Virus record (IMG/VR): IMGVR_UViG_3300025277_002331
Span: 1 to 64,000 of that record
Reading direction: 5' to 3' (one strand)
Length of the DNA: 64,000 nucleotides
From: an uncultured virus (IMG/VR IMGVR_UViG_3300025277_002331)
Lineage: Duplodnaviria > Heunggongvirae > Uroviricota > Caudoviricetes
Every line of letters starts with the position of its first letter. Position 1 is the stretch's first letter. This document shows positions 1-64,000 of the stretch, piece by piece. Below the pieces are notes generated by a model. That model had not been told where the DNA came from and searched no databases. It saw nothing but the letters and a program-made list of their open reading frames with translations. The position numbers and the translations under genes were made by a program.

Positions 1-1
1 C

Positions 2-3000
2 TGGACAGAAAGACAGAGGGAAATACACGAGGTTGGCAATATTACACGAGGGGAACGGTCTGCGGATGTAAATTTAGCCATGGAAGTTGGGCGGCCTAGT
101 TACGGTGAAGACATCTCGGATGAGCTAGGTAAAGAGCGTTACCAGAGAAACGTTAGAATGGCCGGGCGATATGAAGAGCGTTTTAAAGAAGCCGCTAAGC
201 CAATAACATATGGTGGGACTTTATATACTGGGTTTCATTCAAATAGGCTCCAGCTTTTCGGAGAAAGCTTGGGATTGAGCAGGGCAAAAGTGCTTGCAGG
301 AGATGCATTTAGTGCTGGTGATTGGGTGGGTGTTAATCGTGCCAAAGGAAAGACTTTCGGTAAGCAGAGAAAGGAACAAAAGGAGTTAGGGGAAAAAAGG
401 TTCTACGGAAGAACCCAAGAAGGCGCCCCGCCAGAGATGTGGGAAGGCACTCTAAACGACCCCAGAGTGTGGGAGGAGTTAAAGGGAAAAACCGGGATGA
501 TGAGAGGAATTGTTCATACTAGCAAAAGCCAGAAGCAAGCCAGCCGCCAAGATTTTACAATGGACTTTGGTGGTGTTATGGCAATTAGAGGGGCAAGGGG
601 TAAAAAGGGTTTTGACCTAACAGCTAAAGATGCTGGAGGTCGGTATACTGGGAGTCAGCATTATAGTGGTGGTGAACAGGAAATACAATTTCTGGACCCG
701 AAATTTAGAGTCCTGTCAGCGTCGGAGGGTCCAGATTTTAGAGGTAGTCCGGGTCTTAGAGGTAAGGACATCGGCGCAAAAGATACAAATCCTTACATAA
801 AGGCGATAATGCTCAACAGAGGGGGTAGAATAGGGTTCAATGATGGGGGAATGGCGGGAGAACACTACTTTGTTTCTTCAGACTCGGAAGCATTTATATC
901 GTGGAAAGATGTAAATAGCTTTATGCAAGAGATTGCAGCCAGCGACAACAACCCTAAGATAAACTTCGTTGCTGGGCCGTCTGGTGCTGGTAAGAGTTTT
1001 GCAACACGCAATCTGTCCATGATTAAAGACAGGGCAAAGGCTGCTAAAGAGGCGAGGGCGTTTACTTTTGAGTTTGGTGGAACAAAATTTGAAAACATGG
1101 CTGACCTTGTGGGTCGTACCAAGCGTAGTGGCGGTCAGGGGTACTGGATAAAGACATCAGATGAAACAGTTACGTCACAAAGAGCGAGCAGGTTGGCGGC
1201 ACACCAGCCAAGCGCAAGAGACAAAAGACCTATTGGACAAATGAAGGGCGCAAGCAGGGGCGCCCCATTGCCTAGCGACCCCAAAACTACCGGGCTATTA
1301 GCCGAACTGGAGAGGGCGTATCCGGGGCTTAGAAAGGTTACCAGCGAAGAAGTGCAGCTATTGAAGACTGGTGGTATGGCAGAGTTGATTCCAAAGGATA
1401 AGAGACCGTATATGAGCGCTAAGCTCTCTAAGTCTCCTCAAGTGGTTATCGAGCACGCTGGTGAAGAACTGCCGGATGAGGTGGCCGACGAAGCAGGTCT
1501 AATGGCTCGTTTTATGGCCAACGCAACGATGCCTAAAGGTATGAAGAAACGGCCAGCTAATTGGCCTAAGATTGGCGAAGAGTTCCTGAAAATAAGAGGG
1601 ATTGTACAGACAGAAGACCCATATAAGGGGTTTCATATTAGGCAGACTTACCCCATGCAACAAAAGTATAGGGGTCAGGGCTGGGGAACTGGTGGGTACG
1701 CAACATTGGCCAAGATGATGGACTCTAGAGGATTCCCCGGATTTTATAGCGATAGAAGCACCAGCCCTCAAGCAAGCATGGTATGGGACAACCTTCAGAA
1801 ACACTATCCCGACATATTCCCCAACGGAATAAAACTACTTAATCCTGATAGTGTTAATAGATTGAAGGGTATAAGAGAAGATAAAGCTAGAGGTCAGACT
1901 GAAGCGGTTCGCGGGGGAAAATTTAGAGGAATGGCCGGTTCGGACGGTGACCCTGTATTTGGTACTGAGTTCAGAAAAAAGTTTGCAAAAGGTGGCGCGG
2001 CAGGAACAGACACCGTTCCCGCGATGCTGACGCCGGGCGAGTTTGTTATTAACAAGAGGTCTGCTGAATCTATTGGTTATGGCAAGCTCGGTCAAATGAA
2101 TAAGGCTGGTAAGTTTGCTTCAGGCGGTCCTGTTGGTTTTGCTCATTTTAATGATGGTGGACCTGCTGTAGCAGGAATTCCAGCTAGCTCTAGAGGAACC
2201 ATGGAAGTTGGAGCCAATATAGCAATTTTGTCAACTACCCTAATGGGTGTAATAGGGTCAATGGTTAAGCTTGAAGGTCAAACCAAAAGAACTGTTGACA
2301 CGATTACATCGGCAGTTATGCAAATAGGAATAATGACACTAGCGTTTAAGGCTATTGGCGGGTCTATGGGCAATCTTGGTTTGCATATAATAAGAAGTTC
2401 GGCAGTAAGAAAAAGAGCCTTAAAGATAGAAAAGAATTTAATAGAAAGACATCTGGCATTAGGGAAAAGCCTTGAAGAAGCAAAAAAGGCTGCGGATTTA
2501 AGAATGGGTGCTGGGGGTATAACGCCCGCGAAACATCAGGGTCTTTTTGGAGGTGTTAGAAAATTTGGAGGAGAAGCGCCTATAAGAGCAAAGAGGGCAT
2601 TTGGAAGATTTGCAGCAGACCCCAAAGGAGCAATGAGAAGGGGGGCAACGAGTCTGCTAGAGCCGAATGAAAAACTTGCAACCGTAGCCATGACCGTAGC
2701 GGCAGCGGCAATAGCAGGCCTAACTGTTGCTCTTAGCAAGATAGGGGAGCAGTTTGAAAAGGTTAGAGATGCTGCTATAGAAACTGGAAATGCTAGCGAG
2801 GCTGGGTCGGCTGCGGTTGAAGTTTTCAACACACAGATGAAGAAACAAACCGTGATGGCGGCAGCGGTAGCTGGTGCAGCCATAGGAAGCTTACTTGGAC
2901 CTCTTGGAACCGCCGCTGGGGGAATTGCTGGAGCCGCGCTTGGTTCTGGCGGCAGTATGGGGCCAACCAGACGAGACAAACTGGTAGGAAAAGAAAACCC

Positions 3001-6000
3001 TCTAATTGGATGGCTCTTCGGTGAAGGAGCAATGGCGCCAGTGGAACCGGAAAAGGTTCGTAATCCGATAACCGGCGTTAATGAGACGGTGGCTGTTAGG
3101 GGAGCAACCCTTCCAAGAACTTTAGGGGAAGCAATTGTAGATGAGTTTAAAGATACAATGAATTTTGTTCAGCAGCAGCTTGGAATTGCGGGGGCTGGTA
3201 GAGCAATGACGACTCCTGAAAAGGAGGCGCGGGCTAGGGGGGAATCTGAAGCCTTAGCAGATATACAACGAACAGTTTTAGAGTCCAGAAGAGCCGAGCA
3301 AACAGCACAGCAGTTGACGAGTATTGGAGGAGAGCCTGCCCAGAGACAGCTTTTAGGTGCTCAATTAGAAGTTATCAGAAAACAAGAGGTGATTGTTAAT
3401 AAAGTTCTAGCCGAGATTGACAAAATAGATGTAGAAGAAAAGAGAACAAGCACTCTAAAAAAAGCTGAAGATGCACAGAAGAAACAAACTACGGCAACCC
3501 TATCTGGAGTGCAAGCTTTATCGAAATATATTAAGCAGCAGTTGGATGCCGGAAAGACGTTGGGCCAGATAGCAGTTCAGGATATTCGAGGACAAACAGT
3601 TAGTCAGCTTGTTAATCAATATACCAAAGCCTTATCAGACTCTACCAAAGAACTCGGTAAACACGGACTCAAGACGGGTGAAGCTAGAAAGACACAGGGG
3701 GAATTCATAACGCTTATGCTAGACCCGCTGCGTTTATATCAGATAAATGTACTCAGGGCTAGTGAAGCAGTTAGGACGGCAGGAATAGAATTTGATAGAG
3801 TTCAGAAAGAAATTAAGCTTCTAGATGTAGTGCTTTCCAATATAGTAAAAGCCGGTGAGCAGATGCGGATATTCTCTTCCGCAGTTCGAGACTCAATCGC
3901 CATGATTAGTGGAAGGGTGTCCGCAACTGAATTTGTGGGACAAAAAATTGATTTTGGAATGAAGAAGCCTGTTGATGCCCCCTTGCTTAAAGAAGAGTCC
4001 GAGAAGTTAGGCAAGATATTTGGCTTGGAAGACCTGAGCGAGAGATTTGGTAGTGTTATAGACACATTTGATAACTTTGAGACTAAGATTAGAACAGCCT
4101 TTAAGGAGTCTGCGCACTCAGTAATAGATGGAGGAAAAGATTGGAAAACGAGGCTGCTGGGTACACTAGGCGAAACCTTTGGAACCATTAAAGATAAGGA
4201 ACTACGAGAAAATCTGATAGCCAGAGCAAATGAATTAATAGTTAGAGCAACTGAGAAATCCGGTACGCTTGCCCCAAGAGTTGCTCACGATATAAAGCTG
4301 AAACTCTTAAAAGAAGCGGAGCATCTGGTAAGGCCGTTCCAAGAGGCGACAAAGTTTCTAAATAAAGAAGTGGACAGATTTATTAAGGGTTACGCCGCAG
4401 CCCTTAACCAGCAGGTAACTTTTATTAAGAAGGTTTCAGATATAAGTACTCTAGAGCTTAGGGCTAGACAGAGAGTAGCGAAAGCCGAGGCTGGGATTGG
4501 ACCCGGAAGAGAGATGACAATGGCCGAAGCGAAGAGCTTCGGAATAAAAAAGCGAAACGTTCTTCTAGCTGGAACTGGTGCTGCTGGACAAAGTGGAAAT
4601 ATCGGGGCGGTGTTCAATAGGGCTTCGGCTGTTATTTCTCAAATACAGAGACAAAACGCATTGGCCGAAAGGGCGGAATCAAGAGAAACACAACTAATAC
4701 ACAGGAAGAATGCTTTAAATCTAAAGTCTGAGTTTGCAAGACTGAAGCAGACTATTAAGTCTTTTGGTGACGTGGTAGCTCAGGTTCAGGTTATTGAAGA
4801 AAGACTGTCGAAAGTTAGGGGAGAAAGAGAGGCTAGAAGGGGCTTCGTAAAAGACTTTGCTTTTGGTGGCAACCAACAAAGACAGCAAATGTTTATGGCC
4901 CGTCAGGCGGTAATGTTTGCGTCCAGAAATCAAAACGTGAACGTGATTCCAGAGCAGTTTCGTTCGGAAGTTAGAAATCTGCTAGACAGGTTCAGAGATG
5001 TAGCGCTGCCAGAATTTGGTGGAAGAACCGGAGATGAGCTTTCCAAGATTCTAGAAGCCAACTTGATGAGACAGGCTGGAGCCAGCGAGAGAATGATTAA
5101 TGCTGTTCTTCAGGAAATGCCAGAAGAGCGTACCCTAATTAACGAACTTAAGGTCTTAGGATTACAAGAGCAGCAAGCCGCGCTTGCGGGCTTGGCACTA
5201 GAATCAGAACTTCAGGGAGACTTTTTTGACAGAATAAACGGGTGGGCCGACAAGCTGGACTCAATACTTTCGGGAGGTCTTTCGATAGATTTTACTACCG
5301 TGGGAGGAGGAAAGCTTGGTGGAAGACAGCATGGGGGAATTGAGGGAGTAACTCCAAAAAGACGACCGGGACCAAATGATAAGATTCCTATTCTTGTAGC
5401 GCGTGGAGAGGGAATTATATCATCAAAAGATATGGCTCGTCCAGAAGTGGTAGCTTTCCTAAAGGGAGCGGGAGTTTCTGGTTTTCAAGGGGGAGGTCCA
5501 GTAGCTGGTTGGAGAGGGATTGTTAATCAACGGAATCAACATCAACAACAACGGGGTCAGCAGATGAATTCTCTAATGAGAGAATACATCATGAAGGAAA
5601 TGCAGAAAAATGCTAACAAGCAGGCCCAGCTAAGAGGTCAGACGGGTGGAGGAGGAAGAGCACCCATAGGCGGTAGAGACCCCAACCTAGGGTTCGGTTC
5701 TAAAAGAAAGTTTCAAAATTACAGGAAGGGCTTTAATAAGAGAAGGGCGTCAATCGCCAAGGATAGGATGAGATTCTATAACAATCCTCTTCGACAAGGG
5801 CCAATGGCTGGGCAAGCGGGAGTTGGAGACCTTTTCTGGGCAGATAAAGACCCGGCTTCCATGACCCCCAAACAAAGATGGAGGGCTGGTTTTGGAAGTC
5901 AGTCTGGTGGTCGTATTGGTAGTAGTCCTTGGGGTGCACCTCCGGGTGTTACCTCTGATGAACACAAAAGATGGCAACAAACACAAGCCGCTAATGCATT

Positions 6001-9000
6001 GCAAAATCAACACGCCCAGCAAGCAGCCGGTGGTCACGCGCCGCCACGTTCTAGTGTAACCACTCCTAGAACAAGAAGGCTTTTTAAGCACGTAAATCGA
6101 GCCTTAAATAATGGTGATTTGCGAACGGCGCAAAGACACCTAAGAAGAATTCCTGTCAACCATCCGTCACACAACATATATAAGAATCTTGTACAGAAAT
6201 ATCAAGCACAACCCGACCTACTGGAGGATAGGCGGCAAAAGACAGAAGAGAGACGCAATAGAGGCAATAGAGGCAATAGAGGCAAAACGACAACACGTAT
6301 TCCGCTGGTGGGCGCGACTAACGCAAAGCCTCCCAAAAAGCCTGTACAAGTAAGCAAGCAGAAGACAATGGGGCAAAAGTTTTTGGCAACTGGGCTTTGG
6401 AATTTAAAGCCTAACAATAAGGGTGACCTCGAGTTATTTGGTCCGGGCGGTTGGCCACTGACAGAGACACAGTTACAGCAAATTTACGGACTTAAATTAT
6501 CTGATTTTGTTAATTCTGATATTCATATAAAAAGGCAGACAGACAAGGTCGACGCCTCAATGAGAGAGAGTCGTACCACAAAAAGAGTAGAGAAAAAGGC
6601 GCCGCCAACCTCCGAGGAAATTATAGAACAAGCGAAAGTTAGACAGCAGAGAAAGACGGCTGAAGATAAAGCCAAGGCTCAAAGGGCTTATTTAAAGCTA
6701 ACTCAAAGTAAGTGGGTCAAGGAGAATACCGCCAGTCCGGCATCGATGCTGGGCGGCGCCCGAATCGAGGGCGAGAGTTTTGGACGGCAGAGAGTTTCCT
6801 CCATGGTAAAAGACCAGAGTTCTGTAATTCAGGATGACTTGCATGGGTTGGTGAATGTAACACTCAAAAGTAAGGATATGAAAGACGTTCCTGTTGGCGA
6901 CATTGAGAATATAGCTCACGAACAACAGAAAAAGATTGAGTCGACACGGAAGAAGATGCATAAATTTGTTGCTGACACAACGAGGGAGGTGCTGCCGCCA
7001 GAGCTTCAGAAGATGCTAATCGACGAAACCGGCAATCTGAGAACTGCGAATCTTGGTAAGATTAAATATGCAGAGGGTCCAGATGGCAGCGGAAGAATGA
7101 TTCCCACAGAGGGGCATATCAACTCTGCTATTATTAAACAACTGCTGGACGTTCATAAACAGATGGCGGCCGGAATTGAAGCAGGAAAAGACCAAACAAA
7201 ACCCATGAAGCTTAATGAGCTTAGGGAATCCTCTAGGTTAAATATAGCTGAATTAACCAGATATTTTGAACAAGCGTCTCTCGCAGAAGAAAACTTGAGG
7301 GGCATGCAGGGTGCTGCAAAATCTAGTGCTCAAATTAAAAGTTTGAAGGCTCAATTTGAAAAGGAAAAAGGTCTAGTTGGAGTGTTTGGAACCACTGACC
7401 AAAGTGTTGACGAACGCAGCGGTGGAAGTACGGCTGGGCGAGCAATAGACCTTTGGCTTACAAACGTAACTCAAAAAGCGCACAAGGGAGTAGTTGGTGG
7501 AATCGGCATGGTGGGTGGAACGGGAGCAGCGGTTGTGGGGGGCTTGGGGGGACTTGGAATGGACGCGATTAATGCGGCCATTTCTCTCCCTGATACTGTC
7601 TCGTCCTTAGCGAGTGGATATTTTGGTAAGGATGCAATACTTGTTGAAAATATTAGACGGGGGGCGGAAAAAGCCGGAATAAGTGAAAAGAAGTACGCAA
7701 CACAACAAGGCAAACTTGGACTATGGAGAGAGGCTACAGAAAACAGAAACATAGACCTTATGGAAGGTACGAAAAATATAAGGGCTGCGGGTGGAGTTGG
7801 TGCAAGATATGCCTCAGCGTCAGGAAAAGATTTCTTTGATTTTGCTAGGTCGTTTATTCCGGGGCTTGCCACGGGGCCGGAAGCTGGAGTGTATTCAGCA
7901 GCACAAAGAGAATTCAATAAAGACCGAGATTTGATGGCAGAAAGGGCTGAACTAACAGGAAGTGACCTTGACTTGTTAATGAAGCACGCCTTTACTGGTC
8001 TTGGACGCACTAGTGATGTCGCTGGTGAAGGGGCCGCAATGTTTGCAACTGGAGGAAGCGAGAGTCTAAAAGTTGGGGCCGGTTGGGGTTGGCTTCAGAA
8101 ATTAGAGAAAGTAAAACAGGTAAAAGTCTTTCGGAATCTTGTCAATACTGCGAAGGCCAGCAAAGCAGGTAAATTGGCTGGGAAGGGAAGAGCATTAGGG
8201 TCGTCAAAGAAGTACCTTGAGGCTATCAACGCGAATGAAAAAGCAAAAGAGATATTGACTGGTATAGGTGGCGTCGCATTTGATACCGGCATGTTCCTGC
8301 CTCGGGTAGGCGGGGGAATTTTAAAGGCATTAGATGACCCTGAGTTATTCCCAGCGATATTCGATTTAGTGAAGAGCGGCCTGAAGGGCGGCGCGAAGAA
8401 AATAGATGAATCTTGGCTTGGGAATTTGTTAAAGTCAGCGGATTCTGATGCAGACATACTAGCGCAACTTAGAACAGCAACAGCCGCTCCTGCCTCAGAA
8501 GCTGCTGTGACCGCTAGCAGGGGTGCTGCGGCGACCACTGGCAGAGGTGCTGCGGGTATACATGTACCGTTTAGCGGGTCGTTGCCCGGTGCTGCTTTGG
8601 ATGCGACCAAATCAGTTGGGACATTCATTAAAAATGTGACAATGCCATTTCATAGTCCGAAGCGAGCATGGAGAGGCGCTCTTAACTGGATGCAGGAAGG
8701 CATGGATGCAGCGAGACTAGACCTTCCAAGAGGCGGTCTGGAAGCAGCTGTTAAAGCAACTGAAGACATAGTGACTGCTCCAAGAGCCGGAATGCCGGGA
8801 ACAACTGCGGGCGAGAGACTGCTGGCGAATATTTCGGAGGGGTCAGGTTTTGGGGCGAAACTTGATGACATTGGTAGTCTGCTTGCCGAAACGGGGAGCG
8901 GGGCAGATGAGGCGACGAGGTGGGCGCAAATAAGACTTGACGATTTCCTTGAAAACGCCTATAAAGCTAGTGACAATGTAAGTATAGAACAAGCTAGAAA

Positions 9001-11737
9001 ATTTTTAACAGAATTAGAACCGGTTCACAGAAACAAGCTACTCAACCCCCCCGGACACGCTTCCCGGCCCCGGCCTTCGACCCGGCCTTCGACTGCGGTC
9101 CACGGTGCCTCAGCGCCGGGAGGCGTCCCAATAGACTTGACAGCCCCACCGGGAGCGGGCCGACCGTTCACGCCTCAGCCCAAGACCGCGCCCGCGCCTG
9201 TAAAGCCCAAGACCGCGCCCGCGCCTGTAAAGCCCAAGACCGCGCCCGCGACTGTAAAGCCCAAGACCAAGCCCGCGCCCGCGCCTGTCCGCAGCACCGC
9301 AGCAGACAAGACACTGGATGCTTCGCAACAATGGCTGGTATCCGAACAGGCCATGGAGATGATGCGACTGGTTAATACTGGCGACCCAGTAGATGCTAGA
9401 ACAGCCTTGGAAATGCTTAGAACAAATGTCAAAGACACCGGACTTTTCAAGAGTATGGGAGCGCAACTACAAACTAACTATAAGAGAGCAGCAAAGAGTT
9501 TCGTTCCGGTAAAACAAGGAAGGTCTGTAGATTCTCTTGTAACAAACGCACGACAAGTGAGGGATAATGCTTCTGGTATTTCTAAGTCACAGGTTGAGGC
9601 TGATGTACTACAATTATATTCGAGACTTGGCGCTGCTAAGGGAGGTTGGTTAGATAACCCAGTATTACAGAGCCAATTTACTATTAGAGAGCTTGAAACC
9701 CTTGCAAAAGAACTCAATTCGGCTGGTATGGGAAAGCAAGCAGGTTTCTTTAACGACCTTGTAACTAAGATAAAGAATACTAGGGCGAAGCCGACGACTG
9801 CTCCGCCTGTAAAGCCTAAGACGGCGGCGCTGCCGGATGAAGCTTTCACAATGATTGATGAAACTAAAGCCTTAATCCCCGAGCGGTCTGGAGGAGGGAA
9901 GTTCTTCTTAAGAGACCCAAAGACGTTCAACAGAGTAGAGTATAATAGTCTGGCCGAAGCTCAAGCCGCTCTTGAAGAGGGTCGCGCTGTATTTCAAATG
10001 AAGACGCATGGTCGAACAACGGACTTAGCTAACAGAGCGCCCGAACATCTATTAGAGGCGGGACGAAGCTCGGATGATACCGCACAGTTTCTTCAAGCTA
10101 TGAAAGAAAGCGGAGACCCGGACTGGCGAAAGTTCGAAAATGCAGTCAGAAACGCTTCGGTAGGTAGAGAATATCGTGCTCCGGTCGCACACCAATTCCA
10201 TGGAAAGCCGGGTCAGGAGATGCTTAAAGAAATAGAGGGTAGTCTTCAAGGCGGTGGTAAGAATGATTTCATTAAGTTTACTCAGGACTTTGAGAAGACT
10301 TTTGCCGGTGGCGGAAGTTTAAAGGGCGAGCGTCTTACGCACGGCGATGAAGTGACAAGAATTACAGACTACTTGAAAAGGGTGATAGAAAGTGACCCGA
10401 CACTCGGACTTGGTGTCAATGAGGCGGACCTTTTGGTGGGATTTGCAAGGAAGTATCGATTGCCCCCATATCATACAAGAGGGTCGTTTGAGACTGGTAT
10501 ACCATCCAACATACTACCCGAAGGTTTTGAGGGCTTTGCTGCTGGCGGCTGGATTGGCGGAAGGTCGGGAGTAGATAAAAACCTAATTGCTGTAAGTAGA
10601 GGCGAAGTAGTTCTAAATGCTCCACAACAGGCGGCTATTGCTGGCATGGCTGGAGGAACTGTTGGCGGTACGTTTTCTGCGGCTGGCGTTCCCGGTTTTG
10701 GTGGTAATGCCGCCAACACAAGCGGGGCTGCTCAGAGCGGAATGAGGGCGGGGGCGGGGGCGCAAGCCGATGCCCATTCCGCGAGAATCCGCTTCAACCA
10801 ATGGAAAGCATCCGGGTCAACACTTAATTTTGAGGATTGGCAAAAGCAGCAGCACCAGCAGGCGAGCCTACTCCGCGCGCCAAAGCCACAACAGGCTCCC
10901 GCTCAGCCCGCTGCGATGATGCCGCCCGGTCCCCCACTGAAACCCCCGACGAGAAGGTCGTCCATTGCTCCAAGAAGGTCGTCCACTGCTTCTGAGACGA
11001 AATTTCAAGTTGGCATGGGCGCCGGAGAGCAGGGTGTACATGCAACAATTTCGGGTCAAAATGCCGTTAGACAAAGAAAGGGAGAAAGCAACCGCAAATT
11101 TCAACAAAGAGAGAGAGCCAGAGAACATAGAAACGAACAACTTAAATTTGGTTTAGCTAGTCCCAAAACCGATAGAGAAAGAACAATGTTGGGTCTCACC
11201 GGCCAAGGTGGCGCAACGACTTCTCAAAGAAGAGAGGAATACCAGAAGAAATTCCGAGCGGCAAGACAAGGCGGCCTTTCAGCAGAAGAAGCCAAGATGC
11301 AGGCAATGGGAACTGGAAAATCCCAAAAAGTAGGCTGGCCCGGTGCGAATGGACCGGGGGCTGGTGTCGGGGCAAGCGGACAGACTCCCGCTGGTGGACA
11401 AGGTCAGCAAGGTCAGGCCGGTGGACAAAAGATGCCAGACATAGCCGCTTTCAATCAGGCAATGTCTGCACTGGTAGAAAATGTAGGCGATATTGGACAA
11501 TCAATAGCAAGTACTGTTGAAAAACTTTCGGGTTTCACAATGCAGCACGAGCATAATCATTCAGGAACCATAAATATTGGAGGTGTTGATGCCGCCAAGC
11601 AAGCAATTTCGGATGCTATTAAGACCGATATCGTAGATTATGTTAAGGAACAAATCGCAGGCTTGACTATTAATACTAATCAAAATGGACAATCTACTGT
11701 AAGCAACGGCGGCCCAACTCAGAACTCAACCGGATAA
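2..11737 (+). CDS. Giant tail tape-measure-like / polyvalent protein (5'-truncated, >3,900 aa) with ART-like, P-loop kinase and GNAT cargo domains
   Basis: Frame is open from base 2 (WTERQREIH...), so the start lies upstream of the window. TMP-type module FAKGG..GTDTVPAMLTPGEFVIN, Ala/Gly-rich hydrophobic segments (AAAVAGAAIGSLLGPLGTAAGGIAGAALG) and long helical/coiled-coil stretches. Lies directly upstream of tail-like genes. Confidence 0.85.
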   Translation, partial: WTERQREIHEVGNITRGERSADVNLAMEVGRPSYGEDISDELGKERYQRNVRMAGRYEERFKEAAKPITYGGTLYTGFHSNRLQLFGESLGLSRAKVLAGDAFSAGDWVGVNRAKGKTFGKQRKEQKELGEKRFYGRTQEGAPPEMWEGTLNDPRVWEELKGKTGMMRGIVHTSKSQKQASRQDFTMDFGGVMAIRGARGKKGFDLTAKDAGGRYTGSQHYSGGEQEIQFLDPKFRVLSASEGPDFRGSPGLRGKDIGAKDTNPYIKAIMLNRGGRIGFNDGGMAGEHYFVSSDSEAFISWKDVNSFMQEIAASDNNPKINFVAGPSGAGKSFATRNLSMIKDRAKAAKEARAFTFEFGGTKFENMADLVGRTKRSGGQGYWIKTSDETVTSQRASRLAAHQPSARDKRPIGQMKGASRGAPLPSDPKTTGLLAELERAYPGLRKVTSEEVQLLKTGGMAELIPKDKRPYMSAKLSKSPQVVIEHAGEELPDEVADEAGLMARFMANATMPKGMKKRPANWPKIGEEFLKIRGIVQTEDPYKGFHIRQTYPMQQKYRGQGWGTGGYATLAKMMDSRGFPGFYSDRSTSPQASMVWDNLQKHYPDIFPNGIKLLNPDSVNRLKGIREDKARGQTEAVRGGKFRGMAGSDGDPVFGTEFRKKFAKGGAAGTDTVPAMLTPGEFVINKRSAESIGYGKLGQMNKAGKFASGGPVGFAHFNDGGPAVAGIPASSRGTMEVGANIAILSTTLMGVIGSMVKLEGQTKRTVDTITSAVMQIGIMTLAFKAIGGSMGNLGLHIIRSSAVRKRALKIEKNLIERHLALGKSLEEAKKAADLRMGAGGITPAKHQGLFGGVRKFGGEAPIRAKRAFGRFAADPKGAMRRGATSLLEPNEKLATVAMTVAAAAIAGLTVALSKIGEQFEKVRDAAIETGNASEAGSAAVEVFNTQMKKQTVMAAAVAGAAIGSLLGPLGTAAGGIAGAALGSGGSMGPTRRDKLVGKENPLIGWLFGEGAMAPVEPEKVRNPITGVNETVAVRGATLPRTLGEAIVDEFKDTMNFVQQQLGIAGAGRAMTTPEKEARARGESEALADIQRTVLESRRAEQTAQQLTSIGGEPAQRQLLGAQLEVIRKQEVIVNKVLAEIDKIDVEEKRTSTLKKAEDAQKKQTTATLSGVQALSKYIKQQLDAGKTLGQIAVQDIRGQTVSQLVNQYTKALSDSTKELGKHGLKTGEARKTQGEFITLMLDPLRLYQINVLRASEAVRTAGIEFDRVQKEIKLLDVVLSNIVKAGEQMRIFSSAVRDSIAMISGRVSATEFVGQKIDFGMKKPVDAPLLKEESEKLGKIFGLEDLSERFGSVIDTFDNFETKIRTAFKESAHSVIDGGKDWKTRLLGTLGETFGTIKDKELRENLIARANELIVRATEKSGTLAPRVAHDIKLKLLKEAEHLVRPFQEATKFLNKEVDRFIKGYAAALNQQVTFIKKVSDISTLELRARQRVAKAEAGIGPGREMTMAEAKSFGIKKRNVLLAGTGAAGQSGNIGAVFNRASAVISQIQRQNALAERAESRETQLIHRKNALNLKSEFARLKQTIKSFGDVVAQVQVIEERLSKVRGEREARRGFVKDFAFGGNQQRQQMFMARQAVMFASRNQNVNVIPEQFRSEVRNLLDRFRDVALPEFGGRTGDELSKILEANLMRQAGASERMINAVLQEMPEERTLINELKVLGLQEQQAALAGLALESELQGDFFDRINGWADKLDSILSGGLSIDFTTVGGGKLGGRQHGGIEGVTPKRRPGPNDKIPILVARGEGIISSKDMARPEVVAFLKGAGVSGFQGGGPVAGWRGIVNQRNQHQQQRGQQMNSLMREYIMKEMQKNANKQAQLRGQTGGGGRAPIGGRDPNLGFGSKRKFQNYRKGFNKRRASIAKDRMRFYNNPLRQGPMAGQAGVGDLFWADKDPASMTPKQRWRAGFGSQSGGRIGSSPWGAPPGVTSDEHKRWQQTQAANALQNQHAQQAAGGHAPPRSSVTTPRTRRLFKHVNRALNNGDLRTAQRHLRRIPVNHPSHNIYKNLVQKYQAQPDLLEDRRQKTEERRNRGNRGNRGKTTTRIPLVGATNAKPPKKPVQVSKQKTMGQKFLATGLWNLKPNNKGDLELFGPGGWPLTETQLQQIYGLKLSDFVNSDIHIKRQTDKVDASMRESRTTKRVEKKAPPTSEEIIEQAKVRQQRKTAEDKAKAQRAYLKLTQSKWVKENTASPASMLGGARIEGESFGRQRVSSMVKDQSSVIQDDLHGLVNVTLKSKDMKDVPVGDIENIAHEQQKKIESTRKKMHKFVADTTREVLPPELQKMLIDETGNLRTANLGKIKYAEGPDGSGRMIPTEGHINSAIIKQLLDVHKQMAAGIEAGKDQTKPMKLNELRESSRLNIAELTRYFEQASLAEENLRGMQGAAKSSAQIKSLKAQFEKEKGLVGVFGTTDQSVDERSGGSTAGRAIDLWLTNVTQKAHKGVVGGIGMVGGTGAAVVGGLGGLGMDAINAAISLPDTVSSLASGYFGKDAILVENIRRGAEKAGISEKKYATQQGKLGLWREATENRNIDLMEGTKNIRAAGGVGARYASASGKDFFDFARSFIPGLATGPEAGVYSAAQREFNKDRDLMAERAELTGSDLDLLMKHAFTGLGRTSDVAGEGAAMFATGGSESLKVGAGWGWLQKLEKVKQVKVFRNLVNTAKASKAGKLAGKGRALGSSKKYLEAINANEKAKEILTGIGGVAFDTGMFLPRVGGGILKALDDPELFPAIFDLVKSGLKGGAKKIDESWLGNLLKSADSDADILAQLRTATAAPASEAAVTASRGAAATTGRGAAGIHVPFSGSLPGAALDATKSVGTFIKNVTMPFHSPKRAWRGALNWMQEGMDAARLDLPRGGLEAAVKATEDIVTAPRAGMPGTTAGERLLANISEGSGFGAKLDDIGSLLAETGSGADEATRWAQIRLDDFLENAYKASDNVSIEQARKFLTELEPVHRNKLLNPPGHASRPRPSTRPSTAVHGASAPGGVPIDLTAPPGAGRPFTPQPKTAPAPVKPKTAPAPVKPKTAPATVKPKTKPAPAPVRSTAADKTLDASQQWLVSEQAMEMMRLVNTGDPVDARTALEMLRTNVKDTGLFKSMGAQLQTNYKRAAKSFVPVKQGRSVDSLVTNARQVRDNASGISKSQVEADVLQLYSRLGAAKGGWLDNPVLQSQFTIRELETLAKELNSAGMGKQAGFFNDLVTKIKNTRAKPTTAPPVKPKTAALPDEAFTMIDETKALIPERSGGGKFFLRDPKTFNRVEYNSLAEAQAALEEGRAVFQMKTHGRTTDLANRAPEHLLEAGRSSDDTAQFLQAMKESGDPDWRKFENAVRNASVGREYRAPVAHQFHGKPGQEMLKEIEGSLQGGGKNDFIKFTQDFEKTFAGGGSLKGERLTHGDEVTRITDYLKRVIESDPTLGLGVNEADLLVGFARKYRLPPYHTRGSFETGIPSNILPEGFEGFAAGGWIGGRSGVDKNLIAVSRGEVVLNAPQQAAIAGMAGGTVGGTFSAAGVPGFGGNAANTSGAAQSGMRAGAGAQADAHSARIRFNQWKASGSTLNFEDWQKQQHQQASLLRAPKPQQAPAQPAAMMPPGPPLKPPTRRSSIAPRRSSTASETKFQVGMGAGEQGVHATISGQNAVRQRKGESNRKFQQRERAREHRNEQLKFGLASPKTDRERTMLGLTGQGGATTSQRREEYQKKFRAARQGGLSAEEAKMQAMGTGKSQKVGWPGANGPGAGVGASGQTPAGGQGQQGQAGGQKMPDIAAFNQAMSALVENVGDIGQSIASTVEKLSGFTMQHEHNHSGTINIGGVDAAKQAISDAIKTDIVDYVKEQIAGLTINTNQNGQSTVSNGGPTQNSTG
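6255..6285 (+). repeat. 9-bp in-frame tandem repeat (gcaatagag x3.4) encoding NRG repeats
   Basis: Read directly: gcaatagag gcaatagag gcaatagag gcaa. Confidence 0.9.
9177..9288 (+). repeat. 27-bp in-frame tandem repeat (~4 copies) encoding a PKTAPAPVK linker
   Basis: Unit agcccaagaccgcgcccgcgcctgtaa at 9177, 9204, 9231 (one substitution) and a variant at 9258. Confidence 0.95.
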
Positions 11738-11742
11738 ACAAT

Positions 11743-12597
11743 ATGGCAGTTATTTCTGGCAGCTATAATTTATATTCACTAGGACACTTGCCAGCATCTG
11801 GCAACATGTCGCTATATATGCCAGACCCGATAACTTCCAGTGCAAGAATGTCCTTGTACTTAAAGGCGGGAGACCCATCGTCGGGAACCATCCCCCTGTT
11901 TTTGTGGGCGAAGTCAGGAGTGTCAGGGGTTTATGAAACCATACCCCTGTATGTATCACAGCTTGATGAACCTTCTGGAACGTACACAACAACATCGGCA
12001 TCTGGATTAAATCTTTTCATTACAAACTCAGGCGAAACTCAAACAGCCAGTTTAAACCTGACACTTAGAGTTGATAAAGTTTATTCTGCTGAAGGCTCTG
12101 GGGTAAACAATGACATTACATTTTATATGTCGGGGCCAATTTTGGCCTCTTCCATATATCCAAGAGGGACTATGTCGTCACCTTCGGGCGTTTGGACCGG
12201 TGGGGGATGGCCGAGAGAAGAGAAATGGAGATTTGTTAAGCCGTCTGGAGAGTTGGATACTGATTCAACAGACAAGTATGATACTAGTGGATATTATAAT
12301 TATCCGATTGGTGCGGATGATTTGCTTCAAGCTTGGCCGTCAAGCATAAGCCTATTTATAAAGGCTGTTCCAGTTAACAGTGGCATAATGAATTTGGTTA
12401 TGGGAAGAGCAAGCGAAACCAAGTTCCATAATCCAAGCATCGATTTATACCTTAAGGCTCCTGAAAATACAGGGACTGGTATTATAAACTTGACAACAGA
12501 CGCTCATGTCGCGGCTACGGGGAATATGGATTTTGTTATTTCAAATACACATGAAGCTCCTAGTGGTACAACTACACTATATACTCACGGGTTTTAA
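11743..12597 (+). CDS. Putative virion/tail protein with repeated short beta-strand motifs
   Basis: 284 aa Ser/Thr/Gly-rich ORF right after the TMP; recurring motif (SGNMSLY, SGTIPLF, SGLNLFI, PSIDLYL, GTTTLYT). Confidence 0.55.
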   Translation: MAVISGSYNLYSLGHLPASGNMSLYMPDPITSSARMSLYLKAGDPSSGTIPLFLWAKSGVSGVYETIPLYVSQLDEPSGTYTTTSASGLNLFITNSGETQTASLNLTLRVDKVYSAEGSGVNNDITFYMSGPILASSIYPRGTMSSPSGVWTGGGWPREEKWRFVKPSGELDTDSTDKYDTSGYYNYPIGADDLLQAWPSSISLFIKAVPVNSGIMNLVMGRASETKFHNPSIDLYLKAPENTGTGIINLTTDAHVAATGNMDFVISNTHEAPSGTTTLYTHGF

Positions 12598-12599
12598 AT

Positions 12600-14357
12600 A
12601 TGGCAGTTCAATATACTAATAGCTCGGGGGCAGCAAGAAAATTAATCCCCGCGCCAATGGCAAACATCTCCAAGGAGTTCACAAAGAATGGGGCTGGAGA
12701 TATAATTGGCTCTGTTTATAACATAACTCTAACTGGGGTAATGTTGTCATTTAGAGGCTCGCCTAGTTGCGACCCAAGCTCTCTTGCAATCACTTGGAAT
12801 CCTGCAACTGATGATTCCCTTGAGGTTCCAGAAGCCAGTCGTCTTGCATGTATACTCAGAAAGCAAGAAGCTATTAGGGAGTTGTTCCGATATACTGGGG
12901 ATAACTATCTACTAGATGCTGATGATGCTACAGGCACAGGAAAGACTACGGGGGATGGCGGTCTTTTAGAAATACAATCGTCTGATGGTTCATCCCCGCT
13001 AAAGTTTGCGGCGAAGGTAGTTGACATTGATTTTGAAGGAGAAGACCCTTCTAGAGTGGGTTGGAACCAGTTGTGCAGGTATACGATTACGCTTGAAGCC
13101 GAAGCAATGATTGGGCCTGATGGAACAGCCCCGGTTATAGAAGACCAGTTTGCTTGGAACATTTCCGATTCAACAGAAAGTTGGGAAATAGCGGAAGAAG
13201 ATGGCCTTAGAGGGATTACACAAGACGGGCCTGAAGCGGTTGACCCGGTGACCGGCGTGATTGTCGACTATAGCCTTATTACGCCAACCAAATCTTTTAC
13301 TGTCACCCATACAGTAAGCGCCGTTGGAAGAAACAAATACGACATAAACAGCCCGACAATCCTAGCAACCAGCGGTATCGCTTGGCAACAGGCTAGGGGG
13401 TATGTGGAGCAGATTCTCAAATATGAAGCATGTCCGGTTGAAGACCTGACAAGGCATCAGCTTAATGCCAAAGGTGTCTTGGATTTAGAGCCGGGATACG
13501 CAAGCAGAAACCACGCAAGAACCCAGCAGATAGATGAAACCACGGGGTCTTTTTCGGTTACAGAGACCTTCGTTTTAAGTACAGCCAACGCAACAGAACA
13601 GGTCGAATGTCAATTAACCACAAGCGCAGAAGATGCCCTCACTAGAGTATCTTTAAATGGTACTATTACTGGACTTAACAGTAATTGTCCAACCGCATCT
13701 GGAATAAATGCATTTGCAAACGCCAGTGGAGTATGGACTGGGATGAGCAGCAATACTATATTGAGAGGCATGGCGGCTAATCTTGGTGGTATAGAAGACG
13801 AAAATACATTAAATATCATTCCTGTCAATAAAACAGTTGGAACAAATCCCAATCAGGGAATAATTACATATACCATAGACTTTGATAACAGGCCACTGGG
13901 ATGTATTCCGGGGGCACTTTCGGAAAATATAAATATACAAGACACAGTGCCGGGATATTTATTCGCAACGATTCCAACAATCGGAAGAAAGAGAGGACCA
14001 ATACTTCAGTGGTTGGGGGCAGCAGATTCTCCTTACGTAAGAAGTCTTTCTCTTGAAGTTGTAGTGCCTCCTAAGACCTATGCAAATTGTGACGTAACCA
14101 CAATTAAAGACGCACTCATTACCGACAAGCCTAGCAATAGAACAACACCGGATGATATGAAAACTGCTATTGACAAGATTATTGACGCAGCAGACCCCAC
14201 AGACGAAACCGGAGTAGAAAATAATAAGGTTTTCTATGCAGCCCCACAAGAAACTTGGGACTATAGAGCAGGAAGATATTCACTTAATATTACTTGGACC
14301 TATGAGAAGAGCCTTACAAATTACCCGACAATCTTCTCGCCAAATATGAATTTCTAG
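12600..14357 (+). CDS. Putative tail structural protein (distal tail/baseplate region)
   Basis: 585 aa Thr/Asp-rich ORF with beta-strand-like character, tightly packed downstream of the TMP; function inferred from position. Confidence 0.5.
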   Translation: MAVQYTNSSGAARKLIPAPMANISKEFTKNGAGDIIGSVYNITLTGVMLSFRGSPSCDPSSLAITWNPATDDSLEVPEASRLACILRKQEAIRELFRYTGDNYLLDADDATGTGKTTGDGGLLEIQSSDGSSPLKFAAKVVDIDFEGEDPSRVGWNQLCRYTITLEAEAMIGPDGTAPVIEDQFAWNISDSTESWEIAEEDGLRGITQDGPEAVDPVTGVIVDYSLITPTKSFTVTHTVSAVGRNKYDINSPTILATSGIAWQQARGYVEQILKYEACPVEDLTRHQLNAKGVLDLEPGYASRNHARTQQIDETTGSFSVTETFVLSTANATEQVECQLTTSAEDALTRVSLNGTITGLNSNCPTASGINAFANASGVWTGMSSNTILRGMAANLGGIEDENTLNIIPVNKTVGTNPNQGIITYTIDFDNRPLGCIPGALSENINIQDTVPGYLFATIPTIGRKRGPILQWLGAADSPYVRSLSLEVVVPPKTYANCDVTTIKDALITDKPSNRTTPDDMKTAIDKIIDAADPTDETGVENNKVFYAAPQETWDYRAGRYSLNITWTYEKSLTNYPTIFSPNMNF

Positions 14358-14360
14358 TAT

Positions 14361-17300
14361 ATGGCTACAACAAATAATCAAACATCAGACGGTTCTCAAA
14401 CCACCTTTCTTGGCGCCACGATAATAGACTTCAATTCTAGTCTGGCGTTTAGAAGTCAGGGTTCGTCTCTACAGATAAATATCGTAGAAGATAAAGCAAA
14501 CGTAAGAACAACTAACGATATATCTTACGGTAATTATAACTTTACTACAGACGGACAGGGCAGGGTAGCAAGCGTAGCCAACGACCCAAATATTCCAAGC
14601 TCATATCCTGCCGGAGATGAGTTCTATTTCCCTGCTCTGGGAAACGCTGTATTTTTTAAGTTTGAAGAGTTTAAGTTTAATGGAATATTGAAATCTGTAG
14701 AAAGAAATATAAGTCCAGCCGGGGGAGTCACTCACACGGTATCGGTTGAAGACGCAACCTCTGTTCTGGATGGAGTTCAGGTCATTCTGGGCGACTACAT
14801 AGGCATGGGAGAGCCAAACTACGGGTGGTCCACCGCCACGTACAACTACTCAAATAGAGGACCAAGCACATTTGAAGGCGGCGCTCTAAACAACCCCACG
14901 TTTAATTTTGGTTCCAGCCCATATCTAAGTTTGGGAATGTGGAACCCCGGCGGGTTCAGCCAAATATTTTATAACGTGATAAATCCATACGGTTATATTG
15001 AACAGTTTTTTGGATTGGGAACTACTAGAACAAACTGGGACGGTACAATTGCTGGCATGGACCAGACCGGCATGAACTGGCTGACCTGTCTTGAAACCGT
15101 AGTAGATGTTATTAACGAAAAGATATGGGGTCCGCATCATCAATTTGGTGGTCCAATCAAATTTGCTGGAAGCAGATTTAGACTTGATATGATTGATTTA
15201 TGGGATTTGTATGTAGATGGTATACTTCCAGTTAACTATAGATTTGGAACTAACAACTCCACTCTTCTTCAGCTTATCTCGGATGTTTGTCAAACTGCTA
15301 GCTGTGACTTTTACTTGACTATTGACAGGATTGGTAGGGAGCAAGATTACGACCCAAGCTCTACTACAAATGAATGGCTTAATAGAATTGGTCCAGCAAT
15401 AGGTAATGGTGTTGCAGATATAAACGATACAGACCCAACGGACGGCGCTCCTATATCTGGAGTCATCAGGGTAAATGTTGTCAGAAGAACAGCCCCTCCA
15501 ACAAGCCTCACTGTCATACAAAATATGATTGAGGAGTTGGTTGGCGCGGGAGACGTGTCTAGAGGTCAAAGAAACCTAGACAGGCCAGACCAGCCGCAAG
15601 AAACTGCCGGTGTTCCGTTCGAGGCAGACGATGTAGTCACCGACTCCGCTGGCGAACTTAAGAGGTTGGTGTCTGCCACTCACGGTAGGGAGCTTTCAGA
15701 CGACCCGATAGGTAAAGTTCTTATCGGGGGTAAACAGTCTCGTATTGCTACAGGAAACTCGATATTTCAAGTATGGGCCACTTCAACAAATTCCGTTGGA
15801 GCATCTCTTAGTGCTACTGGTGTAAACTCTATTAATGATGCCAGCCAAGTCATGGCTCAGGTTCCCGGTGTCGGATTCTATCTGTGTACAGTTAGAGAAA
15901 TGCGACACGCGATGGTTAGCAAAGATGCTTGGGAGGCTTTTATTTGTGCTTGTCGTTCTGGGATACCAAACGCCTTTAATCCCGGCGGAATGAATATAGC
16001 TGGAGCATATAATATTGGCTCAAGTTTTTCTAGAATAACGCCATCTATTCTAGCAAAGCTACAGACAGGTAACCTAACTCCTTTTCTATATAATGCCTTA
16101 ACCAGAATAGAAACAAACATTTCAAATCAGGTGCATGCTGCTCAGTTAAATGAACAAACTGACAAAATTTATAACGCCGTCAGAACTTTGGCTAACGATT
16201 TTTACGGGAAACAATTGGCGGTCCCTCTTCCGTTAATGGTCAAGGGCTACGGGGAAGTTGGGCAAAGGGTAAATGAGTGGGAAATAACCAGCGCTGGCTG
16301 GGTAGAGCCGGGATATATTAACGGACAATATGATGCAAATCTGGTTGATGACAAAGGAAGAGTTAAGGGTTTTGTAACGTACTCTACTTGGAATGATTTT
16401 AGCGAATTTGGAGACGATGACTTTGTGTATCCAAGTGCTGGAAGTGCTACTCTCGTTAACCTAAATATAGATTCAAAAGTTTTTGACGCTGGGATATACA
16501 ACTACGCTCTGGTTAAAGTTGGCAGCACTCCAAAAAGATTTGACATGAACTACAACGGGCTGTGGGAAAGTATGGACCTCGCCTATGGAACATCGCTACA
16601 GTCTCAAGCCTTTACAACAAGCTTTGGCTCTGACAACGGTAAATATACTATAGCCCCTTCTACGGCATACCCGTTTGAATATGGAGTTCCACAAGAATCA
16701 AGGTATCACGTTTACGGTCCTTGGGCCTCTCAGTCCGCTACAATTGGGACGGGGTATGGAAAGATAGACCTAGAGGTTGACAGCGAATTAAAACCAGAAA
16801 ACTTTGCTTCAACGAACATCTTAGATAGCATAGCCTTGGCTAGAGTTTTTGCTAACACTGTAGACGGACAACAGGCCGAAAGGGGAAGCATAACTCTTAC
16901 GGGTGGGCCAACAAGCGGAACCGACCCGCAGATAGACAGCGTTGACTTAGGAACCCAGCTAATCAATGGAGGCCCATATTTAACAGGGCTTAGTGTTAAC
17001 GTAGCAGCAGACCAGATACAAACAACATACCAAATGGCTACTTGGAAAGTTGCTTTTGGCAAGCTCGCTATGTTCAACCAGAAAAAAATTGAAGAGGTGG
17101 TTAACAATAGGAACAAGGCATCTAAAATATTTAGACAACTATTTAAAGTTCCGCCGCCGAATAAATTTTATACCAACATGAAGAACAAGCTGACTCCTCC
17201 AAAGAGGTTTCAGGCTACTACATCACATCCTTACGTTGGAATGCATGCTTATAAGTTTGGTGATTTTGTATATCCTTATGTAGGCTCTTTAGGCAATGAT

Positions 17301-18101
17301 GAGCTAAGGGTTTACTCCCAAAACGATGGAACCAATAAATCCTATGTGGATTGGAGCGCGGTGGTTAGAGGCTTTGGAGCACAAGGCCCGACTGGAAATT
17401 TCCCCGGACACCACAACGGAACTGGGTTTGAGATGGGGGGAGATAACATGTGGCCAACAGCGCAATATCTCAATCACTGGAACTTTGTCGGAGACGAGGC
17501 TGGCCATGATACGGGTGTTGTAAAGAGCAACAACCCGGACCCAACTATTGAAAGGGGTGGATTTGGAGTCAATCAAAAACCTGTGGGATTGCGAGGTCCG
17601 CTGTATCTTGTGGGGTGGGGCTTTGACCTTTGTGCGGACCCAGTCCCCGGAGTTTCCGGTTCTGGTGAAGGTGCAGAAAGAGAGTTTATAGCAAACCATA
17701 GAAGAAAAAGCGATAGCTGGAAGGCTGGCCCAGTTGACCTTAGATGGAACTCAACAACAGAGACTTGGCAACCTCCTCCGCAGATTCTTGAAGGAACATC
17801 AAAGCAAAATAGCTGTGATGGCTCATTTCTGGCTGAGCTAAATGATTGCAATTCAAGAGAAGTTACAGTACAGAACCCTCTCAAGATTCCGGTTAGAATA
17901 AGTTCTAACATTCTCATATGGTCAGACCAAGAAGAAAACAACTACAAGTTGATTCAATCTCAATACCATCTAGAAGAAGACTATGTAGTATGTGACGTTT
18001 CGTGCTGCTCAGACGGAACTTTGGCAGTTTCGCTGAAAGACTTCTATATCCAGTGGCCAGCAGACCCAGAATGTGTCGAGTGTCCAGAGCCAGAATGTTA
18101 G
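14361..18101 (+). CDS. Putative tail tip / baseplate hub protein
   Basis: 1246 aa, third gene after the TMP; Gly/Asn/Thr-rich; hub-like segments (FKFNGILKSVER, TLLQLISDVCQTASCDFY); Cys-rich C-terminus. Confidence 0.55.
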   Translation: MATTNNQTSDGSQTTFLGATIIDFNSSLAFRSQGSSLQINIVEDKANVRTTNDISYGNYNFTTDGQGRVASVANDPNIPSSYPAGDEFYFPALGNAVFFKFEEFKFNGILKSVERNISPAGGVTHTVSVEDATSVLDGVQVILGDYIGMGEPNYGWSTATYNYSNRGPSTFEGGALNNPTFNFGSSPYLSLGMWNPGGFSQIFYNVINPYGYIEQFFGLGTTRTNWDGTIAGMDQTGMNWLTCLETVVDVINEKIWGPHHQFGGPIKFAGSRFRLDMIDLWDLYVDGILPVNYRFGTNNSTLLQLISDVCQTASCDFYLTIDRIGREQDYDPSSTTNEWLNRIGPAIGNGVADINDTDPTDGAPISGVIRVNVVRRTAPPTSLTVIQNMIEELVGAGDVSRGQRNLDRPDQPQETAGVPFEADDVVTDSAGELKRLVSATHGRELSDDPIGKVLIGGKQSRIATGNSIFQVWATSTNSVGASLSATGVNSINDASQVMAQVPGVGFYLCTVREMRHAMVSKDAWEAFICACRSGIPNAFNPGGMNIAGAYNIGSSFSRITPSILAKLQTGNLTPFLYNALTRIETNISNQVHAAQLNEQTDKIYNAVRTLANDFYGKQLAVPLPLMVKGYGEVGQRVNEWEITSAGWVEPGYINGQYDANLVDDKGRVKGFVTYSTWNDFSEFGDDDFVYPSAGSATLVNLNIDSKVFDAGIYNYALVKVGSTPKRFDMNYNGLWESMDLAYGTSLQSQAFTTSFGSDNGKYTIAPSTAYPFEYGVPQESRYHVYGPWASQSATIGTGYGKIDLEVDSELKPENFASTNILDSIALARVFANTVDGQQAERGSITLTGGPTSGTDPQIDSVDLGTQLINGGPYLTGLSVNVAADQIQTTYQMATWKVAFGKLAMFNQKKIEEVVNNRNKASKIFRQLFKVPPPNKFYTNMKNKLTPPKRFQATTSHPYVGMHAYKFGDFVYPYVGSLGNDELRVYSQNDGTNKSYVDWSAVVRGFGAQGPTGNFPGHHNGTGFEMGGDNMWPTAQYLNHWNFVGDEAGHDTGVVKSNNPDPTIERGGFGVNQKPVGLRGPLYLVGWGFDLCADPVPGVSGSGEGAEREFIANHRRKSDSWKAGPVDLRWNSTTETWQPPPQILEGTSKQNSCDGSFLAELNDCNSREVTVQNPLKIPVRISSNILIWSDQEENNYKLIQSQYHLEEDYVVCDVSCCSDGTLAVSLKDFYIQWPADPECVECPEPEC

Positions 18102-18102
18102 A

Positions 18103-18894
18103 ATGTCAAGAGTTATTTATAAGAAGCCACACAGGAGAGAAAATAACGAGAGCGATGGTCCTTACAACAAAATGCTCAAGCCAGAGGTTTCTAATTGGGC
18201 TATAGGAATTACAGTATCGCCAAGGTCAAAAGAGCAGGAGTATTATACTAGAACAATAGATAGTGTGATAAGGGCGGGATGGAAAAATCCTCACCTTTTT
18301 ATAGAACCGAATACAGAACTGCGAGAAAGACATTTAGAATTACCTAGAATAAACAGAAAAGAAAAATACGGATGCTGGAAAAATTGGTTCGAGGGATTGA
18401 AGGAGCTTGTTGAATTATACCCCGATGCAGATTGTTACGGCATGATACAAGACGATGTCGTTTTCTGTAGAGGGGTTCGTATTTTTTTAGAGAAGGTTTT
18501 ATGGCCTAATGCAGATGTTGGATTGGTTTCAGTTTTTACTCCATCGCACTATACAGAAGATAAGCCGGGTTTTTATAGAAGAAACTATGGAGGAAAATTG
18601 TGGATGGCTCAGACATTCTTTTTTCCACCAGACAGAGCAAAAAATTGTATAAATCATGCAGTTTGTACAGGCCATGATGGAGATAGAAATATAGATAATA
18701 TTATTGGTAGATGGTTGTATAGGATAAAAAAGCCTCCGTATTATTTTTCACCATCCCTGTCTCAACATATTGGGAAGACATCCACTCTCTGGAATAATAA
18801 TCTGAACCAAGCAAAAGGAAGAAAGTCTGCAAAAGATTTTGTTGGAGAAGATTACGATATATCACATGGAATGACTGATGACAGTAACATATAA
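18103..18894 (+). CDS. Glycosyltransferase-like protein (GT-A fold)
   Basis: MIQDDVVF acidic motif and C-terminal PSLSQHIG motif; ATG 1 nt after the previous stop. Confidence 0.6.
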   Translation: MSRVIYKKPHRRENNESDGPYNKMLKPEVSNWAIGITVSPRSKEQEYYTRTIDSVIRAGWKNPHLFIEPNTELRERHLELPRINRKEKYGCWKNWFEGLKELVELYPDADCYGMIQDDVVFCRGVRIFLEKVLWPNADVGLVSVFTPSHYTEDKPGFYRRNYGGKLWMAQTFFFPPDRAKNCINHAVCTGHDGDRNIDNIIGRWLYRIKKPPYYFSPSLSQHIGKTSTLWNNNLNQAKGRKSAKDFVGEDYDISHGMTDDSNI

Positions 18895-19762
18895 AGAAGG
18901 TTGTGAATGCTGTAGCGTTAGTTCTAGCAGTATATCTTCTGTTAGCAGCAGTAGTATTTCCTCTGTTTCGTCTTCTAGTTCCGAAAGTCAATCTTCTTTG
19001 TCTTCCAGCAGTAGTTCTTTATCATCCTCTATTGCGTCACATCTTTGTGACTGCGGGCATTGTGTTTGGTTTAAAACAATTACAGCAACCACTTGGACTC
19101 AGGGAGACGGTGATGAGGATACTGATGGAGACCATTGTACTTACACAAGCCAAAACGATTGTGACTGCGCCACGCCGCCGCCAGACGGTGTTCCCGGCAA
19201 CAACTGTGATGGGTACAAGAGTGATACATACGGAAGTGACACTATTCGTTGTTATAAATGTTGTGATGTAAATTCCGGTGATTGTGGCTGTGCCTGTTGT
19301 ATAGAAGAGGATATAACAGGACGGTTGATGGAGGAGAGCGACCCCAGTGGGTGTAATTTAGGTAATAGTGCAACATTCACTCTTTCATACAAAGATGGAG
19401 TCGAGCCTACGCCAGACGCCTCTGAGGTGGGGGAAAGCGTAGGAGACTGGTGGAGGGGAAACGCAACTTATGCTGGTGGTACTTTTAAAGTAGTTGTATA
19501 TTGTTTAGAAACCTTCGGTGGGTGTGAGAATTTTTGGGCTTATATAGAGGAGGACTATCCCGATTGTGTTCTTAGCTTAACCAATGGGGCTGAAAATAAG
19601 CATATTGTAGCAGGAACCGTAGATGACTGTACGTGTCAGCCCCTTTCGGTTAAACTTGGAGCATTTTCTGGAGTAGGAAGTTCGGATGCGGAATGCCCCT
19701 GTGCAGGATGCGCTATTGGGAGTGCTTGTGCCATTGCCTTTAGATTAGAGTTAACGAATTAA
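18878..19762 (+). CDS. Cys-rich protein with N-terminal poly-Ser tract (possible virion/fibre protein)
   Basis: 294 aa, ~40-residue Ser-rich tract (SVSSSSISSVSSSSISSVSSSSS...) then many CxC/CC motifs. Confidence 0.6.
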   Translation: MTVTYKEGCECCSVSSSSISSVSSSSISSVSSSSSESQSSLSSSSSSLSSSIASHLCDCGHCVWFKTITATTWTQGDGDEDTDGDHCTYTSQNDCDCATPPPDGVPGNNCDGYKSDTYGSDTIRCYKCCDVNSGDCGCACCIEEDITGRLMEESDPSGCNLGNSATFTLSYKDGVEPTPDASEVGESVGDWWRGNATYAGGTFKVVVYCLETFGGCENFWAYIEEDYPDCVLSLTNGAENKHIVAGTVDDCTCQPLSVKLGAFSGVGSSDAECPCAGCAIGSACAIAFRLELTN

Positions 19763-19774
19763 AAAGGAACCGAC

Positions 19775-20200
19775 ATGGCTTGTGAATGCGATGGCCCCGG
19801 CTGGTGTTCAAGGCACTTGGTAGACAAGGAAGAGCACTGGCACAAACTATGCAAAACCAGAGAGGATTATTTTAATCTGTGGGAGATGGGTGCGGGGCCG
19901 GGTCAGTCAGTACTTACCGATGAAGATAAGGAAAATATTAAAAATAGGATACGCATAGAAGCTCCAAACATAATCCGAAAGGCTTGGAATTTTGGCAAGG
20001 CCATTACAAATTTTATATCAAATGACGGAGCAAAGGTTTCTCAAGAAGAGTATGAAAACAGGCTGGAACAATGTGACCAGTGTCTTTTTAGAGACGGGAA
20101 CAAATGCCTTCACAAGTCGTGCGGATGTTTCTTAACTAAGAAGGCTCAATTTAGTTCAGAGTCCTGCCCTCTTGGAAGATGGCCCGAACAAGATGGATAG
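19775..20200 (+). CDS. Cys-rich metal-binding protein (DUF6171-like C-terminus)
   Basis: RLEQCDQC...CLHKSCGCFLTKKA...CPLGRW pattern; aaggaa upstream. Confidence 0.6.
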   Translation: MACECDGPGWCSRHLVDKEEHWHKLCKTREDYFNLWEMGAGPGQSVLTDEDKENIKNRIRIEAPNIIRKAWNFGKAITNFISNDGAKVSQEEYENRLEQCDQCLFRDGNKCLHKSCGCFLTKKAQFSSESCPLGRWPEQDG

Positions 20201-21038
20201 AATAATTCTTTCTGACCCTCATAATGGGCTATGCAACAAGTTGAGAAATCTTATTTGCGCAATGAAAATGGCTTCATCTCTAGATGCTAGATTCGTTCTA
20301 AGGTGGATTCCTTGGGACTGTTGTGGAGCCTACTTCAACCATCTTTTTAAGAATGAGTACGAGCTTGATGACGGGCATGAAAACGGAAGGTCGGTTGTAA
20401 GTCAGATAAATCTAGAGTACATAGACCCTTCCCTGCTAGAAGAATATGACATAGTTAAGGTCGGTGGTCATAAGCCGTTTTCTTTTGAACAAGAGATACA
20501 AACTTGGACTTCTGATTTTTGGGACGGCGTCAGGCCATTCTTTTATAAGTTACAGCCAGTCGACGAGGTATCTCAGCTAGTTGCTGATGTAGAAAGCGAG
20601 ATAGGGGAGAACACGGTTGGTGTCCACGTAAGGAGGGGAGACCATAGCGTTGCCCATAACGTCTCCAAGTACGAACTGTTTGTGGAAGAGATGAAAGCAC
20701 AGAGAGACGCCAACTTTTATGTAGCAACAGAATGCCAACTCACTCTTAATAAGCTCGTTGATATGTTTGGGAATAGGATAATAAAGGTTGATGATTATTG
20801 TGACGGTAAGTTTCGTTCAATAAGAAATTGTCACTATGCAATAAGGGTTGCTTTGGCAGAAATGTTGTTGCTGTCAAAAACAAGTAAAATAATAGGGTCA
20901 GCTAGAAGTTCATTTTCTACCTTTCCAGCAATAATGGCTGGGATTCCATTTAAAAGAATGGGTTCTGGGGAACACTACGCTGACGACCATTACATAGACA
21001 TGTACAAAGAAGACCTCGTAGAAGTACCATGCCATTAG
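20193..21038 (+). CDS. Fucosyltransferase-like GT-B enzyme (NodZ/GT23/O-FucT type)
   Basis: GLCNKL N-terminal motif, GVHVRRGD, FYVATE, SSFS GDP-fucose-binding motifs. Confidence 0.75.
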   Translation: MDRIILSDPHNGLCNKLRNLICAMKMASSLDARFVLRWIPWDCCGAYFNHLFKNEYELDDGHENGRSVVSQINLEYIDPSLLEEYDIVKVGGHKPFSFEQEIQTWTSDFWDGVRPFFYKLQPVDEVSQLVADVESEIGENTVGVHVRRGDHSVAHNVSKYELFVEEMKAQRDANFYVATECQLTLNKLVDMFGNRIIKVDDYCDGKFRSIRNCHYAIRVALAEMLLLSKTSKIIGSARSSFSTFPAIMAGIPFKRMGSGEHYADDHYIDMYKEDLVEVPCH

Positions 21039-21751
21039 TAGCTGGAATAATACCAACGTATGGACAGTTTGATTATGCTAGGATAGCAACAGAAAGCTTC
21101 TTAAGAAGCGAGAGCGACTCTGTGGCTATTGTTATTGATGACGCCAGTCCAGACTGGGATGATAGATGGCTTGAGGGTCTGGACGAAACTAGGATTATTC
21201 AACACATATTTGACGAGAATAAAGGGGTAACTAGGTCTTGGAACTGGGGAATAAAAAGAGCGCACGATATAAAGGCTGAGTTCGTTGTTGTAGGAAACAG
21301 CGACTTATTATTTCCAGAGAATTGGTTTACACCAGTTAGGAAGGCTTTTAGGTATGGGTGGGAGTTTCTTGGCCCATTAACAAACGCGCCCGGAGACAGG
21401 AGAAAGCAAAAGATTAATAGGCATGTGAAAGATTACGAATTGACAGACGACCCCGAATATATAAAGAAGTTGGTAGATAGGCTTCCTAAATATTCGAGTA
21501 AAAATGTTATACGAGAACGTATAAATGGTTACTGTATGGTGGGACGACCAAAAAGCTGGATGGCCTATGGAATGTTTAACGAAAAAAGACACCCTATGAC
21601 ACACCAAGAGTCATCCTTTTTCAGGAATGTTTCTAGGAGTGGTGGCGGAAACAATATTGGAATAGCCATGCATAGCTTTGTCTTTCATTACAGGAGTGTC
21701 AGTAAAGGATTAAAAAGAGGAAGCCTAGACGAAGGGAACTTTAGACCATGA
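21029..21751 (+). CDS. Glycosyltransferase family 2
   Basis: IIPTYG, VIDDASPD, NKGVTRSWNWG, NSD, FVFHY motifs. Confidence 0.8.
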   Translation: MPLVAGIIPTYGQFDYARIATESFLRSESDSVAIVIDDASPDWDDRWLEGLDETRIIQHIFDENKGVTRSWNWGIKRAHDIKAEFVVVGNSDLLFPENWFTPVRKAFRYGWEFLGPLTNAPGDRRKQKINRHVKDYELTDDPEYIKKLVDRLPKYSSKNVIRERINGYCMVGRPKSWMAYGMFNEKRHPMTHQESSFFRNVSRSGGGNNIGIAMHSFVFHYRSVSKGLKRGSLDEGNFRP

Positions 21752-22269
21752 CGCCGGAAGTTCTTGAATGGTATAAAGATATAATACCTAAATACTCTAA
21801 AGAGAAGCCTAGAGTTTTAGACGTAGGTTCCATGGATATTAATGGTAGTCTAAAAGATGTAGTTTCTTATTCTGAATATGTAGGAATAGACATAGAAGAA
21901 GGGAAGAATGTTGACATAGTATTAAACGCCCATGACATATCTAAGAGATTTAACAAGGACTCTTTCGATATAGTGGCATGCTCGTCTATGCTAAATAACG
22001 ACCCAGAGTTTTGGGTTAGTATTGAAAATATGAGAAGGGTTCTCAGGAAATATGGACTACTTCTAATAACAGTACCCGGAATAAATTTTAGAAATTCAGA
22101 AAACTATCCAACTGACTATTATAGATTTACCATTGACGTATTTAAAGATTTGTTTTTCAAAGGAATGGAAGTTGTAGACATTCAAAATATTTATGATAGC
22201 GGAAATTTGTGTACAATTGTAGGAGCGGCTACAGGCAAAATTAAAAAAAAAGATACAAGACCAATCTGA
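21748..22269 (+). CDS. Class I SAM-dependent methyltransferase
   Basis: VLDVGSMDING, YVGIDIEEGKNVD, SFDIV, YPTDYYRF. Confidence 0.85.
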   Translation: MTPEVLEWYKDIIPKYSKEKPRVLDVGSMDINGSLKDVVSYSEYVGIDIEEGKNVDIVLNAHDISKRFNKDSFDIVACSSMLNNDPEFWVSIENMRRVLRKYGLLLITVPGINFRNSENYPTDYYRFTIDVFKDLFFKGMEVVDIQNIYDSGNLCTIVGAATGKIKKKDTRPI

Positions 22270-22298
22270 TATACTACATAGCTCCGTTTAAGGGGGAA

Positions 22299-22994
22299 AT
22301 GTGGAAGTGGAATATACGGGAGCTATCTAGATTTAAGAACTCTTTTAATAACAAGAAGATTGTTTTTATTGCTACTGACAAGGGGTTTGCTGAACCCGAA
22401 GAAGTAAAAGAACAATTTAGCAAGGCGGGATTTAACGACATAGAATTTCACTTAATTCCAAACAATGAGAACCTCGGAGAGTGTGCCCCTCTTTACGAGA
22501 TGATGGATATGGTTTATTCGTTAGACAATAATGAATACACATTCTTTGCTCATGCCAAAGGTGTAACAAGAGAAACGGTTAGGAAAGAGGATTGGTATAA
22601 CGTTGAAGCAAACAAGACTTGGATAAAGAAAATGTTAATGCATAACTTGTTTTCTACAGAGAAAATTCATAGGATTCTTTTGGAGAAACCATGTTTTGGA
22701 ATTATGAAATCAACCTTTGAGGAAAGAAAGCTTGGATGGTATTTTATTAACTCAAAGCACAGGTGGATTTATGCTGGAGGATTTTTTTGGTTTAAACATT
22801 CCAGCCTTTTTTCACAAAAGTATAAGTCTATAATTTTTCAAAAACGGTACACTATAGAAAGCTATCTTTCTAACTTCTTTACTTACGACGAGTCCGGTTC
22901 AGAGTTGTCTGGAATGGGAGACGTTGTTAATTACAGCAATTCTCCATTTAGCGAAACGAATTGGAGAAAATGGGTAGAAAAGGGTTATGTATGA
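22299..22994 (+). CDS. Glycan-pathway protein with FFAHAKG motif (homology extends upstream of the ATG)
   Basis: Paralogous to 24549-25370 (WKWNI, FFAHAKG, WxYxGxFxWFxH). Confidence 0.6.
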   Translation: MWKWNIRELSRFKNSFNNKKIVFIATDKGFAEPEEVKEQFSKAGFNDIEFHLIPNNENLGECAPLYEMMDMVYSLDNNEYTFFAHAKGVTRETVRKEDWYNVEANKTWIKKMLMHNLFSTEKIHRILLEKPCFGIMKSTFEERKLGWYFINSKHRWIYAGGFFWFKHSSLFSQKYKSIIFQKRYTIESYLSNFFTYDESGSELSGMGDVVNYSNSPFSETNWRKWVEKGYV

Positions 22995-23794
22995 GCAAGC
23001 TTCCAATATCTGTTATAGTCCCTTTCAATCATAGAGATTCTTGGTTGTTTGAAAACTATTGCCTTCCCGCAATAGAGCAAAACAATCCAGAAGAAATAAT
23101 AGTAATCAATAACGATAGGACTAGGGGGGCAAAAATAAATGAGGGTTTTGAAAAATCAAGGTGCGAATATATTTTTATAGCTGATAGCAATAGCTGCCCC
23201 TGTGCAAACCTTCTTTCTAGAATGATGGATATACTCACTAAGATAGAGGGAAATCCAAACCATTTAAACTTCTCGTTTGTGTACTCAGATTTTTGGGCAA
23301 TAAAAACAAACTGTCATGCAGAATTTTCAATTAAAGATGGGGCAAAAAAGTTTTTTACACAAGAGTTTGATTGGGAATTCTATACAAATTTTTATGAAGA
23401 CCTTCGAGGGTGGCCTAGGGAAGATGCATACAGGCACTGGATTAAAAATGGAAAGCTTGAGGGGAGAAAGGGGAGCGCTGCAAGCCACGCTTCATTCTTT
23501 GTTAAGAACATATACTTCAGTAGAATGGCACTTGAGGAAAACTCTTATTTAGAATCTCAGGCTCTCATTAAAAGGGATAAGTTTAAGCCGTATGATGAAG
23601 ACCTGAAGTGCCTTGAAGACTGGGACTTCTGGCTTAATGTTACTTCTGATGGAACGTTTGGGATGTATATTACTGATATCTATCCTTTGTGTATTAGATT
23701 TTTTAATAACATCGAACACTCTATTAAAGACGACTCTTACTGGGGGCAGGAAGAATCCCTCATAAGAGAAAGATATGGAATTTCATGTCTGTAG
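22991..23794 (+). CDS. GT2 glycosyltransferase with inserted FDWxFY..HW..G..EGR module
   Basis: ISVIVPF, YIFIADSN, EDWDFWL motifs. Confidence 0.7.
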   Translation: MSKLPISVIVPFNHRDSWLFENYCLPAIEQNNPEEIIVINNDRTRGAKINEGFEKSRCEYIFIADSNSCPCANLLSRMMDILTKIEGNPNHLNFSFVYSDFWAIKTNCHAEFSIKDGAKKFFTQEFDWEFYTNFYEDLRGWPREDAYRHWIKNGKLEGRKGSAASHASFFVKNIYFSRMALEENSYLESQALIKRDKFKPYDEDLKCLEDWDFWLNVTSDGTFGMYITDIYPLCIRFFNNIEHSIKDDSYWGQEESLIRERYGISCL

Positions 23795-24549
23795 AAGTTG
23801 AATATACTGACAGAATGGGGAACAATATGTTTCAGTATTCGACTGGAAGAATATTGGCGGAAGGTCTTGGTTTTGAATTGATATGCAGACCCATACAGGG
23901 GTTTGAGGCAACAAATGAAAGCGTGCATGGAAAAAGATACGAGCACCCAATTGAGGTTGTAGACGGATATAATTCTCGTTTGGATTATAATTATTTACAG
24001 GAATACTTAGAGAATAATTCTAGTAGGAAAATAATTGTAAAGGGGCATCTTCAAAAGTATCAATATTTTAAACACCACAAAAAAGAGTTGAGAAGGTGGT
24101 TTAGACAGCCAGACTATTATCCATTCATATCTAAAGATGACCTAGTTATTCATATACGACTGGGAGATTATTTTGAGCATAACGTTGATAGCTCAACTCA
24201 CTGCTTGAGTAAAGAGTACTATCAAAAGGTCATAGACCTAGCAAATCCTAACAATGTGTTTGTTGTAACAGAAGAGCCATATCATGAATTTATTGTAGAG
24301 TTTTCAAAAAAAACAGGATGTCAGGTAATCTCTCAAAACTCAATAAAAGACTTTGCGTTTATAAGCTCCTTTAATAAGATATGTATATCTAAATCTACTT
24401 TCTCTTGGTGGGCTGCATTTCTATCGGATGCAGAAGAAATATACATACCAAATGCTTCACATGGAATATGGTGCTGGGAAGAGTGTCGTGGAGAAGGAAT
24501 AGACCTATTTGTTGATGATGAACCTAGATATATAAATGTAGAGTGTTAA
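23785..24549 (+). CDS. Alpha-1,2-fucosyltransferase-like (GT11)
   Basis: RMGNNMFQY, IHIRLGD, STFSWWAAFLS are canonical GT11 motifs. Confidence 0.85.
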   Translation: MSVEVEYTDRMGNNMFQYSTGRILAEGLGFELICRPIQGFEATNESVHGKRYEHPIEVVDGYNSRLDYNYLQEYLENNSSRKIIVKGHLQKYQYFKHHKKELRRWFRQPDYYPFISKDDLVIHIRLGDYFEHNVDSSTHCLSKEYYQKVIDLANPNNVFVVTEEPYHEFIVEFSKKTGCQVISQNSIKDFAFISSFNKICISKSTFSWWAAFLSDAEEIYIPNASHGIWCWEECRGEGIDLFVDDEPRYINVEC

Positions 24550-25370
24550 TGATAAGGAACTTGATGTATCACATATTTCCATGTCCAGATGCTCATTGGC
24601 ATTGGAAATGGAATATAGATACTCTTTCGCAATATATAAATAGGTTTAACGGAAGACTAATAGTGGGAATAGCCGTGGAGCCTAAAGGGCACAAATTTAA
24701 TTCTGATTCAGCCGATGAAGTAATTGATAGGTTTCTTAATACAGAACATTTAATGGGAAGGGCTTTACTTAAACATAAAAAGGAACCTGAATTTATTGTT
24801 AGGCAAAACTATGGACACTTAAGAGAATGTACAACATTCTATGATATGTTAAGAATTGTAGAATCTAAAAGAGAAGACGAGATTACATTTTTTGCCCATG
24901 CCAAAGGGATGAGAAAGTCAAGACAAAGATATTTATATGCTATCCGCAGGTGGATATCTTTTATGTTAAAAAGCAATTTAGACAATATAGATTACATAGA
25001 CAAGACTATGAGGGAATACGGATGTGCAGGAGTTTTAAAGGGAGGCGCGGGAAAAGGCTCCCCGATACAGACCTACAATAGAAATATTTTTAATAAACAA
25101 GAATGGTTTTATGATGGTAGTTTTACTTGGTTTAATCATAAAAAACTATTTTCAAATCCAGAACGTTACAATAATAAATTGATGGATTATGCGTATGGGG
25201 TTGAGTGGTATCCATGCCAAATGTTCGACTGGGAAGAGGCATGCGATATAACTACAAGCGAACAGAGAAGCGCCTTGTTTAAAGGAAGTAGGACTTTTAT
25301 GTGGGTATGGAAAGAGTTTCTTAAAGACCATAAGGATGCAATAAGTTGGTTTAATATGGAGGGATTATAA
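24549..25370 (+). CDS. Glycan-pathway protein with FFAHAKG motif (paralog of 22299-22994)
   Basis: RNLMYHIFP..WKWNI, FFAHAKG, WFYDGSFTWFNH. Confidence 0.6.
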   Translation: MIRNLMYHIFPCPDAHWHWKWNIDTLSQYINRFNGRLIVGIAVEPKGHKFNSDSADEVIDRFLNTEHLMGRALLKHKKEPEFIVRQNYGHLRECTTFYDMLRIVESKREDEITFFAHAKGMRKSRQRYLYAIRRWISFMLKSNLDNIDYIDKTMREYGCAGVLKGGAGKGSPIQTYNRNIFNKQEWFYDGSFTWFNHKKLFSNPERYNNKLMDYAYGVEWYPCQMFDWEEACDITTSEQRSALFKGSRTFMWVWKEFLKDHKDAISWFNMEGL

Positions 25371-25372
25371 AC

Positions 25373-26032
25373 ATGAAAAAAATGTATTACTTCACAGATG
25401 ACTTTCCTTTTTTGCAAATCATAAGAAGCATGATTGGTACAAAAGATTTTCAACAATTGCATTTTGTTAAAAACTATAGCAAGTTCAAAAGAGAGGAAGA
25501 CCAGAGCACTATTTTCCACAAGAAATTTTATGAAAATTATAGCAAGATGGAAAAGTTATTTGATAAATTTGTAGAAGAGAATATACAGTGTTTGTACGGA
25601 GAGCCGATTGTATATCAAAGCATACCAACATTTCGTGTGCATTTGCCGGGGAATTTAGCTGTGGGAGAGTGGCATAAAGATAAGGATTACAGGGACGCTT
25701 CATGGGCAGAACAGGTTAAAGAAGATAACTTTTTCGTTCCTTTGACTAGTGCTTACGGAACCAATACCGTGTGGTCTGAAAGTAGGGAGGGTTGGGGAGA
25801 TTTTTCTCCAATCGAAGCGGAATATGGAGAAATGATTCAGTGGGATGCGTCAAATTTGACACATGGGAACAAAGAAAATATGACGGGGCAAACAAGAGTA
25901 AGTTTCGATTTTAGGGTCATTCCAGAGTCTAGGTACGTTGATAGTGACCATTTAACTATCAATACCAAGGTTCCGTTCTCTCTGGGAGGGTACTATAAGA
26001 AGTCGAAAATGGTGTATAATACTATGAGCTAG
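25373..26032 (+). CDS. 2OG-Fe(II) dioxygenase-like protein (StrG-like)
   Basis: YQSIPTFRVHLP, WHKD (HxD), HGN, TRVSFDFR. Confidence 0.7.
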   Translation: MKKMYYFTDDFPFLQIIRSMIGTKDFQQLHFVKNYSKFKREEDQSTIFHKKFYENYSKMEKLFDKFVEENIQCLYGEPIVYQSIPTFRVHLPGNLAVGEWHKDKDYRDASWAEQVKEDNFFVPLTSAYGTNTVWSESREGWGDFSPIEAEYGEMIQWDASNLTHGNKENMTGQTRVSFDFRVIPESRYVDSDHLTINTKVPFSLGGYYKKSKMVYNTMS

Positions 26033-26057
26033 CTCAAAAACTCAAGGAGATTTAACA

Positions 26058-26771
26058 ATGGCAACGATAGCCTTTTATGCTGGAGATGGCCATACTATAG
26101 AGCATACCCAAGGTTCTGGACTAGGATTTTTTTCCGGTGCTTTTGGTAGTTCTGTAGAGGTTGGCGCATTCCAAGGCGCAACATTCATTACAGATTCTTC
26201 TGGTTCCACTGAGGGTCCAGTAGTAGATAACATTAAGTATAAAGACAGTCAAAGTGGTATAGTCACAGGTGCTCCAGATGGAACTGGACTTAAATATATT
26301 CCAAACTATAGAGCACCGCTGAATATCAGATTTACTCATGCGAGCGCTGTGAAAACACAGAATGTAAGAATGAGAATTTTTGATAGGACTAATGCAGACT
26401 ATCCGGCAAGCGGCGTAAGCACCAGAGTTGCCGAACTAATTCACCCAAACAACACCATGACAGTATTGGGGTCTGGAGATGGGCTTTGGTGGGGAGATTC
26501 TGCTCATGACGGTACAGACGTTCATGACGGCATGACCGGAGGAGCCAACCAAGATGTAAGACTGGGAGCAAGTGCTTACACAGTTGGTGGAACTGGTATC
26601 ATAGTTCCACTGTCAGATTCTCCAGCAACCAGTGGAGAGCATTGTGGAACTGGTTCCGGCAGCGTGATTACAGACACTCAGCACGATTGGTTTATAGCAA
26701 TCAGCGCAAGCCCAGATAGCATTGGTAGCAAAACCAGTTATGGTCTTTATGTTAGCCTAGAATATCTCTAG
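26058..26771 (+). CDS. Putative virion structural protein
   Basis: 237 aa Gly/Ser/Thr-rich; strong SD aaggag; last gene of the + arm. Confidence 0.5.
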   Translation: MATIAFYAGDGHTIEHTQGSGLGFFSGAFGSSVEVGAFQGATFITDSSGSTEGPVVDNIKYKDSQSGIVTGAPDGTGLKYIPNYRAPLNIRFTHASAVKTQNVRMRIFDRTNADYPASGVSTRVAELIHPNNTMTVLGSGDGLWWGDSAHDGTDVHDGMTGGANQDVRLGASAYTVGGTGIIVPLSDSPATSGEHCGTGSGSVITDTQHDWFIAISASPDSIGSKTSYGLYVSLEYL

Positions 26772-26814
26772 GAAAGCTGCAACAAATTTAATTGTCGTTG
26801 TCATGGGTGACAAC

Positions 26815-26854
26815 AAAAAAGCCCCGGCTCGTAAGAACCGGGGCTTTCTTTTTT
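26815..26854. terminator. Bidirectional Rho-independent terminator
   Basis: aaaaaa-gccccggctc-gtaa-gaaccggggc-tttctttttt between convergent genes. Confidence 0.9.
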
Positions 26855-26870
26855 CGGACTGTCAGAGATT

Positions 26871-27206
26871 CTACACTAGCTTTTTACTTTTGGCGTCCCA
26901 TTTCATCCAGCCCTTGTCAGGAAGCCAGTCTCCGTCTTTCCCCTTTCTCTTGGGGAATAATCCTCCACCCTTCTTATGAGAACCAAACTGCAAAACTGCT
27001 CCGCAGTCCAGACATCTAATCTCATAGTAGTGATTATCTTCTACGGTTCTGACAACAAACTTTAGATTTTCAGCACCACATTTTCCACAGACGCCCTCGT
27101 CAAAAACCTCTTGAAATCGAGCGAGTTGCTCGAACATTTCTCGTTGGGTGTCGCATTCAAATTCGGCGGTTAGCCGACCGTTCGCATTTTTGTAAGATGC
27201 TCTCAT
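26871..27206 (-). CDS. Hypothetical Zn-ribbon protein
   Basis: CGKCG...CLDCG; ATGA overlap with the upstream gene. Confidence 0.65.
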   Translation of the reverse strand: MRASYKNANGRLTAEFECDTQREMFEQLARFQEVFDEGVCGKCGAENLKFVVRTVEDNHYYEIRCLDCGAVLQFGSHKKGGGLFPKRKGKDGDWLPDKGWMKWDAKSKKLV

Positions 27207-28126
27207 TGCTTTCTCCATTCTGAGTCGTATCCAGAGATTTCTTCTGGAATACTAGTATCGCCGTTTTGATACTTATTCAGTTGCCTAATCATTTCGCTCG
27301 CAGTATTTTTAGTAATACTATCAATTTTAGAGTAAGAGTTTTTGCCGCTATTGATAAAGCCACTAACACTTATATCAAGCTGCTTACACTTATTGTCAAC
27401 GAATCCAATCTGCTGGCTACTAATCCTGTCTTCAGGGTTCCAGTCCCCGTCAGTAGTCTTAGGGGCGACAGCCTGTCTAACGATGCTGACAATATCCTTT
27501 TTAGACAGTTCCTCTGCTGCTAGCGCTCTAATCTTAAGAGCCTTTCGAAGAGCGCGTCCTTCCGCCCTAGTACTGGCGGTTGCTACTGGATGAGCACAGA
27601 AAAGGTCGTCGGTATTTCCATGCCACACATCCGCCGCGTCAGCATAGGTTCTCATCTCGCCGCTGTTCATCCAGTTAAAGGTAACCCTGTACGTAACGGT
27701 TGCCCTTCCCGGCCCGTCATCGTTGTTTGGTGCTACCACATTGATAGGACCGGATTCCATTATGTCCCCAAGCAGAAGCTCAGCAACTCGTCTAAGCCCT
27801 GCGGTGATTGGGTTTCCTTCAACAAGCTCGTTGGGTTGAAAGAACTGCATCACATAGTCGTGCCATTCGGGGGAGGTGATGGATGGCCTGTCTGATTCTT
27901 CATCCTCGTCATTTTCGTCATTGGTTTCAAAAGAAGCGTCTTCGGAAATAAAATCATTTTCCATGTCAATAGTTTCCAACACTTGTTCTAGCTCCTCTTG
28001 CAAAAGAGACATGTGTAGCCTTACCAGTTCTTCTTTTTTTAGAGAGTCTGTTTTTGAGAGGTCTACACCTCTAGACTCTAGGTCTTGTTTTATTTCTTTT
28101 ACCGTCATCTTCTTATAGTCTACCAT
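27203..28126 (-). CDS. Putative Rad52/Sak-like ssDNA-annealing protein with N-terminal SAP/HeH-like motif
   Basis: MTVKEIKQDLESRGV..KKEELV; acidic linker; ATVTYRVTF..ATASTRAEGRALRKAL. Confidence 0.5.
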   Translation of the reverse strand: MVDYKKMTVKEIKQDLESRGVDLSKTDSLKKEELVRLHMSLLQEELEQVLETIDMENDFISEDASFETNDENDEDEESDRPSITSPEWHDYVMQFFQPNELVEGNPITAGLRRVAELLLGDIMESGPINVVAPNNDDGPGRATVTYRVTFNWMNSGEMRTYADAADVWHGNTDDLFCAHPVATASTRAEGRALRKALKIRALAAEELSKKDIVSIVRQAVAPKTTDGDWNPEDRISSQQIGFVDNKCKQLDISVSGFINSGKNSYSKIDSITKNTASEMIRQLNKYQNGDTSIPEEISGYDSEWRKQ

Positions 28127-28130
28127 TTCT

Positions 28131-28913
28131 CTATGCCTCAATTTCTATGTACCTCTTTGATTTTACAGGGAACTTTTTTGATATCTTATTTAGCTCTGTT
28201 AGTATCAAGGACAGAGTTTGCCTCTTGTTTTTTTCAGATATATTTTTATTTATCTGCTTGACCCTAATCATGCAATAGCCTTTTGAGAGGATAAGGCCAG
28301 ACTTCTTGGCGTCCGACCTTATATTCTTTTGGAGGCTGTCTTCTCCCCATATAGGAAGAAAGTGTGCTGGACCGTCGATTTCTATAGCCGTCTTCAAGGA
28401 CGGAACGAACAGGTCCACCTCCAAGTTCTCAGCCGGAATCAAACCCTTCATGTGAAATATAACGTCGTACCCTTCGCTTGTCAAGCCTTGTTTCAGGAAT
28501 TTCTCAATTTTGGAACCCTCCTGACTGGCCCTGCGAACAGCTTCCGCCGCCATGCTCCGCAATTCGAACTTCTCGTTCTCTGTCATTTCGTCCCACTGTC
28601 GTTTAGCCAGTTCAATCCTTCGTTCTCTTTCTTCTTCTGGCATATTTTCCCAGTGATTAGCCATGCCCTCGCTAATTTTGATTCTTTCTTCTTCTGTTCT
28701 CTTTCGTCCCTTCGTCGGATGCTTATGTCTTCCAGACTTAAGAGCGTTTGACTGAGCCTCGCTCTTGCTCTTTAAGTCTACCCCAAGAAACTTCAGTGCT
28801 CGCCTGACCTTGTTGGGATATGTTCCCAGCTTCTCAGAAATCCAGTACGTGCTTCTATCGTTCTCTACATATTCTCTGACTAGGAAATCCTTGTTGTCTT
28901 CAGCAAATCTCAT
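28131..28913 (-). CDS. NUMOD3 + Vsr/DUF559-like endonuclease
   Basis: KGRKRTEEERIKISEG (NUMOD3-like); EVDLFVP..AIEIDGPAH (PD-(D/E)xK). Confidence 0.7.
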   Translation of the reverse strand: MRFAEDNKDFLVREYVENDRSTYWISEKLGTYPNKVRRALKFLGVDLKSKSEAQSNALKSGRHKHPTKGRKRTEEERIKISEGMANHWENMPEEERERRIELAKRQWDEMTENEKFELRSMAAEAVRRASQEGSKIEKFLKQGLTSEGYDVIFHMKGLIPAENLEVDLFVPSLKTAIEIDGPAHFLPIWGEDSLQKNIRSDAKKSGLILSKGYCMIRVKQINKNISEKNKRQTLSLILTELNKISKKFPVKSKRYIEIEA

Positions 28914-29373
28914 TGTTTATAGTCTCCATCATTTTTTTGATATTAAAATCTTCTACTATAGAAGAAGGCGTCTTGTTGCAGTAATTCTTTATAGCCTTGG
29001 AGTGACTTTCACTTCGGGCGACAAGAACAACTGACTTGTCTATAAAAGCTCGTATGCTGTGTTCATAGTTTCTTCCAGTGTCTCTCATCCATTCCAAGTC
29101 CCATACATAGAATATTTTCTTAGACGGAGAGATAGATTTAATCGCTGTGAGGCATGTAGAAATGCTGGTTGCTATTAAAGTCCCATCAAAGTAGGGAAGT
29201 TCTGTAGTGTTCATAACAGCAAATCTGGGTGGAAGAACATGCGAAGTTATATTTTGAACAAATATCGTATAATCATTTGTACTGTCTTCAGAAACTATTT
29301 CGTTTAGCTTTTTAACCAAGCAATAAGAAAGATGCGAAGCGCTTAGGTCTTCTATTATTATTCCAATTTTCAT
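28900..29373 (-). CDS. Hypothetical protein (GT-B N-lobe-like)
   Basis: LIATS, KKIFYVWDLEW, VARSESH resemble a GT-B N-terminal lobe. Confidence 0.45.
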   Translation of the reverse strand: MKIGIIIEDLSASHLSYCLVKKLNEIVSEDSTNDYTIFVQNITSHVLPPRFAVMNTTELPYFDGTLIATSISTCLTAIKSISPSKKIFYVWDLEWMRDTGRNYEHSIRAFIDKSVVLVARSESHSKAIKNYCNKTPSSIVEDFNIKKMMETINNEIC

Positions 29374-29786
29374 CTAAAGTGTCTCCTAGCTTCTAAAAAT
29401 GACGACATATCTTCTATATAGTCAGACTTATCGTATGGAGTAGAACATATCGAAAGCAATACATCATCACCGGTCATAAAAACTTGTGAATCCCAAATCA
29501 TTTTGTCAACAAATATGGCGTCATTAGGAGTAAGAAGCTTCTTAAACAATTTCTTTCCATCGTGGAGTTTTACTATAATCTGTCCCTGCACACACACTAA
29601 AATTTGTTGCGTTCTGAAGTGGGCGTGATTCCCTCTTTCCTCTCCCTTGGGAACATTAGTTACATAGAACACCCTCTTTGCTTCAAAAGGAAGTTCTGAG
29701 AATTCTATCGGAACCAATGTTCCGTTATCGTCAGATAAGATATGAAGACGCATGGGTGACATCCACGATATATTTAATTTGTTCAT
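29370..29786 (-). CDS. NDP-4-keto-6-deoxysugar 3,4-ketoisomerase (FdtA/QdtA cupin)
   Basis: LPFEAKRVFYV, RGNHAH, Q.LVCVQG, YDKSDYI; exact start uncertain. Confidence 0.85.
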   Translation of the reverse strand: MNKLNISWMSPMRLHILSDDNGTLVPIEFSELPFEAKRVFYVTNVPKGEERGNHAHFRTQQILVCVQGQIIVKLHDGKKLFKKLLTPNDAIFVDKMIWDSQVFMTGDDVLLSICSTPYDKSDYIEDMSSFLEARRHFR

Positions 29787-30678
29787 CTGTTAACTGTTCA
29801 TGAAAAGGTAAACTTACTGTCTCCTTACTCGCTTTCTCAGAAAGGGGCATAGGTTCTCCACAGTTTAATGCATCCATCTCATATACTTTGTGGTTATGCA
29901 AACACCTGTAATGTATTCCGCAAGAGATTTCCTTCTTCTTCATATGATTTACAAACAGGTCGTTGTTAGAGACACGAATCCTATATAAATGATTACTAGT
30001 ATTCTTCAGAGAGAAAGCTTCATTATATAGTTTTCTAATCTCAGACATCCTCTCTTGCTTCTCATCAAGCCTCTTAAGATTTTCGTTGGCTATATAAGCC
30101 TGAATTGAATTTGGGTGCATCTTCCACCCACACAACTCAATGTTTCTTTCCCAGTTATTGTGACGACTATTTGTCCCATTCATGACAAACATTTTAAAAT
30201 GGTCGATTATTCCCTCGTCATCAGACACAATCATTCCACCATCGCATCCACCCACGGGCTTTGTAGGATAGAAGCTAAATATCATAGTGTCTATTTCATT
30301 GTCGGATTCGTTTTTAAACTGGTTTCTTTCTACCTTCTGAGCAGAGTCCACTGTCTTTTGCTTAAACAGGTTTGAATAGCAAAGTGTATATGAATCACCA
30401 ACCCAGTCGACATCATCCGTAAAAGTAAAATACGAATTGGAATTTATGATTGCGTTTGGAACTACATTGGGTATCATGCTGGGTATTGTAAAAGTTCTTG
30501 TAAATATTTTTCCTACCAGATATATTAGACTGGAGGCACTGTTTGCCATGCATGCATATTTTGCACCTACGTAATCAGCAAACCTTTCTTCAAACTCAGT
30601 TACAATTTTATCATGAAGAAGATTTGAAAATATAGAGGTATCTATTGTGTAGTTATTTATATGTGCGAAGTTAATCAT
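29731..30678 (-). CDS. DegT/DnrJ/EryC1/StrS sugar aminotransferase
   Basis: FEERFADYVG, DSAQ, FSFYPTKPVGGCDGG (PLP lysine), GIHY, SLPFH. Confidence 0.9.
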   Translation of the reverse strand: MINFAHINNYTIDTSIFSNLLHDKIVTEFEERFADYVGAKYACMANSASSLIYLVGKIFTRTFTIPSMIPNVVPNAIINSNSYFTFTDDVDWVGDSYTLCYSNLFKQKTVDSAQKVERNQFKNESDNEIDTMIFSFYPTKPVGGCDGGMIVSDDEGIIDHFKMFVMNGTNSRHNNWERNIELCGWKMHPNSIQAYIANENLKRLDEKQERMSEIRKLYNEAFSLKNTSNHLYRIRVSNNDLFVNHMKKKEISCGIHYRCLHNHKVYEMDALNCGEPMPLSEKASKETVSLPFHEQLTDEQIKYIVDVTHASSYLI

Positions 30679-31309
30679 TTTTGATAAGCATAACATTCAG
30701 GGCATGATAATCAGAACATCCAATGATTTCATCAGACTTACATAAATATCCGTGCTCCTTCAGTAGGTTGAAGAATCTTGATACGTTATGTCTATATTCA
30801 TAAGTATCTATAACATTATAAGCTCTGTAAACCCTATAGTTACTTAGCTCAGCAGTTAGGTTAATTCTTTGAAGCAGCAAAAATTTACAGGAAAGAGACA
30901 GGAGATGTTCTAGAGCCTCATCTCCGTTTGGAAGAATATCCAAAAGGCCATTGACAACAATTACATCTCCATCCTCCATGTCGGAAGGAGATATATCTTG
31001 ATACTTAGCCAGTCTAAAATCAGTATCTGAAGGCCAACTTCCTCTAGCAATTTCTAGGGCGCTATCAGAATAATCATATCCCACGTAAGACATTTCGGGA
31101 AAGTGTTTTCTTATAAGTTCAGAATAAACACCGGCCCCACAGCCAATATCAACCAGTCTCCTTGCGTCACATTTGGTTGTCAAGAATTCTAGGGACTTAA
31201 CCAAATGTTTCCAGTGGACGGGATACGAGGACTGTAGCTCTCGCATATTAAGAGAAAGCTGCTGCTTGAAAACGTCGGCAGAATCTCTCCAAGAGTTGAC
31301 GTGTTCCAT
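30671..31309 (-). CDS. SAM-dependent methyltransferase
   Basis: LVDIGCGAG, YVGYDYS. Confidence 0.85.
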   Translation of the reverse strand: MEHVNSWRDSADVFKQQLSLNMRELQSSYPVHWKHLVKSLEFLTTKCDARRLVDIGCGAGVYSELIRKHFPEMSYVGYDYSDSALEIARGSWPSDTDFRLAKYQDISPSDMEDGDVIVVNGLLDILPNGDEALEHLLSLSCKFLLLQRINLTAELSNYRVYRAYNVIDTYEYRHNVSRFFNLLKEHGYLCKSDEIIGCSDYHALNVMLIKND

Positions 31310-31310
31310 T

Positions 31311-32033
31311 TTATCCCCTCCTGTTGTGGGCAATTATCGCCATTCTTTCAGAGCCTTCTTCTTGAAGAATTCCGCCCCCGTGAATAATGTCGGTGTCGAA
31401 TATCAGAAGGGAGCCTTTAGAGGCTTCGGCGTAAACCACATCCTCCTCAGAGTATCCCATAGAGGGGTTGGACTCAAGAGTGTATTTATCATTTAATAGT
31501 TCGTGCATTTGATATAAGTTTCTAATCTTTTTGGATTCTATCTGAGAACCCTTGATGTATCTAAAAGCCCCGGTTTCTTTTTCGCAGTCGGTAATGTAAA
31601 TCATAAACTTGAATGCTTGGTATGGGTCAAAGTGTAGAACAGAATTTCTAGTAACTCCATCCACCTGATTTGGAAGCAAGTACTCGTGGCTAAAAAATAC
31701 TTGTAAAAGCTTGTTTGCGTTACCATAATAGTATGCATCAGCCATTATAGAAAACCATGCGTTGTTAAGAACATTTAACATGGAGGGAAATCTGTTTAGG
31801 TTGTGGCGCTGTATTCTACAAATTTTTCCAAAGGGGTAGGAGCCGGGCGTCACCGTGCCGTCACAACAGTATTCATCTCCAGTGTTCAACTCAGAAAACT
31901 GGGATTCCATTTCTTCACGAAGGGATTCAACCTCCTCGTCGGTTAGGAAATTATCAAACTTGTATAGACCGTCGCCACTAACTACGGTGTCTAGAATGGT
32001 TTGGCTTTCTTCTTGCGATGGAAACGTTGGCAT
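31311..32033 (-). CDS. Phytanoyl-CoA dioxygenase-family 2OG-Fe(II) oxygenase
   Basis: LHFD, KFMIYITD, GAFRYIKGS, FDTDIIHGGG. Confidence 0.8.
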   Translation of the reverse strand: MPTFPSQEESQTILDTVVSGDGLYKFDNFLTDEEVESLREEMESQFSELNTGDEYCCDGTVTPGSYPFGKICRIQRHNLNRFPSMLNVLNNAWFSIMADAYYYGNANKLLQVFFSHEYLLPNQVDGVTRNSVLHFDPYQAFKFMIYITDCEKETGAFRYIKGSQIESKKIRNLYQMHELLNDKYTLESNPSMGYSEEDVVYAEASKGSLLIFDTDIIHGGGILQEEGSERMAIIAHNRRG

Positions 32034-32035
32034 TA

Positions 32036-32692
32036 TTATGCTCCGTCTGTATCTATAAAATGCTGTGGTACTGGCTCTACAAAATCTGTCGACTTATCTC
32101 TTTTAGCGAAACAATAAATCATGCAATCGTTTGGTATAAATTCTATGAAAGAACCAGAGTGTTCTTGAAATTTCATACAGCTTGTAGATGCTTCGTTTAG
32201 GTAGGTATTGTTCGGGTCGAAAACATGCCATTGGTTTACTTGTCTGGTTTTAGTTCCCATCCCTAAAATCTCAAAGTTATTGGCCCTATAAAAATCTCTA
32301 AACAAAGCAGGGCTTAAAGAATAAAACCCCCTTCCATAGAATCCAGATAGGTTGCCCGTGTGTACTATGCAGGAGGACTCTTTAAGCAGGGACAGGATAT
32401 TTTTCCAAACCATGGCTATGTTGAAGCAGCAGTACAAGGTTCCAGAATCTATCACCCAGTCATACTGTGAACAAAGCTCTTCTGGCACAGGGTCGTTTAG
32501 ATTTATTTTGTGGGTAGGATTTCCATTGATATCAAAAGTGTGTACGGTGTCGAAGCCTAGAAGGTTCTTAAATTCATCCATTCCAGACAGGCTATGCAGA
32601 GAAACATCCCCGAGTATCGCACAGCTAGTTCCCTCTGGATTCGATTCTCTAAATCGAAGGAGCATTTTCATATCTGAATGTTCTATGGACAT
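32036..32692 (-). CDS. Methyltransferase-like protein
   Basis: INLNDPVPEEL..YDWVIDSGT, GFYSLSPALF..FY. Confidence 0.6.
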   Translation of the reverse strand: MSIEHSDMKMLLRFRESNPEGTSCAILGDVSLHSLSGMDEFKNLLGFDTVHTFDINGNPTHKINLNDPVPEELCSQYDWVIDSGTLYCCFNIAMVWKNILSLLKESSCIVHTGNLSGFYGRGFYSLSPALFRDFYRANNFEILGMGTKTRQVNQWHVFDPNNTYLNEASTSCMKFQEHSGSFIEFIPNDCMIYCFAKRDKSTDFVEPVPQHFIDTDGA

Positions 32693-33516
32693 CGTTGTCC
32701 CTTGTAGTGTCTGTATATCATGACCTTAAGCTCTGCCATGTCTGGCTCATGTATATTTCGAATACCGTCTGGAACTTCTTCAACAATCTTCTCAGCGGAT
32801 ATTGGTACGTAGTCTTCTATCTTATAGACATTGTGATACTCACAAAACGCCTCTGCCAAATTGTGGAGCTTGACTCTGTGACAGCTATCAAGACTTATGT
32901 ACGAAGACTTGGTGTCTAGATTCTCTAAGATTTTTTTGGCAACGTCGCTTGCGCTAACAAAATATCTCACGGTGTCATTGATGTTAACCCTTATAGGCTC
33001 CTTGTTTTTTATGCAGCTGTGCCATATTTCCAGAACGCTGCCACTGGAGAAGAAAAAGTTCACGCCCTGTATGACAGAGAAGCTGTTCTCTAGCATCACC
33101 TTCTCCATAAGAAGTTTTGTAGAACCGTATACACAGGAAGGGTTTATGGCTTTGTCAGTACTTACAGCAACAACATTTTTTACCTTGTTTTTTTTAGCCA
33201 CACTAATTATATTTCTACTGCCGTTAATATTTACTTCTATAGCTTTTGTGGGATTGTTTTCACATATACCTATATGTTTCATGGCAGCACAGTGTACTAT
33301 ATACTCAACATTGTTCTGCTCTACGATTCTATCTAAAATTTCAGCATCCGTAGATATGTCCACGCAGTAAGATTTTACTTCTGGATGTTCTAACTGCATC
33401 TCTTTGTCTCGTATTTCAGAATGAGACAATACTATAACATCCATATCGTTGTTCAAGCATTCTCTCAGTAGGCTTCTGCCTAAAAACCCGGTCCCGCCGG
33501 TTATAAGTATTGTCAT
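32683..33516 (-). CDS. UDP-GlcNAc 4,6-dehydratase-like SDR (PseB/CapD family)
   Basis: ITGGTGFLG, HCAAMKH, STDKA..P..YGSTK, SSGSV. Confidence 0.85.
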   Translation of the reverse strand: MTILITGGTGFLGRSLLRECLNNDMDVIVLSHSEIRDKEMQLEHPEVKSYCVDISTDAEILDRIVEQNNVEYIVHCAAMKHIGICENNPTKAIEVNINGSRNIISVAKKNKVKNVVAVSTDKAINPSCVYGSTKLLMEKVMLENSFSVIQGVNFFFSSGSVLEIWHSCIKNKEPIRVNINDTVRYFVSASDVAKKILENLDTKSSYISLDSCHRVKLHNLAEAFCEYHNVYKIEDYVPISAEKIVEEVPDGIRNIHEPDMAELKVMIYRHYKGQRCP

Positions 33517-33517
33517 G

Positions 33518-34312
33518 TTAACTCCCGAAAGGCATTCCGCATATGGGGTTTCCAGCGGGAACGTCCATGTTGTCACATATTTTTAAAAACGGAGAGGCGG
33601 CTTTTGCACTCATAAAGTATACTCCCTCAACATCACTGTCCCAAGAGGCGTATCCTTTTTGATGTTCTTCTTGATTTATAGATTTATATAGCGAGAGCAT
33701 TTCCGACTTGATTTTTGAATCGACTTTAAACTGGTAGAAATATTCTGGAGTAATAGTGGAACAGTCAACTATATGATGTCCGTAGCCGGTATGAGGTATG
33801 GATTCACACGAAGAATAATTTATCAAGTGGGTTCCTCCGTCTCTTTTCATATGCATCAGCAACGGTTTTAATGAATAATACCTTATGACAACTGTTGAAA
33901 AGAACCCAAAGGGAACATCCTTATCTTTACAGAGATAAAATAACCCCGCAAATAGCTGAGCATGTTGGCCATTAAGATGTTCGTCGCCGTGGAAGGGGTG
34001 GGTTATTATAACATCTATATCTTCAGGATTTAGTTCTAGACTTTCAAGACCGTTGACAAAAGACTTTGGGAATTCATGAAGGGGAATTCCACCTCTTTCT
34101 GGAATATCTTCATCGCCAACGTACCAATTATTTATTCCAATTAGATTCATAACGCTTTCAAATTCTTTATATCTCTCTGGATGATGCCTTCCGGTTGCGC
34201 ACAAAACATAAGGCTCTACTTCCTCTCTATTGCTGAGGAAATTTAGAATGCCTCCTATCCACAAGCTTTCGTCATCTGGATGGGCAACCACGAATAGTAT
34301 CTTGTGTGCCAT
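33518..34312 (-). CDS. PIG-L/LmbE family deacetylase
   Basis: VVAHPDDESL, ITH. Confidence 0.8.
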   Translation of the reverse strand: MAHKILFVVAHPDDESLWIGGILNFLSNREEVEPYVLCATGRHHPERYKEFESVMNLIGINNWYVGDEDIPERGGIPLHEFPKSFVNGLESLELNPEDIDVIITHPFHGDEHLNGQHAQLFAGLFYLCKDKDVPFGFFSTVVIRYYSLKPLLMHMKRDGGTHLINYSSCESIPHTGYGHHIVDCSTITPEYFYQFKVDSKIKSEMLSLYKSINQEEHQKGYASWDSDVEGVYFMSAKAASPFLKICDNMDVPAGNPICGMPFGS

Positions 34313-34326
34313 TGTATTTCTTTATT

Positions 34327-35037
34327 CTAGAAAGTATACTTTAGTAAATCTAAATCTTTTTCATACATACGCTCTACAATTTTTTTGGTCGTAGAATCGT
34401 ACATTTCTCTATAAGGAGGTCTTCCGGCAGAGACATTGTGGGTTCGATATCCAAAGCCTCGTGCAGGAATGCTTGCATTAACGTCAATAATTAAACACAG
34501 AAGAGAAAAGTCATCAGTGAAGTTTTCAAAACTGCCAACGAAGTCCAGTTTAAATTTGTCTTCTTCATCAAAAATATACATATGTTGAGGGCAGAAATGT
34601 ATTTTGTTTCCGGTGGGAACCTTCATGAATTCGTCATTGTTAAAAAAGTCGCCTGTAAAATAAGGGGTTGGGGCAGGATAGACACAAATCGCATTAGAGA
34701 CTAGCTCTTCAGCCTCTAGAAGAAAGGTTTTAAAACTATAAGTATCCTTCAAATTTCTCATTCGTGTAAGCTGCCAGTAATACTGAGAAACCATTCGGTC
34801 GTAAGGGTTTCTGACAAAAGAAAACTTAAAATAATTTTTTTCTTCTTCCGGTCTGTATTGATAAAATATTTCAAAGGGGTAGTGCTGGGCTGGTCCATGT
34901 TTAAGAGTGCCAAACATTACCGTATCATTATCGGCATTCATGGTCTTATTGAATAGTCCAAGGTACTTTTCAACGGTAGTTCCTGCCGTTTTAGTAATGT
35001 GAAAAAATGTTATTTTACGACGATGGCAAGTAGGCAT
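34327..35037 (-). CDS. Sulfotransferase (Sulfotransfer_2 type)
   Basis: FFHITKTAGTT (5'-PSB), FVRNPYDRMVSQY (3'-PB), HFCPQ, YEKDLDLLKY. Confidence 0.85.
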   Translation of the reverse strand: MPTCHRRKITFFHITKTAGTTVEKYLGLFNKTMNADNDTVMFGTLKHGPAQHYPFEIFYQYRPEEEKNYFKFSFVRNPYDRMVSQYYWQLTRMRNLKDTYSFKTFLLEAEELVSNAICVYPAPTPYFTGDFFNNDEFMKVPTGNKIHFCPQHMYIFDEEDKFKLDFVGSFENFTDDFSLLCLIIDVNASIPARGFGYRTHNVSAGRPPYREMYDSTTKKIVERMYEKDLDLLKYTF

Positions 35038-35738
35038 TATACCTTCTTTAGAATTACTGCCAGATATTCTTTGGTAAGATGTTTAGCTATTATCTTATAA
35101 TTTAAACTACTAGAATGAGATTCATAAAAACGAAGCCATTCTTCCGAAGTTTTTACATTAATGTGCGCAGCAGAGAAGCCGTTATTTATGCAGACACCAT
35201 CAGCCCAAGCATCTTCGCAAGCGTTTTCATGAACCACGTATTGTCTGGATACTCTAACAGCCTCCTTTAGACAATCTTCTTCCCATTCTTTTGGTATATG
35301 CTCCATTCCATCAAGATGTTGTACCAAATCAAAGGAACTGTCTGAGAATCTCTTGAGTTTTTTTGCATTTCCTTTAAAAACCTTGCCCCTTATTTCTGGA
35401 AAATTAGATTGAGAAATTTTAATAAACTCTTTAGAGATGTCTACACCGTATGCGTCTACGCCTTGCGCTATAAGCCAACTCATACAACCACCGGGTCCAG
35501 AGCCTACATCCAGCACTTTAAAGGGGCGGTCCTGTTTGCCTCCCCATGATATTATCTGAGAGTATACTACGGATACGTGACCAAGCTCTTTGGTTGTTCT
35601 TATGACCTGTTTATCTCTATGAAAATCCGAGCCATAATTACAACTGGCAACAAGATAGTCATACTTAGCAGCTTCTGATATCTCCAGTTTCTGGTCTTCA
35701 GAAAGTTCTTCAAGTTTTTTATGTTCACCGGGAATCAT
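35037..35738 (-). CDS. SAM-dependent methyltransferase
   Basis: VLDVGSGPG, GVDIS, SFDLV..MEHI. Confidence 0.85.
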   Translation of the reverse strand: MIPGEHKKLEELSEDQKLEISEAAKYDYLVASCNYGSDFHRDKQVIRTTKELGHVSVVYSQIISWGGKQDRPFKVLDVGSGPGGCMSWLIAQGVDAYGVDISKEFIKISQSNFPEIRGKVFKGNAKKLKRFSDSSFDLVQHLDGMEHIPKEWEEDCLKEAVRVSRQYVVHENACEDAWADGVCINNGFSAAHINVKTSEEWLRFYESHSSSLNYKIIAKHLTKEYLAVILKKV

Positions 35739-36784
35739 ATCTTAAGCTCCGAGTAAAATTTATTATAATGTTCTTCGGTAGTCATGTGGCCATTGTAAAG
35801 CCTGCTGTCTACCCAAGGCAGTTCAGTATAGTGAGACGGAAGCCTACTGACTAAGTCATCAGTATTAATTAGTTCTCCATCGAACTCTTGTCCATGCAGA
35901 GAATATAGTTTATCAAAATAAATCTTTAGCTGTTCTAAGCCCCTATCTTCTCTATATCCATTAGCGAGAGACTCCGTATCGAATGAAAACTTGTCATGGT
36001 TTTCAACCGCGCGAATAAGGCATTCATTGGCATTGTTATAGTCTTCCCAAACCACGGAGTTGCCGTCTGTTAAGAAGTCTTTTCCACTTCCAAGCTGGCC
36101 AGCATACATGACTACCGGTATCTCAGTCAGCAAAGCCTCTGCAATCACTCCGGGGCTTCCCTCACAATCTGAAAACAGGGTTGCACATTTGGAAGACTGG
36201 TAAAAATAAGAAAGCTGAGTTTTGCTCAGTCCTTTAAATTCTAAATTTTGAGCCAGTCTCATGAGTGTAAACAACTGTCTCTCTTCTTTTGAGAACATGC
36301 GATAGTACGCATCCTCTATATCCATAAAATGGTCTTCTGGCGTGTCTTCATGTCTCTTTGGGGAAATCAAAAGAACCTTGTATTTATACCCTTTACCGTA
36401 TATCTTTTTTATTTCTCTAAAGAATATGTCTAGCTTCTTGACATTAGCTGCTCTAGAAATATTAATTATGTCCCAGTACTTTTTTACTTCGGGGTCTTTT
36501 CTAAAAACGGTGGATGTAAAGTTAGAGCTTACAATTGGAATTTCAAAAGCGTCTGGATATCTTCGTGATATATCTGTTACTGAAGGTCTTCCCATAAAGA
36601 AGCTGGCAAAGCCCGGATATGGAGCGCCATTAGAAAATCCACCATAGTGGACACCTATGAAATATTTTTCGCTTATCCTGTTCATCATATCAGGATAATG
36701 GTCTTTGCCCCTGTAGGCTTCTTGGTGAGAAATTACTACGATTCCTTTGGCGGAATCTGTGGGGCGTTTGAATATATGGGCCAT
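35735..36784 (-). CDS. GT-B glycosyltransferase (GT4-like)
   Basis: EGSPGVIAEAL..IPVV (EX7E). Confidence 0.7.
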   Translation of the reverse strand: MAHIFKRPTDSAKGIVVISHQEAYRGKDHYPDMMNRISEKYFIGVHYGGFSNGAPYPGFASFFMGRPSVTDISRRYPDAFEIPIVSSNFTSTVFRKDPEVKKYWDIINISRAANVKKLDIFFREIKKIYGKGYKYKVLLISPKRHEDTPEDHFMDIEDAYYRMFSKEERQLFTLMRLAQNLEFKGLSKTQLSYFYQSSKCATLFSDCEGSPGVIAEALLTEIPVVMYAGQLGSGKDFLTDGNSVVWEDYNNANECLIRAVENHDKFSFDTESLANGYREDRGLEQLKIYFDKLYSLHGQEFDGELINTDDLVSRLPSHYTELPWVDSRLYNGHMTTEEHYNKFYSELKI

Positions 36785-37416
36785 TATAACATATTGCCTA
36801 TGAGGACTAGGTCTTCTTCTGTATCTATTTGAAAACTCTTATACAGTGGCATTTCCACCACTCCAATATTTCCGCTATATCTTAGTTTCGACTGCAATAA
36901 ATTGTCCTTCTTTGTTATATAGAAAGCTCCGTTCTCAACATATTTCTCATCCATTTGTTGTCGCATCGGCCTGTTGTTGGCATCCCATCCATCTGGGTTA
37001 ACCTCTTTTGTCCATCTCGGAACCCAGTGCTCTTTATATACACTAAAAACAGAGTCGTACTCATTCATCATTTGAATACCTCTATCTATATATGCAGACT
37101 CTAGGAGTGGGGAGGTTGGTTGTATAAAGACCAGTATATCAAAATCAACGTTATCACAAAAATGAAGAAGTGTTTCTTCACTCTGTGAATAGTCCTTGGA
37201 AATTTCTGCTGGCCTGTCTATTACCATTGCTCCGCACTCAATTGAAACCCGCTTGATTTCATCATTATCAGTTGAAACCCAAGTCTCCTGAGATTCTGAA
37301 TTAAGAGACGCCTGTATCGCATAATGAATAAGAGGCTTCCCGTTTAGGGGAGCTATGTTCTTATTGGGGATTCCTTTGCTTCCTCCCCTCGCCGGTAGAA
37401 GAGATACTGTTCTCAT
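36784..37416 (-). CDS. neuA: CMP-nonulosonate (acylneuraminate) cytidylyltransferase
   Basis: PARGGSKGIPNKN, VSTD, QPTSPL, ENGAFY, IDTEED. Confidence 0.92.
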   Translation of the reverse strand: MRTVSLLPARGGSKGIPNKNIAPLNGKPLIHYAIQASLNSESQETWVSTDNDEIKRVSIECGAMVIDRPAEISKDYSQSEETLLHFCDNVDFDILVFIQPTSPLLESAYIDRGIQMMNEYDSVFSVYKEHWVPRWTKEVNPDGWDANNRPMRQQMDEKYVENGAFYITKKDNLLQSKLRYSGNIGVVEMPLYKSFQIDTEEDLVLIGNML

Positions 37417-38240
37417 TTCCTAAGCTTATCCCTGACTAGTTTCTCACCTTCTGTTATTTTCTTGACCCCATCCCCCAGAGCCATCTCTAGTTCTCGTATT
37501 CCCTTCACAAGTTTTATTAATCCGTGAGGTTCTACAGAGCACATCTGGTCCGTTCCCCACATTGTCCTGTCTAGAGTTATGTGTCTTTCGATTACCGTTG
37601 CTCCAAGACAAATGCTCGCTATTGTAGTTGTTAAGCCGAACTCGTGGCCGCTATATCCAACCTCGCACTCATATCTTTCCTTAAGTCTAGATATACATCT
37701 AAGGTTTATGTCTTCAATTGGAGCCGGATATGTAGAGTTGCAGTGCAACAAAGAAAAATCATGACCATCCAAGCAATCTACAGCTAAGTCAATCTCTTCT
37801 ACTGTACTCATTCCGGTAGACAAAACTATTTTTTTATCTAGAGACTTACATGCCTCTATTAGTTCATGGTCCGTCAGTAAAGCCGAGGGAATCTTTACTA
37901 GGGAAATATCATAGTCTCGTATAAAATCTAAACTGTCCAAATCCCAAACCGATACAGACCAGTCGATGCCAATATTTTTACAGTGAGACTGTATTTCTTT
38001 ATACTCGGTCTCGCCAAATTCCATCCTGTGTTTATATTCAATATAGGTCATGTCACCCCAAGGGGTGTTCTTAATTGTTCCCTTTTGATGTTCTGGCACG
38101 CATACGTCGGGATTTCTTTTCTGAAATTTTACTACATCACATCCAGCAATCTTAGAAATGTCAATTAATCTCTTGGCGACATCTAAGTCTCCATTGTGAT
38201 TAATTCCTATTTCAGATATTATTGTTATGTTACTTTTCAT
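37413..38240 (-). CDS. neuB: N-acetylneuraminate/nonulosonate synthase (no C-terminal SAF domain)
   Basis: EIGINHNG, VKFQKR, KIPSA, LSTGMS, HCNSTYP, GYSGHE, IERHITL. Confidence 0.92.
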   Translation of the reverse strand: MKSNITIISEIGINHNGDLDVAKRLIDISKIAGCDVVKFQKRNPDVCVPEHQKGTIKNTPWGDMTYIEYKHRMEFGETEYKEIQSHCKNIGIDWSVSVWDLDSLDFIRDYDISLVKIPSALLTDHELIEACKSLDKKIVLSTGMSTVEEIDLAVDCLDGHDFSLLHCNSTYPAPIEDINLRCISRLKERYECEVGYSGHEFGLTTTIASICLGATVIERHITLDRTMWGTDQMCSVEPHGLIKLVKGIRELEMALGDGVKKITEGEKLVRDKLRK

Positions 38241-38857
38241 TTGTAAAATATAACCAACCCTTCATTTACCCATTTAGAGATTACTTGTCTCTCCTCTGTA
38301 AAAAGATGACTGCTAACAGAATTTAGCTCCCAGTAATGCACACAGCCCTCTTCACCGACCCCAAATCCAAAAATGGTGGGCCTAAGCCCGCTCTTTATAA
38401 GAAGCCACAGAAACCCAAAGCCAGCGCTTGGTCTGGTTCCGTTTGTCATGGGGGTTAGGTTGGAATAAATTGTGTCATAGTTAGACAAAAACGGTTTAGA
38501 AGTTTCGTGTATATTTTGTTCTCTGTTTACCCATCCCGGTTCTCCCCCAGAAGCGCCCGGACCCAACCAAACAACATTAATATTTTCTTGCTCTTTTATA
38601 AAGAAGGTTGGCTGGCCATCTGTTTCCCATCCTGTGTGTGGAATGTTTCCAAAAACATGATTGTTTGCAACCCTTATGGTTGTCTTCGTTCCAACATGTT
38701 TTTCATATCCATCAGTTGGCGCCCTGTTGAATCTAACAACGTCATCAAAGCTGTCGATAAGTTCGCCGTACTCCGTTGTTAAAAGCCTTGGGCTTGAGGC
38801 GACAATGGCAACGTTTTCACTTACATTAAGCTCTGGTTCTATGTGCTGGACAATCAT
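38237..38857 (-). CDS. GT29-family sialyltransferase
   Basis: Sialylmotif L (VAIVASS..GELIDSFDDVVRFNRAPTDGYEKHVGTKTTIR), S (PSAGF..IFGFG), III (HYWE), VS (HLFTEE). Confidence 0.85.
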   Translation of the reverse strand: MIVQHIEPELNVSENVAIVASSPRLLTTEYGELIDSFDDVVRFNRAPTDGYEKHVGTKTTIRVANNHVFGNIPHTGWETDGQPTFFIKEQENINVVWLGPGASGGEPGWVNREQNIHETSKPFLSNYDTIYSNLTPMTNGTRPSAGFGFLWLLIKSGLRPTIFGFGVGEEGCVHYWELNSVSSHLFTEERQVISKWVNEGLVIFYK

Positions 38858-39735
38858 ACATACTTCCTAAGCTGAGAGTCAAACCTTTGTTTTAGAAATT
38901 CCATATTTTCTTGTACAATCTGGGGATGTTCTGCATCAAACATCTTGGTTCTGCATTCTCCCCTGAACTGAGGTTTGAATTCGTGAACTCCGTTGTAATG
39001 ATTTTCTATTGATTCTTTTCCGTTGTCTTCAGAGGTTACCCACGGTAAATAAACGTTGGAAAAGTAATCGTCTATACAGTTATCCATACTAACAGCAGCT
39101 TTATAGTATTGGACCTTGTTATATACTTGGTCTGGAAAAACATAAGAGTAGTGATACATTCTTATGCCATGATTCTCCCAAAGCCATTTGAAGTCCATGT
39201 GGCTCTCGGGCCAAGCGTGGGGGCTTGTGTGGGCCATCGTGGGCGGTCTGTGGGTCTTCCAGCGAGAGCCGGGGTAAACCTTACAGATGCGGCGAAACTC
39301 GGCGTTTTCCTCAAACCCGCCAAGGATTCTGTCAAACCCTCCATAAAAGCTACAGCTTTGAAATCCGGCGGTTGTAAACCTGTGGTCAGTTAGCAGCTTG
39401 ATTATGGTTTCGATATCCTCCGGTTTAAATATCTCATCCGAGTCAAGGTTCCAGACATAATCACACGACGGGTCTAGATGCTTCATGTATGCAGAGCATT
39501 GTTCGTCCTTCTCAGAGTATTGTCCACGAACAATTGTAATCTTTCCTTCTGGGTCTGGGAAAGATTGTAAAATCTCATTTGTTTCATCCGTTGAGGTTGT
39601 AAACCCCTGCGACTGCCAATACCCAACCGGACCCTCTGCTATGAGAATCTGGTGGGCAAACGGATACACGGACTTTAGGCACTCTTCTAGAACAAAGCCG
39701 CCATTAAACACAATCATCCCGAAGGCTATTTTCAT
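38854..39735 (-). CDS. GT2-like glycosyltransferase
   Basis: IAEG, STDET, WNLDSDE, HYSYV. Confidence 0.7.
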   Translation of the reverse strand: MKIAFGMIVFNGGFVLEECLKSVYPFAHQILIAEGPVGYWQSQGFTTSTDETNEILQSFPDPEGKITIVRGQYSEKDEQCSAYMKHLDPSCDYVWNLDSDEIFKPEDIETIIKLLTDHRFTTAGFQSCSFYGGFDRILGGFEENAEFRRICKVYPGSRWKTHRPPTMAHTSPHAWPESHMDFKWLWENHGIRMYHYSYVFPDQVYNKVQYYKAAVSMDNCIDDYFSNVYLPWVTSEDNGKESIENHYNGVHEFKPQFRGECRTKMFDAEHPQIVQENMEFLKQRFDSQLRKYV

Positions 39736-40670
39736 AATACATACTTCTTTTTAGTTTCTGTCATGTGGTGCATATAGTCTACATAAATATCTTCAACACC
39801 CGGATGGCTACGAATACCCGGACCCCACTCCCCTCCTCTATCCATCGAAAAAGAGTTTTCATTATAGTTAGGAGAGAAGTGACTAAAGTGGTTGAACACA
39901 ATGTCCTGCTCCAGAGTATCAGAATCTTTGAGAACATAGTGTAGAGGGTCTCGCCAGACTACTCTAGTTAGACTGGAGAAATCAAACATTGTGAAGTTCC
40001 AAGGGGCGCCATTTCCTACCTTGTGGCAAAGAATTTGTATGCTATCTGGGTCAAAGAACTCTTCAAATAGCTCAAGATACTTTTGGTCTCCGCAAGAACC
40101 AAATATATCAGAGAACTGGTTGTTTGGGTGTATGCAACAGTCTCTCCAAAATCTAAGACAGGACTTTCCTATGGAATCATTTCTAAAATAAACAATCCCA
40201 ACATTAAAATAGCCCGGATTTCTGGCTGTCTTATTGAGTTCGATATGTTTGTGAGTTATTACCCCTATGCTTTTCCCCTCGACGGCCTCTGTAATTCTCT
40301 CAGCAGAGTCGTAAAAGAAAATATCAGAGTCTGCATACAAAACGTGCTCAAGGCTAAGCCTTAGCATCAAAAAGTGACAGAAGAAAGACGCCAGCATCCA
40401 GTGGAACGGGCTTTGCCCATCGCTTGTATCGATTGGTCTGGACTCATTATTCTTCTTGAGGATTTCGAAGTTGGGGTCTTTTTCTATATCTTCAAGAGTA
40501 TAGACAACTAGGTTTGGAAGCTCAAGCTCTCTGAGTTTGTCTTCAGTAAATGAATCCATTGCAAGATAATACAGTGTGAAATTGTCACCTGTGTACTTGA
40601 CAAGAGAGTCATACAGACATAGTCCGTTTATTATATAGTTTCTATCGCTAAGGGTTAGTACGTTAATCAT
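39732..40670 (-). CDS. GT-A glycosyltransferase
   Basis: YADSDIFF, GYFNVG, GDQKYL, APWN, FNHFS. Confidence 0.75.
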   Translation of the reverse strand: MINVLTLSDRNYIINGLCLYDSLVKYTGDNFTLYYLAMDSFTEDKLRELELPNLVVYTLEDIEKDPNFEILKKNNESRPIDTSDGQSPFHWMLASFFCHFLMLRLSLEHVLYADSDIFFYDSAERITEAVEGKSIGVITHKHIELNKTARNPGYFNVGIVYFRNDSIGKSCLRFWRDCCIHPNNQFSDIFGSCGDQKYLELFEEFFDPDSIQILCHKVGNGAPWNFTMFDFSSLTRVVWRDPLHYVLKDSDTLEQDIVFNHFSHFSPNYNENSFSMDRGGEWGPGIRSHPGVEDIYVDYMHHMTETKKKYVL

Positions 40671-41304
40671 TTTTTACATAAAAGGCGTCACCCCAGCTTC
40701 CGCCTCCCCACGAAGTTTCTTCTCTGACGAACCCATACGCACCAAGAAATTCGTCCAACTTCTCAACCAGAACACAGTCCTCGTATAACTCCTCGCGATT
40801 GACTTCGGTGAGTATATAGTCAACGTAATTTAGAGTTTCGGCAGCACCCTTCAAGACCTCAAGCTCAAACCCCTGAACATCTATGTTTAAAAAGTTGAAC
40901 CCCTGTTGCGGAAGGCCGGAATCTTTCCAGTAATCATCTAGCCTAATCATATCAACTTCAATTGTCTCGTTGAAGGTAATGTGTGGATATTGTTCAAGAT
41001 GTTTCTTTGGCTTTAGGACAGAACTGGAAGCTCCAGAACCATTTCCTACCCCTCCGGGTGTGTGAGAAACATTAAGCTCAACCTTCTTATTTTGATTTCC
41101 AACTGCCTTATTTACAACTGTTGAGAAACCAACGTTATCTTTGAGGATTGAAAATATATTCGGTTGCGGTTCAAAAAATATAAGGTTGTTCACCCCAAAT
41201 CTAAAATAGGTTGGATATTCTTCCCCTATAAAAGAGCCTATATGAATAAGTCCTCTTATGTTTAAATCATGTTTGTAATGTATATATTCAAAATCAATTA
41301 GCAT
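40663..41304 (-). CDS. FkbM-family methyltransferase
   Basis: HIGSFIGEE, FFEP, SSSVL, NIDVQGFELEVLKG, WGDAFY. Confidence 0.9.
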   Translation of the reverse strand: MLIDFEYIHYKHDLNIRGLIHIGSFIGEEYPTYFRFGVNNLIFFEPQPNIFSILKDNVGFSTVVNKAVGNQNKKVELNVSHTPGGVGNGSGASSSVLKPKKHLEQYPHITFNETIEVDMIRLDDYWKDSGLPQQGFNFLNIDVQGFELEVLKGAAETLNYVDYILTEVNREELYEDCVLVEKLDEFLGAYGFVREETSWGGGSWGDAFYVKND

Positions 41305-42124
41305 TTGGAAATATCTCCAGTTCCTGATGGCATCCCACAACGTTGGAAAAATCTATGGATTCCAAAGATATGGTTTCTCCATCTATGTATCTACGATTCA
41401 TGTCTTTCAAAGAGATTCCAAATTTTTCACCGGCCCGATTTTTAGAATCGCCCGCTATATTGATTGGGATGTTCACCACACAGCTATGCTGGAGGCAGCA
41501 AATATATGGCGGCAGAACCTTCGTATGATTGGTTCCATCGCCCTCAAGATTGTTTGGATTAGAAAATTGATATTTTGACAGAAGCTGTTGTATTTCAGTC
41601 TTTCTGTACACATGGCCGTCTACGGAAAAGGGATAGTAAAAATTGCTCAGCATGCCAGTGTAGTTCTTCCAATCCCAAACAAAGAAGTTGTCTTTATATA
41701 TAGCAACCTTCTTCGGTGTTACGCAAACCTGTCCGGTATATTGGTCTTGAATAGTAGTGTTCTCGCCAAGCCTGAATGATAAGCACCCAATGTTTTCAAC
41801 TGAGTCAAACAATTCTTTTATATCATCCCTGCCTACATGTGACGGCCTATAAAATATGTCGTCATCTGTAAAGAAGCAGACCAGATTTTCTGATTTGTCA
41901 ACAGTGTCCAGAGTATCTTTTTGAAAGTCTTCTTCTTGAATCCAGTTTACCCCGTCGTATCCGGGGAAGCTTCTCTGGGCCATTTGGTAGCCTATCTTAT
42001 GTTCCTCATCTGTGTACTTATATATTACATTTGTTCCAGACAGAAGGAAATTTTTAGATAAGCTATGCAGAAGAAGATGAAGCTGAGATGCTCGGTCTCT
42101 ACTAAAAATTATGGATGACAGCAT
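41294..42124 (-). CDS. GT-A glycosyltransferase-like protein
   Basis: FSRDRASQL, FFTDDDIF, YPFSVDGH, PNNLE. Confidence 0.65.
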   Translation of the reverse strand: MLSSIIFSRDRASQLHLLLHSLSKNFLLSGTNVIYKYTDEEHKIGYQMAQRSFPGYDGVNWIQEEDFQKDTLDTVDKSENLVCFFTDDDIFYRPSHVGRDDIKELFDSVENIGCLSFRLGENTTIQDQYTGQVCVTPKKVAIYKDNFFVWDWKNYTGMLSNFYYPFSVDGHVYRKTEIQQLLSKYQFSNPNNLEGDGTNHTKVLPPYICCLQHSCVVNIPINIAGDSKNRAGEKFGISLKDMNRRYIDGETISLESIDFSNVVGCHQELEIFPNAN

Positions 42125-43076
42125 TCTTATTTTCCCTAAACCATTTTATAGTTTTTTTCATCCCCTCTTCGAGGCTTGTTCTTGCCATAAAAGAAAATTC
42201 CTCTTTGGCCTTACTCACATCCAGACATCTTCTCGGCTGACCATTAGGTTTAGAGGTGTCAAAAACTATCGTTCCATCAAACCCCATAAGCTTTGCAATC
42301 AGGCCGACTAAATCCTTAATTGTGATTTCTCTTCCCGTTCCAATGTTTACGGGGTCTGGCTTGTTGTAATAACGAATAGCATCAACGATGGCTTTTGCGC
42401 AATCTTCCACGTAAAGAAACTCCCGTGACGCCTCTCCATTTCCCCAGACGCTAACGACGCTGCTTTCGTTATCTATAGCCTCTTGAAATTTTAATATCAG
42501 CGCAGGAATAACATGACTGTATTCTGGATTAAAATTATCGTGAGGCCCATACATGTTTACAGGGACCAAAGTAATGCCATTAAAATCATACTGTTTCCTA
42601 TAAGCCTGTAGCATTTCCATGAGAGCTTTCTTGGCTATCCCATAGGGAGCATTGGTCTCTTCGGGATACCCGTCCCACATATCTTCCTCTTTAAAAGGAA
42701 CTGGGGTGTGCTTGGGGTATGCGCAAACCGTGCTGACCAAAAGAAATTTTTTACATCCCATTTTTCTAGACTGTTCAATCAGGTTCAGGCCCATTGCCAT
42801 GTTCTCGTAGAAAAACAAGCCGGGATACCTTTGGTTTGCTCCTATTCCTCCGACTCTAGCAGCTAGATGTATTATCGTATCTGGCTTGTAGGTTTTAAGA
42901 ACATGTATACAGTCTACTTCTTTTGCCAGATTGAGAGAAAAGCTTTCACTAGAGCCGCCTAGTTCAATTATCTCGTTATGCTCCTCTGGTCCGTCGTCTG
43001 TAAAAGACTGTTTCTTTAGCTCTGAGGAGACGTGTCTTCCAAGAAATCCATAAGCTCCCGTAACTAATATTCTCAT
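42102..43076 (-). CDS. fcl: GDP-L-fucose synthase
   Basis: HLAARVGGIGAN, CAYPK, PEETNAPYGIAKK, SHVIPALI, WGNGEASREFLYV, DTSKPNGQPRR. Confidence 0.92.
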   Translation of the reverse strand: MRILVTGAYGFLGRHVSSELKKQSFTDDGPEEHNEIIELGGSSESFSLNLAKEVDCIHVLKTYKPDTIIHLAARVGGIGANQRYPGLFFYENMAMGLNLIEQSRKMGCKKFLLVSTVCAYPKHTPVPFKEEDMWDGYPEETNAPYGIAKKALMEMLQAYRKQYDFNGITLVPVNMYGPHDNFNPEYSHVIPALILKFQEAIDNESSVVSVWGNGEASREFLYVEDCAKAIVDAIRYYNKPDPVNIGTGREITIKDLVGLIAKLMGFDGTIVFDTSKPNGQPRRCLDVSKAKEEFSFMARTSLEEGMKKTIKWFRENKNAVIHNF

Positions 43077-44125
43077 ACTCTTGTCTCCATAAATTTCACG
43101 AGGGCTTGTTTGCAATCAGTTTTTTCTTTCTCCAAGGACAGTTCGCCACATATCTGCATTACTCTATGGAAATAAGTATGCTTGTTTATTACGGTTTCGT
43201 ATCCTCTTTCAATGTATTCCAGCCTTTCTCTCGGGTTATTTAGAAAGTGATTAACCAAGTCAAAGAACTCTTCTGGAGTTTTTGCAAAGGGAACCTCGTT
43301 ATTTGTATAAACTTCCTCCGCTAAAGAGGACACATAATCAGAAATACAAAAACACCTATTCGATAGAATTTTAAAAGTTCTTTCATTTATGTCTATTCCA
43401 AAGTCCTGAGCGTGTGGCTCGCTTATGTTAGGACAAATAGTAGCTGATGCCATTACGTCCTTTACAACACCGTCCGAAACAAATCCCAAGTATTGCGTAC
43501 TTGGCCAAGGCTGGTTACCGAATATCTTTACGTTATACTTATCTACTGGATAGAGAAAGGGCATAAAGTATCTATTAAAGCTTTTGCTTTTATATCCCCA
43601 GTATCCCCCAACAAAAGACATGTCGCTTCTTAGATGGGGGACTTCTCTACCATTGGTGTAATCAAAAATGTCTGCGGCGTTCAAAAGGCCCACAGACCTG
43701 ACCCCAAGATTTTCCCATCCGTTGTGGGTTCTTTCAATACATTTCTGTGTGTAGTGAGCAAAGACAAAGTCGGGCTTTCCCGTTTGTCTTTTTAAGGCTT
43801 CTACGTAATGCTTATCTTTATCAGATACAAATAAAACATTGTACTTTTCTGGGTCTATATCTTTTTGTATATCACCCCAGTCCGGGGCTTTCATAATCAC
43901 TTTCATTTCTGGACGAGCGCTGATGCACTTAATTAAAGACTCATCTATATTATAAGTTTGACCTATAAATAAGTCTGGTTCAAATTCATCAAAGGCATCG
44001 AAAGCATTTTTAGTCTTGATGTCCCACAGGATGGTTTCGTGACCGGCGTAACTGAAGGCGCTCGCCCAGCCCTTCCTGATAAAGAAGTGCGCGGTAGAAC
44101 CATCGCTAGATATCATTACTCTCAT
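43073..44125 (-). CDS. Glycosyltransferase (CgeB-like GT-B)
   Basis: FVGG, ICPNIS, INERTF, HTYFHR. Confidence 0.75.
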   Translation of the reverse strand: MRVMISSDGSTAHFFIRKGWASAFSYAGHETILWDIKTKNAFDAFDEFEPDLFIGQTYNIDESLIKCISARPEMKVIMKAPDWGDIQKDIDPEKYNVLFVSDKDKHYVEALKRQTGKPDFVFAHYTQKCIERTHNGWENLGVRSVGLLNAADIFDYTNGREVPHLRSDMSFVGGYWGYKSKSFNRYFMPFLYPVDKYNVKIFGNQPWPSTQYLGFVSDGVVKDVMASATICPNISEPHAQDFGIDINERTFKILSNRCFCISDYVSSLAEEVYTNNEVPFAKTPEEFFDLVNHFLNNPRERLEYIERGYETVINKHTYFHRVMQICGELSLEKEKTDCKQALVKFMETRV

Positions 44126-44808
44126 GCTATGTCCTTGATGGAATTAATAACTTTTATGTCTCCAGCCTTGCATTCCTGTATTTCAATTTTTCCACCATTA
44201 TCTATTACTAGGTTTAACAATTCAAAAACAAAAAATCTACCCTTTCCCTTGTCTGTACAAGCCTTTCTGAGAAGTCCGAATTCTTTTCCTTGCAAGAAAA
44301 CAACTCCGTCCCAGCAGTTTTCAAGACCAAAAGAAAAGTTTCCTATGTGGTCCCCAATTTTAGATGCGCTTATCTCGTTTTTTGGCTTGCCGTTTTTATG
44401 ACATAGAGCAAACGAACGGGAGAAGTCAAGTTTTTTGAAAGCATTCCTGCTTATCAGTATGTTGCCATCTATAATTAACAGCCTGTCTCCGCATATATTA
44501 TTTATTACGAGCCTTAAGCTTTCCGAAGAGTTTGTTTCAGAGTAAAGTTGATTTTCTACTATTCTAACATGTTCTGGTATGTAATTAATAATCTTTTCAC
44601 ATTCAAAACCAAGCACAACAACCAAGTCAGATATGCAGGATGTTTCTCCTATAAGCTTAATTTGATTTTGTATTATAGTAGAACTGCCGTGCTTTAGTAG
44701 ACACTTTGGTCCGTAAGACCTGACCCTGTAATCGGTCTCGTTACCAAGTATAGCCACTGAAATATTATCATCGTAGCTTTTTTTAATTTCAGATATAAAT
44801 CTATTCAT
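44122..44808 (-). CDS. Degenerate sugar/choline-phosphate nucleotidyltransferase-like protein
   Basis: R.RSYGPKCLL, VVVLGF, VENQLYSETNS..SL; glycine loop degenerate. Confidence 0.6.
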   Translation of the reverse strand: MNRFISEIKKSYDDNISVAILGNETDYRVRSYGPKCLLKHGSSTIIQNQIKLIGETSCISDLVVVLGFECEKIINYIPEHVRIVENQLYSETNSSESLRLVINNICGDRLLIIDGNILISRNAFKKLDFSRSFALCHKNGKPKNEISASKIGDHIGNFSFGLENCWDGVVFLQGKEFGLLRKACTDKGKGRFFVFELLNLVIDNGGKIEIQECKAGDIKVINSIKDIA

Positions 44809-45599
44809 ACATCAGCCGCACGACGTTTCATTTTTTCCATAATGATTGATTGCGTTCTCTGATGACTCTCAAGTGTGACATTTGTGGTTTGATTGCTTCC
44901 GGTTTCTCTCATCATGGCTAGAGATTCTGGGATATGAAACATCATAAATTTTTCACTTATTCTTATCCACAAATCGTAGTCTTCAGAGCATCCAATAAAA
45001 CTTTGGCTACCCGGACCATGTAAGTCTGGGTCAAAAATTTGACCCTTGTCATCTCTTGCAAAGTCTAGAGCTTGTTTTGTTATCAAAGCGCCGCTGTGAA
45101 TCATGCATTGGTTCATTAGTGCCGCTCTGTTATATGGAGGTTTATATTCTCTTACAACGGTGTTAGATTCAGTGTAAGTTATATCGTAATCTGCATACAC
45201 AACGCCAACATGAGGCTGATTTTCTATCAGCTTGTCCACACATTTTCTTACTTTTGATTCGTAATAATAATCGTCAGCGTCAAGTATCCCATAAATGTCA
45301 GTAAAATCCCAAGTGTAATCTATCCCGGTATTTCTTGCTACACTTGCTCCACCATTTTCTCTGTTTATTGCTATGAGAGTTCTATTCTCAGATATATTTT
45401 GAGTAATGATGGGAGTGTCATCTGCTCTACACATTGACCTAATAACAGACCACGAGTCATCAGTTGACCCATCATTTATGACGCAAACTTGAATTGGCCC
45501 ATCGTAGTCTTGATTGATAGCGCTTTGTACTGCGCTCTCAATATAGTGGGCATAATTATAGTTAGCTATTAGAAGAGTAACTATCGGCTTTCGATTCAT
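44805..45599 (-). CDS. Glycosyltransferase family 2
   Basis: IANYNYAHYI, INDGSTD, ARNTG, LDADD, EDYDLW. Confidence 0.9.
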   Translation of the reverse strand: MNRKPIVTLLIANYNYAHYIESAVQSAINQDYDGPIQVCVINDGSTDDSWSVIRSMCRADDTPIITQNISENRTLIAINRENGGASVARNTGIDYTWDFTDIYGILDADDYYYESKVRKCVDKLIENQPHVGVVYADYDITYTESNTVVREYKPPYNRAALMNQCMIHSGALITKQALDFARDDKGQIFDPDLHGPGSQSFIGCSEDYDLWIRISEKFMMFHIPESLAMMRETGSNQTTNVTLESHQRTQSIIMEKMKRRAADV

Positions 45600-46428
45600 C
45601 GGGTAGTTCGTCCCACTTTTTGATTAGATAGTGCTCGCCCCTTGCGTCTGCAAGCATGTGTATTTTTTCCATAATTGGCTTAACAATATTTCCACGCAAA
45701 AGTTTATAGGTTGTTGCGTTCATAAATAAACCACTGATACTATTTTCTTCTGGCCCTAGCGCCACAATTCTCAACATTTCTTCATTTAAGGCATGATTTA
45801 TTTTGAACAAAAAGTTTGAAGGAACAATATCTCCAGAAGAAAAGATTGCATAGTATCCATTCTTTGCTCTGGCAAAAGAAACGTCCAGACATCTGTCTGC
45901 GGTGGCTTCTCCATCCGCTATGCTAACAAAAAAGAACTTTATTTCTTTTGGCTGCAAGAGGTTTTGTAGATAATTGACAATCTCATATCTCTCTACATCA
46001 GCGCTGCAAGACACTATGATATAGTATGGATTTATCTCTTCTTGATTGACTATAGAGTCTATAGTTTTTTTCAGGTCTTCTATACTGTGACCTTTTGTCA
46101 TAAGAACATTGAATCCACATCGTATTAGGTTCTCTTGCCTTACTCTTTCTGTGGGATTCTTGTAGAAAGGCCTATGGTAGGTTCCGGTTTCTTTCCAAAA
46201 ATCGTTTCGATGACCATTGCAGAATCCCTTAACTATAAAGAATTCTTTTTCATCATTGTAAGCTTCTTCAACCTTAGTGCCGTTCTGTTTAAATTTTTCT
46301 ATCCTTCCAAGCTCGCAATCGGACTGGGTGTTACCAACAAACTTAGCAAAAACGCAATCAACGCACGCAGTTGTTATTTCAAAAGATTCACCCTCTTTAG
46401 TGCCGCTATTTGTAGTATCTTTACTCAT
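45562..46428 (-). CDS. Hypothetical protein (Cys-rich N-terminus, GT-like C-terminus)
   Basis: CVDCVF...C...C then degenerate GT-A-like region. Confidence 0.5.
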   Translation of the reverse strand: MSKDTTNSGTKEGESFEITTACVDCVFAKFVGNTQSDCELGRIEKFKQNGTKVEEAYNDEKEFFIVKGFCNGHRNDFWKETGTYHRPFYKNPTERVRQENLIRCGFNVLMTKGHSIEDLKKTIDSIVNQEEINPYYIIVSCSADVERYEIVNYLQNLLQPKEIKFFFVSIADGEATADRCLDVSFARAKNGYYAIFSSGDIVPSNFLFKINHALNEEMLRIVALGPEENSISGLFMNATTYKLLRGNIVKPIMEKIHMLADARGEHYLIKKWDELPDESKADSYSSNS

Positions 46429-46850
46429 GGCCTTTGAGCCTCCACAATCATATTAAATCCGCTTAGCCTTTTCTTTAAAATAGTCAAGCCCTTTTTTGAT
46501 AAAATTTCTGAAAGGTCAGATATTGAAATCTGGCTGGACCTGCCCTCGTGAATAATTTGATTAAACTCTTTTATAGAAAGAGAGGTGTGAGACACTGCTC
46601 TGCAAACTTCGAAAGCATCTACTCCACCTATTACTAACTTTCCACCATGTCTCAGTTTTTTAATCCAGCCATCTATTAGCTCTTCTATTTTTTCCATAGG
46701 AACAAAGTTAATTATATCTGTTGCTAATATTTCAACGGCTTCAGAATCGCTGACCATGTTGCCGAATGCAGCGATATCTCCTCCTTCAGCAGCGTTGATG
46801 TTTAGATATCCTGAGACATTACTAGGTTTTATAGTAAGATTTACCTTCAT
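46425..46850 (-). CDS. Truncated methyltransferase-like protein
   Basis: GYLNIN, WIKKLRHGGKL. Confidence 0.5.
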   Translation of the reverse strand: MKVNLTIKPSNVSGYLNINAAEGGDIAAFGNMVSDSEAVEILATDIINFVPMEKIEELIDGWIKKLRHGGKLVIGGVDAFEVCRAVSHTSLSIKEFNQIIHEGRSSQISISDLSEILSKKGLTILKKRLSGFNMIVEAQRP

Positions 46851-47890
46851 TATGCACCTGTATATACTGTTTGAGAAGCCTCTTCAAAAACTTCATTCCA
46901 CTCAGAAATAAACCTATCTACAGAGAACTTTGAAAGAATTGTATTTCTGGCTTCTTGTCCCATTGAAGAACGTATGGAATCTCCTTCATCTGAAAGAAGA
47001 AGTTCTAGGTAGTATTTCATCTCCTCTGAGGAGTTTGTAATAAAACCATTCACCCCATTCTCTATTATTTCTGGAACAACACAGGTTGCGGTAGAAACAA
47101 CGGCGCATCCACATGACATCGCCTCAAGGAGTGACATTGGAATTGGCGAAACCGTTGAGGTGTTGAGAAAAACCTTAGCGGTTCTGTAAGAAGAAACTAA
47201 GTCTTCGATAGAACTCGACGGCTCGGACATTCCGGGGTTGTCACCAACCAGCTTTATCGGCAGTCCATTGGTAACCTGTTCCCATAGGCTGTATCCTAGA
47301 CAGTAGTCTCTCTGCTTGTACTGGTTCGCCACAGATAGCACATGGTCTATCTTCTGGCAGCTTTCGTCTGGAGAAAATATCTCTGAATCTATCCCGTGGT
47401 AAATAGCCCTGCTGTCCTCTCTTTTGTCCCACTCCCATTCCTTCATGCTGTAATCAGATATAAAGACGTTTCTGCACCCGGTCATCTGGCTGAAGGACAA
47501 GAACTGTTCCTGTGGCCACCCGTCAGGAATCTTGTGGAGTGGAAGGGTATGTTCTAGGGTTACTATTGGAAGATGTAGAGACTTTGCCATGTTCTTAGAT
47601 AGTTCGAACTGTCCAAACTTGCTCTGAGAGAATATTAAATCGAAGTCTAAATGAAGAGGAACGCTTATGGAGTTTCCAGCAGCTTTATAAATATGATAAT
47701 TGTCTGGAATATCTCCGTGGTCAACATTCCAGTCTTTCATTGTGTCGTTAGTCAGCGCATAAAAGTTATGTCCCGTTTTTGACAGGGTGGTTTCATACCT
47801 TTCATGCGTAGGAAAGGTTAGTATATTAAGAGGCTCGCCCGATTCTCGGGTAGCCGCCCTAGATATAGCAGACATAGGGCTAGCTGGCAT
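46850..47890 (-). CDS. GT4 glycosyltransferase
   Basis: IYHGID, PMSLLEAMSCG, IIENGVNG. Confidence 0.85.
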   Translation of the reverse strand: MPASPMSAISRAATRESGEPLNILTFPTHERYETTLSKTGHNFYALTNDTMKDWNVDHGDIPDNYHIYKAAGNSISVPLHLDFDLIFSQSKFGQFELSKNMAKSLHLPIVTLEHTLPLHKIPDGWPQEQFLSFSQMTGCRNVFISDYSMKEWEWDKREDSRAIYHGIDSEIFSPDESCQKIDHVLSVANQYKQRDYCLGYSLWEQVTNGLPIKLVGDNPGMSEPSSSIEDLVSSYRTAKVFLNTSTVSPIPMSLLEAMSCGCAVVSTATCVVPEIIENGVNGFITNSSEEMKYYLELLLSDEGDSIRSSMGQEARNTILSKFSVDRFISEWNEVFEEASQTVYTGA

Positions 47891-49010
47891 TCTCCAACCT
47901 TTCTTTAATTAGGCTTCCGATGTTTTCATAAGAATAGTTATATGAATCTTTTCTACAAATGTTTCTTTTGTGTTCATATACATTCTTGTTTGTATTTTTT
48001 AGAGTGTACACATGTCTCATTGAAGTTTGCAGAAGTCTTATGTTAACATTGACCCAGTCTTCTTGTCCAGTACATATGTCTTGAAAAGTATCCACCATTC
48101 CGAACACTGGCTCTGGACTTCCGTCAACAAGAATTCCACCATCTTGAACAAAGTCTGCCATACCGCCAACGTTTGTACAAATAGGAGTATTGCCAAATCC
48201 CATCGCGTCAAATGCCGGTATGCACCAAGCCTCTCCAAAACTTGGCATTACAAAACAGTCCATTGAAGAATGAAGCTTAAGCATCTCTTCATCTGTTAGG
48301 TATTGTGTTAAAACAACTTCTTTCTTATAGTCCTTAGTGTCCTTATACAGCTTTAGATTTCTTTTTACCTGTTCGCAAATTTCTTGTATGTGCAAGAATA
48401 GAGACTCTGGAGTTTCTCCAAACTTGTTTGCTTTTATAACTAAAGATACTGGTTCATTAGGAGAAAATTCCAAATGAAATGCTTTAACTAATGCTGCAAG
48501 ATTTTTTCTTCTAGTCACTTCTCCAATAAAGTAGAAGCAAAATGTATTTTCGGTTGTTTCTACATTAAGCCTATCATAACTACTTTCATATCTAGAAACA
48601 TCGCAAGGGATAGGGATTACTGATAACGGTATATTTATGCCGCTGTTTTTAGAAGCTGTTATATTATGATTACAACACACCCAAGCTTCATCAAGCTGAT
48701 TTATTCTATTGGGCCAAATGGAATGAGCGCAAGAAGAGGTCTCTATAAAATAAAGCGCTATATTTTTCTTAAACCTTCCATTGTAATCCATGTGGTGTGG
48801 TAAAACATTCTGTATGCATACGTCGGACCCAGAAGAACTTTTGTTTTCAAGTTCAAGTATTCTTTCTGGAAGGTCTACGTTTCTAGAGTTAAGCTTTATT
48901 GGTCTACAAACAACATCTATTCCGGCAGAATCCATTGACAGAATATAGTCTATAGCTGCATTTCCCCAGCCAGTTCCTTCTCTATAGTGTCCTACGAATA
49001 ATACCTTCAT
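47880..49010 (-). CDS. GT4 glycosyltransferase
   Basis: RKNL, DCFVMPSFGEAWCIPAFDAM. Confidence 0.85.
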   Translation of the reverse strand: MKVLFVGHYREGTGWGNAAIDYILSMDSAGIDVVCRPIKLNSRNVDLPERILELENKSSSGSDVCIQNVLPHHMDYNGRFKKNIALYFIETSSCAHSIWPNRINQLDEAWVCCNHNITASKNSGINIPLSVIPIPCDVSRYESSYDRLNVETTENTFCFYFIGEVTRRKNLAALVKAFHLEFSPNEPVSLVIKANKFGETPESLFLHIQEICEQVKRNLKLYKDTKDYKKEVVLTQYLTDEEMLKLHSSMDCFVMPSFGEAWCIPAFDAMGFGNTPICTNVGGMADFVQDGGILVDGSPEPVFGMVDTFQDICTGQEDWVNVNIRLLQTSMRHVYTLKNTNKNVYEHKRNICRKDSYNYSYENIGSLIKERLENAS

Positions 49011-50665
49011 AACAGAACCTTATGCCTCATTTTCTCCCAATAGTTTCTTCTATTGCACAACTCTAGCATGTGCTTGTAAGCGTCGTGTGGATTAAATACC
49101 ATAGTCTTGGGAGCCGAATCTAAAAGGGAGTTTTCATTATAGTATATTCCTCCCATTCCTTCTGTAGTCTGTCCATAGTTCAGGTCTCTGACAAGCCTAG
49201 AAGACATATAGGAGTTTAGCTTTTCTGGTTCCCCCAAGACATTTATTATAAGCCAGTCCACTAAATTTTTGTTGTCCATACCCTCTGGGTATCTGTCGCT
49301 GGGTAAGTGAATTCTTGGCGGTGATTTCCAAGTCTCAGATTCGGGCAGAATTTCTACAGAATCAAATCTTTGTTCCCATTTATCAGCTGTTTGGTTCCAT
49401 TGATAATGTTCTTCAAAAAGCTTCCTTGACTCAAATCCCTTTTTCATACGCATTGCCTGTGGCAAATCAAAAAACTCTACGAACTTTTGAGCAGTGTGTT
49501 CATTATCAGGAACCGCTCTCATGCATCCAGTTTCTAACTCTTTGTAGAGAGTTTTCGGCTTGAGAGGAGTTCCTCCGAGTTTTCTTATGACGCTGCTCAT
49601 AGCAGAGTAGTCGACACTCATGACTGGAACTCCACAGGCGGCGGCTTCTACTTGCGGCAATCCAAACCCCTCACTGTTTGCATATTGTACATACAGGTCA
49701 AAGCAATTAACTATTGAAGAAAGTATCTCTACTGGTACGCCGTTTCTAACATTGGAAAGCTTTGCAGAGAATTTATTGCATTTTTTGCACTGAGAGATTG
49801 CATCTTTAAAGAAGTCTGGGAACACATAGCCGCATTCGCTACAAATATATGTAAACAGGCATTTACTTGCCACCCCACACTTCATCATTATTTCTGGCAA
49901 GTCCCAGCCGAGGTCGGGGTAGCTGGTGTGGCAATACAAATAGACATCGGTTCTTCCACTCTTGTCTAAGAACATTCTGAATGCTTCAAAAAGGTCTGGA
50001 TACAGTTTGCGTCTTTGGTTTCGCATAACTGTTCCAATTATTTTTACACCGTCTTCAAATCCAAGACTTCTTTTGTGAGCCTCTTTATCTTGCACTGGAG
50101 AGTAAGATGAATCTGCGGAGGGTGGAGCGCTTCCAAGGCAGTTTATAGCTGCTCCGCTTTGTTCTTTGAGAGAAGACAGTGCCCAATCAGAATAGGTAAA
50201 CACACCATCGGCATTAGCATAAGTATGAATCCACTGCTTGTGTTGAGGAGCGGCATCAACCGTTGGCATTATGGTCCAGTTATAGAACTTTCTAAACGGA
50301 GACCTTTCCTGAAACTCCATCATCCAAAAGTCACGTATGTCACATACTATATCTGGTTTAAAATCCAGACATATCGATTCAAATTTCCAAGCACCAAACT
50401 GGTTTATATTGTTTGAGTTGTATTCTTCAACAGCTTTTGTATTATTTATGTCCGGTATATTTGGATAGAATTTCCAAGGAACATCTTTAATTTCAGGCTC
50501 CTCTGGCTTACCATAGGTTCCAAGTTCTGCTATATCATACTTGCCAGTTGCATGAAGCCTACGCAAAACCTCTCTGGTATACGTAGCGTAGCCAGTGCTT
50601 AGATAGGAAGCCTCCCCACAGAAAAGGATTCTTCTCTTTCTTGTTAAGTTCTGTGAACCAACCAT
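49007..50665 (-). CDS. GT4 glycosyltransferase with inserted Zn-ribbon
   Basis: TGYA, RNQRRK, CSECG..CKKC, EGFGLPQVEAAACG. Confidence 0.85.
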   Translation of the reverse strand: MVGSQNLTRKRRILFCGEASYLSTGYATYTREVLRRLHATGKYDIAELGTYGKPEEPEIKDVPWKFYPNIPDINNTKAVEEYNSNNINQFGAWKFESICLDFKPDIVCDIRDFWMMEFQERSPFRKFYNWTIMPTVDAAPQHKQWIHTYANADGVFTYSDWALSSLKEQSGAAINCLGSAPPSADSSYSPVQDKEAHKRSLGFEDGVKIIGTVMRNQRRKLYPDLFEAFRMFLDKSGRTDVYLYCHTSYPDLGWDLPEIMMKCGVASKCLFTYICSECGYVFPDFFKDAISQCKKCNKFSAKLSNVRNGVPVEILSSIVNCFDLYVQYANSEGFGLPQVEAAACGVPVMSVDYSAMSSVIRKLGGTPLKPKTLYKELETGCMRAVPDNEHTAQKFVEFFDLPQAMRMKKGFESRKLFEEHYQWNQTADKWEQRFDSVEILPESETWKSPPRIHLPSDRYPEGMDNKNLVDWLIINVLGEPEKLNSYMSSRLVRDLNYGQTTEGMGGIYYNENSLLDSAPKTMVFNPHDAYKHMLELCNRRNYWEKMRHKVLL

Positions 50666-51139
50666 CTATCCCAAATCTTTCCTGAGTTTAATTAGGATTG
50701 TTTTCATTGAAGATTTTATATAATTTCTAGAGAGTTCCATATTGTCTGAAATCTCTCTATAAGAGTTGTTACCAAGTCTAAGCTTAAGTATAGATTTTTC
50801 TTCTTCTGACAAAGAGTCGGTTAGAGTATCCCAGTCTATGCTCTTCTCTGGAACCTCTATATCTTCAAGGGGAACTTTCTTTACGTTATGCTTCTTGTTC
50901 TTGTTTATATACTTAATTATTTCATTTCTTATGCATGTTGTGGCATAAGTTGAAAGCTTGCTTCTTTTAGGGTCGTGCTTTCTTATTGCTTTGAGAAGGC
51001 CAATAAGTCCAGATTGTATATAGTCCTCTAAATCTGAAGACCTTGAAGAACAAAAGGCTAAAGCCTGAGAAACAACAAGGCCATAGTTATCCATGACCTG
51101 TTGCTGTTCAGACTTTAGCCCAACATTGTTCTCTTCCAT
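50666..51139 (-). CDS. Phage sigma-70-type RNA polymerase sigma factor
   Basis: Region 2 (EDYIQSGLIGLLKAIRKHDP..KLSTYA..CIRNEI) and region 4 HTH (LSEEEK..SYREIS). Confidence 0.85.
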   Translation of the reverse strand: MEENNVGLKSEQQQVMDNYGLVVSQALAFCSSRSSDLEDYIQSGLIGLLKAIRKHDPKRSKLSTYATTCIRNEIIKYINKNKKHNVKKVPLEDIEVPEKSIDWDTLTDSLSEEEKSILKLRLGNNSYREISDNMELSRNYIKSSMKTILIKLRKDLG

Positions 51140-51140
51140 A

Positions 51141-51530
51141 TTACACTGTAGCTTCTTCAGTCTCCGATTCTGCGCGTACTGAAGAATCCTCTTCGTAATC
51201 TTCGTCAGAATTTCGAAAGCTGTTAATTAAATCGAACTTGTTAACACGAAATTTAATGGTGTGCCTTTTGTTGCCACTGTCGTCGTTCCATCTTTCCTGC
51301 CTTGCGGAGCAGGTTACAGCAATCTTGTCTCCTTTAAGGCAATACTTTGCAATAGTTGAAGCGCCGCTATCCCAAGCTACAAAATCTAGAAAGTCCACAG
51401 TTTTAACTTTGCCTTCCTTGGTCTTTCTATACTCTGGGATAGCCAAGGTAAAATCTAAAACGTCTACGCCATTTGCCTTGCGGACCTCCGGGTCTTTCAC
51501 AAAGCGTCCTACAAAACTGCAAGAGTTCAT
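51141..51530 (-). CDS. ssb: Single-stranded DNA-binding protein
   Basis: VGRFVKDPE, DFLDFVAW, KGD, acidic tail; SD aggaga. Confidence 0.88.
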   Translation of the reverse strand: MNSCSFVGRFVKDPEVRKANGVDVLDFTLAIPEYRKTKEGKVKTVDFLDFVAWDSGASTIAKYCLKGDKIAVTCSARQERWNDDSGNKRHTIKFRVNKFDLINSFRNSDEDYEEDSSVRAESETEEATV

Positions 51531-51542
51531 TCCAAAATCTCC

Positions 51543-52106
51543 TTAGAGCGGAATCGTGTCCAGTAACCGATATCCTTCGAGGACATCTTCTTCTATTGCC
51601 CCAGACGCCAAATCTGTCTCCTCATCTTCTATTTTTAGAAACATAAAGCCAGCAAGTTTTGATTCCTTCCGCCCATCCTCCTTCGATAGGCTGGGTTTAA
51701 ATATATTATACAGCGAGAACGTGGTTTCCCCCAGTCCCTTTTCGTTTAGCAGAAATATAATCTCTGGTGAAAGTTTTATACTTTTAGTTTTATAGTATAT
51801 GTCATAATATGCTAGAGTCCTTGCGGCATATCTAGGACACGGAATAAAAACGTTAGTTTCAAGAGTTTGGCTTTCTTCCTCTGGGGCGTGAGAAGGGAAG
51901 CTTGTGGCAACATAACTTATTCCAGATGTATCATAAGCCTCATTTAATTCTTCAAAACAATACACACTAGTTAGTCCATCAAAGACGGGCTTTACGCAGG
52001 TTCTTTGTGGATATTCTACTAGACATGCATTTGCGTCTATATCAGGATAGACCGATACAAAATATTTGTGACTTTTGAAGAAGTCGTATATTGATTCAGA
52101 ACACAT
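51543..52106 (-). CDS. Hypothetical protein
   Basis: 187 aa ORF filling the gap between dnaE-C and ssb on the operon strand. Confidence 0.55.
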   Translation of the reverse strand: MCSESIYDFFKSHKYFVSVYPDIDANACLVEYPQRTCVKPVFDGLTSVYCFEELNEAYDTSGISYVATSFPSHAPEEESQTLETNVFIPCPRYAARTLAYYDIYYKTKSIKLSPEIIFLLNEKGLGETTFSLYNIFKPSLSKEDGRKESKLAGFMFLKIEDEETDLASGAIEEDVLEGYRLLDTIPL

Positions 52107-52130
52107 TTTATGTTATAAAGTATCATGTAT

Positions 52131-53783
52131 TCAAATTTGAGAAACCCTTTGAACAATAAAGCTATCCTTCTTTTTTGACCGCTCTCCTATGATAAGAACA
52201 GTATTTCCTTTAACAAGCAACTCTTTGTTTTCTTCCCAAGTTTCTGGGAAGGCTATCACTGAAGAAAGCTCGCAGGAGTTGTCCTCAACGGTTATGAAAG
52301 CCATCTTTTTATTTTTCATCTTGCCATTTTTTATAGCCCACTCTCTACAAGATTTTACTTCGACAGCTAGAGACATCTTTCCCGGCTTTCCATCGATGAA
52401 CTCCTTGCAAGTGCCATTTGACATGCTCGTATCACATGAGTCTATCTTGGAATACGTAATAGAGACACCCAGAAGCCTGTCTTCCTCATTGGCGATGTCG
52501 TTTGGAAAATCTTTTAGTTCATACGGGGGGTTTTTCAGTTGGTAGACGAGGTCTTTGACTATTTCACATCTGTTTTTATTAGATGTTCCGCCGCCATCTT
52601 TTTTGGTGGGAGTCAATGCCTTTAGTGCGTCAAGAACATTGTCCCAGTTTTTGTATCTTTCTTTAACCCAGTCTTTTTCTTTGGTCGTAAGTTTTTGCCA
52701 AGTTTCAAATTCATATAGAGTTCTGCTTCTTGACTTGTGGTCTGGAAAAAACGATAAAGCACCAACCAATATTAAGGAAGAAATTACTTTGGTTGTGTTC
52801 AATCCCGAAACATTAATCAAAAATTCATACCAAGTCCAGTCGGACATCTCTTTGCCAAATACCTGCTCTTGTTCTCTGATAGAGTTGAACAGCTTTTTGG
52901 CTTGGCTTTCGCCTATATATTTTATATCTTTAAATCCAAAGGTTATTAACCCATCTCTAATTTCAAAGCTCTCAGACATATGTTTTATAGAGGGGGTGGT
53001 GACTGTTATTTCGTTTAGTTTTGCATCAGAAATTAGCTCTCTAATTTCCTCTTGGGAATCTGGCTTTCCTCTAGCGTAGTATAGGTAATTGCAGTAAAAA
53101 TTGAGGGGAAAATGTGCCTTAGCGTAAGCAGACCAATAACCACAAACAGCATAACTAACAGCATGGGACTTATTAAAAGCATACCGATTCGATTTTTCAA
53201 TCCAACTGAATATCTCCTCCGCAATTTCTGTAGATACAACACCCTTTTTTTTCGCCCCCTTTAAAAACTTTTTCTTAATGTCTGCCATGAGGTCGGCTTT
53301 TTTCTTGCCGATTGCTTTGCGCAGATTGTCTGCCTCTTGGAGATTAAAGCCCGCTATGACTTCCACAATCTTCATTGATTGCTCTTGATATACCAGAACC
53401 CCTTGGGTTGACTTCAGTATCGGCTCTAAGGAGTCGTGTAGATAGCTTATTTCCTCTTCGCCGTGTTTACGGTCAACATAATGCTGCGTCATGGACTTGC
53501 CGTCCACGATTGCCTTTAAGCATCCCGGTCTCAGAAGAGCAGACAAAGCGGCCAGTTCTTCTATGCTCTTTGGCTTTACTCTTTTTGCCCAAGACTGACC
53601 TAAATTACTTTCAAGCTGAAAAACACCTTTTGTTTTGCCTTCACAGATTATGTCCCAAGTTTTGGAACACGAGTAGTCAATTTTAGATATATCAATATCT
53701 ATACTTGGAGTACTATTATTTCCAGAGGGAGAGCGGTCCTTTAATTTAAACTTGCATCCACATTTAAATGTAAGATTTTCCAT
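52131..53783 (-). CDS. dnaE: DNA polymerase III alpha subunit, C-terminal part (fingers, HhH, OB)
   Basis: GVFQLES, ALLRPG, GVLVYQEQ, LRKAIGKK, YAFNKSHA, OB-fold MAFITVED. Confidence 0.9.
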   Translation of the reverse strand: MENLTFKCGCKFKLKDRSPSGNNSTPSIDIDISKIDYSCSKTWDIICEGKTKGVFQLESNLGQSWAKRVKPKSIEELAALSALLRPGCLKAIVDGKSMTQHYVDRKHGEEEISYLHDSLEPILKSTQGVLVYQEQSMKIVEVIAGFNLQEADNLRKAIGKKKADLMADIKKKFLKGAKKKGVVSTEIAEEIFSWIEKSNRYAFNKSHAVSYAVCGYWSAYAKAHFPLNFYCNYLYYARGKPDSQEEIRELISDAKLNEITVTTPSIKHMSESFEIRDGLITFGFKDIKYIGESQAKKLFNSIREQEQVFGKEMSDWTWYEFLINVSGLNTTKVISSLILVGALSFFPDHKSRSRTLYEFETWQKLTTKEKDWVKERYKNWDNVLDALKALTPTKKDGGGTSNKNRCEIVKDLVYQLKNPPYELKDFPNDIANEEDRLLGVSITYSKIDSCDTSMSNGTCKEFIDGKPGKMSLAVEVKSCREWAIKNGKMKNKKMAFITVEDNSCELSSVIAFPETWEENKELLVKGNTVLIIGERSKKKDSFIVQRVSQI

Positions 53784-54447
53784 CTGCAAAAGCCTTTTCA
53801 AATTGTGTTTTAGGTGCTAACGCCCTGTGAAACTTCAAAAATCTTATCATTATATTTGCAGTATCTTTAACATCCTTTAGAGCATCATGGGAACCCTCTT
53901 TATCTATCCCCATATAGTCTCTCATTGAATCCATGCTTATAGACTTTACGTCTGGATTATTTTCCATCCAAACCCAAACTAGGTCCATTACGTCTAGTTT
54001 GTATGCTTTATTAAAGAGTTTTTGCCCGCCAGTTTTATCATCTCTAGGACCATATTGCTGACACATTCTATTAACTATTGGCATATCAAAGCCGTTTATG
54101 TTATACCCAGCAGGTATTGGCGCATAGAAAGAAGTTTTTTTAAAGTTGTACTTATTAACAAAATCTGAGAACTTCCCCCACACCTGTTTGGGATGGGGGG
54201 CTTTGGCCAAAGACTCCCTGTCCTTGTGTGTGATTGCCAGAGCCTCTTCCTCTAGGGGGTCAAGACCAGATTCAATAGCTTCGTCATCGTCAATTATGGG
54301 TCTGATTTCACTATTGAAATATCCACCCGGTTGTACGGTTAGCTTTCTTCCATGAATAGCTACCGCAGCTATTTGTGTAGGCTGTGTCTTGTGTGGGTTT
54401 CTGCTTCCTGTTTCAAAATCAAAAACAATTATGTCTCTGTAATTCAT
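53764..54447 (-). CDS. DEDDh 3'-5' exonuclease (DnaQ/epsilon-like)
   Basis: FDFETG, GYNINGFD, HDALKD. Confidence 0.85.
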   Translation of the reverse strand: MNYRDIIVFDFETGSRNPHKTQPTQIAAVAIHGRKLTVQPGGYFNSEIRPIIDDDEAIESGLDPLEEEALAITHKDRESLAKAPHPKQVWGKFSDFVNKYNFKKTSFYAPIPAGYNINGFDMPIVNRMCQQYGPRDDKTGGQKLFNKAYKLDVMDLVWVWMENNPDVKSISMDSMRDYMGIDKEGSHDALKDVKDTANIMIRFLKFHRALAPKTQFEKAFADGKSYI

Positions 54448-54929
54448 AGCAGTCCTTTTATTAGGGCTTTCAATCCGTCTTCTTCTAAATCATCCATTCT
54501 AATAAATAATGGTCCCAGTATGTCTTCCTTTTTGTATATGTACAAAGCGGCGTTGTTGTCTCCACCGTATACAACCTCTTTAAACGGAGGAACTTCTTCC
54601 AAGAAGTCCTTTAGGGATTCTGATTTTACTACCCACGAATTTAGATTATTGCCAGCCCCAAGAACGTAAACCCATAAGTCGGCTTTCGTGGCGGTTATCC
54701 CGCTTGGGCGGTCCACTTTTGTGTTGTGGTGTTCTATAGCTATATTGCCAGTTTCTTCCGCCTTATAGTCGTACTTTACTTCTATAGTAAAGCCCCTTCT
54801 TCCAACTTTGCACTCTAAGTCGTAGTCGTATCTCTTTTCGTAGTCGTCATTTTTGGAACACTTTATTCCACAACTTTCTAATACGCTTTTAGCAAAGTCT
54901 TCTCCAATTCTACCTTTGCTAAAACTCAT
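54444..54929 (-). CDS. PD-(D/E)xK nuclease-like protein
   Basis: GRIGE, YDL, IEVKYD, TGNIAIE, SGITATKAD. Confidence 0.7.
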   Translation of the reverse strand: MSFSKGRIGEDFAKSVLESCGIKCSKNDDYEKRYDYDLECKVGRRGFTIEVKYDYKAEETGNIAIEHHNTKVDRPSGITATKADLWVYVLGAGNNLNSWVVKSESLKDFLEEVPPFKEVVYGGDNNAALYIYKKEDILGPLFIRMDDLEEDGLKALIKGLL

Positions 54930-55150
54930 TATATTTTCCTCTTGAGTTCTAAGAACTTAGTCACAGCTTTGTCTAAGCTCTTATACAACTCGCTATGCTT
55001 AACCTTTGGATGTTCACAATCAACTTGATAAATTTTACCGTCAAAATATCCTTTATAATAATCACTGAGAATGCATATGCTCAGTTGCTTATACTCGACA
55101 GCGCATCCGTCTTGGATAATCTTTTTGTATAGTTGCTTATTGGAAACCAT
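54929..55150 (-). CDS. Hypothetical protein
   Basis: 73 aa ORF tightly coupled to neighbours. Confidence 0.55.
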   Translation of the reverse strand: MVSNKQLYKKIIQDGCAVEYKQLSICILSDYYKGYFDGKIYQVDCEHPKVKHSELYKSLDKAVTKFLELKRKI

Positions 55151-55153
55151 TAA

Positions 55154-57076
55154 TTAAACCTCGATTACTCCACATGATAATTGACTACTAATACCCATAA
55201 TTTTATCCAAAAGGTTTACACCCAAAATATCAAACTTGACATGCCCCATGGCTTCCAAGTCAACCATTTCTAATCCAGCTATCTTGTCAGACCCCTTTGA
55301 TTCTCTAATCATCGGACAGACTTTATCTAGATTGTGCGAGGAAATGACCACGCCAGCGGCATGCTTGCCTTGGGATTTATAAGTTCCTTCAATTCTCATT
55401 GCTTGTTGAAAAAGTTTTGCGTATGTGCCGACTAAATTATTTTCTTTGTCTAGCCTACAATAGTCTTTAAGCTCTTCAGGTGTGTTAATTAAAGCCCACA
55501 TAATTATTGAAGGCTCTTCCATGTCCTGAAGTTGGTCAGAAATTTCGTGCTCTTGTGGAAGCGTTTTAGTTATGGCATTCATTTCGTCGTATGAACAGGC
55601 GTCGTGCGCTCTAAGAACTTCTTTTAATGCGCTTCTTCCCTGAAGCTTTAAGAAGGTAATCATCTGTCCGACATTGTAATGGCCATATTTTGAGCGAATA
55701 TATTTTATAACTTCGTCTCTTTTTGTGGCGGGAACATCTATATCAATATCAGGTAAAGAAATATGTCCGTCTGTATTTCTTCCGGCGTTATAGAATCTCT
55801 CAAAAATTAAGCCGAATTCTACGGGGTCCACCTGAGTGATGCCTATTAAGTATGAGATTAAGCTTCCGGCAGCCGACCCTCTCCCCGGACCCGGAAGCCA
55901 TCCTTCTTGCCTGACATAATTAACTATGTCTCTAACGATTAGGAAATATCCAGCTAGATTAGCGTCCTTGATTACTTCTAATTCTTTTTTGATTGTTTCC
56001 AAATATGTCTGTGTAGAATGTTCATCTGATATCTTGCCCGATTTTATGAGCAATCTCTTCCACCCGTCTCTACACAAAGAGCGAAGATATGCGTCTTCAC
56101 TAAGGCTGTCTGGACATGAAAACTTTGGAAGAATAGGATGCCCTAATATATTATATTCTTCACACAAGCCAGATATCACACGTGTGTTTAATATCTCCTC
56201 TTTTGTATGAAGGGGTTCAATCTCTTCCGGTGTTGGTATGTGGTAATTATCAGACCTAAAGAAACCGGAAAGACCTATATCGCTTCCTTCATTTAGCTTT
56301 TGCTCGACCTTTTGCAATGTAGTTTTCATCGCTGAGCAAAGAAGCATGCGTTGGTCTGGGGCATCTTCCTTGGTGGGATAGTGGGAGTCAGCCGTGGCAA
56401 CAGGAGGAGTTCCACTCTTGGAGCTAAGGCTTCTTAGGCATTCTGCTATTAACTCGGAGGCGGGGAAGTTCTCTTTATCTATAAGCTGAATTTCAATATA
56501 GAAGTTTTCCTTGCCAAATATATTTATATACTTAGACAGAAGAATACTGGCCTCTTCAAACCAATTTCTTTTAAGGTGCTTGGCCGCTTCTTCATATGAC
56601 TTAGAATTATAAGCCTTTTTCCAATTAACAAAAAGAACATTGGCGAGGTCGCTGCCGGGATGTCCGCTAAAAGCTATTAAGTTTTGATTCTTGTTAAGCT
56701 CTTCTAGAATACTTAAATCAATTCTAGGTCTAAAATAGAACACATCTTCATCATTGCTTCTTGAAACTATCGAAATTAAGTCTAACCAACCATCTTTATT
56801 TTTTGCGAGAACCACAAGATGGCTAAGTGTTCTGTTTTCTTTATCTTGAATTGTTGCCGAGTCTTGAGAAAGATACAGTTCACATCCCAAGATGGGTTTG
56901 ATTCCCTTCTCTTTCATCGCTTTGACAAAAGAGACGGCTCCAGATATTGTTCCATGGTCTGTAAGGGCACAAACATCGTATCCGAGAGTCTCGCATCTGT
57001 CAGATATCTGGCCGGGCTTAGACAGACCATCCAGCAAGCTATAGTGGCTGTGCAAATGTAGAGGAACCCAAGTCAT
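55154..57076 (-). CDS. dnaE: DNA polymerase III alpha subunit, N-terminal part (PHP + palm)
   Basis: HLHSHYSLLDG, TDHG, ADSHY, GPGRGSAAGS, PDIDID, HAAG, KFDILG. Confidence 0.92.
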   Translation of the reverse strand: MTWVPLHLHSHYSLLDGLSKPGQISDRCETLGYDVCALTDHGTISGAVSFVKAMKEKGIKPILGCELYLSQDSATIQDKENRTLSHLVVLAKNKDGWLDLISIVSRSNDEDVFYFRPRIDLSILEELNKNQNLIAFSGHPGSDLANVLFVNWKKAYNSKSYEEAAKHLKRNWFEEASILLSKYINIFGKENFYIEIQLIDKENFPASELIAECLRSLSSKSGTPPVATADSHYPTKEDAPDQRMLLCSAMKTTLQKVEQKLNEGSDIGLSGFFRSDNYHIPTPEEIEPLHTKEEILNTRVISGLCEEYNILGHPILPKFSCPDSLSEDAYLRSLCRDGWKRLLIKSGKISDEHSTQTYLETIKKELEVIKDANLAGYFLIVRDIVNYVRQEGWLPGPGRGSAAGSLISYLIGITQVDPVEFGLIFERFYNAGRNTDGHISLPDIDIDVPATKRDEVIKYIRSKYGHYNVGQMITFLKLQGRSALKEVLRAHDACSYDEMNAITKTLPQEHEISDQLQDMEEPSIIMWALINTPEELKDYCRLDKENNLVGTYAKLFQQAMRIEGTYKSQGKHAAGVVISSHNLDKVCPMIRESKGSDKIAGLEMVDLEAMGHVKFDILGVNLLDKIMGISSQLSCGVIEV

Positions 57077-57079
57077 GGC

Positions 57080-58099
57080 TTACCCCGGTGCTGAGTAATA
57101 TCCAAGAGTGAAACCTTCTTTAGTACACTCATCAACAGTCTGATTTATTCCGTCTTTGTTTATCTTATCTTTTATGTGAGAACACATCCGCTGGTTTGTA
57201 CCTTGCCAGTTGTTTTTATAATAGTGGCAAAGCTTAGTACATTTCCAATGGTTGTGGTCCTCTGAAAGAAGCTTGGGAGACTGGTTATTTTTTATCTCTT
57301 CAAATCTATTCTTTAGCATGTCTAAAAATAGCTTCTTATCAGATTCGTCAAAACAAAGCGAGAACGGACCTCCGTCTCGGATATAAAAGATGGTCATTAT
57401 GGTCTGCTCATAGTTTGGGAAAAGATGAGACAGCGCATAATGATAAAGCAGAAGCTGTGGGTCTTTAGAGAGCTTGTCGTAGTCCTTCTCTTGACCCGTT
57501 GCCCAATCTATTCTTCTGCCGGTTTTCCAGTCTACGGCCTCCATAACCCCATCGGAGACCTCTGTGACCAAATCTATAGTCCCCTTGATTGCGAGGTGTC
57601 CACTGACCTCGGACCCATCAGGCATAGTGTAGTCGTATTTAGCCCAAGGCTCTTTAATCTCGATATCGAAATGAGGCTCTGGGGCAACGACGTTTCTGTT
57701 TCTGGGGTCAAACTGGCCTTGATTAAATTCCAAGGCTGCGTGGGACCACTTCACGCAGTCCTTGTAATCCCTAGGGGCGTATTTATGCACCGACTCAGAA
57801 ACGTAGTGCTCGTAGCTCTTGTCTATTAAAGAGTCAACATACTTAGAAGACAGCATCTTGTCCTTGGTAATTCTAATTCTTCCCAAGGAGTCATCTTTGT
57901 AACTCTTTTTATTATCTTGAACGGCCTTCTTTGAACGGGCCAAGCATTCCATAACCTTATGAACAATGGTTCCCATCTCGGCCTTTTTACTAGAACCAGA
58001 GGGGTAACCAAGAACATAGTTTATAAAGTACTGTTGTTGACAGAAGTCATAATTATTATAAGAAGAGCTTCTTATGTAAGTAACGTACACTATTTCCAT
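57080..58099 (-). CDS. Cas4/RecB-like PD-(D/E)xK exonuclease
   Basis: GTIVH, GTIDLV, VDWKTG, QLLLY; 1+3 Cys pattern. Confidence 0.8.
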   Translation of the reverse strand: MEIVYVTYIRSSSYNNYDFCQQQYFINYVLGYPSGSSKKAEMGTIVHKVMECLARSKKAVQDNKKSYKDDSLGRIRITKDKMLSSKYVDSLIDKSYEHYVSESVHKYAPRDYKDCVKWSHAALEFNQGQFDPRNRNVVAPEPHFDIEIKEPWAKYDYTMPDGSEVSGHLAIKGTIDLVTEVSDGVMEAVDWKTGRRIDWATGQEKDYDKLSKDPQLLLYHYALSHLFPNYEQTIMTIFYIRDGGPFSLCFDESDKKLFLDMLKNRFEEIKNNQSPKLLSEDHNHWKCTKLCHYYKNNWQGTNQRMCSHIKDKINKDGINQTVDECTKEGFTLGYYSAPG

Positions 58100-58713
58100 C
58101 CCAATGCGGAGGCGGTAATGGGGAACTGCTCAACAAAAATGCCCTTGATTTCACTTGCTATGTCCTGATGCTCTTTCTGAGTTGACTCGTGGGTTCTTAG
58201 CTGGATATAATGAACCCAACTTCTTACAGTACCATTCATGTACATTCGAGTTTTTGTATTGAGTGGTAGAAAAAATCTAGCGCTTTCTTTTGCTATCCCT
58301 CTCTTAAGCGCCTCCTTGTACTTGGAATAAGACCTTCTGTTCTCTTCCTTTAGGGCTATCTTATACCACTCTTTATCATGTTTTGACAAATCGTCTAGTG
58401 AGTTCTGACGATTCTTATTGTCTTGTCTTCTGGGTTTAATATCTTCAAAGCCTTCGACCTCTGCATATCGCTGGCTAAACTCTTGGAAAGAAAAGCTTCT
58501 GTGTCTAAGAATTTGGGCAGCTACTCCTCTGGTGGTATTGATTTCTATCACCATGTTTGCCATTTCAAATATTGACCAATGACCATGCTTTATGCAAAAG
58601 CCAAGAAGGTTTTCAACATTAAGATTTTCCTGATTTTTTGGATTGCTCACTCTGGCGCAATATCCAATAATAATTTCAGGGTTCGGGGTAACAGAGACAA
58701 GCCTAGCGGCCAT
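58090..58713 (-). CDS. thyX: Flavin-dependent thymidylate synthase
   Basis: HWSIFE, QILRHRSFSFQEFSQRY, ESARFFLP, TQKEH. Confidence 0.95.
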   Translation of the reverse strand: MAARLVSVTPNPEIIIGYCARVSNPKNQENLNVENLLGFCIKHGHWSIFEMANMVIEINTTRGVAAQILRHRSFSFQEFSQRYAEVEGFEDIKPRRQDNKNRQNSLDDLSKHDKEWYKIALKEENRRSYSKYKEALKRGIAKESARFFLPLNTKTRMYMNGTVRSWVHYIQLRTHESTQKEHQDIASEIKGIFVEQFPITASALGWK

Positions 58714-59050
58714 ATTTATCCTTAAGCCTTTCTATGTCGTCTTCACAACATGTTCCATGTTGCATTTCATATATGACCAAAGGCTCATTGCCAGTATTTA
58801 CAACGTTGTGGACCACGTTCATTGGGATGTGTACGTTGTAACCCGGAGAAATTTTCCACACTGTTTGATTATAAACCATAGTACCATTACCAGACACGCA
58901 ATACCAAAACTCACCACGCTTCTGGTGTCTTTGTAAAGATAGTTCTCCATCAACGTTAACGGTAATCTTTTTGAAGACTACCACATCTTCTCTGTATATA
59001 TCTTCATAAAAGCCCCAAGGCTTTTCTATTTTAGCTCCGAGCTTAGCCAT
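58703..59050 (-). CDS. Mannose-6-phosphate isomerase type II-like cupin
   Basis: KPWG, LSLQRHQKRGEFW, EMQHG..EDDIERLKDKYGR. Confidence 0.85.
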   Translation of the reverse strand: MAKLGAKIEKPWGFYEDIYREDVVVFKKITVNVDGELSLQRHQKRGEFWYCVSGNGTMVYNQTVWKISPGYNVHIPMNVVHNVVNTGNEPLVIYEMQHGTCCEDDIERLKDKYGR

Positions 59051-59772
59051 CCCCATCCCCCTAAAATAGCTATTAGTTTTTTACATTGTTCGTCCACAGT
59101 TAATTCTGAGTTGTCAATAACACCATCAAATTCTTTAAAATCGTCTAATGCAGTTTCGCTTTCGTGTTCGTCTTCGTTAACTCTTCTCGTTAGCCTTATA
59201 ACCCTGCCGCCAGCTTTGTGGATGGCATTCACCTCGTTGGGGAATCTACAGTCTCCAACTAAAGCAAGACCCACCTGCTCAGCAGACATTTGTCTTATTA
59301 GATAGGATGTCCAGATGTCTGGCTTAAGACTTCGGCACATGTCTGTTCCGAAATGCTGTAAGAATCCCCTTGCGGTAAAGTTCTCATCAGTACCCGGTTT
59401 TTTAATATCTATCTCTTCATTTTTCTGAGAGCCAGTTCCGTAGCACTGTTCTCTGGTCAATCCAAAAAGTGTCATGGCTACAGATTTCAGTGAGTCGGCA
59501 AAGTTGTATGCTTTTACATAAGGCCAGACTCTTTGTGCTGCGTAATTAGCGAAATCGTCATCTGTTCTGTGGACATCAAAAACACCCATTCCCTCTGTTT
59601 CTTCGCCTTTCTCGTCAGTAAATATGGTGTTGACTAAAAGCCCCCCTCTGTCGTTAAGCTCAAAGTGTTTGATGACATCGTTACGTTTCATCTCGTATCC
59701 ATGCATGAAGTTAACGCACGTAGTCTTTCCGCTGCGCTTTACTCCAGAAAGTCCGAGTATTCTATGGTTCAT
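59026..59772 (-). CDS. Deoxynucleoside monophosphate kinase
   Basis: GVKRSGKTT, FADSLK, LQHFGTD, DCRFPNE, HESE. Confidence 0.85.
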   Translation of the reverse strand: MNHRILGLSGVKRSGKTTCVNFMHGYEMKRNDVIKHFELNDRGGLLVNTIFTDEKGEETEGMGVFDVHRTDDDFANYAAQRVWPYVKAYNFADSLKSVAMTLFGLTREQCYGTGSQKNEEIDIKKPGTDENFTARGFLQHFGTDMCRSLKPDIWTSYLIRQMSAEQVGLALVGDCRFPNEVNAIHKAGGRVIRLTRRVNEDEHESETALDDFKEFDGVIDNSELTVDEQCKKLIAILGGWGWLSSELK

Positions 59773-60818
59773 ACCAAACCCTCAAGCTGAGGCAAAAGGT
59801 TAGACTTTATATCTTCTACCTTCATATCTCCCACATCTTTACTGTTGGAGGATGGGAAGTACAAGTTAAATAGTTTGTCACACTTTTGTTTGATTTTTTC
59901 TTTGCCAACCTGACCGGCCTCGTCAGAATCTGTGAGAACAACAAGATTCAAGGCTCCAGACCTTTCTAATATTATACGCTGTTGCTCGCTCAAAGAACAA
60001 CCAAACATTCCAACAGCGTTGAAAATTCCTGCCTCACCCAGTCTCCAGACATCTCCCTGACCCTCCACAAGTATGGCCGTCTTGCTTTTCAGGACATGTT
60101 CTTTTGCATACCAGTAGTTATATAAGCAGGTGCTTTTTTTGAATCCCTTGCTATTTATCCACTTTCCCATTGTATTGCTATTGGTTCTTCTTCCTACACA
60201 TCCAATCATATATTCATGATTGTCATCATATACAGGAACAACCACCCTGCTGTACATTGGCTTGCTTCTATCGTTACAGTATCCCACATCATATTTATCT
60301 AGAGTTTCCGGCAGAAACCCTCTATTAAGATAGTACTCAGATGGGATAGATATTCTTTCTCTTACTCTCTCTCTGGTTATATTTGTTTTGTTCTGCTCTG
60401 TACCCTGATTTAAAACATTTACGGAAGAAAGAAATTCTCTGCTCGTCTTTGGTGGAGGGGGTGGTTCTAGTATGTCCTCCCCAATAAATTTTTCACAGAA
60501 GCTGACCACTTCTGAGAAAGAGGCGTCGTCGCCTTTCTCTATGCTCAGAAGTCCTCGGATAAGACCCAAGATATCATTGTAATATTCTTTTTCACATGCC
60601 CTTGTCCAGCATCTCCAGAAGCCTAGATATTCTTCGTCGCCATCAATAGTTATAGTAAAGCCGGTAGGGTTATCGCCGCCATGTATAGGACATGGGCAAG
60701 AAATCCACTCGTCGTATTCTCTGTATTCGATATTAAAATAGTCAAGTATATCTCTAATTCTTGACTTCATATGGCCTTGAAGATGTTCTATCTTAGGGTT
60801 GCTATTTTTTTCCTTCAT
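59769..60818 (-). CDS. dnaG: DNA primase (Zn finger + TOPRIM)
   Basis: CPIHGGDN..CWTRAC, VEGQGD, DSDEAG. Confidence 0.85.
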   Translation of the reverse strand: MKEKNSNPKIEHLQGHMKSRIRDILDYFNIEYREYDEWISCPCPIHGGDNPTGFTITIDGDEEYLGFWRCWTRACEKEYYNDILGLIRGLLSIEKGDDASFSEVVSFCEKFIGEDILEPPPPPKTSREFLSSVNVLNQGTEQNKTNITRERVRERISIPSEYYLNRGFLPETLDKYDVGYCNDRSKPMYSRVVVPVYDDNHEYMIGCVGRRTNSNTMGKWINSKGFKKSTCLYNYWYAKEHVLKSKTAILVEGQGDVWRLGEAGIFNAVGMFGCSLSEQQRIILERSGALNLVVLTDSDEAGQVGKEKIKQKCDKLFNLYFPSSNSKDVGDMKVEDIKSNLLPQLEGLV

Positions 60819-62316
60819 CGATGATTTCCGATAGCCTCTCCAAGCTTTGGTCTGTATCTTCTTCCGCCTGTGACTCAATATCGTCATTGACTATAAACCC
60901 TTCATCCTTCTCTTTGGTTTTCAATTTAACTTCGTTTCTAGTTTTTCCCTCAATAAGCTTAGCTTGCTCTCCGTACATCGTCATGTTTATATAGTCAGTA
61001 TCACTAAGCGCTGGCCCATGGCGACATATGATTGGAACCAATTTCTTGTTTCCATTATCATCACCGTCTTCTGCTACTTCTTCTATGCTCTTATTTTTAA
61101 AGATGGAAAAACTTGTACAGAGCCAGATGAGCCTGTCGGACCCACTAACAACATCGGTAGTCTCTCTGGTTATGCCATCTCTATTTAACTGGACAAAGGA
61201 CAAACACGGACAGTCGTATTGAACACAGAAGTTGTGGAGAGATGTCATCTGGAAACCAAGGACTTGAAACTCCCTGAGACTATCGCTAATTTGTCCAGAA
61301 GACATTAGTTTCAGATAGTCGTATACAATCAAACAATCGTTTACTCGCCCATTTTTATCAAAGCCAACCTTCTGGAAAATCCACCTTCTCATAATAGAAA
61401 GGGTTTCTTCAAAAGACCTTCCAGCTATACTGATATAGTCATACGGGATGTCCTGAACTTCGCTTGCGGCTTCTTTTACTTTAGACCTAACACAGTCATT
61501 TTCTGCAAAGCTTCCAGTAGAAATATCATTGATGCTGGTATCACTAAGGTTGGCAAGAATCCTGTTTAGGTGGTCCTCCTTTGACATTTCGGTGTCCAGC
61601 ATAAGGACGGGTATCTTGAGCTTCCCTGACACATGAAGGGCTACATTTTCTGCAAATACGCTCTTTCCTACTTTGGGCCTTGCCGCAACTAAGTCAACAC
61701 ACTTTCTTCTAAACCCGCCACCTATGGCTTCATCATACCTTGCATACCCACTAGAGATTCCAACCATCTCGGTTGGATTTTCTTCCAAGTGTGCAATATA
61801 CTCTTCTATCTCTGAACCAATCTTGTTAGGTTTGTCATCATCAGACCTATTAAAAGCGTGGGACAACTCCATGATTGGAGCTTCCGCAATGCTAATTATT
61901 TCGTTTACACTTTCGTCTCCGGTGATATCAGAGATGTTGGCGTGGACAATTTTTACTTGTCTTTGTATGTCTCTAGCTAGTTGAAGTTTTCTTATCTTGA
62001 CTGCGTGGTTTCTTACATTCTCCAATTCGATTGGAAAATTATACACTCCACGAAGATGTTCTACTGCCTCTTTGTCTTTAAAGTTTTCACCAAATCCTAA
62101 GTCGTTTGCTGCGGCAAGTACAGATGATATATCTATTACTGAAGATTCTTCAAATACCTTCTTTAGGCATTTGTAGATTATCTGATTTTCTTCGATAACA
62201 AAACTGTCTGACTCTACTATACCGTCTACATCTACAAAGGCATCTATACCATGGGAACATATTCCAGACAGAACCGCCCTTTCTGCCGCCGGATTATGCA
62301 ACATGCTTTGCGACAT
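60802..62316 (-). CDS. dnaB: Replicative DNA helicase
   Basis: AERAVL, ARPKVGKS (Walker A), DTEM, VYDYL, QLNR. Confidence 0.92.
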   Translation of the reverse strand: MSQSMLHNPAAERAVLSGICSHGIDAFVDVDGIVESDSFVIEENQIIYKCLKKVFEESSVIDISSVLAAANDLGFGENFKDKEAVEHLRGVYNFPIELENVRNHAVKIRKLQLARDIQRQVKIVHANISDITGDESVNEIISIAEAPIMELSHAFNRSDDDKPNKIGSEIEEYIAHLEENPTEMVGISSGYARYDEAIGGGFRRKCVDLVAARPKVGKSVFAENVALHVSGKLKIPVLMLDTEMSKEDHLNRILANLSDTSINDISTGSFAENDCVRSKVKEAASEVQDIPYDYISIAGRSFEETLSIMRRWIFQKVGFDKNGRVNDCLIVYDYLKLMSSGQISDSLREFQVLGFQMTSLHNFCVQYDCPCLSFVQLNRDGITRETTDVVSGSDRLIWLCTSFSIFKNKSIEEVAEDGDDNGNKKLVPIICRHGPALSDTDYINMTMYGEQAKLIEGKTRNEVKLKTKEKDEGFIVNDDIESQAEEDTDQSLERLSEIIDEGKK

Positions 62317-62780
62317 TAACCGACACACCTTTCACATACGTAAAAATCCCTCTTAAGGGATGGGCTAACTTTATAACTTTTTTGACACTTACTACACGTT
62401 ACATCTGCTTTGATTGACTTCCTTCTGGTTCTAGGAACCGGCGGATTGGCAGAATCATCTATAAGATTTTTTTTATCTTCTGATACAATAGACCCATCAT
62501 CAGTCCATTCGTTTTCTCTCTCTCCTCTATAAATCGGTTCAGACCTAGTTCTTCCTCCTGTGGAAGACTGGACCGTCTCTTCGCTTCGGGCCGGGGCTAT
62601 GAAATCTTCTTTGTGAGATGAAACAACTTCATCCGCGAGGGGATGTTTTTCCAGTTTAGGCTCGACTTCATCAGAGTTATGTTCTACACTCTCCCCTGTT
62701 AAACTTTTAAACCCATCTGCTACGACACTCATGTCGTTTTTCTGAATGCCTTCCCTTATTAAGTCAATGGGACTGCTCAT
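62316..62780 (-). CDS. Hypothetical protein with C-terminal Zn ribbon
   Basis: CSKC...CERC. Confidence 0.6.
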   Translation of the reverse strand: MSSPIDLIREGIQKNDMSVVADGFKSLTGESVEHNSDEVEPKLEKHPLADEVVSSHKEDFIAPARSEETVQSSTGGRTRSEPIYRGERENEWTDDGSIVSEDKKNLIDDSANPPVPRTRRKSIKADVTCSKCQKSYKVSPSLKRDFYVCERCVG

Positions 62781-63265
62781 GAGTATGCCTTCCTCTTACT
62801 TAGTTCTGTTAAAACATCTGCCATCTTTCTGACATCTCTTATTTTTTCCTGAAGTCTATCTACCCTTGCTTGTGCGTGCTTTCTAATTGTTTCTAGTTTT
62901 TCTGCAAACGGATTTTGATTAATAATTTGCTGCTGTTTTATATCATGCTTAGTGTACTTGCCATACTGGTCAATCTCTACAGAAACTATTCTTCTTATAT
63001 TGTCTAAAGCAAAGTTTAGCTTTACTATGTTCTGGTTATGCTCGTCTTGCAGGTAGTTAGCATAGCCATGAAGAACATATGATTTATGCAAGCACTCTTC
63101 AGACGTTAACCTAGAAAGAGCCTCTGTAGTAAGATTTAAAGCCTCTGCCGCCTCTAGGTTAAAACCTACGACGTTCAGAGACTTTGAGTTTATGTAGTTG
63201 TCTACAGCTTGTTCGAATTTAGCCAGACGTTCCGATGGCGTTAAGGATTGATTTTCTCCACTCAT
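62777..63265 (-). CDS. Hypothetical helical protein (possible recombination mediator)
   Basis: Coiled-coil-like 162 aa between recA and dnaB; function inferred from position only. Confidence 0.5.
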   Translation of the reverse strand: MSGENQSLTPSERLAKFEQAVDNYINSKSLNVVGFNLEAAEALNLTTEALSRLTSEECLHKSYVLHGYANYLQDEHNQNIVKLNFALDNIRRIVSVEIDQYGKYTKHDIKQQQIINQNPFAEKLETIRKHAQARVDRLQEKIRDVRKMADVLTELSKRKAYS

Positions 63266-63653
63266 CTGGACCTTCTCTGTAATCTAGTACCGCCATGTAA
63301 ATATTATTAATACTGCACCATTCTTGTTTGTCTCTGTCCCTAGCCTTTGATTGATAAAAGTCTCTCTTGCTCTTATGGTAAAATTCATTATATGAATAGT
63401 GCTGCTCTCCGTGAACTTCTACTACTAGTGGTCTATCTGGGATAAAGAAATCTGCATATAATATAGAATTTCTAGTCGCAGTCCTTGTACCGGGAAGGGA
63501 AACTTCCTCAAGTATTATAGACCGTGGGAACAGGTCACGCAAGGTCAATCTGGCCAGTTTGTGGGGAGCGGAAGCCTTGCGAGAACGGCGTCGTTTGGAG
63601 TCCTTGGAGAAGTTCCATCCGCGTTCCCTCCCGTCCAACCCGACTACCCTCAC
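63219..63653 (-). CDS. Vsr/DUF559-like endonuclease
   Basis: YADFFIP..VVEVHGEQH, RDRDKQEWC. Confidence 0.7.
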   Translation of the reverse strand: MRVVGLDGRERGWNFSKDSKRRRSRKASAPHKLARLTLRDLFPRSIILEEVSLPGTRTATRNSILYADFFIPDRPLVVEVHGEQHYSYNEFYHKSKRDFYQSKARDRDKQEWCSINNIYMAVLDYREGPDEWRKSILNAIGTSG

Positions 63654-64000
63654 AGCATCTCCCTGATATCATTCTCAAGAATTTCCATAAGGAAGCTGTT
63701 CCCTTCTAAGAAGTTGTACAGACGCTCCTGTCCTTGAAATTTAAAGAACTTGGTCACTGATTCTATGTTTGATGAGTCAACTTCATTATCAGAAAGAAGC
63801 TTGGAAACAGACGGGTTGATAAGATTCTTCTCTTCTTCTAGAACGAAATCACACTTATACCAAGAGCCAGCTTTTGAAACCAAGCCAAACTCAAGAGCCA
63901 TGTTTATGATTTCTTGAGTCCTATCTATTCCAATTCCGTATTTAATCCAGCTTTGAGCCTCGCCTCCGGGGAACCCACCGGCAGAGGAGCAGAGGACTCT
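63650..64000 (-). CDS. recA: RecA-like recombinase, C-terminal part (gene starts beyond the window)
   Basis: Frame open from base 64000: ...FPGGEAQSWIKYGIGIDRTQEIINMALEFGLVSKAGSWY, matching the RecA C-terminal YGxGID/KxGxWY motifs. Confidence 0.8.
   Translation of the reverse strand, partial: RVLCSSAGGFPGGEAQSWIKYGIGIDRTQEIINMALEFGLVSKAGSWYKCDFVLEEEKNLINPSVSKLLSDNEVDSSNIESVTKFFKFQGQERLYNFLEGNSFLMEILENDIREML

What the first reader, a model, noticed from the sequence alone, without database searches (positions are those of the whole stretch)
2..2161. Tape-measure protein built as an effector polyprotein: enzyme domains delimited by [F/L]xxGG linkers
Seen: the N-terminal visible part of the TMP-like ORF reads ART-like domain (2-810) / LNRGG-FNDGG (812-850) / P-loop kinase (851-1360) / LKTGG (1361-1375) / GNAT (1376-1981) / FAKGG (1982), TMP module, FASGG (2114), FNDGG (2147), then the hydrophobic/helical TMP core. 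Each enzymatic domain is bounded by the same di-glycine motif. Established: TMPs are ejected on infection and are often proteolytically processed; ART, GNAT and kinase domains are typical phage host-takeover or counter-defence effectors (T4 Alt/Mod; phage polyvalent proteins). Inference: the tail ruler doubles as a delivery cassette of modifying enzymes, and xxGG marks processing sites or recombination joints for cargo swapping.
Basis: partly seen in the sequence, partly recalled or inferred. Interest (0 to 1): 0.9.

Follow-up and report, generated by a model that had tools for sequence, protein, structure and literature searches.

The report
Phage tail ruler carrying swappable enzymes
The giant tail 'ruler' protein of an uncultured marine phage carries three enzyme-like domains separated by a short Gly-Gly joint, and related phages gain, lose and reorder such domains at that joint, so the ruler probably also delivers enzymes into the host cell.

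Summary
Observation largely confirmed. The ORF (2-11737, at least 3,911 aa, cut by the contig start) is a tape measure protein (TMP). All listed xxGG motifs lie where stated; a seventh (FEFGG, 1067) is inside the P-loop domain and is not a joint. The segments are internal, not N-terminal: full-length relatives begin with a PF10145 TMP domain. Segment 3 models as a GNAT. Segment 1 is a divergent PF03496-type ART fold that keeps E-x-E but lacks the canonical Arg. Segment 2 is a small P-loop domain; 'kinase' is inferred. Relatives gain, lose, duplicate and reorder whole cassettes at the motif (159 of 401 homology breakpoints within 10 residues; 8.7% expected). The GNAT was recently exchanged between co-occurring phages (pS 0.08, against 0.49-0.85 in the flanks), but DNA breakpoints lie near the motif, not on it. 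Cleavage and delivery are untested. The T5 TMP cut falls just before an AxGG, and lambda gpH carries the same module. This scan noted the architecture before on other DNA; the ART/GNAT effector-type cargo is added here. Eight literature searches found no description. Host unknown.

The parts
2..11737 (+). Giant tape measure protein, at least 3,911 aa, 5' end missing
   Evidence: orthologues P0003, P0004 and P0055 with PF10145; PHROG TMP hits to the module
2..811 (+). Cassette 1: divergent PF03496/Alt-type ADP-ribosyltransferase fold; its N-terminal joint is not in the window. Strand 1 LYTG (221-232, canonical Arg absent), HTS (515-523), EQE (674-682)
   Evidence: HMM of 11 ART cassettes of relatives scores aa 152-275 at 26.5 bits, best of 500 shuffles 5.0; Atlas 0.94 to PF03496 clusters but below its recognition threshold; single-sequence fold failed
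812..850 (+). Tandem joint LNRGG-RIG-FNDGG
   Evidence: the tandem form is common in the family, 9-residue spacing 94 times
851..1360 (+). Cassette 2: ~170-aa P-loop domain, probably a small kinase; Walker A GPSGAGKS at 974-997; R397 invariant in 12 of 12 rows; internal FEFGG (1067-1081) is not a joint
   Evidence: PDB, Pfam and T4 PseT matches cover little beyond Walker A
1361..1375 (+). Joint LKTGG
   Evidence: FADGG in P0003 and LKDGG in P0055 at the same end of the P-loop cassette
1376..1981 (+). Cassette 3: GNAT-fold acetyltransferase, motif A RGQGWG at 1670-1687; core 1511-1968 recently exchanged with an L081-type phage
1982..2161 (+). Conserved TMP module FAKGG...DTVPAMLTPGEFV...FASGG...FNDGG
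   Evidence: 79 bits to the family module HMM; matches 134 phage records, mostly annotated TMPs among the 40 shown; lambda gpH 730-797 scores 29.8 bits
2162..5362 (+). TMP core, with hydrophobic stretches starting at aa 891 and 950
   Evidence: 32-37% identical to P0003 and P0004
5363..5551 (+). Degenerate second module copy ending in FQGGG
   Evidence: 1.9 bits, weak
10529..10636 (+). Degenerate C-terminal module copy (FAAGG...RGEVV)
   Evidence: -0.2 bits, weak; same position as the lambda gpH module
12600..18101 (+). Two downstream genes conserved behind the TMP in relatives (585 and 1,246 aa); probably tail tip proteins (inferred from position)
   Evidence: homologues in 19 and 14 of the L001-L160 loci; no Pfam or PHROG hit

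Best explanation
This is a TMP of a large uncultured, probably long-tailed phage clade. It has a variable cargo bay between a conserved N-terminal domain and the membrane-active core. The bay holds domain-sized cassettes (ART, P-loop, GNAT, and others in relatives), each bounded by a [F/L/Y]xxGG joint, often doubled as xxGG-xIQK-[FLY]AxGG. Shown: the folds (GNAT well, ART by profile, P-loop by motif), cassette gain, loss, duplication and reordering at the joints, and recent exchange of the GNAT between co-occurring phages. Inferred: the cassettes are packed unfolded in the tail tube and ejected after the pore-forming core, just ahead of the DNA (0.7). They then refold in the host and modify host or defence proteins, as T4 Alt and polyvalent proteins do. 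The joint is a protein-level signal, most likely a maturation cut placed just before AxGG as in T5 pb2 (about 0.5), so a cassette is viable only when inserted with its joint. Exchange is by ordinary homologous or microhomology recombination filtered by selection for whole domains.
For: Different orders with boundaries at the motif: window ART-PL-GNAT; P0003 c1-PL-c3-ART-ART-GNAT-c7; P0060 c1-PL-GNAT-c3-ART-GNAT; L081 c1-GNAT-c3-ART-GNAT-c7; P0056 GNAT-ART; P0057 ART-PL; P0058/59 c1-PL. P0060 and L081 are 81-91% identical in three blocks and differ by one whole P-loop and one whole c7 cassette, both bounded by motifs. 159 of 401 internal homology breakpoints lie within 10 aa of a motif, against 8.7% at random (max 13.7% in 2,000 draws). 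All 10 PF03496 matches found in cargo end 0-40 aa before a motif. P0005 has three tandem P-loop cassettes, each closed by a motif. GNAT core against L081: pS 0.084, dN/dS 1.2, while module pS is 0.49 and core pS 0.85; run X1 holds both phage types, sharing GNAT sequence. The 92-residue T5 pb2C (PMC12617516) starts at A1128-E-G-G, one of only five GG in 1,219 aa. Lambda gpH has the module in the Gly-rich region where it is cut; a cut before A734 gives 12.5 kDa against ~14 kDa reported. The TMP N-terminus touches the DNA in DT57C (PMC10713586).
Against: No experiment on cleavage, packaging or activity. The T5 site has Arg where the family has F/L/Y, and the module HMM does not recognise pb2 (1.3 bits). 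The lambda site is unknown. No protease was found in the window's TMP, and a zincin HExxH occurs in only 7 of 152 cargo regions. The ART lacks the canonical Arg (as do 14 of 15 cassette rows), has HTS for STS, and MAFFT aligns its E-x-E two residues off, so it may be inactive or an NADase. dN/dS near 1 in the GNAT, from 8.5 synonymous changes, fits relaxed selection as well as an arms race. The motif is short: 109 of 264 interior matches are expected by chance, and BLAST ends are drawn to conserved GG. 198 of 401 breakpoints are more than 20 aa from a motif. Most relatives carry little cargo (median 336 aa; ART 20, P-loop 20, GNAT 14 of 152).
Confidence: 0.58

Rival explanations
1. The cassettes are ejected but never cut. 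The joint and module are a structural or chaperone-binding element that lets domains thread through the tube and refold, and the enzymes act tethered to the membrane-inserted TMP.
For: No protease found. N4 virion RNA polymerase is packaged unprocessed (PMC5512222). The module occurs in many ordinary TMPs without cargo. Only T5 and lambda TMPs are known to be cut inside mature particles (PMC12617516).
Against: The one mapped TMP cut lies directly before an AxGG. Near-invariant GG with a preferred aromatic or Leu three residues before and Q[KR] upstream looks like a recognition site more than a flexible linker.
Confidence: 0.25
2. The cassettes are cut out during tail assembly and act in the producer cell late in infection, or they are decaying passengers that mainly set tail length.
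For: Lambda gpH is cut during assembly and half of the gpHC copies may be lost. ART motifs are degenerate. GNAT dN/dS is about 1.2. Complete TMPs range from 1,484 to 5,109 aa among 70 loci.
Against: Older GNAT pairs show purifying selection (dN/dS 0.26-0.29). Walker A, motif A and E-x-E are kept across distant relatives. Internal excision would break the ruler before it is read.
Confidence: 0.12
3. The motif is the imprint of a DNA recombination site used by a cassette-shuffling recombinase.
For: Indels are bounded by the motif.
Against: Codons under 22 motif matches of the window and L081 vary freely, including both Gly third positions. The exchanged GNAT tract runs 1388-1425 and 1511-1968, ending near, not on, the motifs.
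Confidence: 0.05

Closest known systems
Phage polyvalent proteins (Iyer et al. 2017, PMC5512222; passages read)
   Same: Several unrelated conflict enzymes in one virion-linked polypeptide; ART next to GNAT; zincin peptidase in some relatives; proposed processing and injection.
   Different: Described carriers are head, MuF, N4 RNA polymerase or conjugation proteins; 'tape' occurs 0 times in the text. No repeated joint motif was seen in the passages read. The window's TMP has no MPTase.
T5 pb2 and lambda gpH (bioRxiv 10.1101/2022.09.20.507954; PMC12617516; passages read)
   Same: TMPs cut during assembly; the T5 cut separates a muralytic domain and precedes AEGG; gpH holds the same FAxGG...GEFV...YAxGG module.
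   Different: One cut near the C-terminus and a periplasmic cargo. Here there are many joints, internal cassettes, and enzymes whose substrates (NAD+, acetyl-CoA, ATP) are cytoplasmic.
T4 Alt (PF03496-type ART)
   Same: The family ART profile matches Alt 378-603 (16.2 bits, E 7e-7 in a two-sequence search); injected with the DNA.
   Different: Alt is a head protein and keeps the first-strand Arg; the TMP cassettes have Ser, Thr or His there in 14 of 15 rows.
MuF and other polymorphic toxins (search listing and passages only)
   Same: Virion protein fused to exchangeable enzyme domains.
   Different: One C-terminal toxin with an immunity gene (recalled); here several internal cassettes and no small gene behind the TMP.

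Membership tests
Tape measure protein (PF10145 type) | TMP domain or homology to TMPs | tested here: met
   Orthologues carry PF10145 above cut-off; the window itself lacks that part because the contig is cut
Tape measure protein (PF10145 type) | Position after tail tube and chaperone genes and before tail tip genes | tested here: inconclusive
   Upstream genes of L081 are conserved in 100-152 of 160 loci for six of them, but none has a Pfam or PHROG hit; roles inferred from order
Tape measure protein (PF10145 type) | Sets tail length and is ejected | not testable with these tools
   No isolate; putative tail tube has no match among 50,697 phage records
PF03496 / Alt-VIP2 ART (R-S-E class) | Fold or profile match | tested here: met
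   Transitive only: family HMM 26.5 bits against 5.0 for shuffles; no direct Pfam hit; fold job failed
PF03496 / Alt-VIP2 ART (R-S-E class) | Arg on strand 1 | tested here: not met
   LYTG; an Arg six residues later is common in the family and may substitute (inferred)
PF03496 / Alt-VIP2 ART (R-S-E class) | S-T-S and E-x-E motifs | tested here: inconclusive
   HTS; EQE aligned by HMMER but shifted by two in MAFFT
GNAT superfamily | GNAT fold | tested here: met
GNAT superfamily | Motif A R/Q-x-x-G-x-G/A (pattern recalled) | tested here: met
   RGQGWG before helix 104-118 of the model
P-loop kinase | Walker A after the first strand | tested here: met
   GPSGAGKS; G, G, K invariant in 12 of 12 rows
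P-loop kinase | Kinase topology, lid and substrate site | tested here: inconclusive
   Invariant R397; matches to PDB, Pfam and PseT cover little beyond Walker A; not folded
Polyvalent proteins | 2-15 diverse conflict domains in one phage polypeptide | tested here: met
   Three in the window; more in L054, L135, L040
Polyvalent proteins | Head, MuF or RNAP carrier, or hub domains such as MPTase | tested here: not met
   Carrier is a TMP; the only HExxH in the window protein is the non-zincin C-terminal HEHNH; the missing N-terminal part could not be seen
Proteolytically matured TMP (T5/lambda type) | Cleavage in the virion | not testable with these tools
   Sequence resemblance of the site only

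The most novel reading that the evidence does not exclude
AxGG marks a general, so far unrecognised maturation site of tape measure proteins (the T5 and lambda cut). This phage clade has multiplied it to turn the ruler into a polyprotein magazine that injects several free cytoplasmic effectors ahead of the DNA, including an Arg-less ART subfamily, with cassettes traded between co-occurring phages under arms-race selection.
Probability: 0.38. Interest if true: 0.9.

Novelty: new variant of a known kind. Interest (0 to 1): 0.72.

Why it matters
It would add a second route, the tail lumen, to head-packaged effectors for getting enzymes into a cell before any phage gene is expressed. It makes an old open question testable: the site and enzyme of lambda gpH cleavage are stated to be unknown (PMC12617516), and the module predicts a cut at F733|A734. 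Natural cassette swapping also predicts tail lengths that change by about 25-30 nm per cassette (0.156 nm per residue from lambda, 132.7 nm over 853 aa). The cargo bays are a source of candidate counter-defence enzymes.

Tried and rejected
Direct Pfam and PHROG scans gave no significant ART or GNAT hit. The single-sequence fold of the ART segment failed (pLDDT 36.7) and was not searched. One search is circular (the alignment holds the query) and is not used. No stand-alone GNAT relatives of 94-335 aa were found among 2,007 candidates. Viral-contig scans with single proteins found nothing; the GNAT profile gave one 25-residue match, L161, not followed. The missing 5' end was not recovered: no terminal repeat, no exact match in viral contigs, and L159 starts 3 bp earlier. 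Host: hits in genome contigs fall in bins of unrelated phyla and archaea, so they give no host. No RNA holder was listed. The module has no match among solved structures. The weak muramidase match (E 0.003, aa ~2208-2296) is below cut-off and not accepted. FTWGG/FYTGG in relatives start a HIGH nucleotidyltransferase and are not joints. No complex was predicted, as no binding claim is made. Literature: searches listed no paper on enzyme cassettes or this motif in TMPs. The 19 papers were seen as listings only; most subscription journals are not in the library.

Full report
Observation. The window starts inside a 3,911-aa open frame (2-11737) at the very start of a single 119-kb phage contig (DNA polymerase, primase, helicase and sigma genes). 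One match was left out, FEFGG at nt 1067, inside the P-loop segment. Two other assemblies confirm the sequence (L159; run X1), and the X1 contig shows that the DNA goes on for at least 1,092 bp upstream.

What the protein is. A search with aa 1-660 among proteins of 2,151-6,845 aa gave one hit, P0003 (5,376 aa, PF10145 and PF03496). A search with the core gave 37 proteins, 32 with PF10145. A profile of 11 of these fetched 160 loci (the best 80 of 600 and the best 80 of 517). The family plan is: N-terminal PF10145 domain (~450 aa), module 1 (FAxGG...D-x-V-P-A-M-L-x-P-G-E-F-V...xxGG), variable bay, module 2, core, often further modules. Among 152 non-redundant bays the length runs from 120 to 2,601 aa, median 336. 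Dropped before counting: 12 redundant regions; five removed by hand (L159, L076, L158, P0040, L068); proteins lacking the N-terminal motif or first module; and long truncated ones without a second module, except L037. The set includes truncated bays, the window itself and fragments found with the window as query, so the counts are not frequencies for the clade.

Boundaries and swapping. Cassette order differs among close relatives while boundaries stay at the motif. P0060 and L081 align in three blocks of 81-91% identity and differ by a whole P-loop cassette and a whole unknown cassette. Of 401 internal homology breakpoints, 159 lie within 10 aa and 203 within 20 aa of a motif, against 8.7% and 15.9% at random. 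The breakpoints are not independent, BLAST ends are attracted by conserved GG, and about 109 of 264 interior matches are chance. The joint consensus is xxGG-x-[IV]-Q-[KR]-[FLY]-A-x-G-G-x-V. ART, P-loop and GNAT cassettes occur in 20, 20 and 14 of 152 bays, all three in four (window, P0003, P0060, L054).

DNA level. The GNAT core is 90% identical to L081 over 458 bp (pS 0.084), while the module has pS 0.49 and the core start 0.85. Run X1 holds both phage types, with shared sequence collapsed at 1798-1900 and loose ends that read as the L081-type flanks at 1388 and 1968. Run X15 has a P-loop cassette with a different upstream neighbour from 863. So cassettes move between co-occurring phages. The shared tract ends 14 nt before FAKGG and is broken at 1426-1510, and the motif codons vary. 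The constraint is on the protein, not on a DNA site. dN/dS is 1.2 for the recent pair (8.5 synonymous, 36.5 non-synonymous changes) and 0.26-0.29 for older pairs; this does not separate positive from relaxed selection.

Mechanism. T5 and lambda TMPs are cut in the virion (PMC12617516; bioRxiv 2022.09.20.507954; passages). The T5 site is given in a supplementary figure that I could not see. Taking the 92-residue length from PMC12617516, pb2C starts at A1128-E-G-G; the 42 modelled residues from T1085 end at P1126, in agreement. Lambda gpH carries the module at 730-797 (29.8 bits) in the Gly-rich region where it is cut at an unknown site; a cut before A734 gives 12.5 kDa against ~14 kDa reported. 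The T5 lead came from earlier findings of this scan and was checked here. Against: T5 has Arg at the aromatic position, the module HMM misses pb2, and no protease is identified. The TMP N-terminus contacts the DNA in DT57C (PMC10713586), so cassettes between it and the core would leave the tail after the channel-forming part and before the genome. That order fits cytoplasmic delivery; it is inferred.

Comparison and novelty. It works like a polyvalent protein (PMC5512222, passages), but the carrier is the tail ruler; 'tape' does not occur in that paper or in PMC9503650, and occurs once, without cargo, in PMC7824862. PMC10034513 (passages) added only that the TMP fills the tube. Eight searches found no description. 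The scan has reported the jointed TMP before on other DNA. Added here are ART and GNAT cargo, an exact cassette indel pair and DNA evidence of recent exchange. Verdict: a real, new variant of a known kind; interest 0.72.

Noticed in passing
L054, L135, L040 cargo bays (e.g. L135:5589-13394): Further cassette types between joints: zincin HExxH peptidase-like (7 of 152 bays), P-loop followed by HIGH nucleotidyltransferase and a HAD-like DFDDT motif, a protein-kinase-like segment in L040, and a second GNAT type. Labels other than the HIGH-NTase Pfam hint are from recalled motifs.
   Followed up: partly
first cassette after module 1 in relatives, e.g. L081:11591-12346: A PD-(D/E)xK nuclease-like pattern (G..E...D...D.K) matches 87 of 149 bays by a loose regular expression, without a control; no Pfam hit. 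It may be the ancestral cargo.
   Followed up: partly
window 9177-9277 against L159: An 81-bp indel in the PAPVKPKT repeat of the TMP distinguishes two otherwise 99.9% identical assemblies.
   Followed up: no
window 5552-10528: A second variable, low-complexity region between two degenerate module copies; weak muramidase hint at aa ~2208-2296.
   Followed up: partly
window 20136-50665: Dense run of glycosyltransferase, methyltransferase and sugar epimerase genes on both strands.
   Followed up: no
window 52134-57079: DNA polymerase (PHROG 405) split into two ORFs with an exonuclease gene and an unknown gene between them.
   Followed up: no
L164:9486-13342 (G000 about 72.5-76.3 kb): Two trypsin-like serine protease genes outside the tail module; possible but unsupported candidates for TMP processing.
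   Followed up: no
L165:2432-9834 and L166:592-3595: Metabolic genes: class III aminotransferase, amidinotransferase-like, aldehyde dehydrogenase, class I aldolase, proline dehydrogenase, enoyl-CoA hydratase.
   Followed up: no
P0005 aa 1210-1763: Three tandem, nearly identical P-loop cassettes, each closed by a joint.
   Followed up: partly
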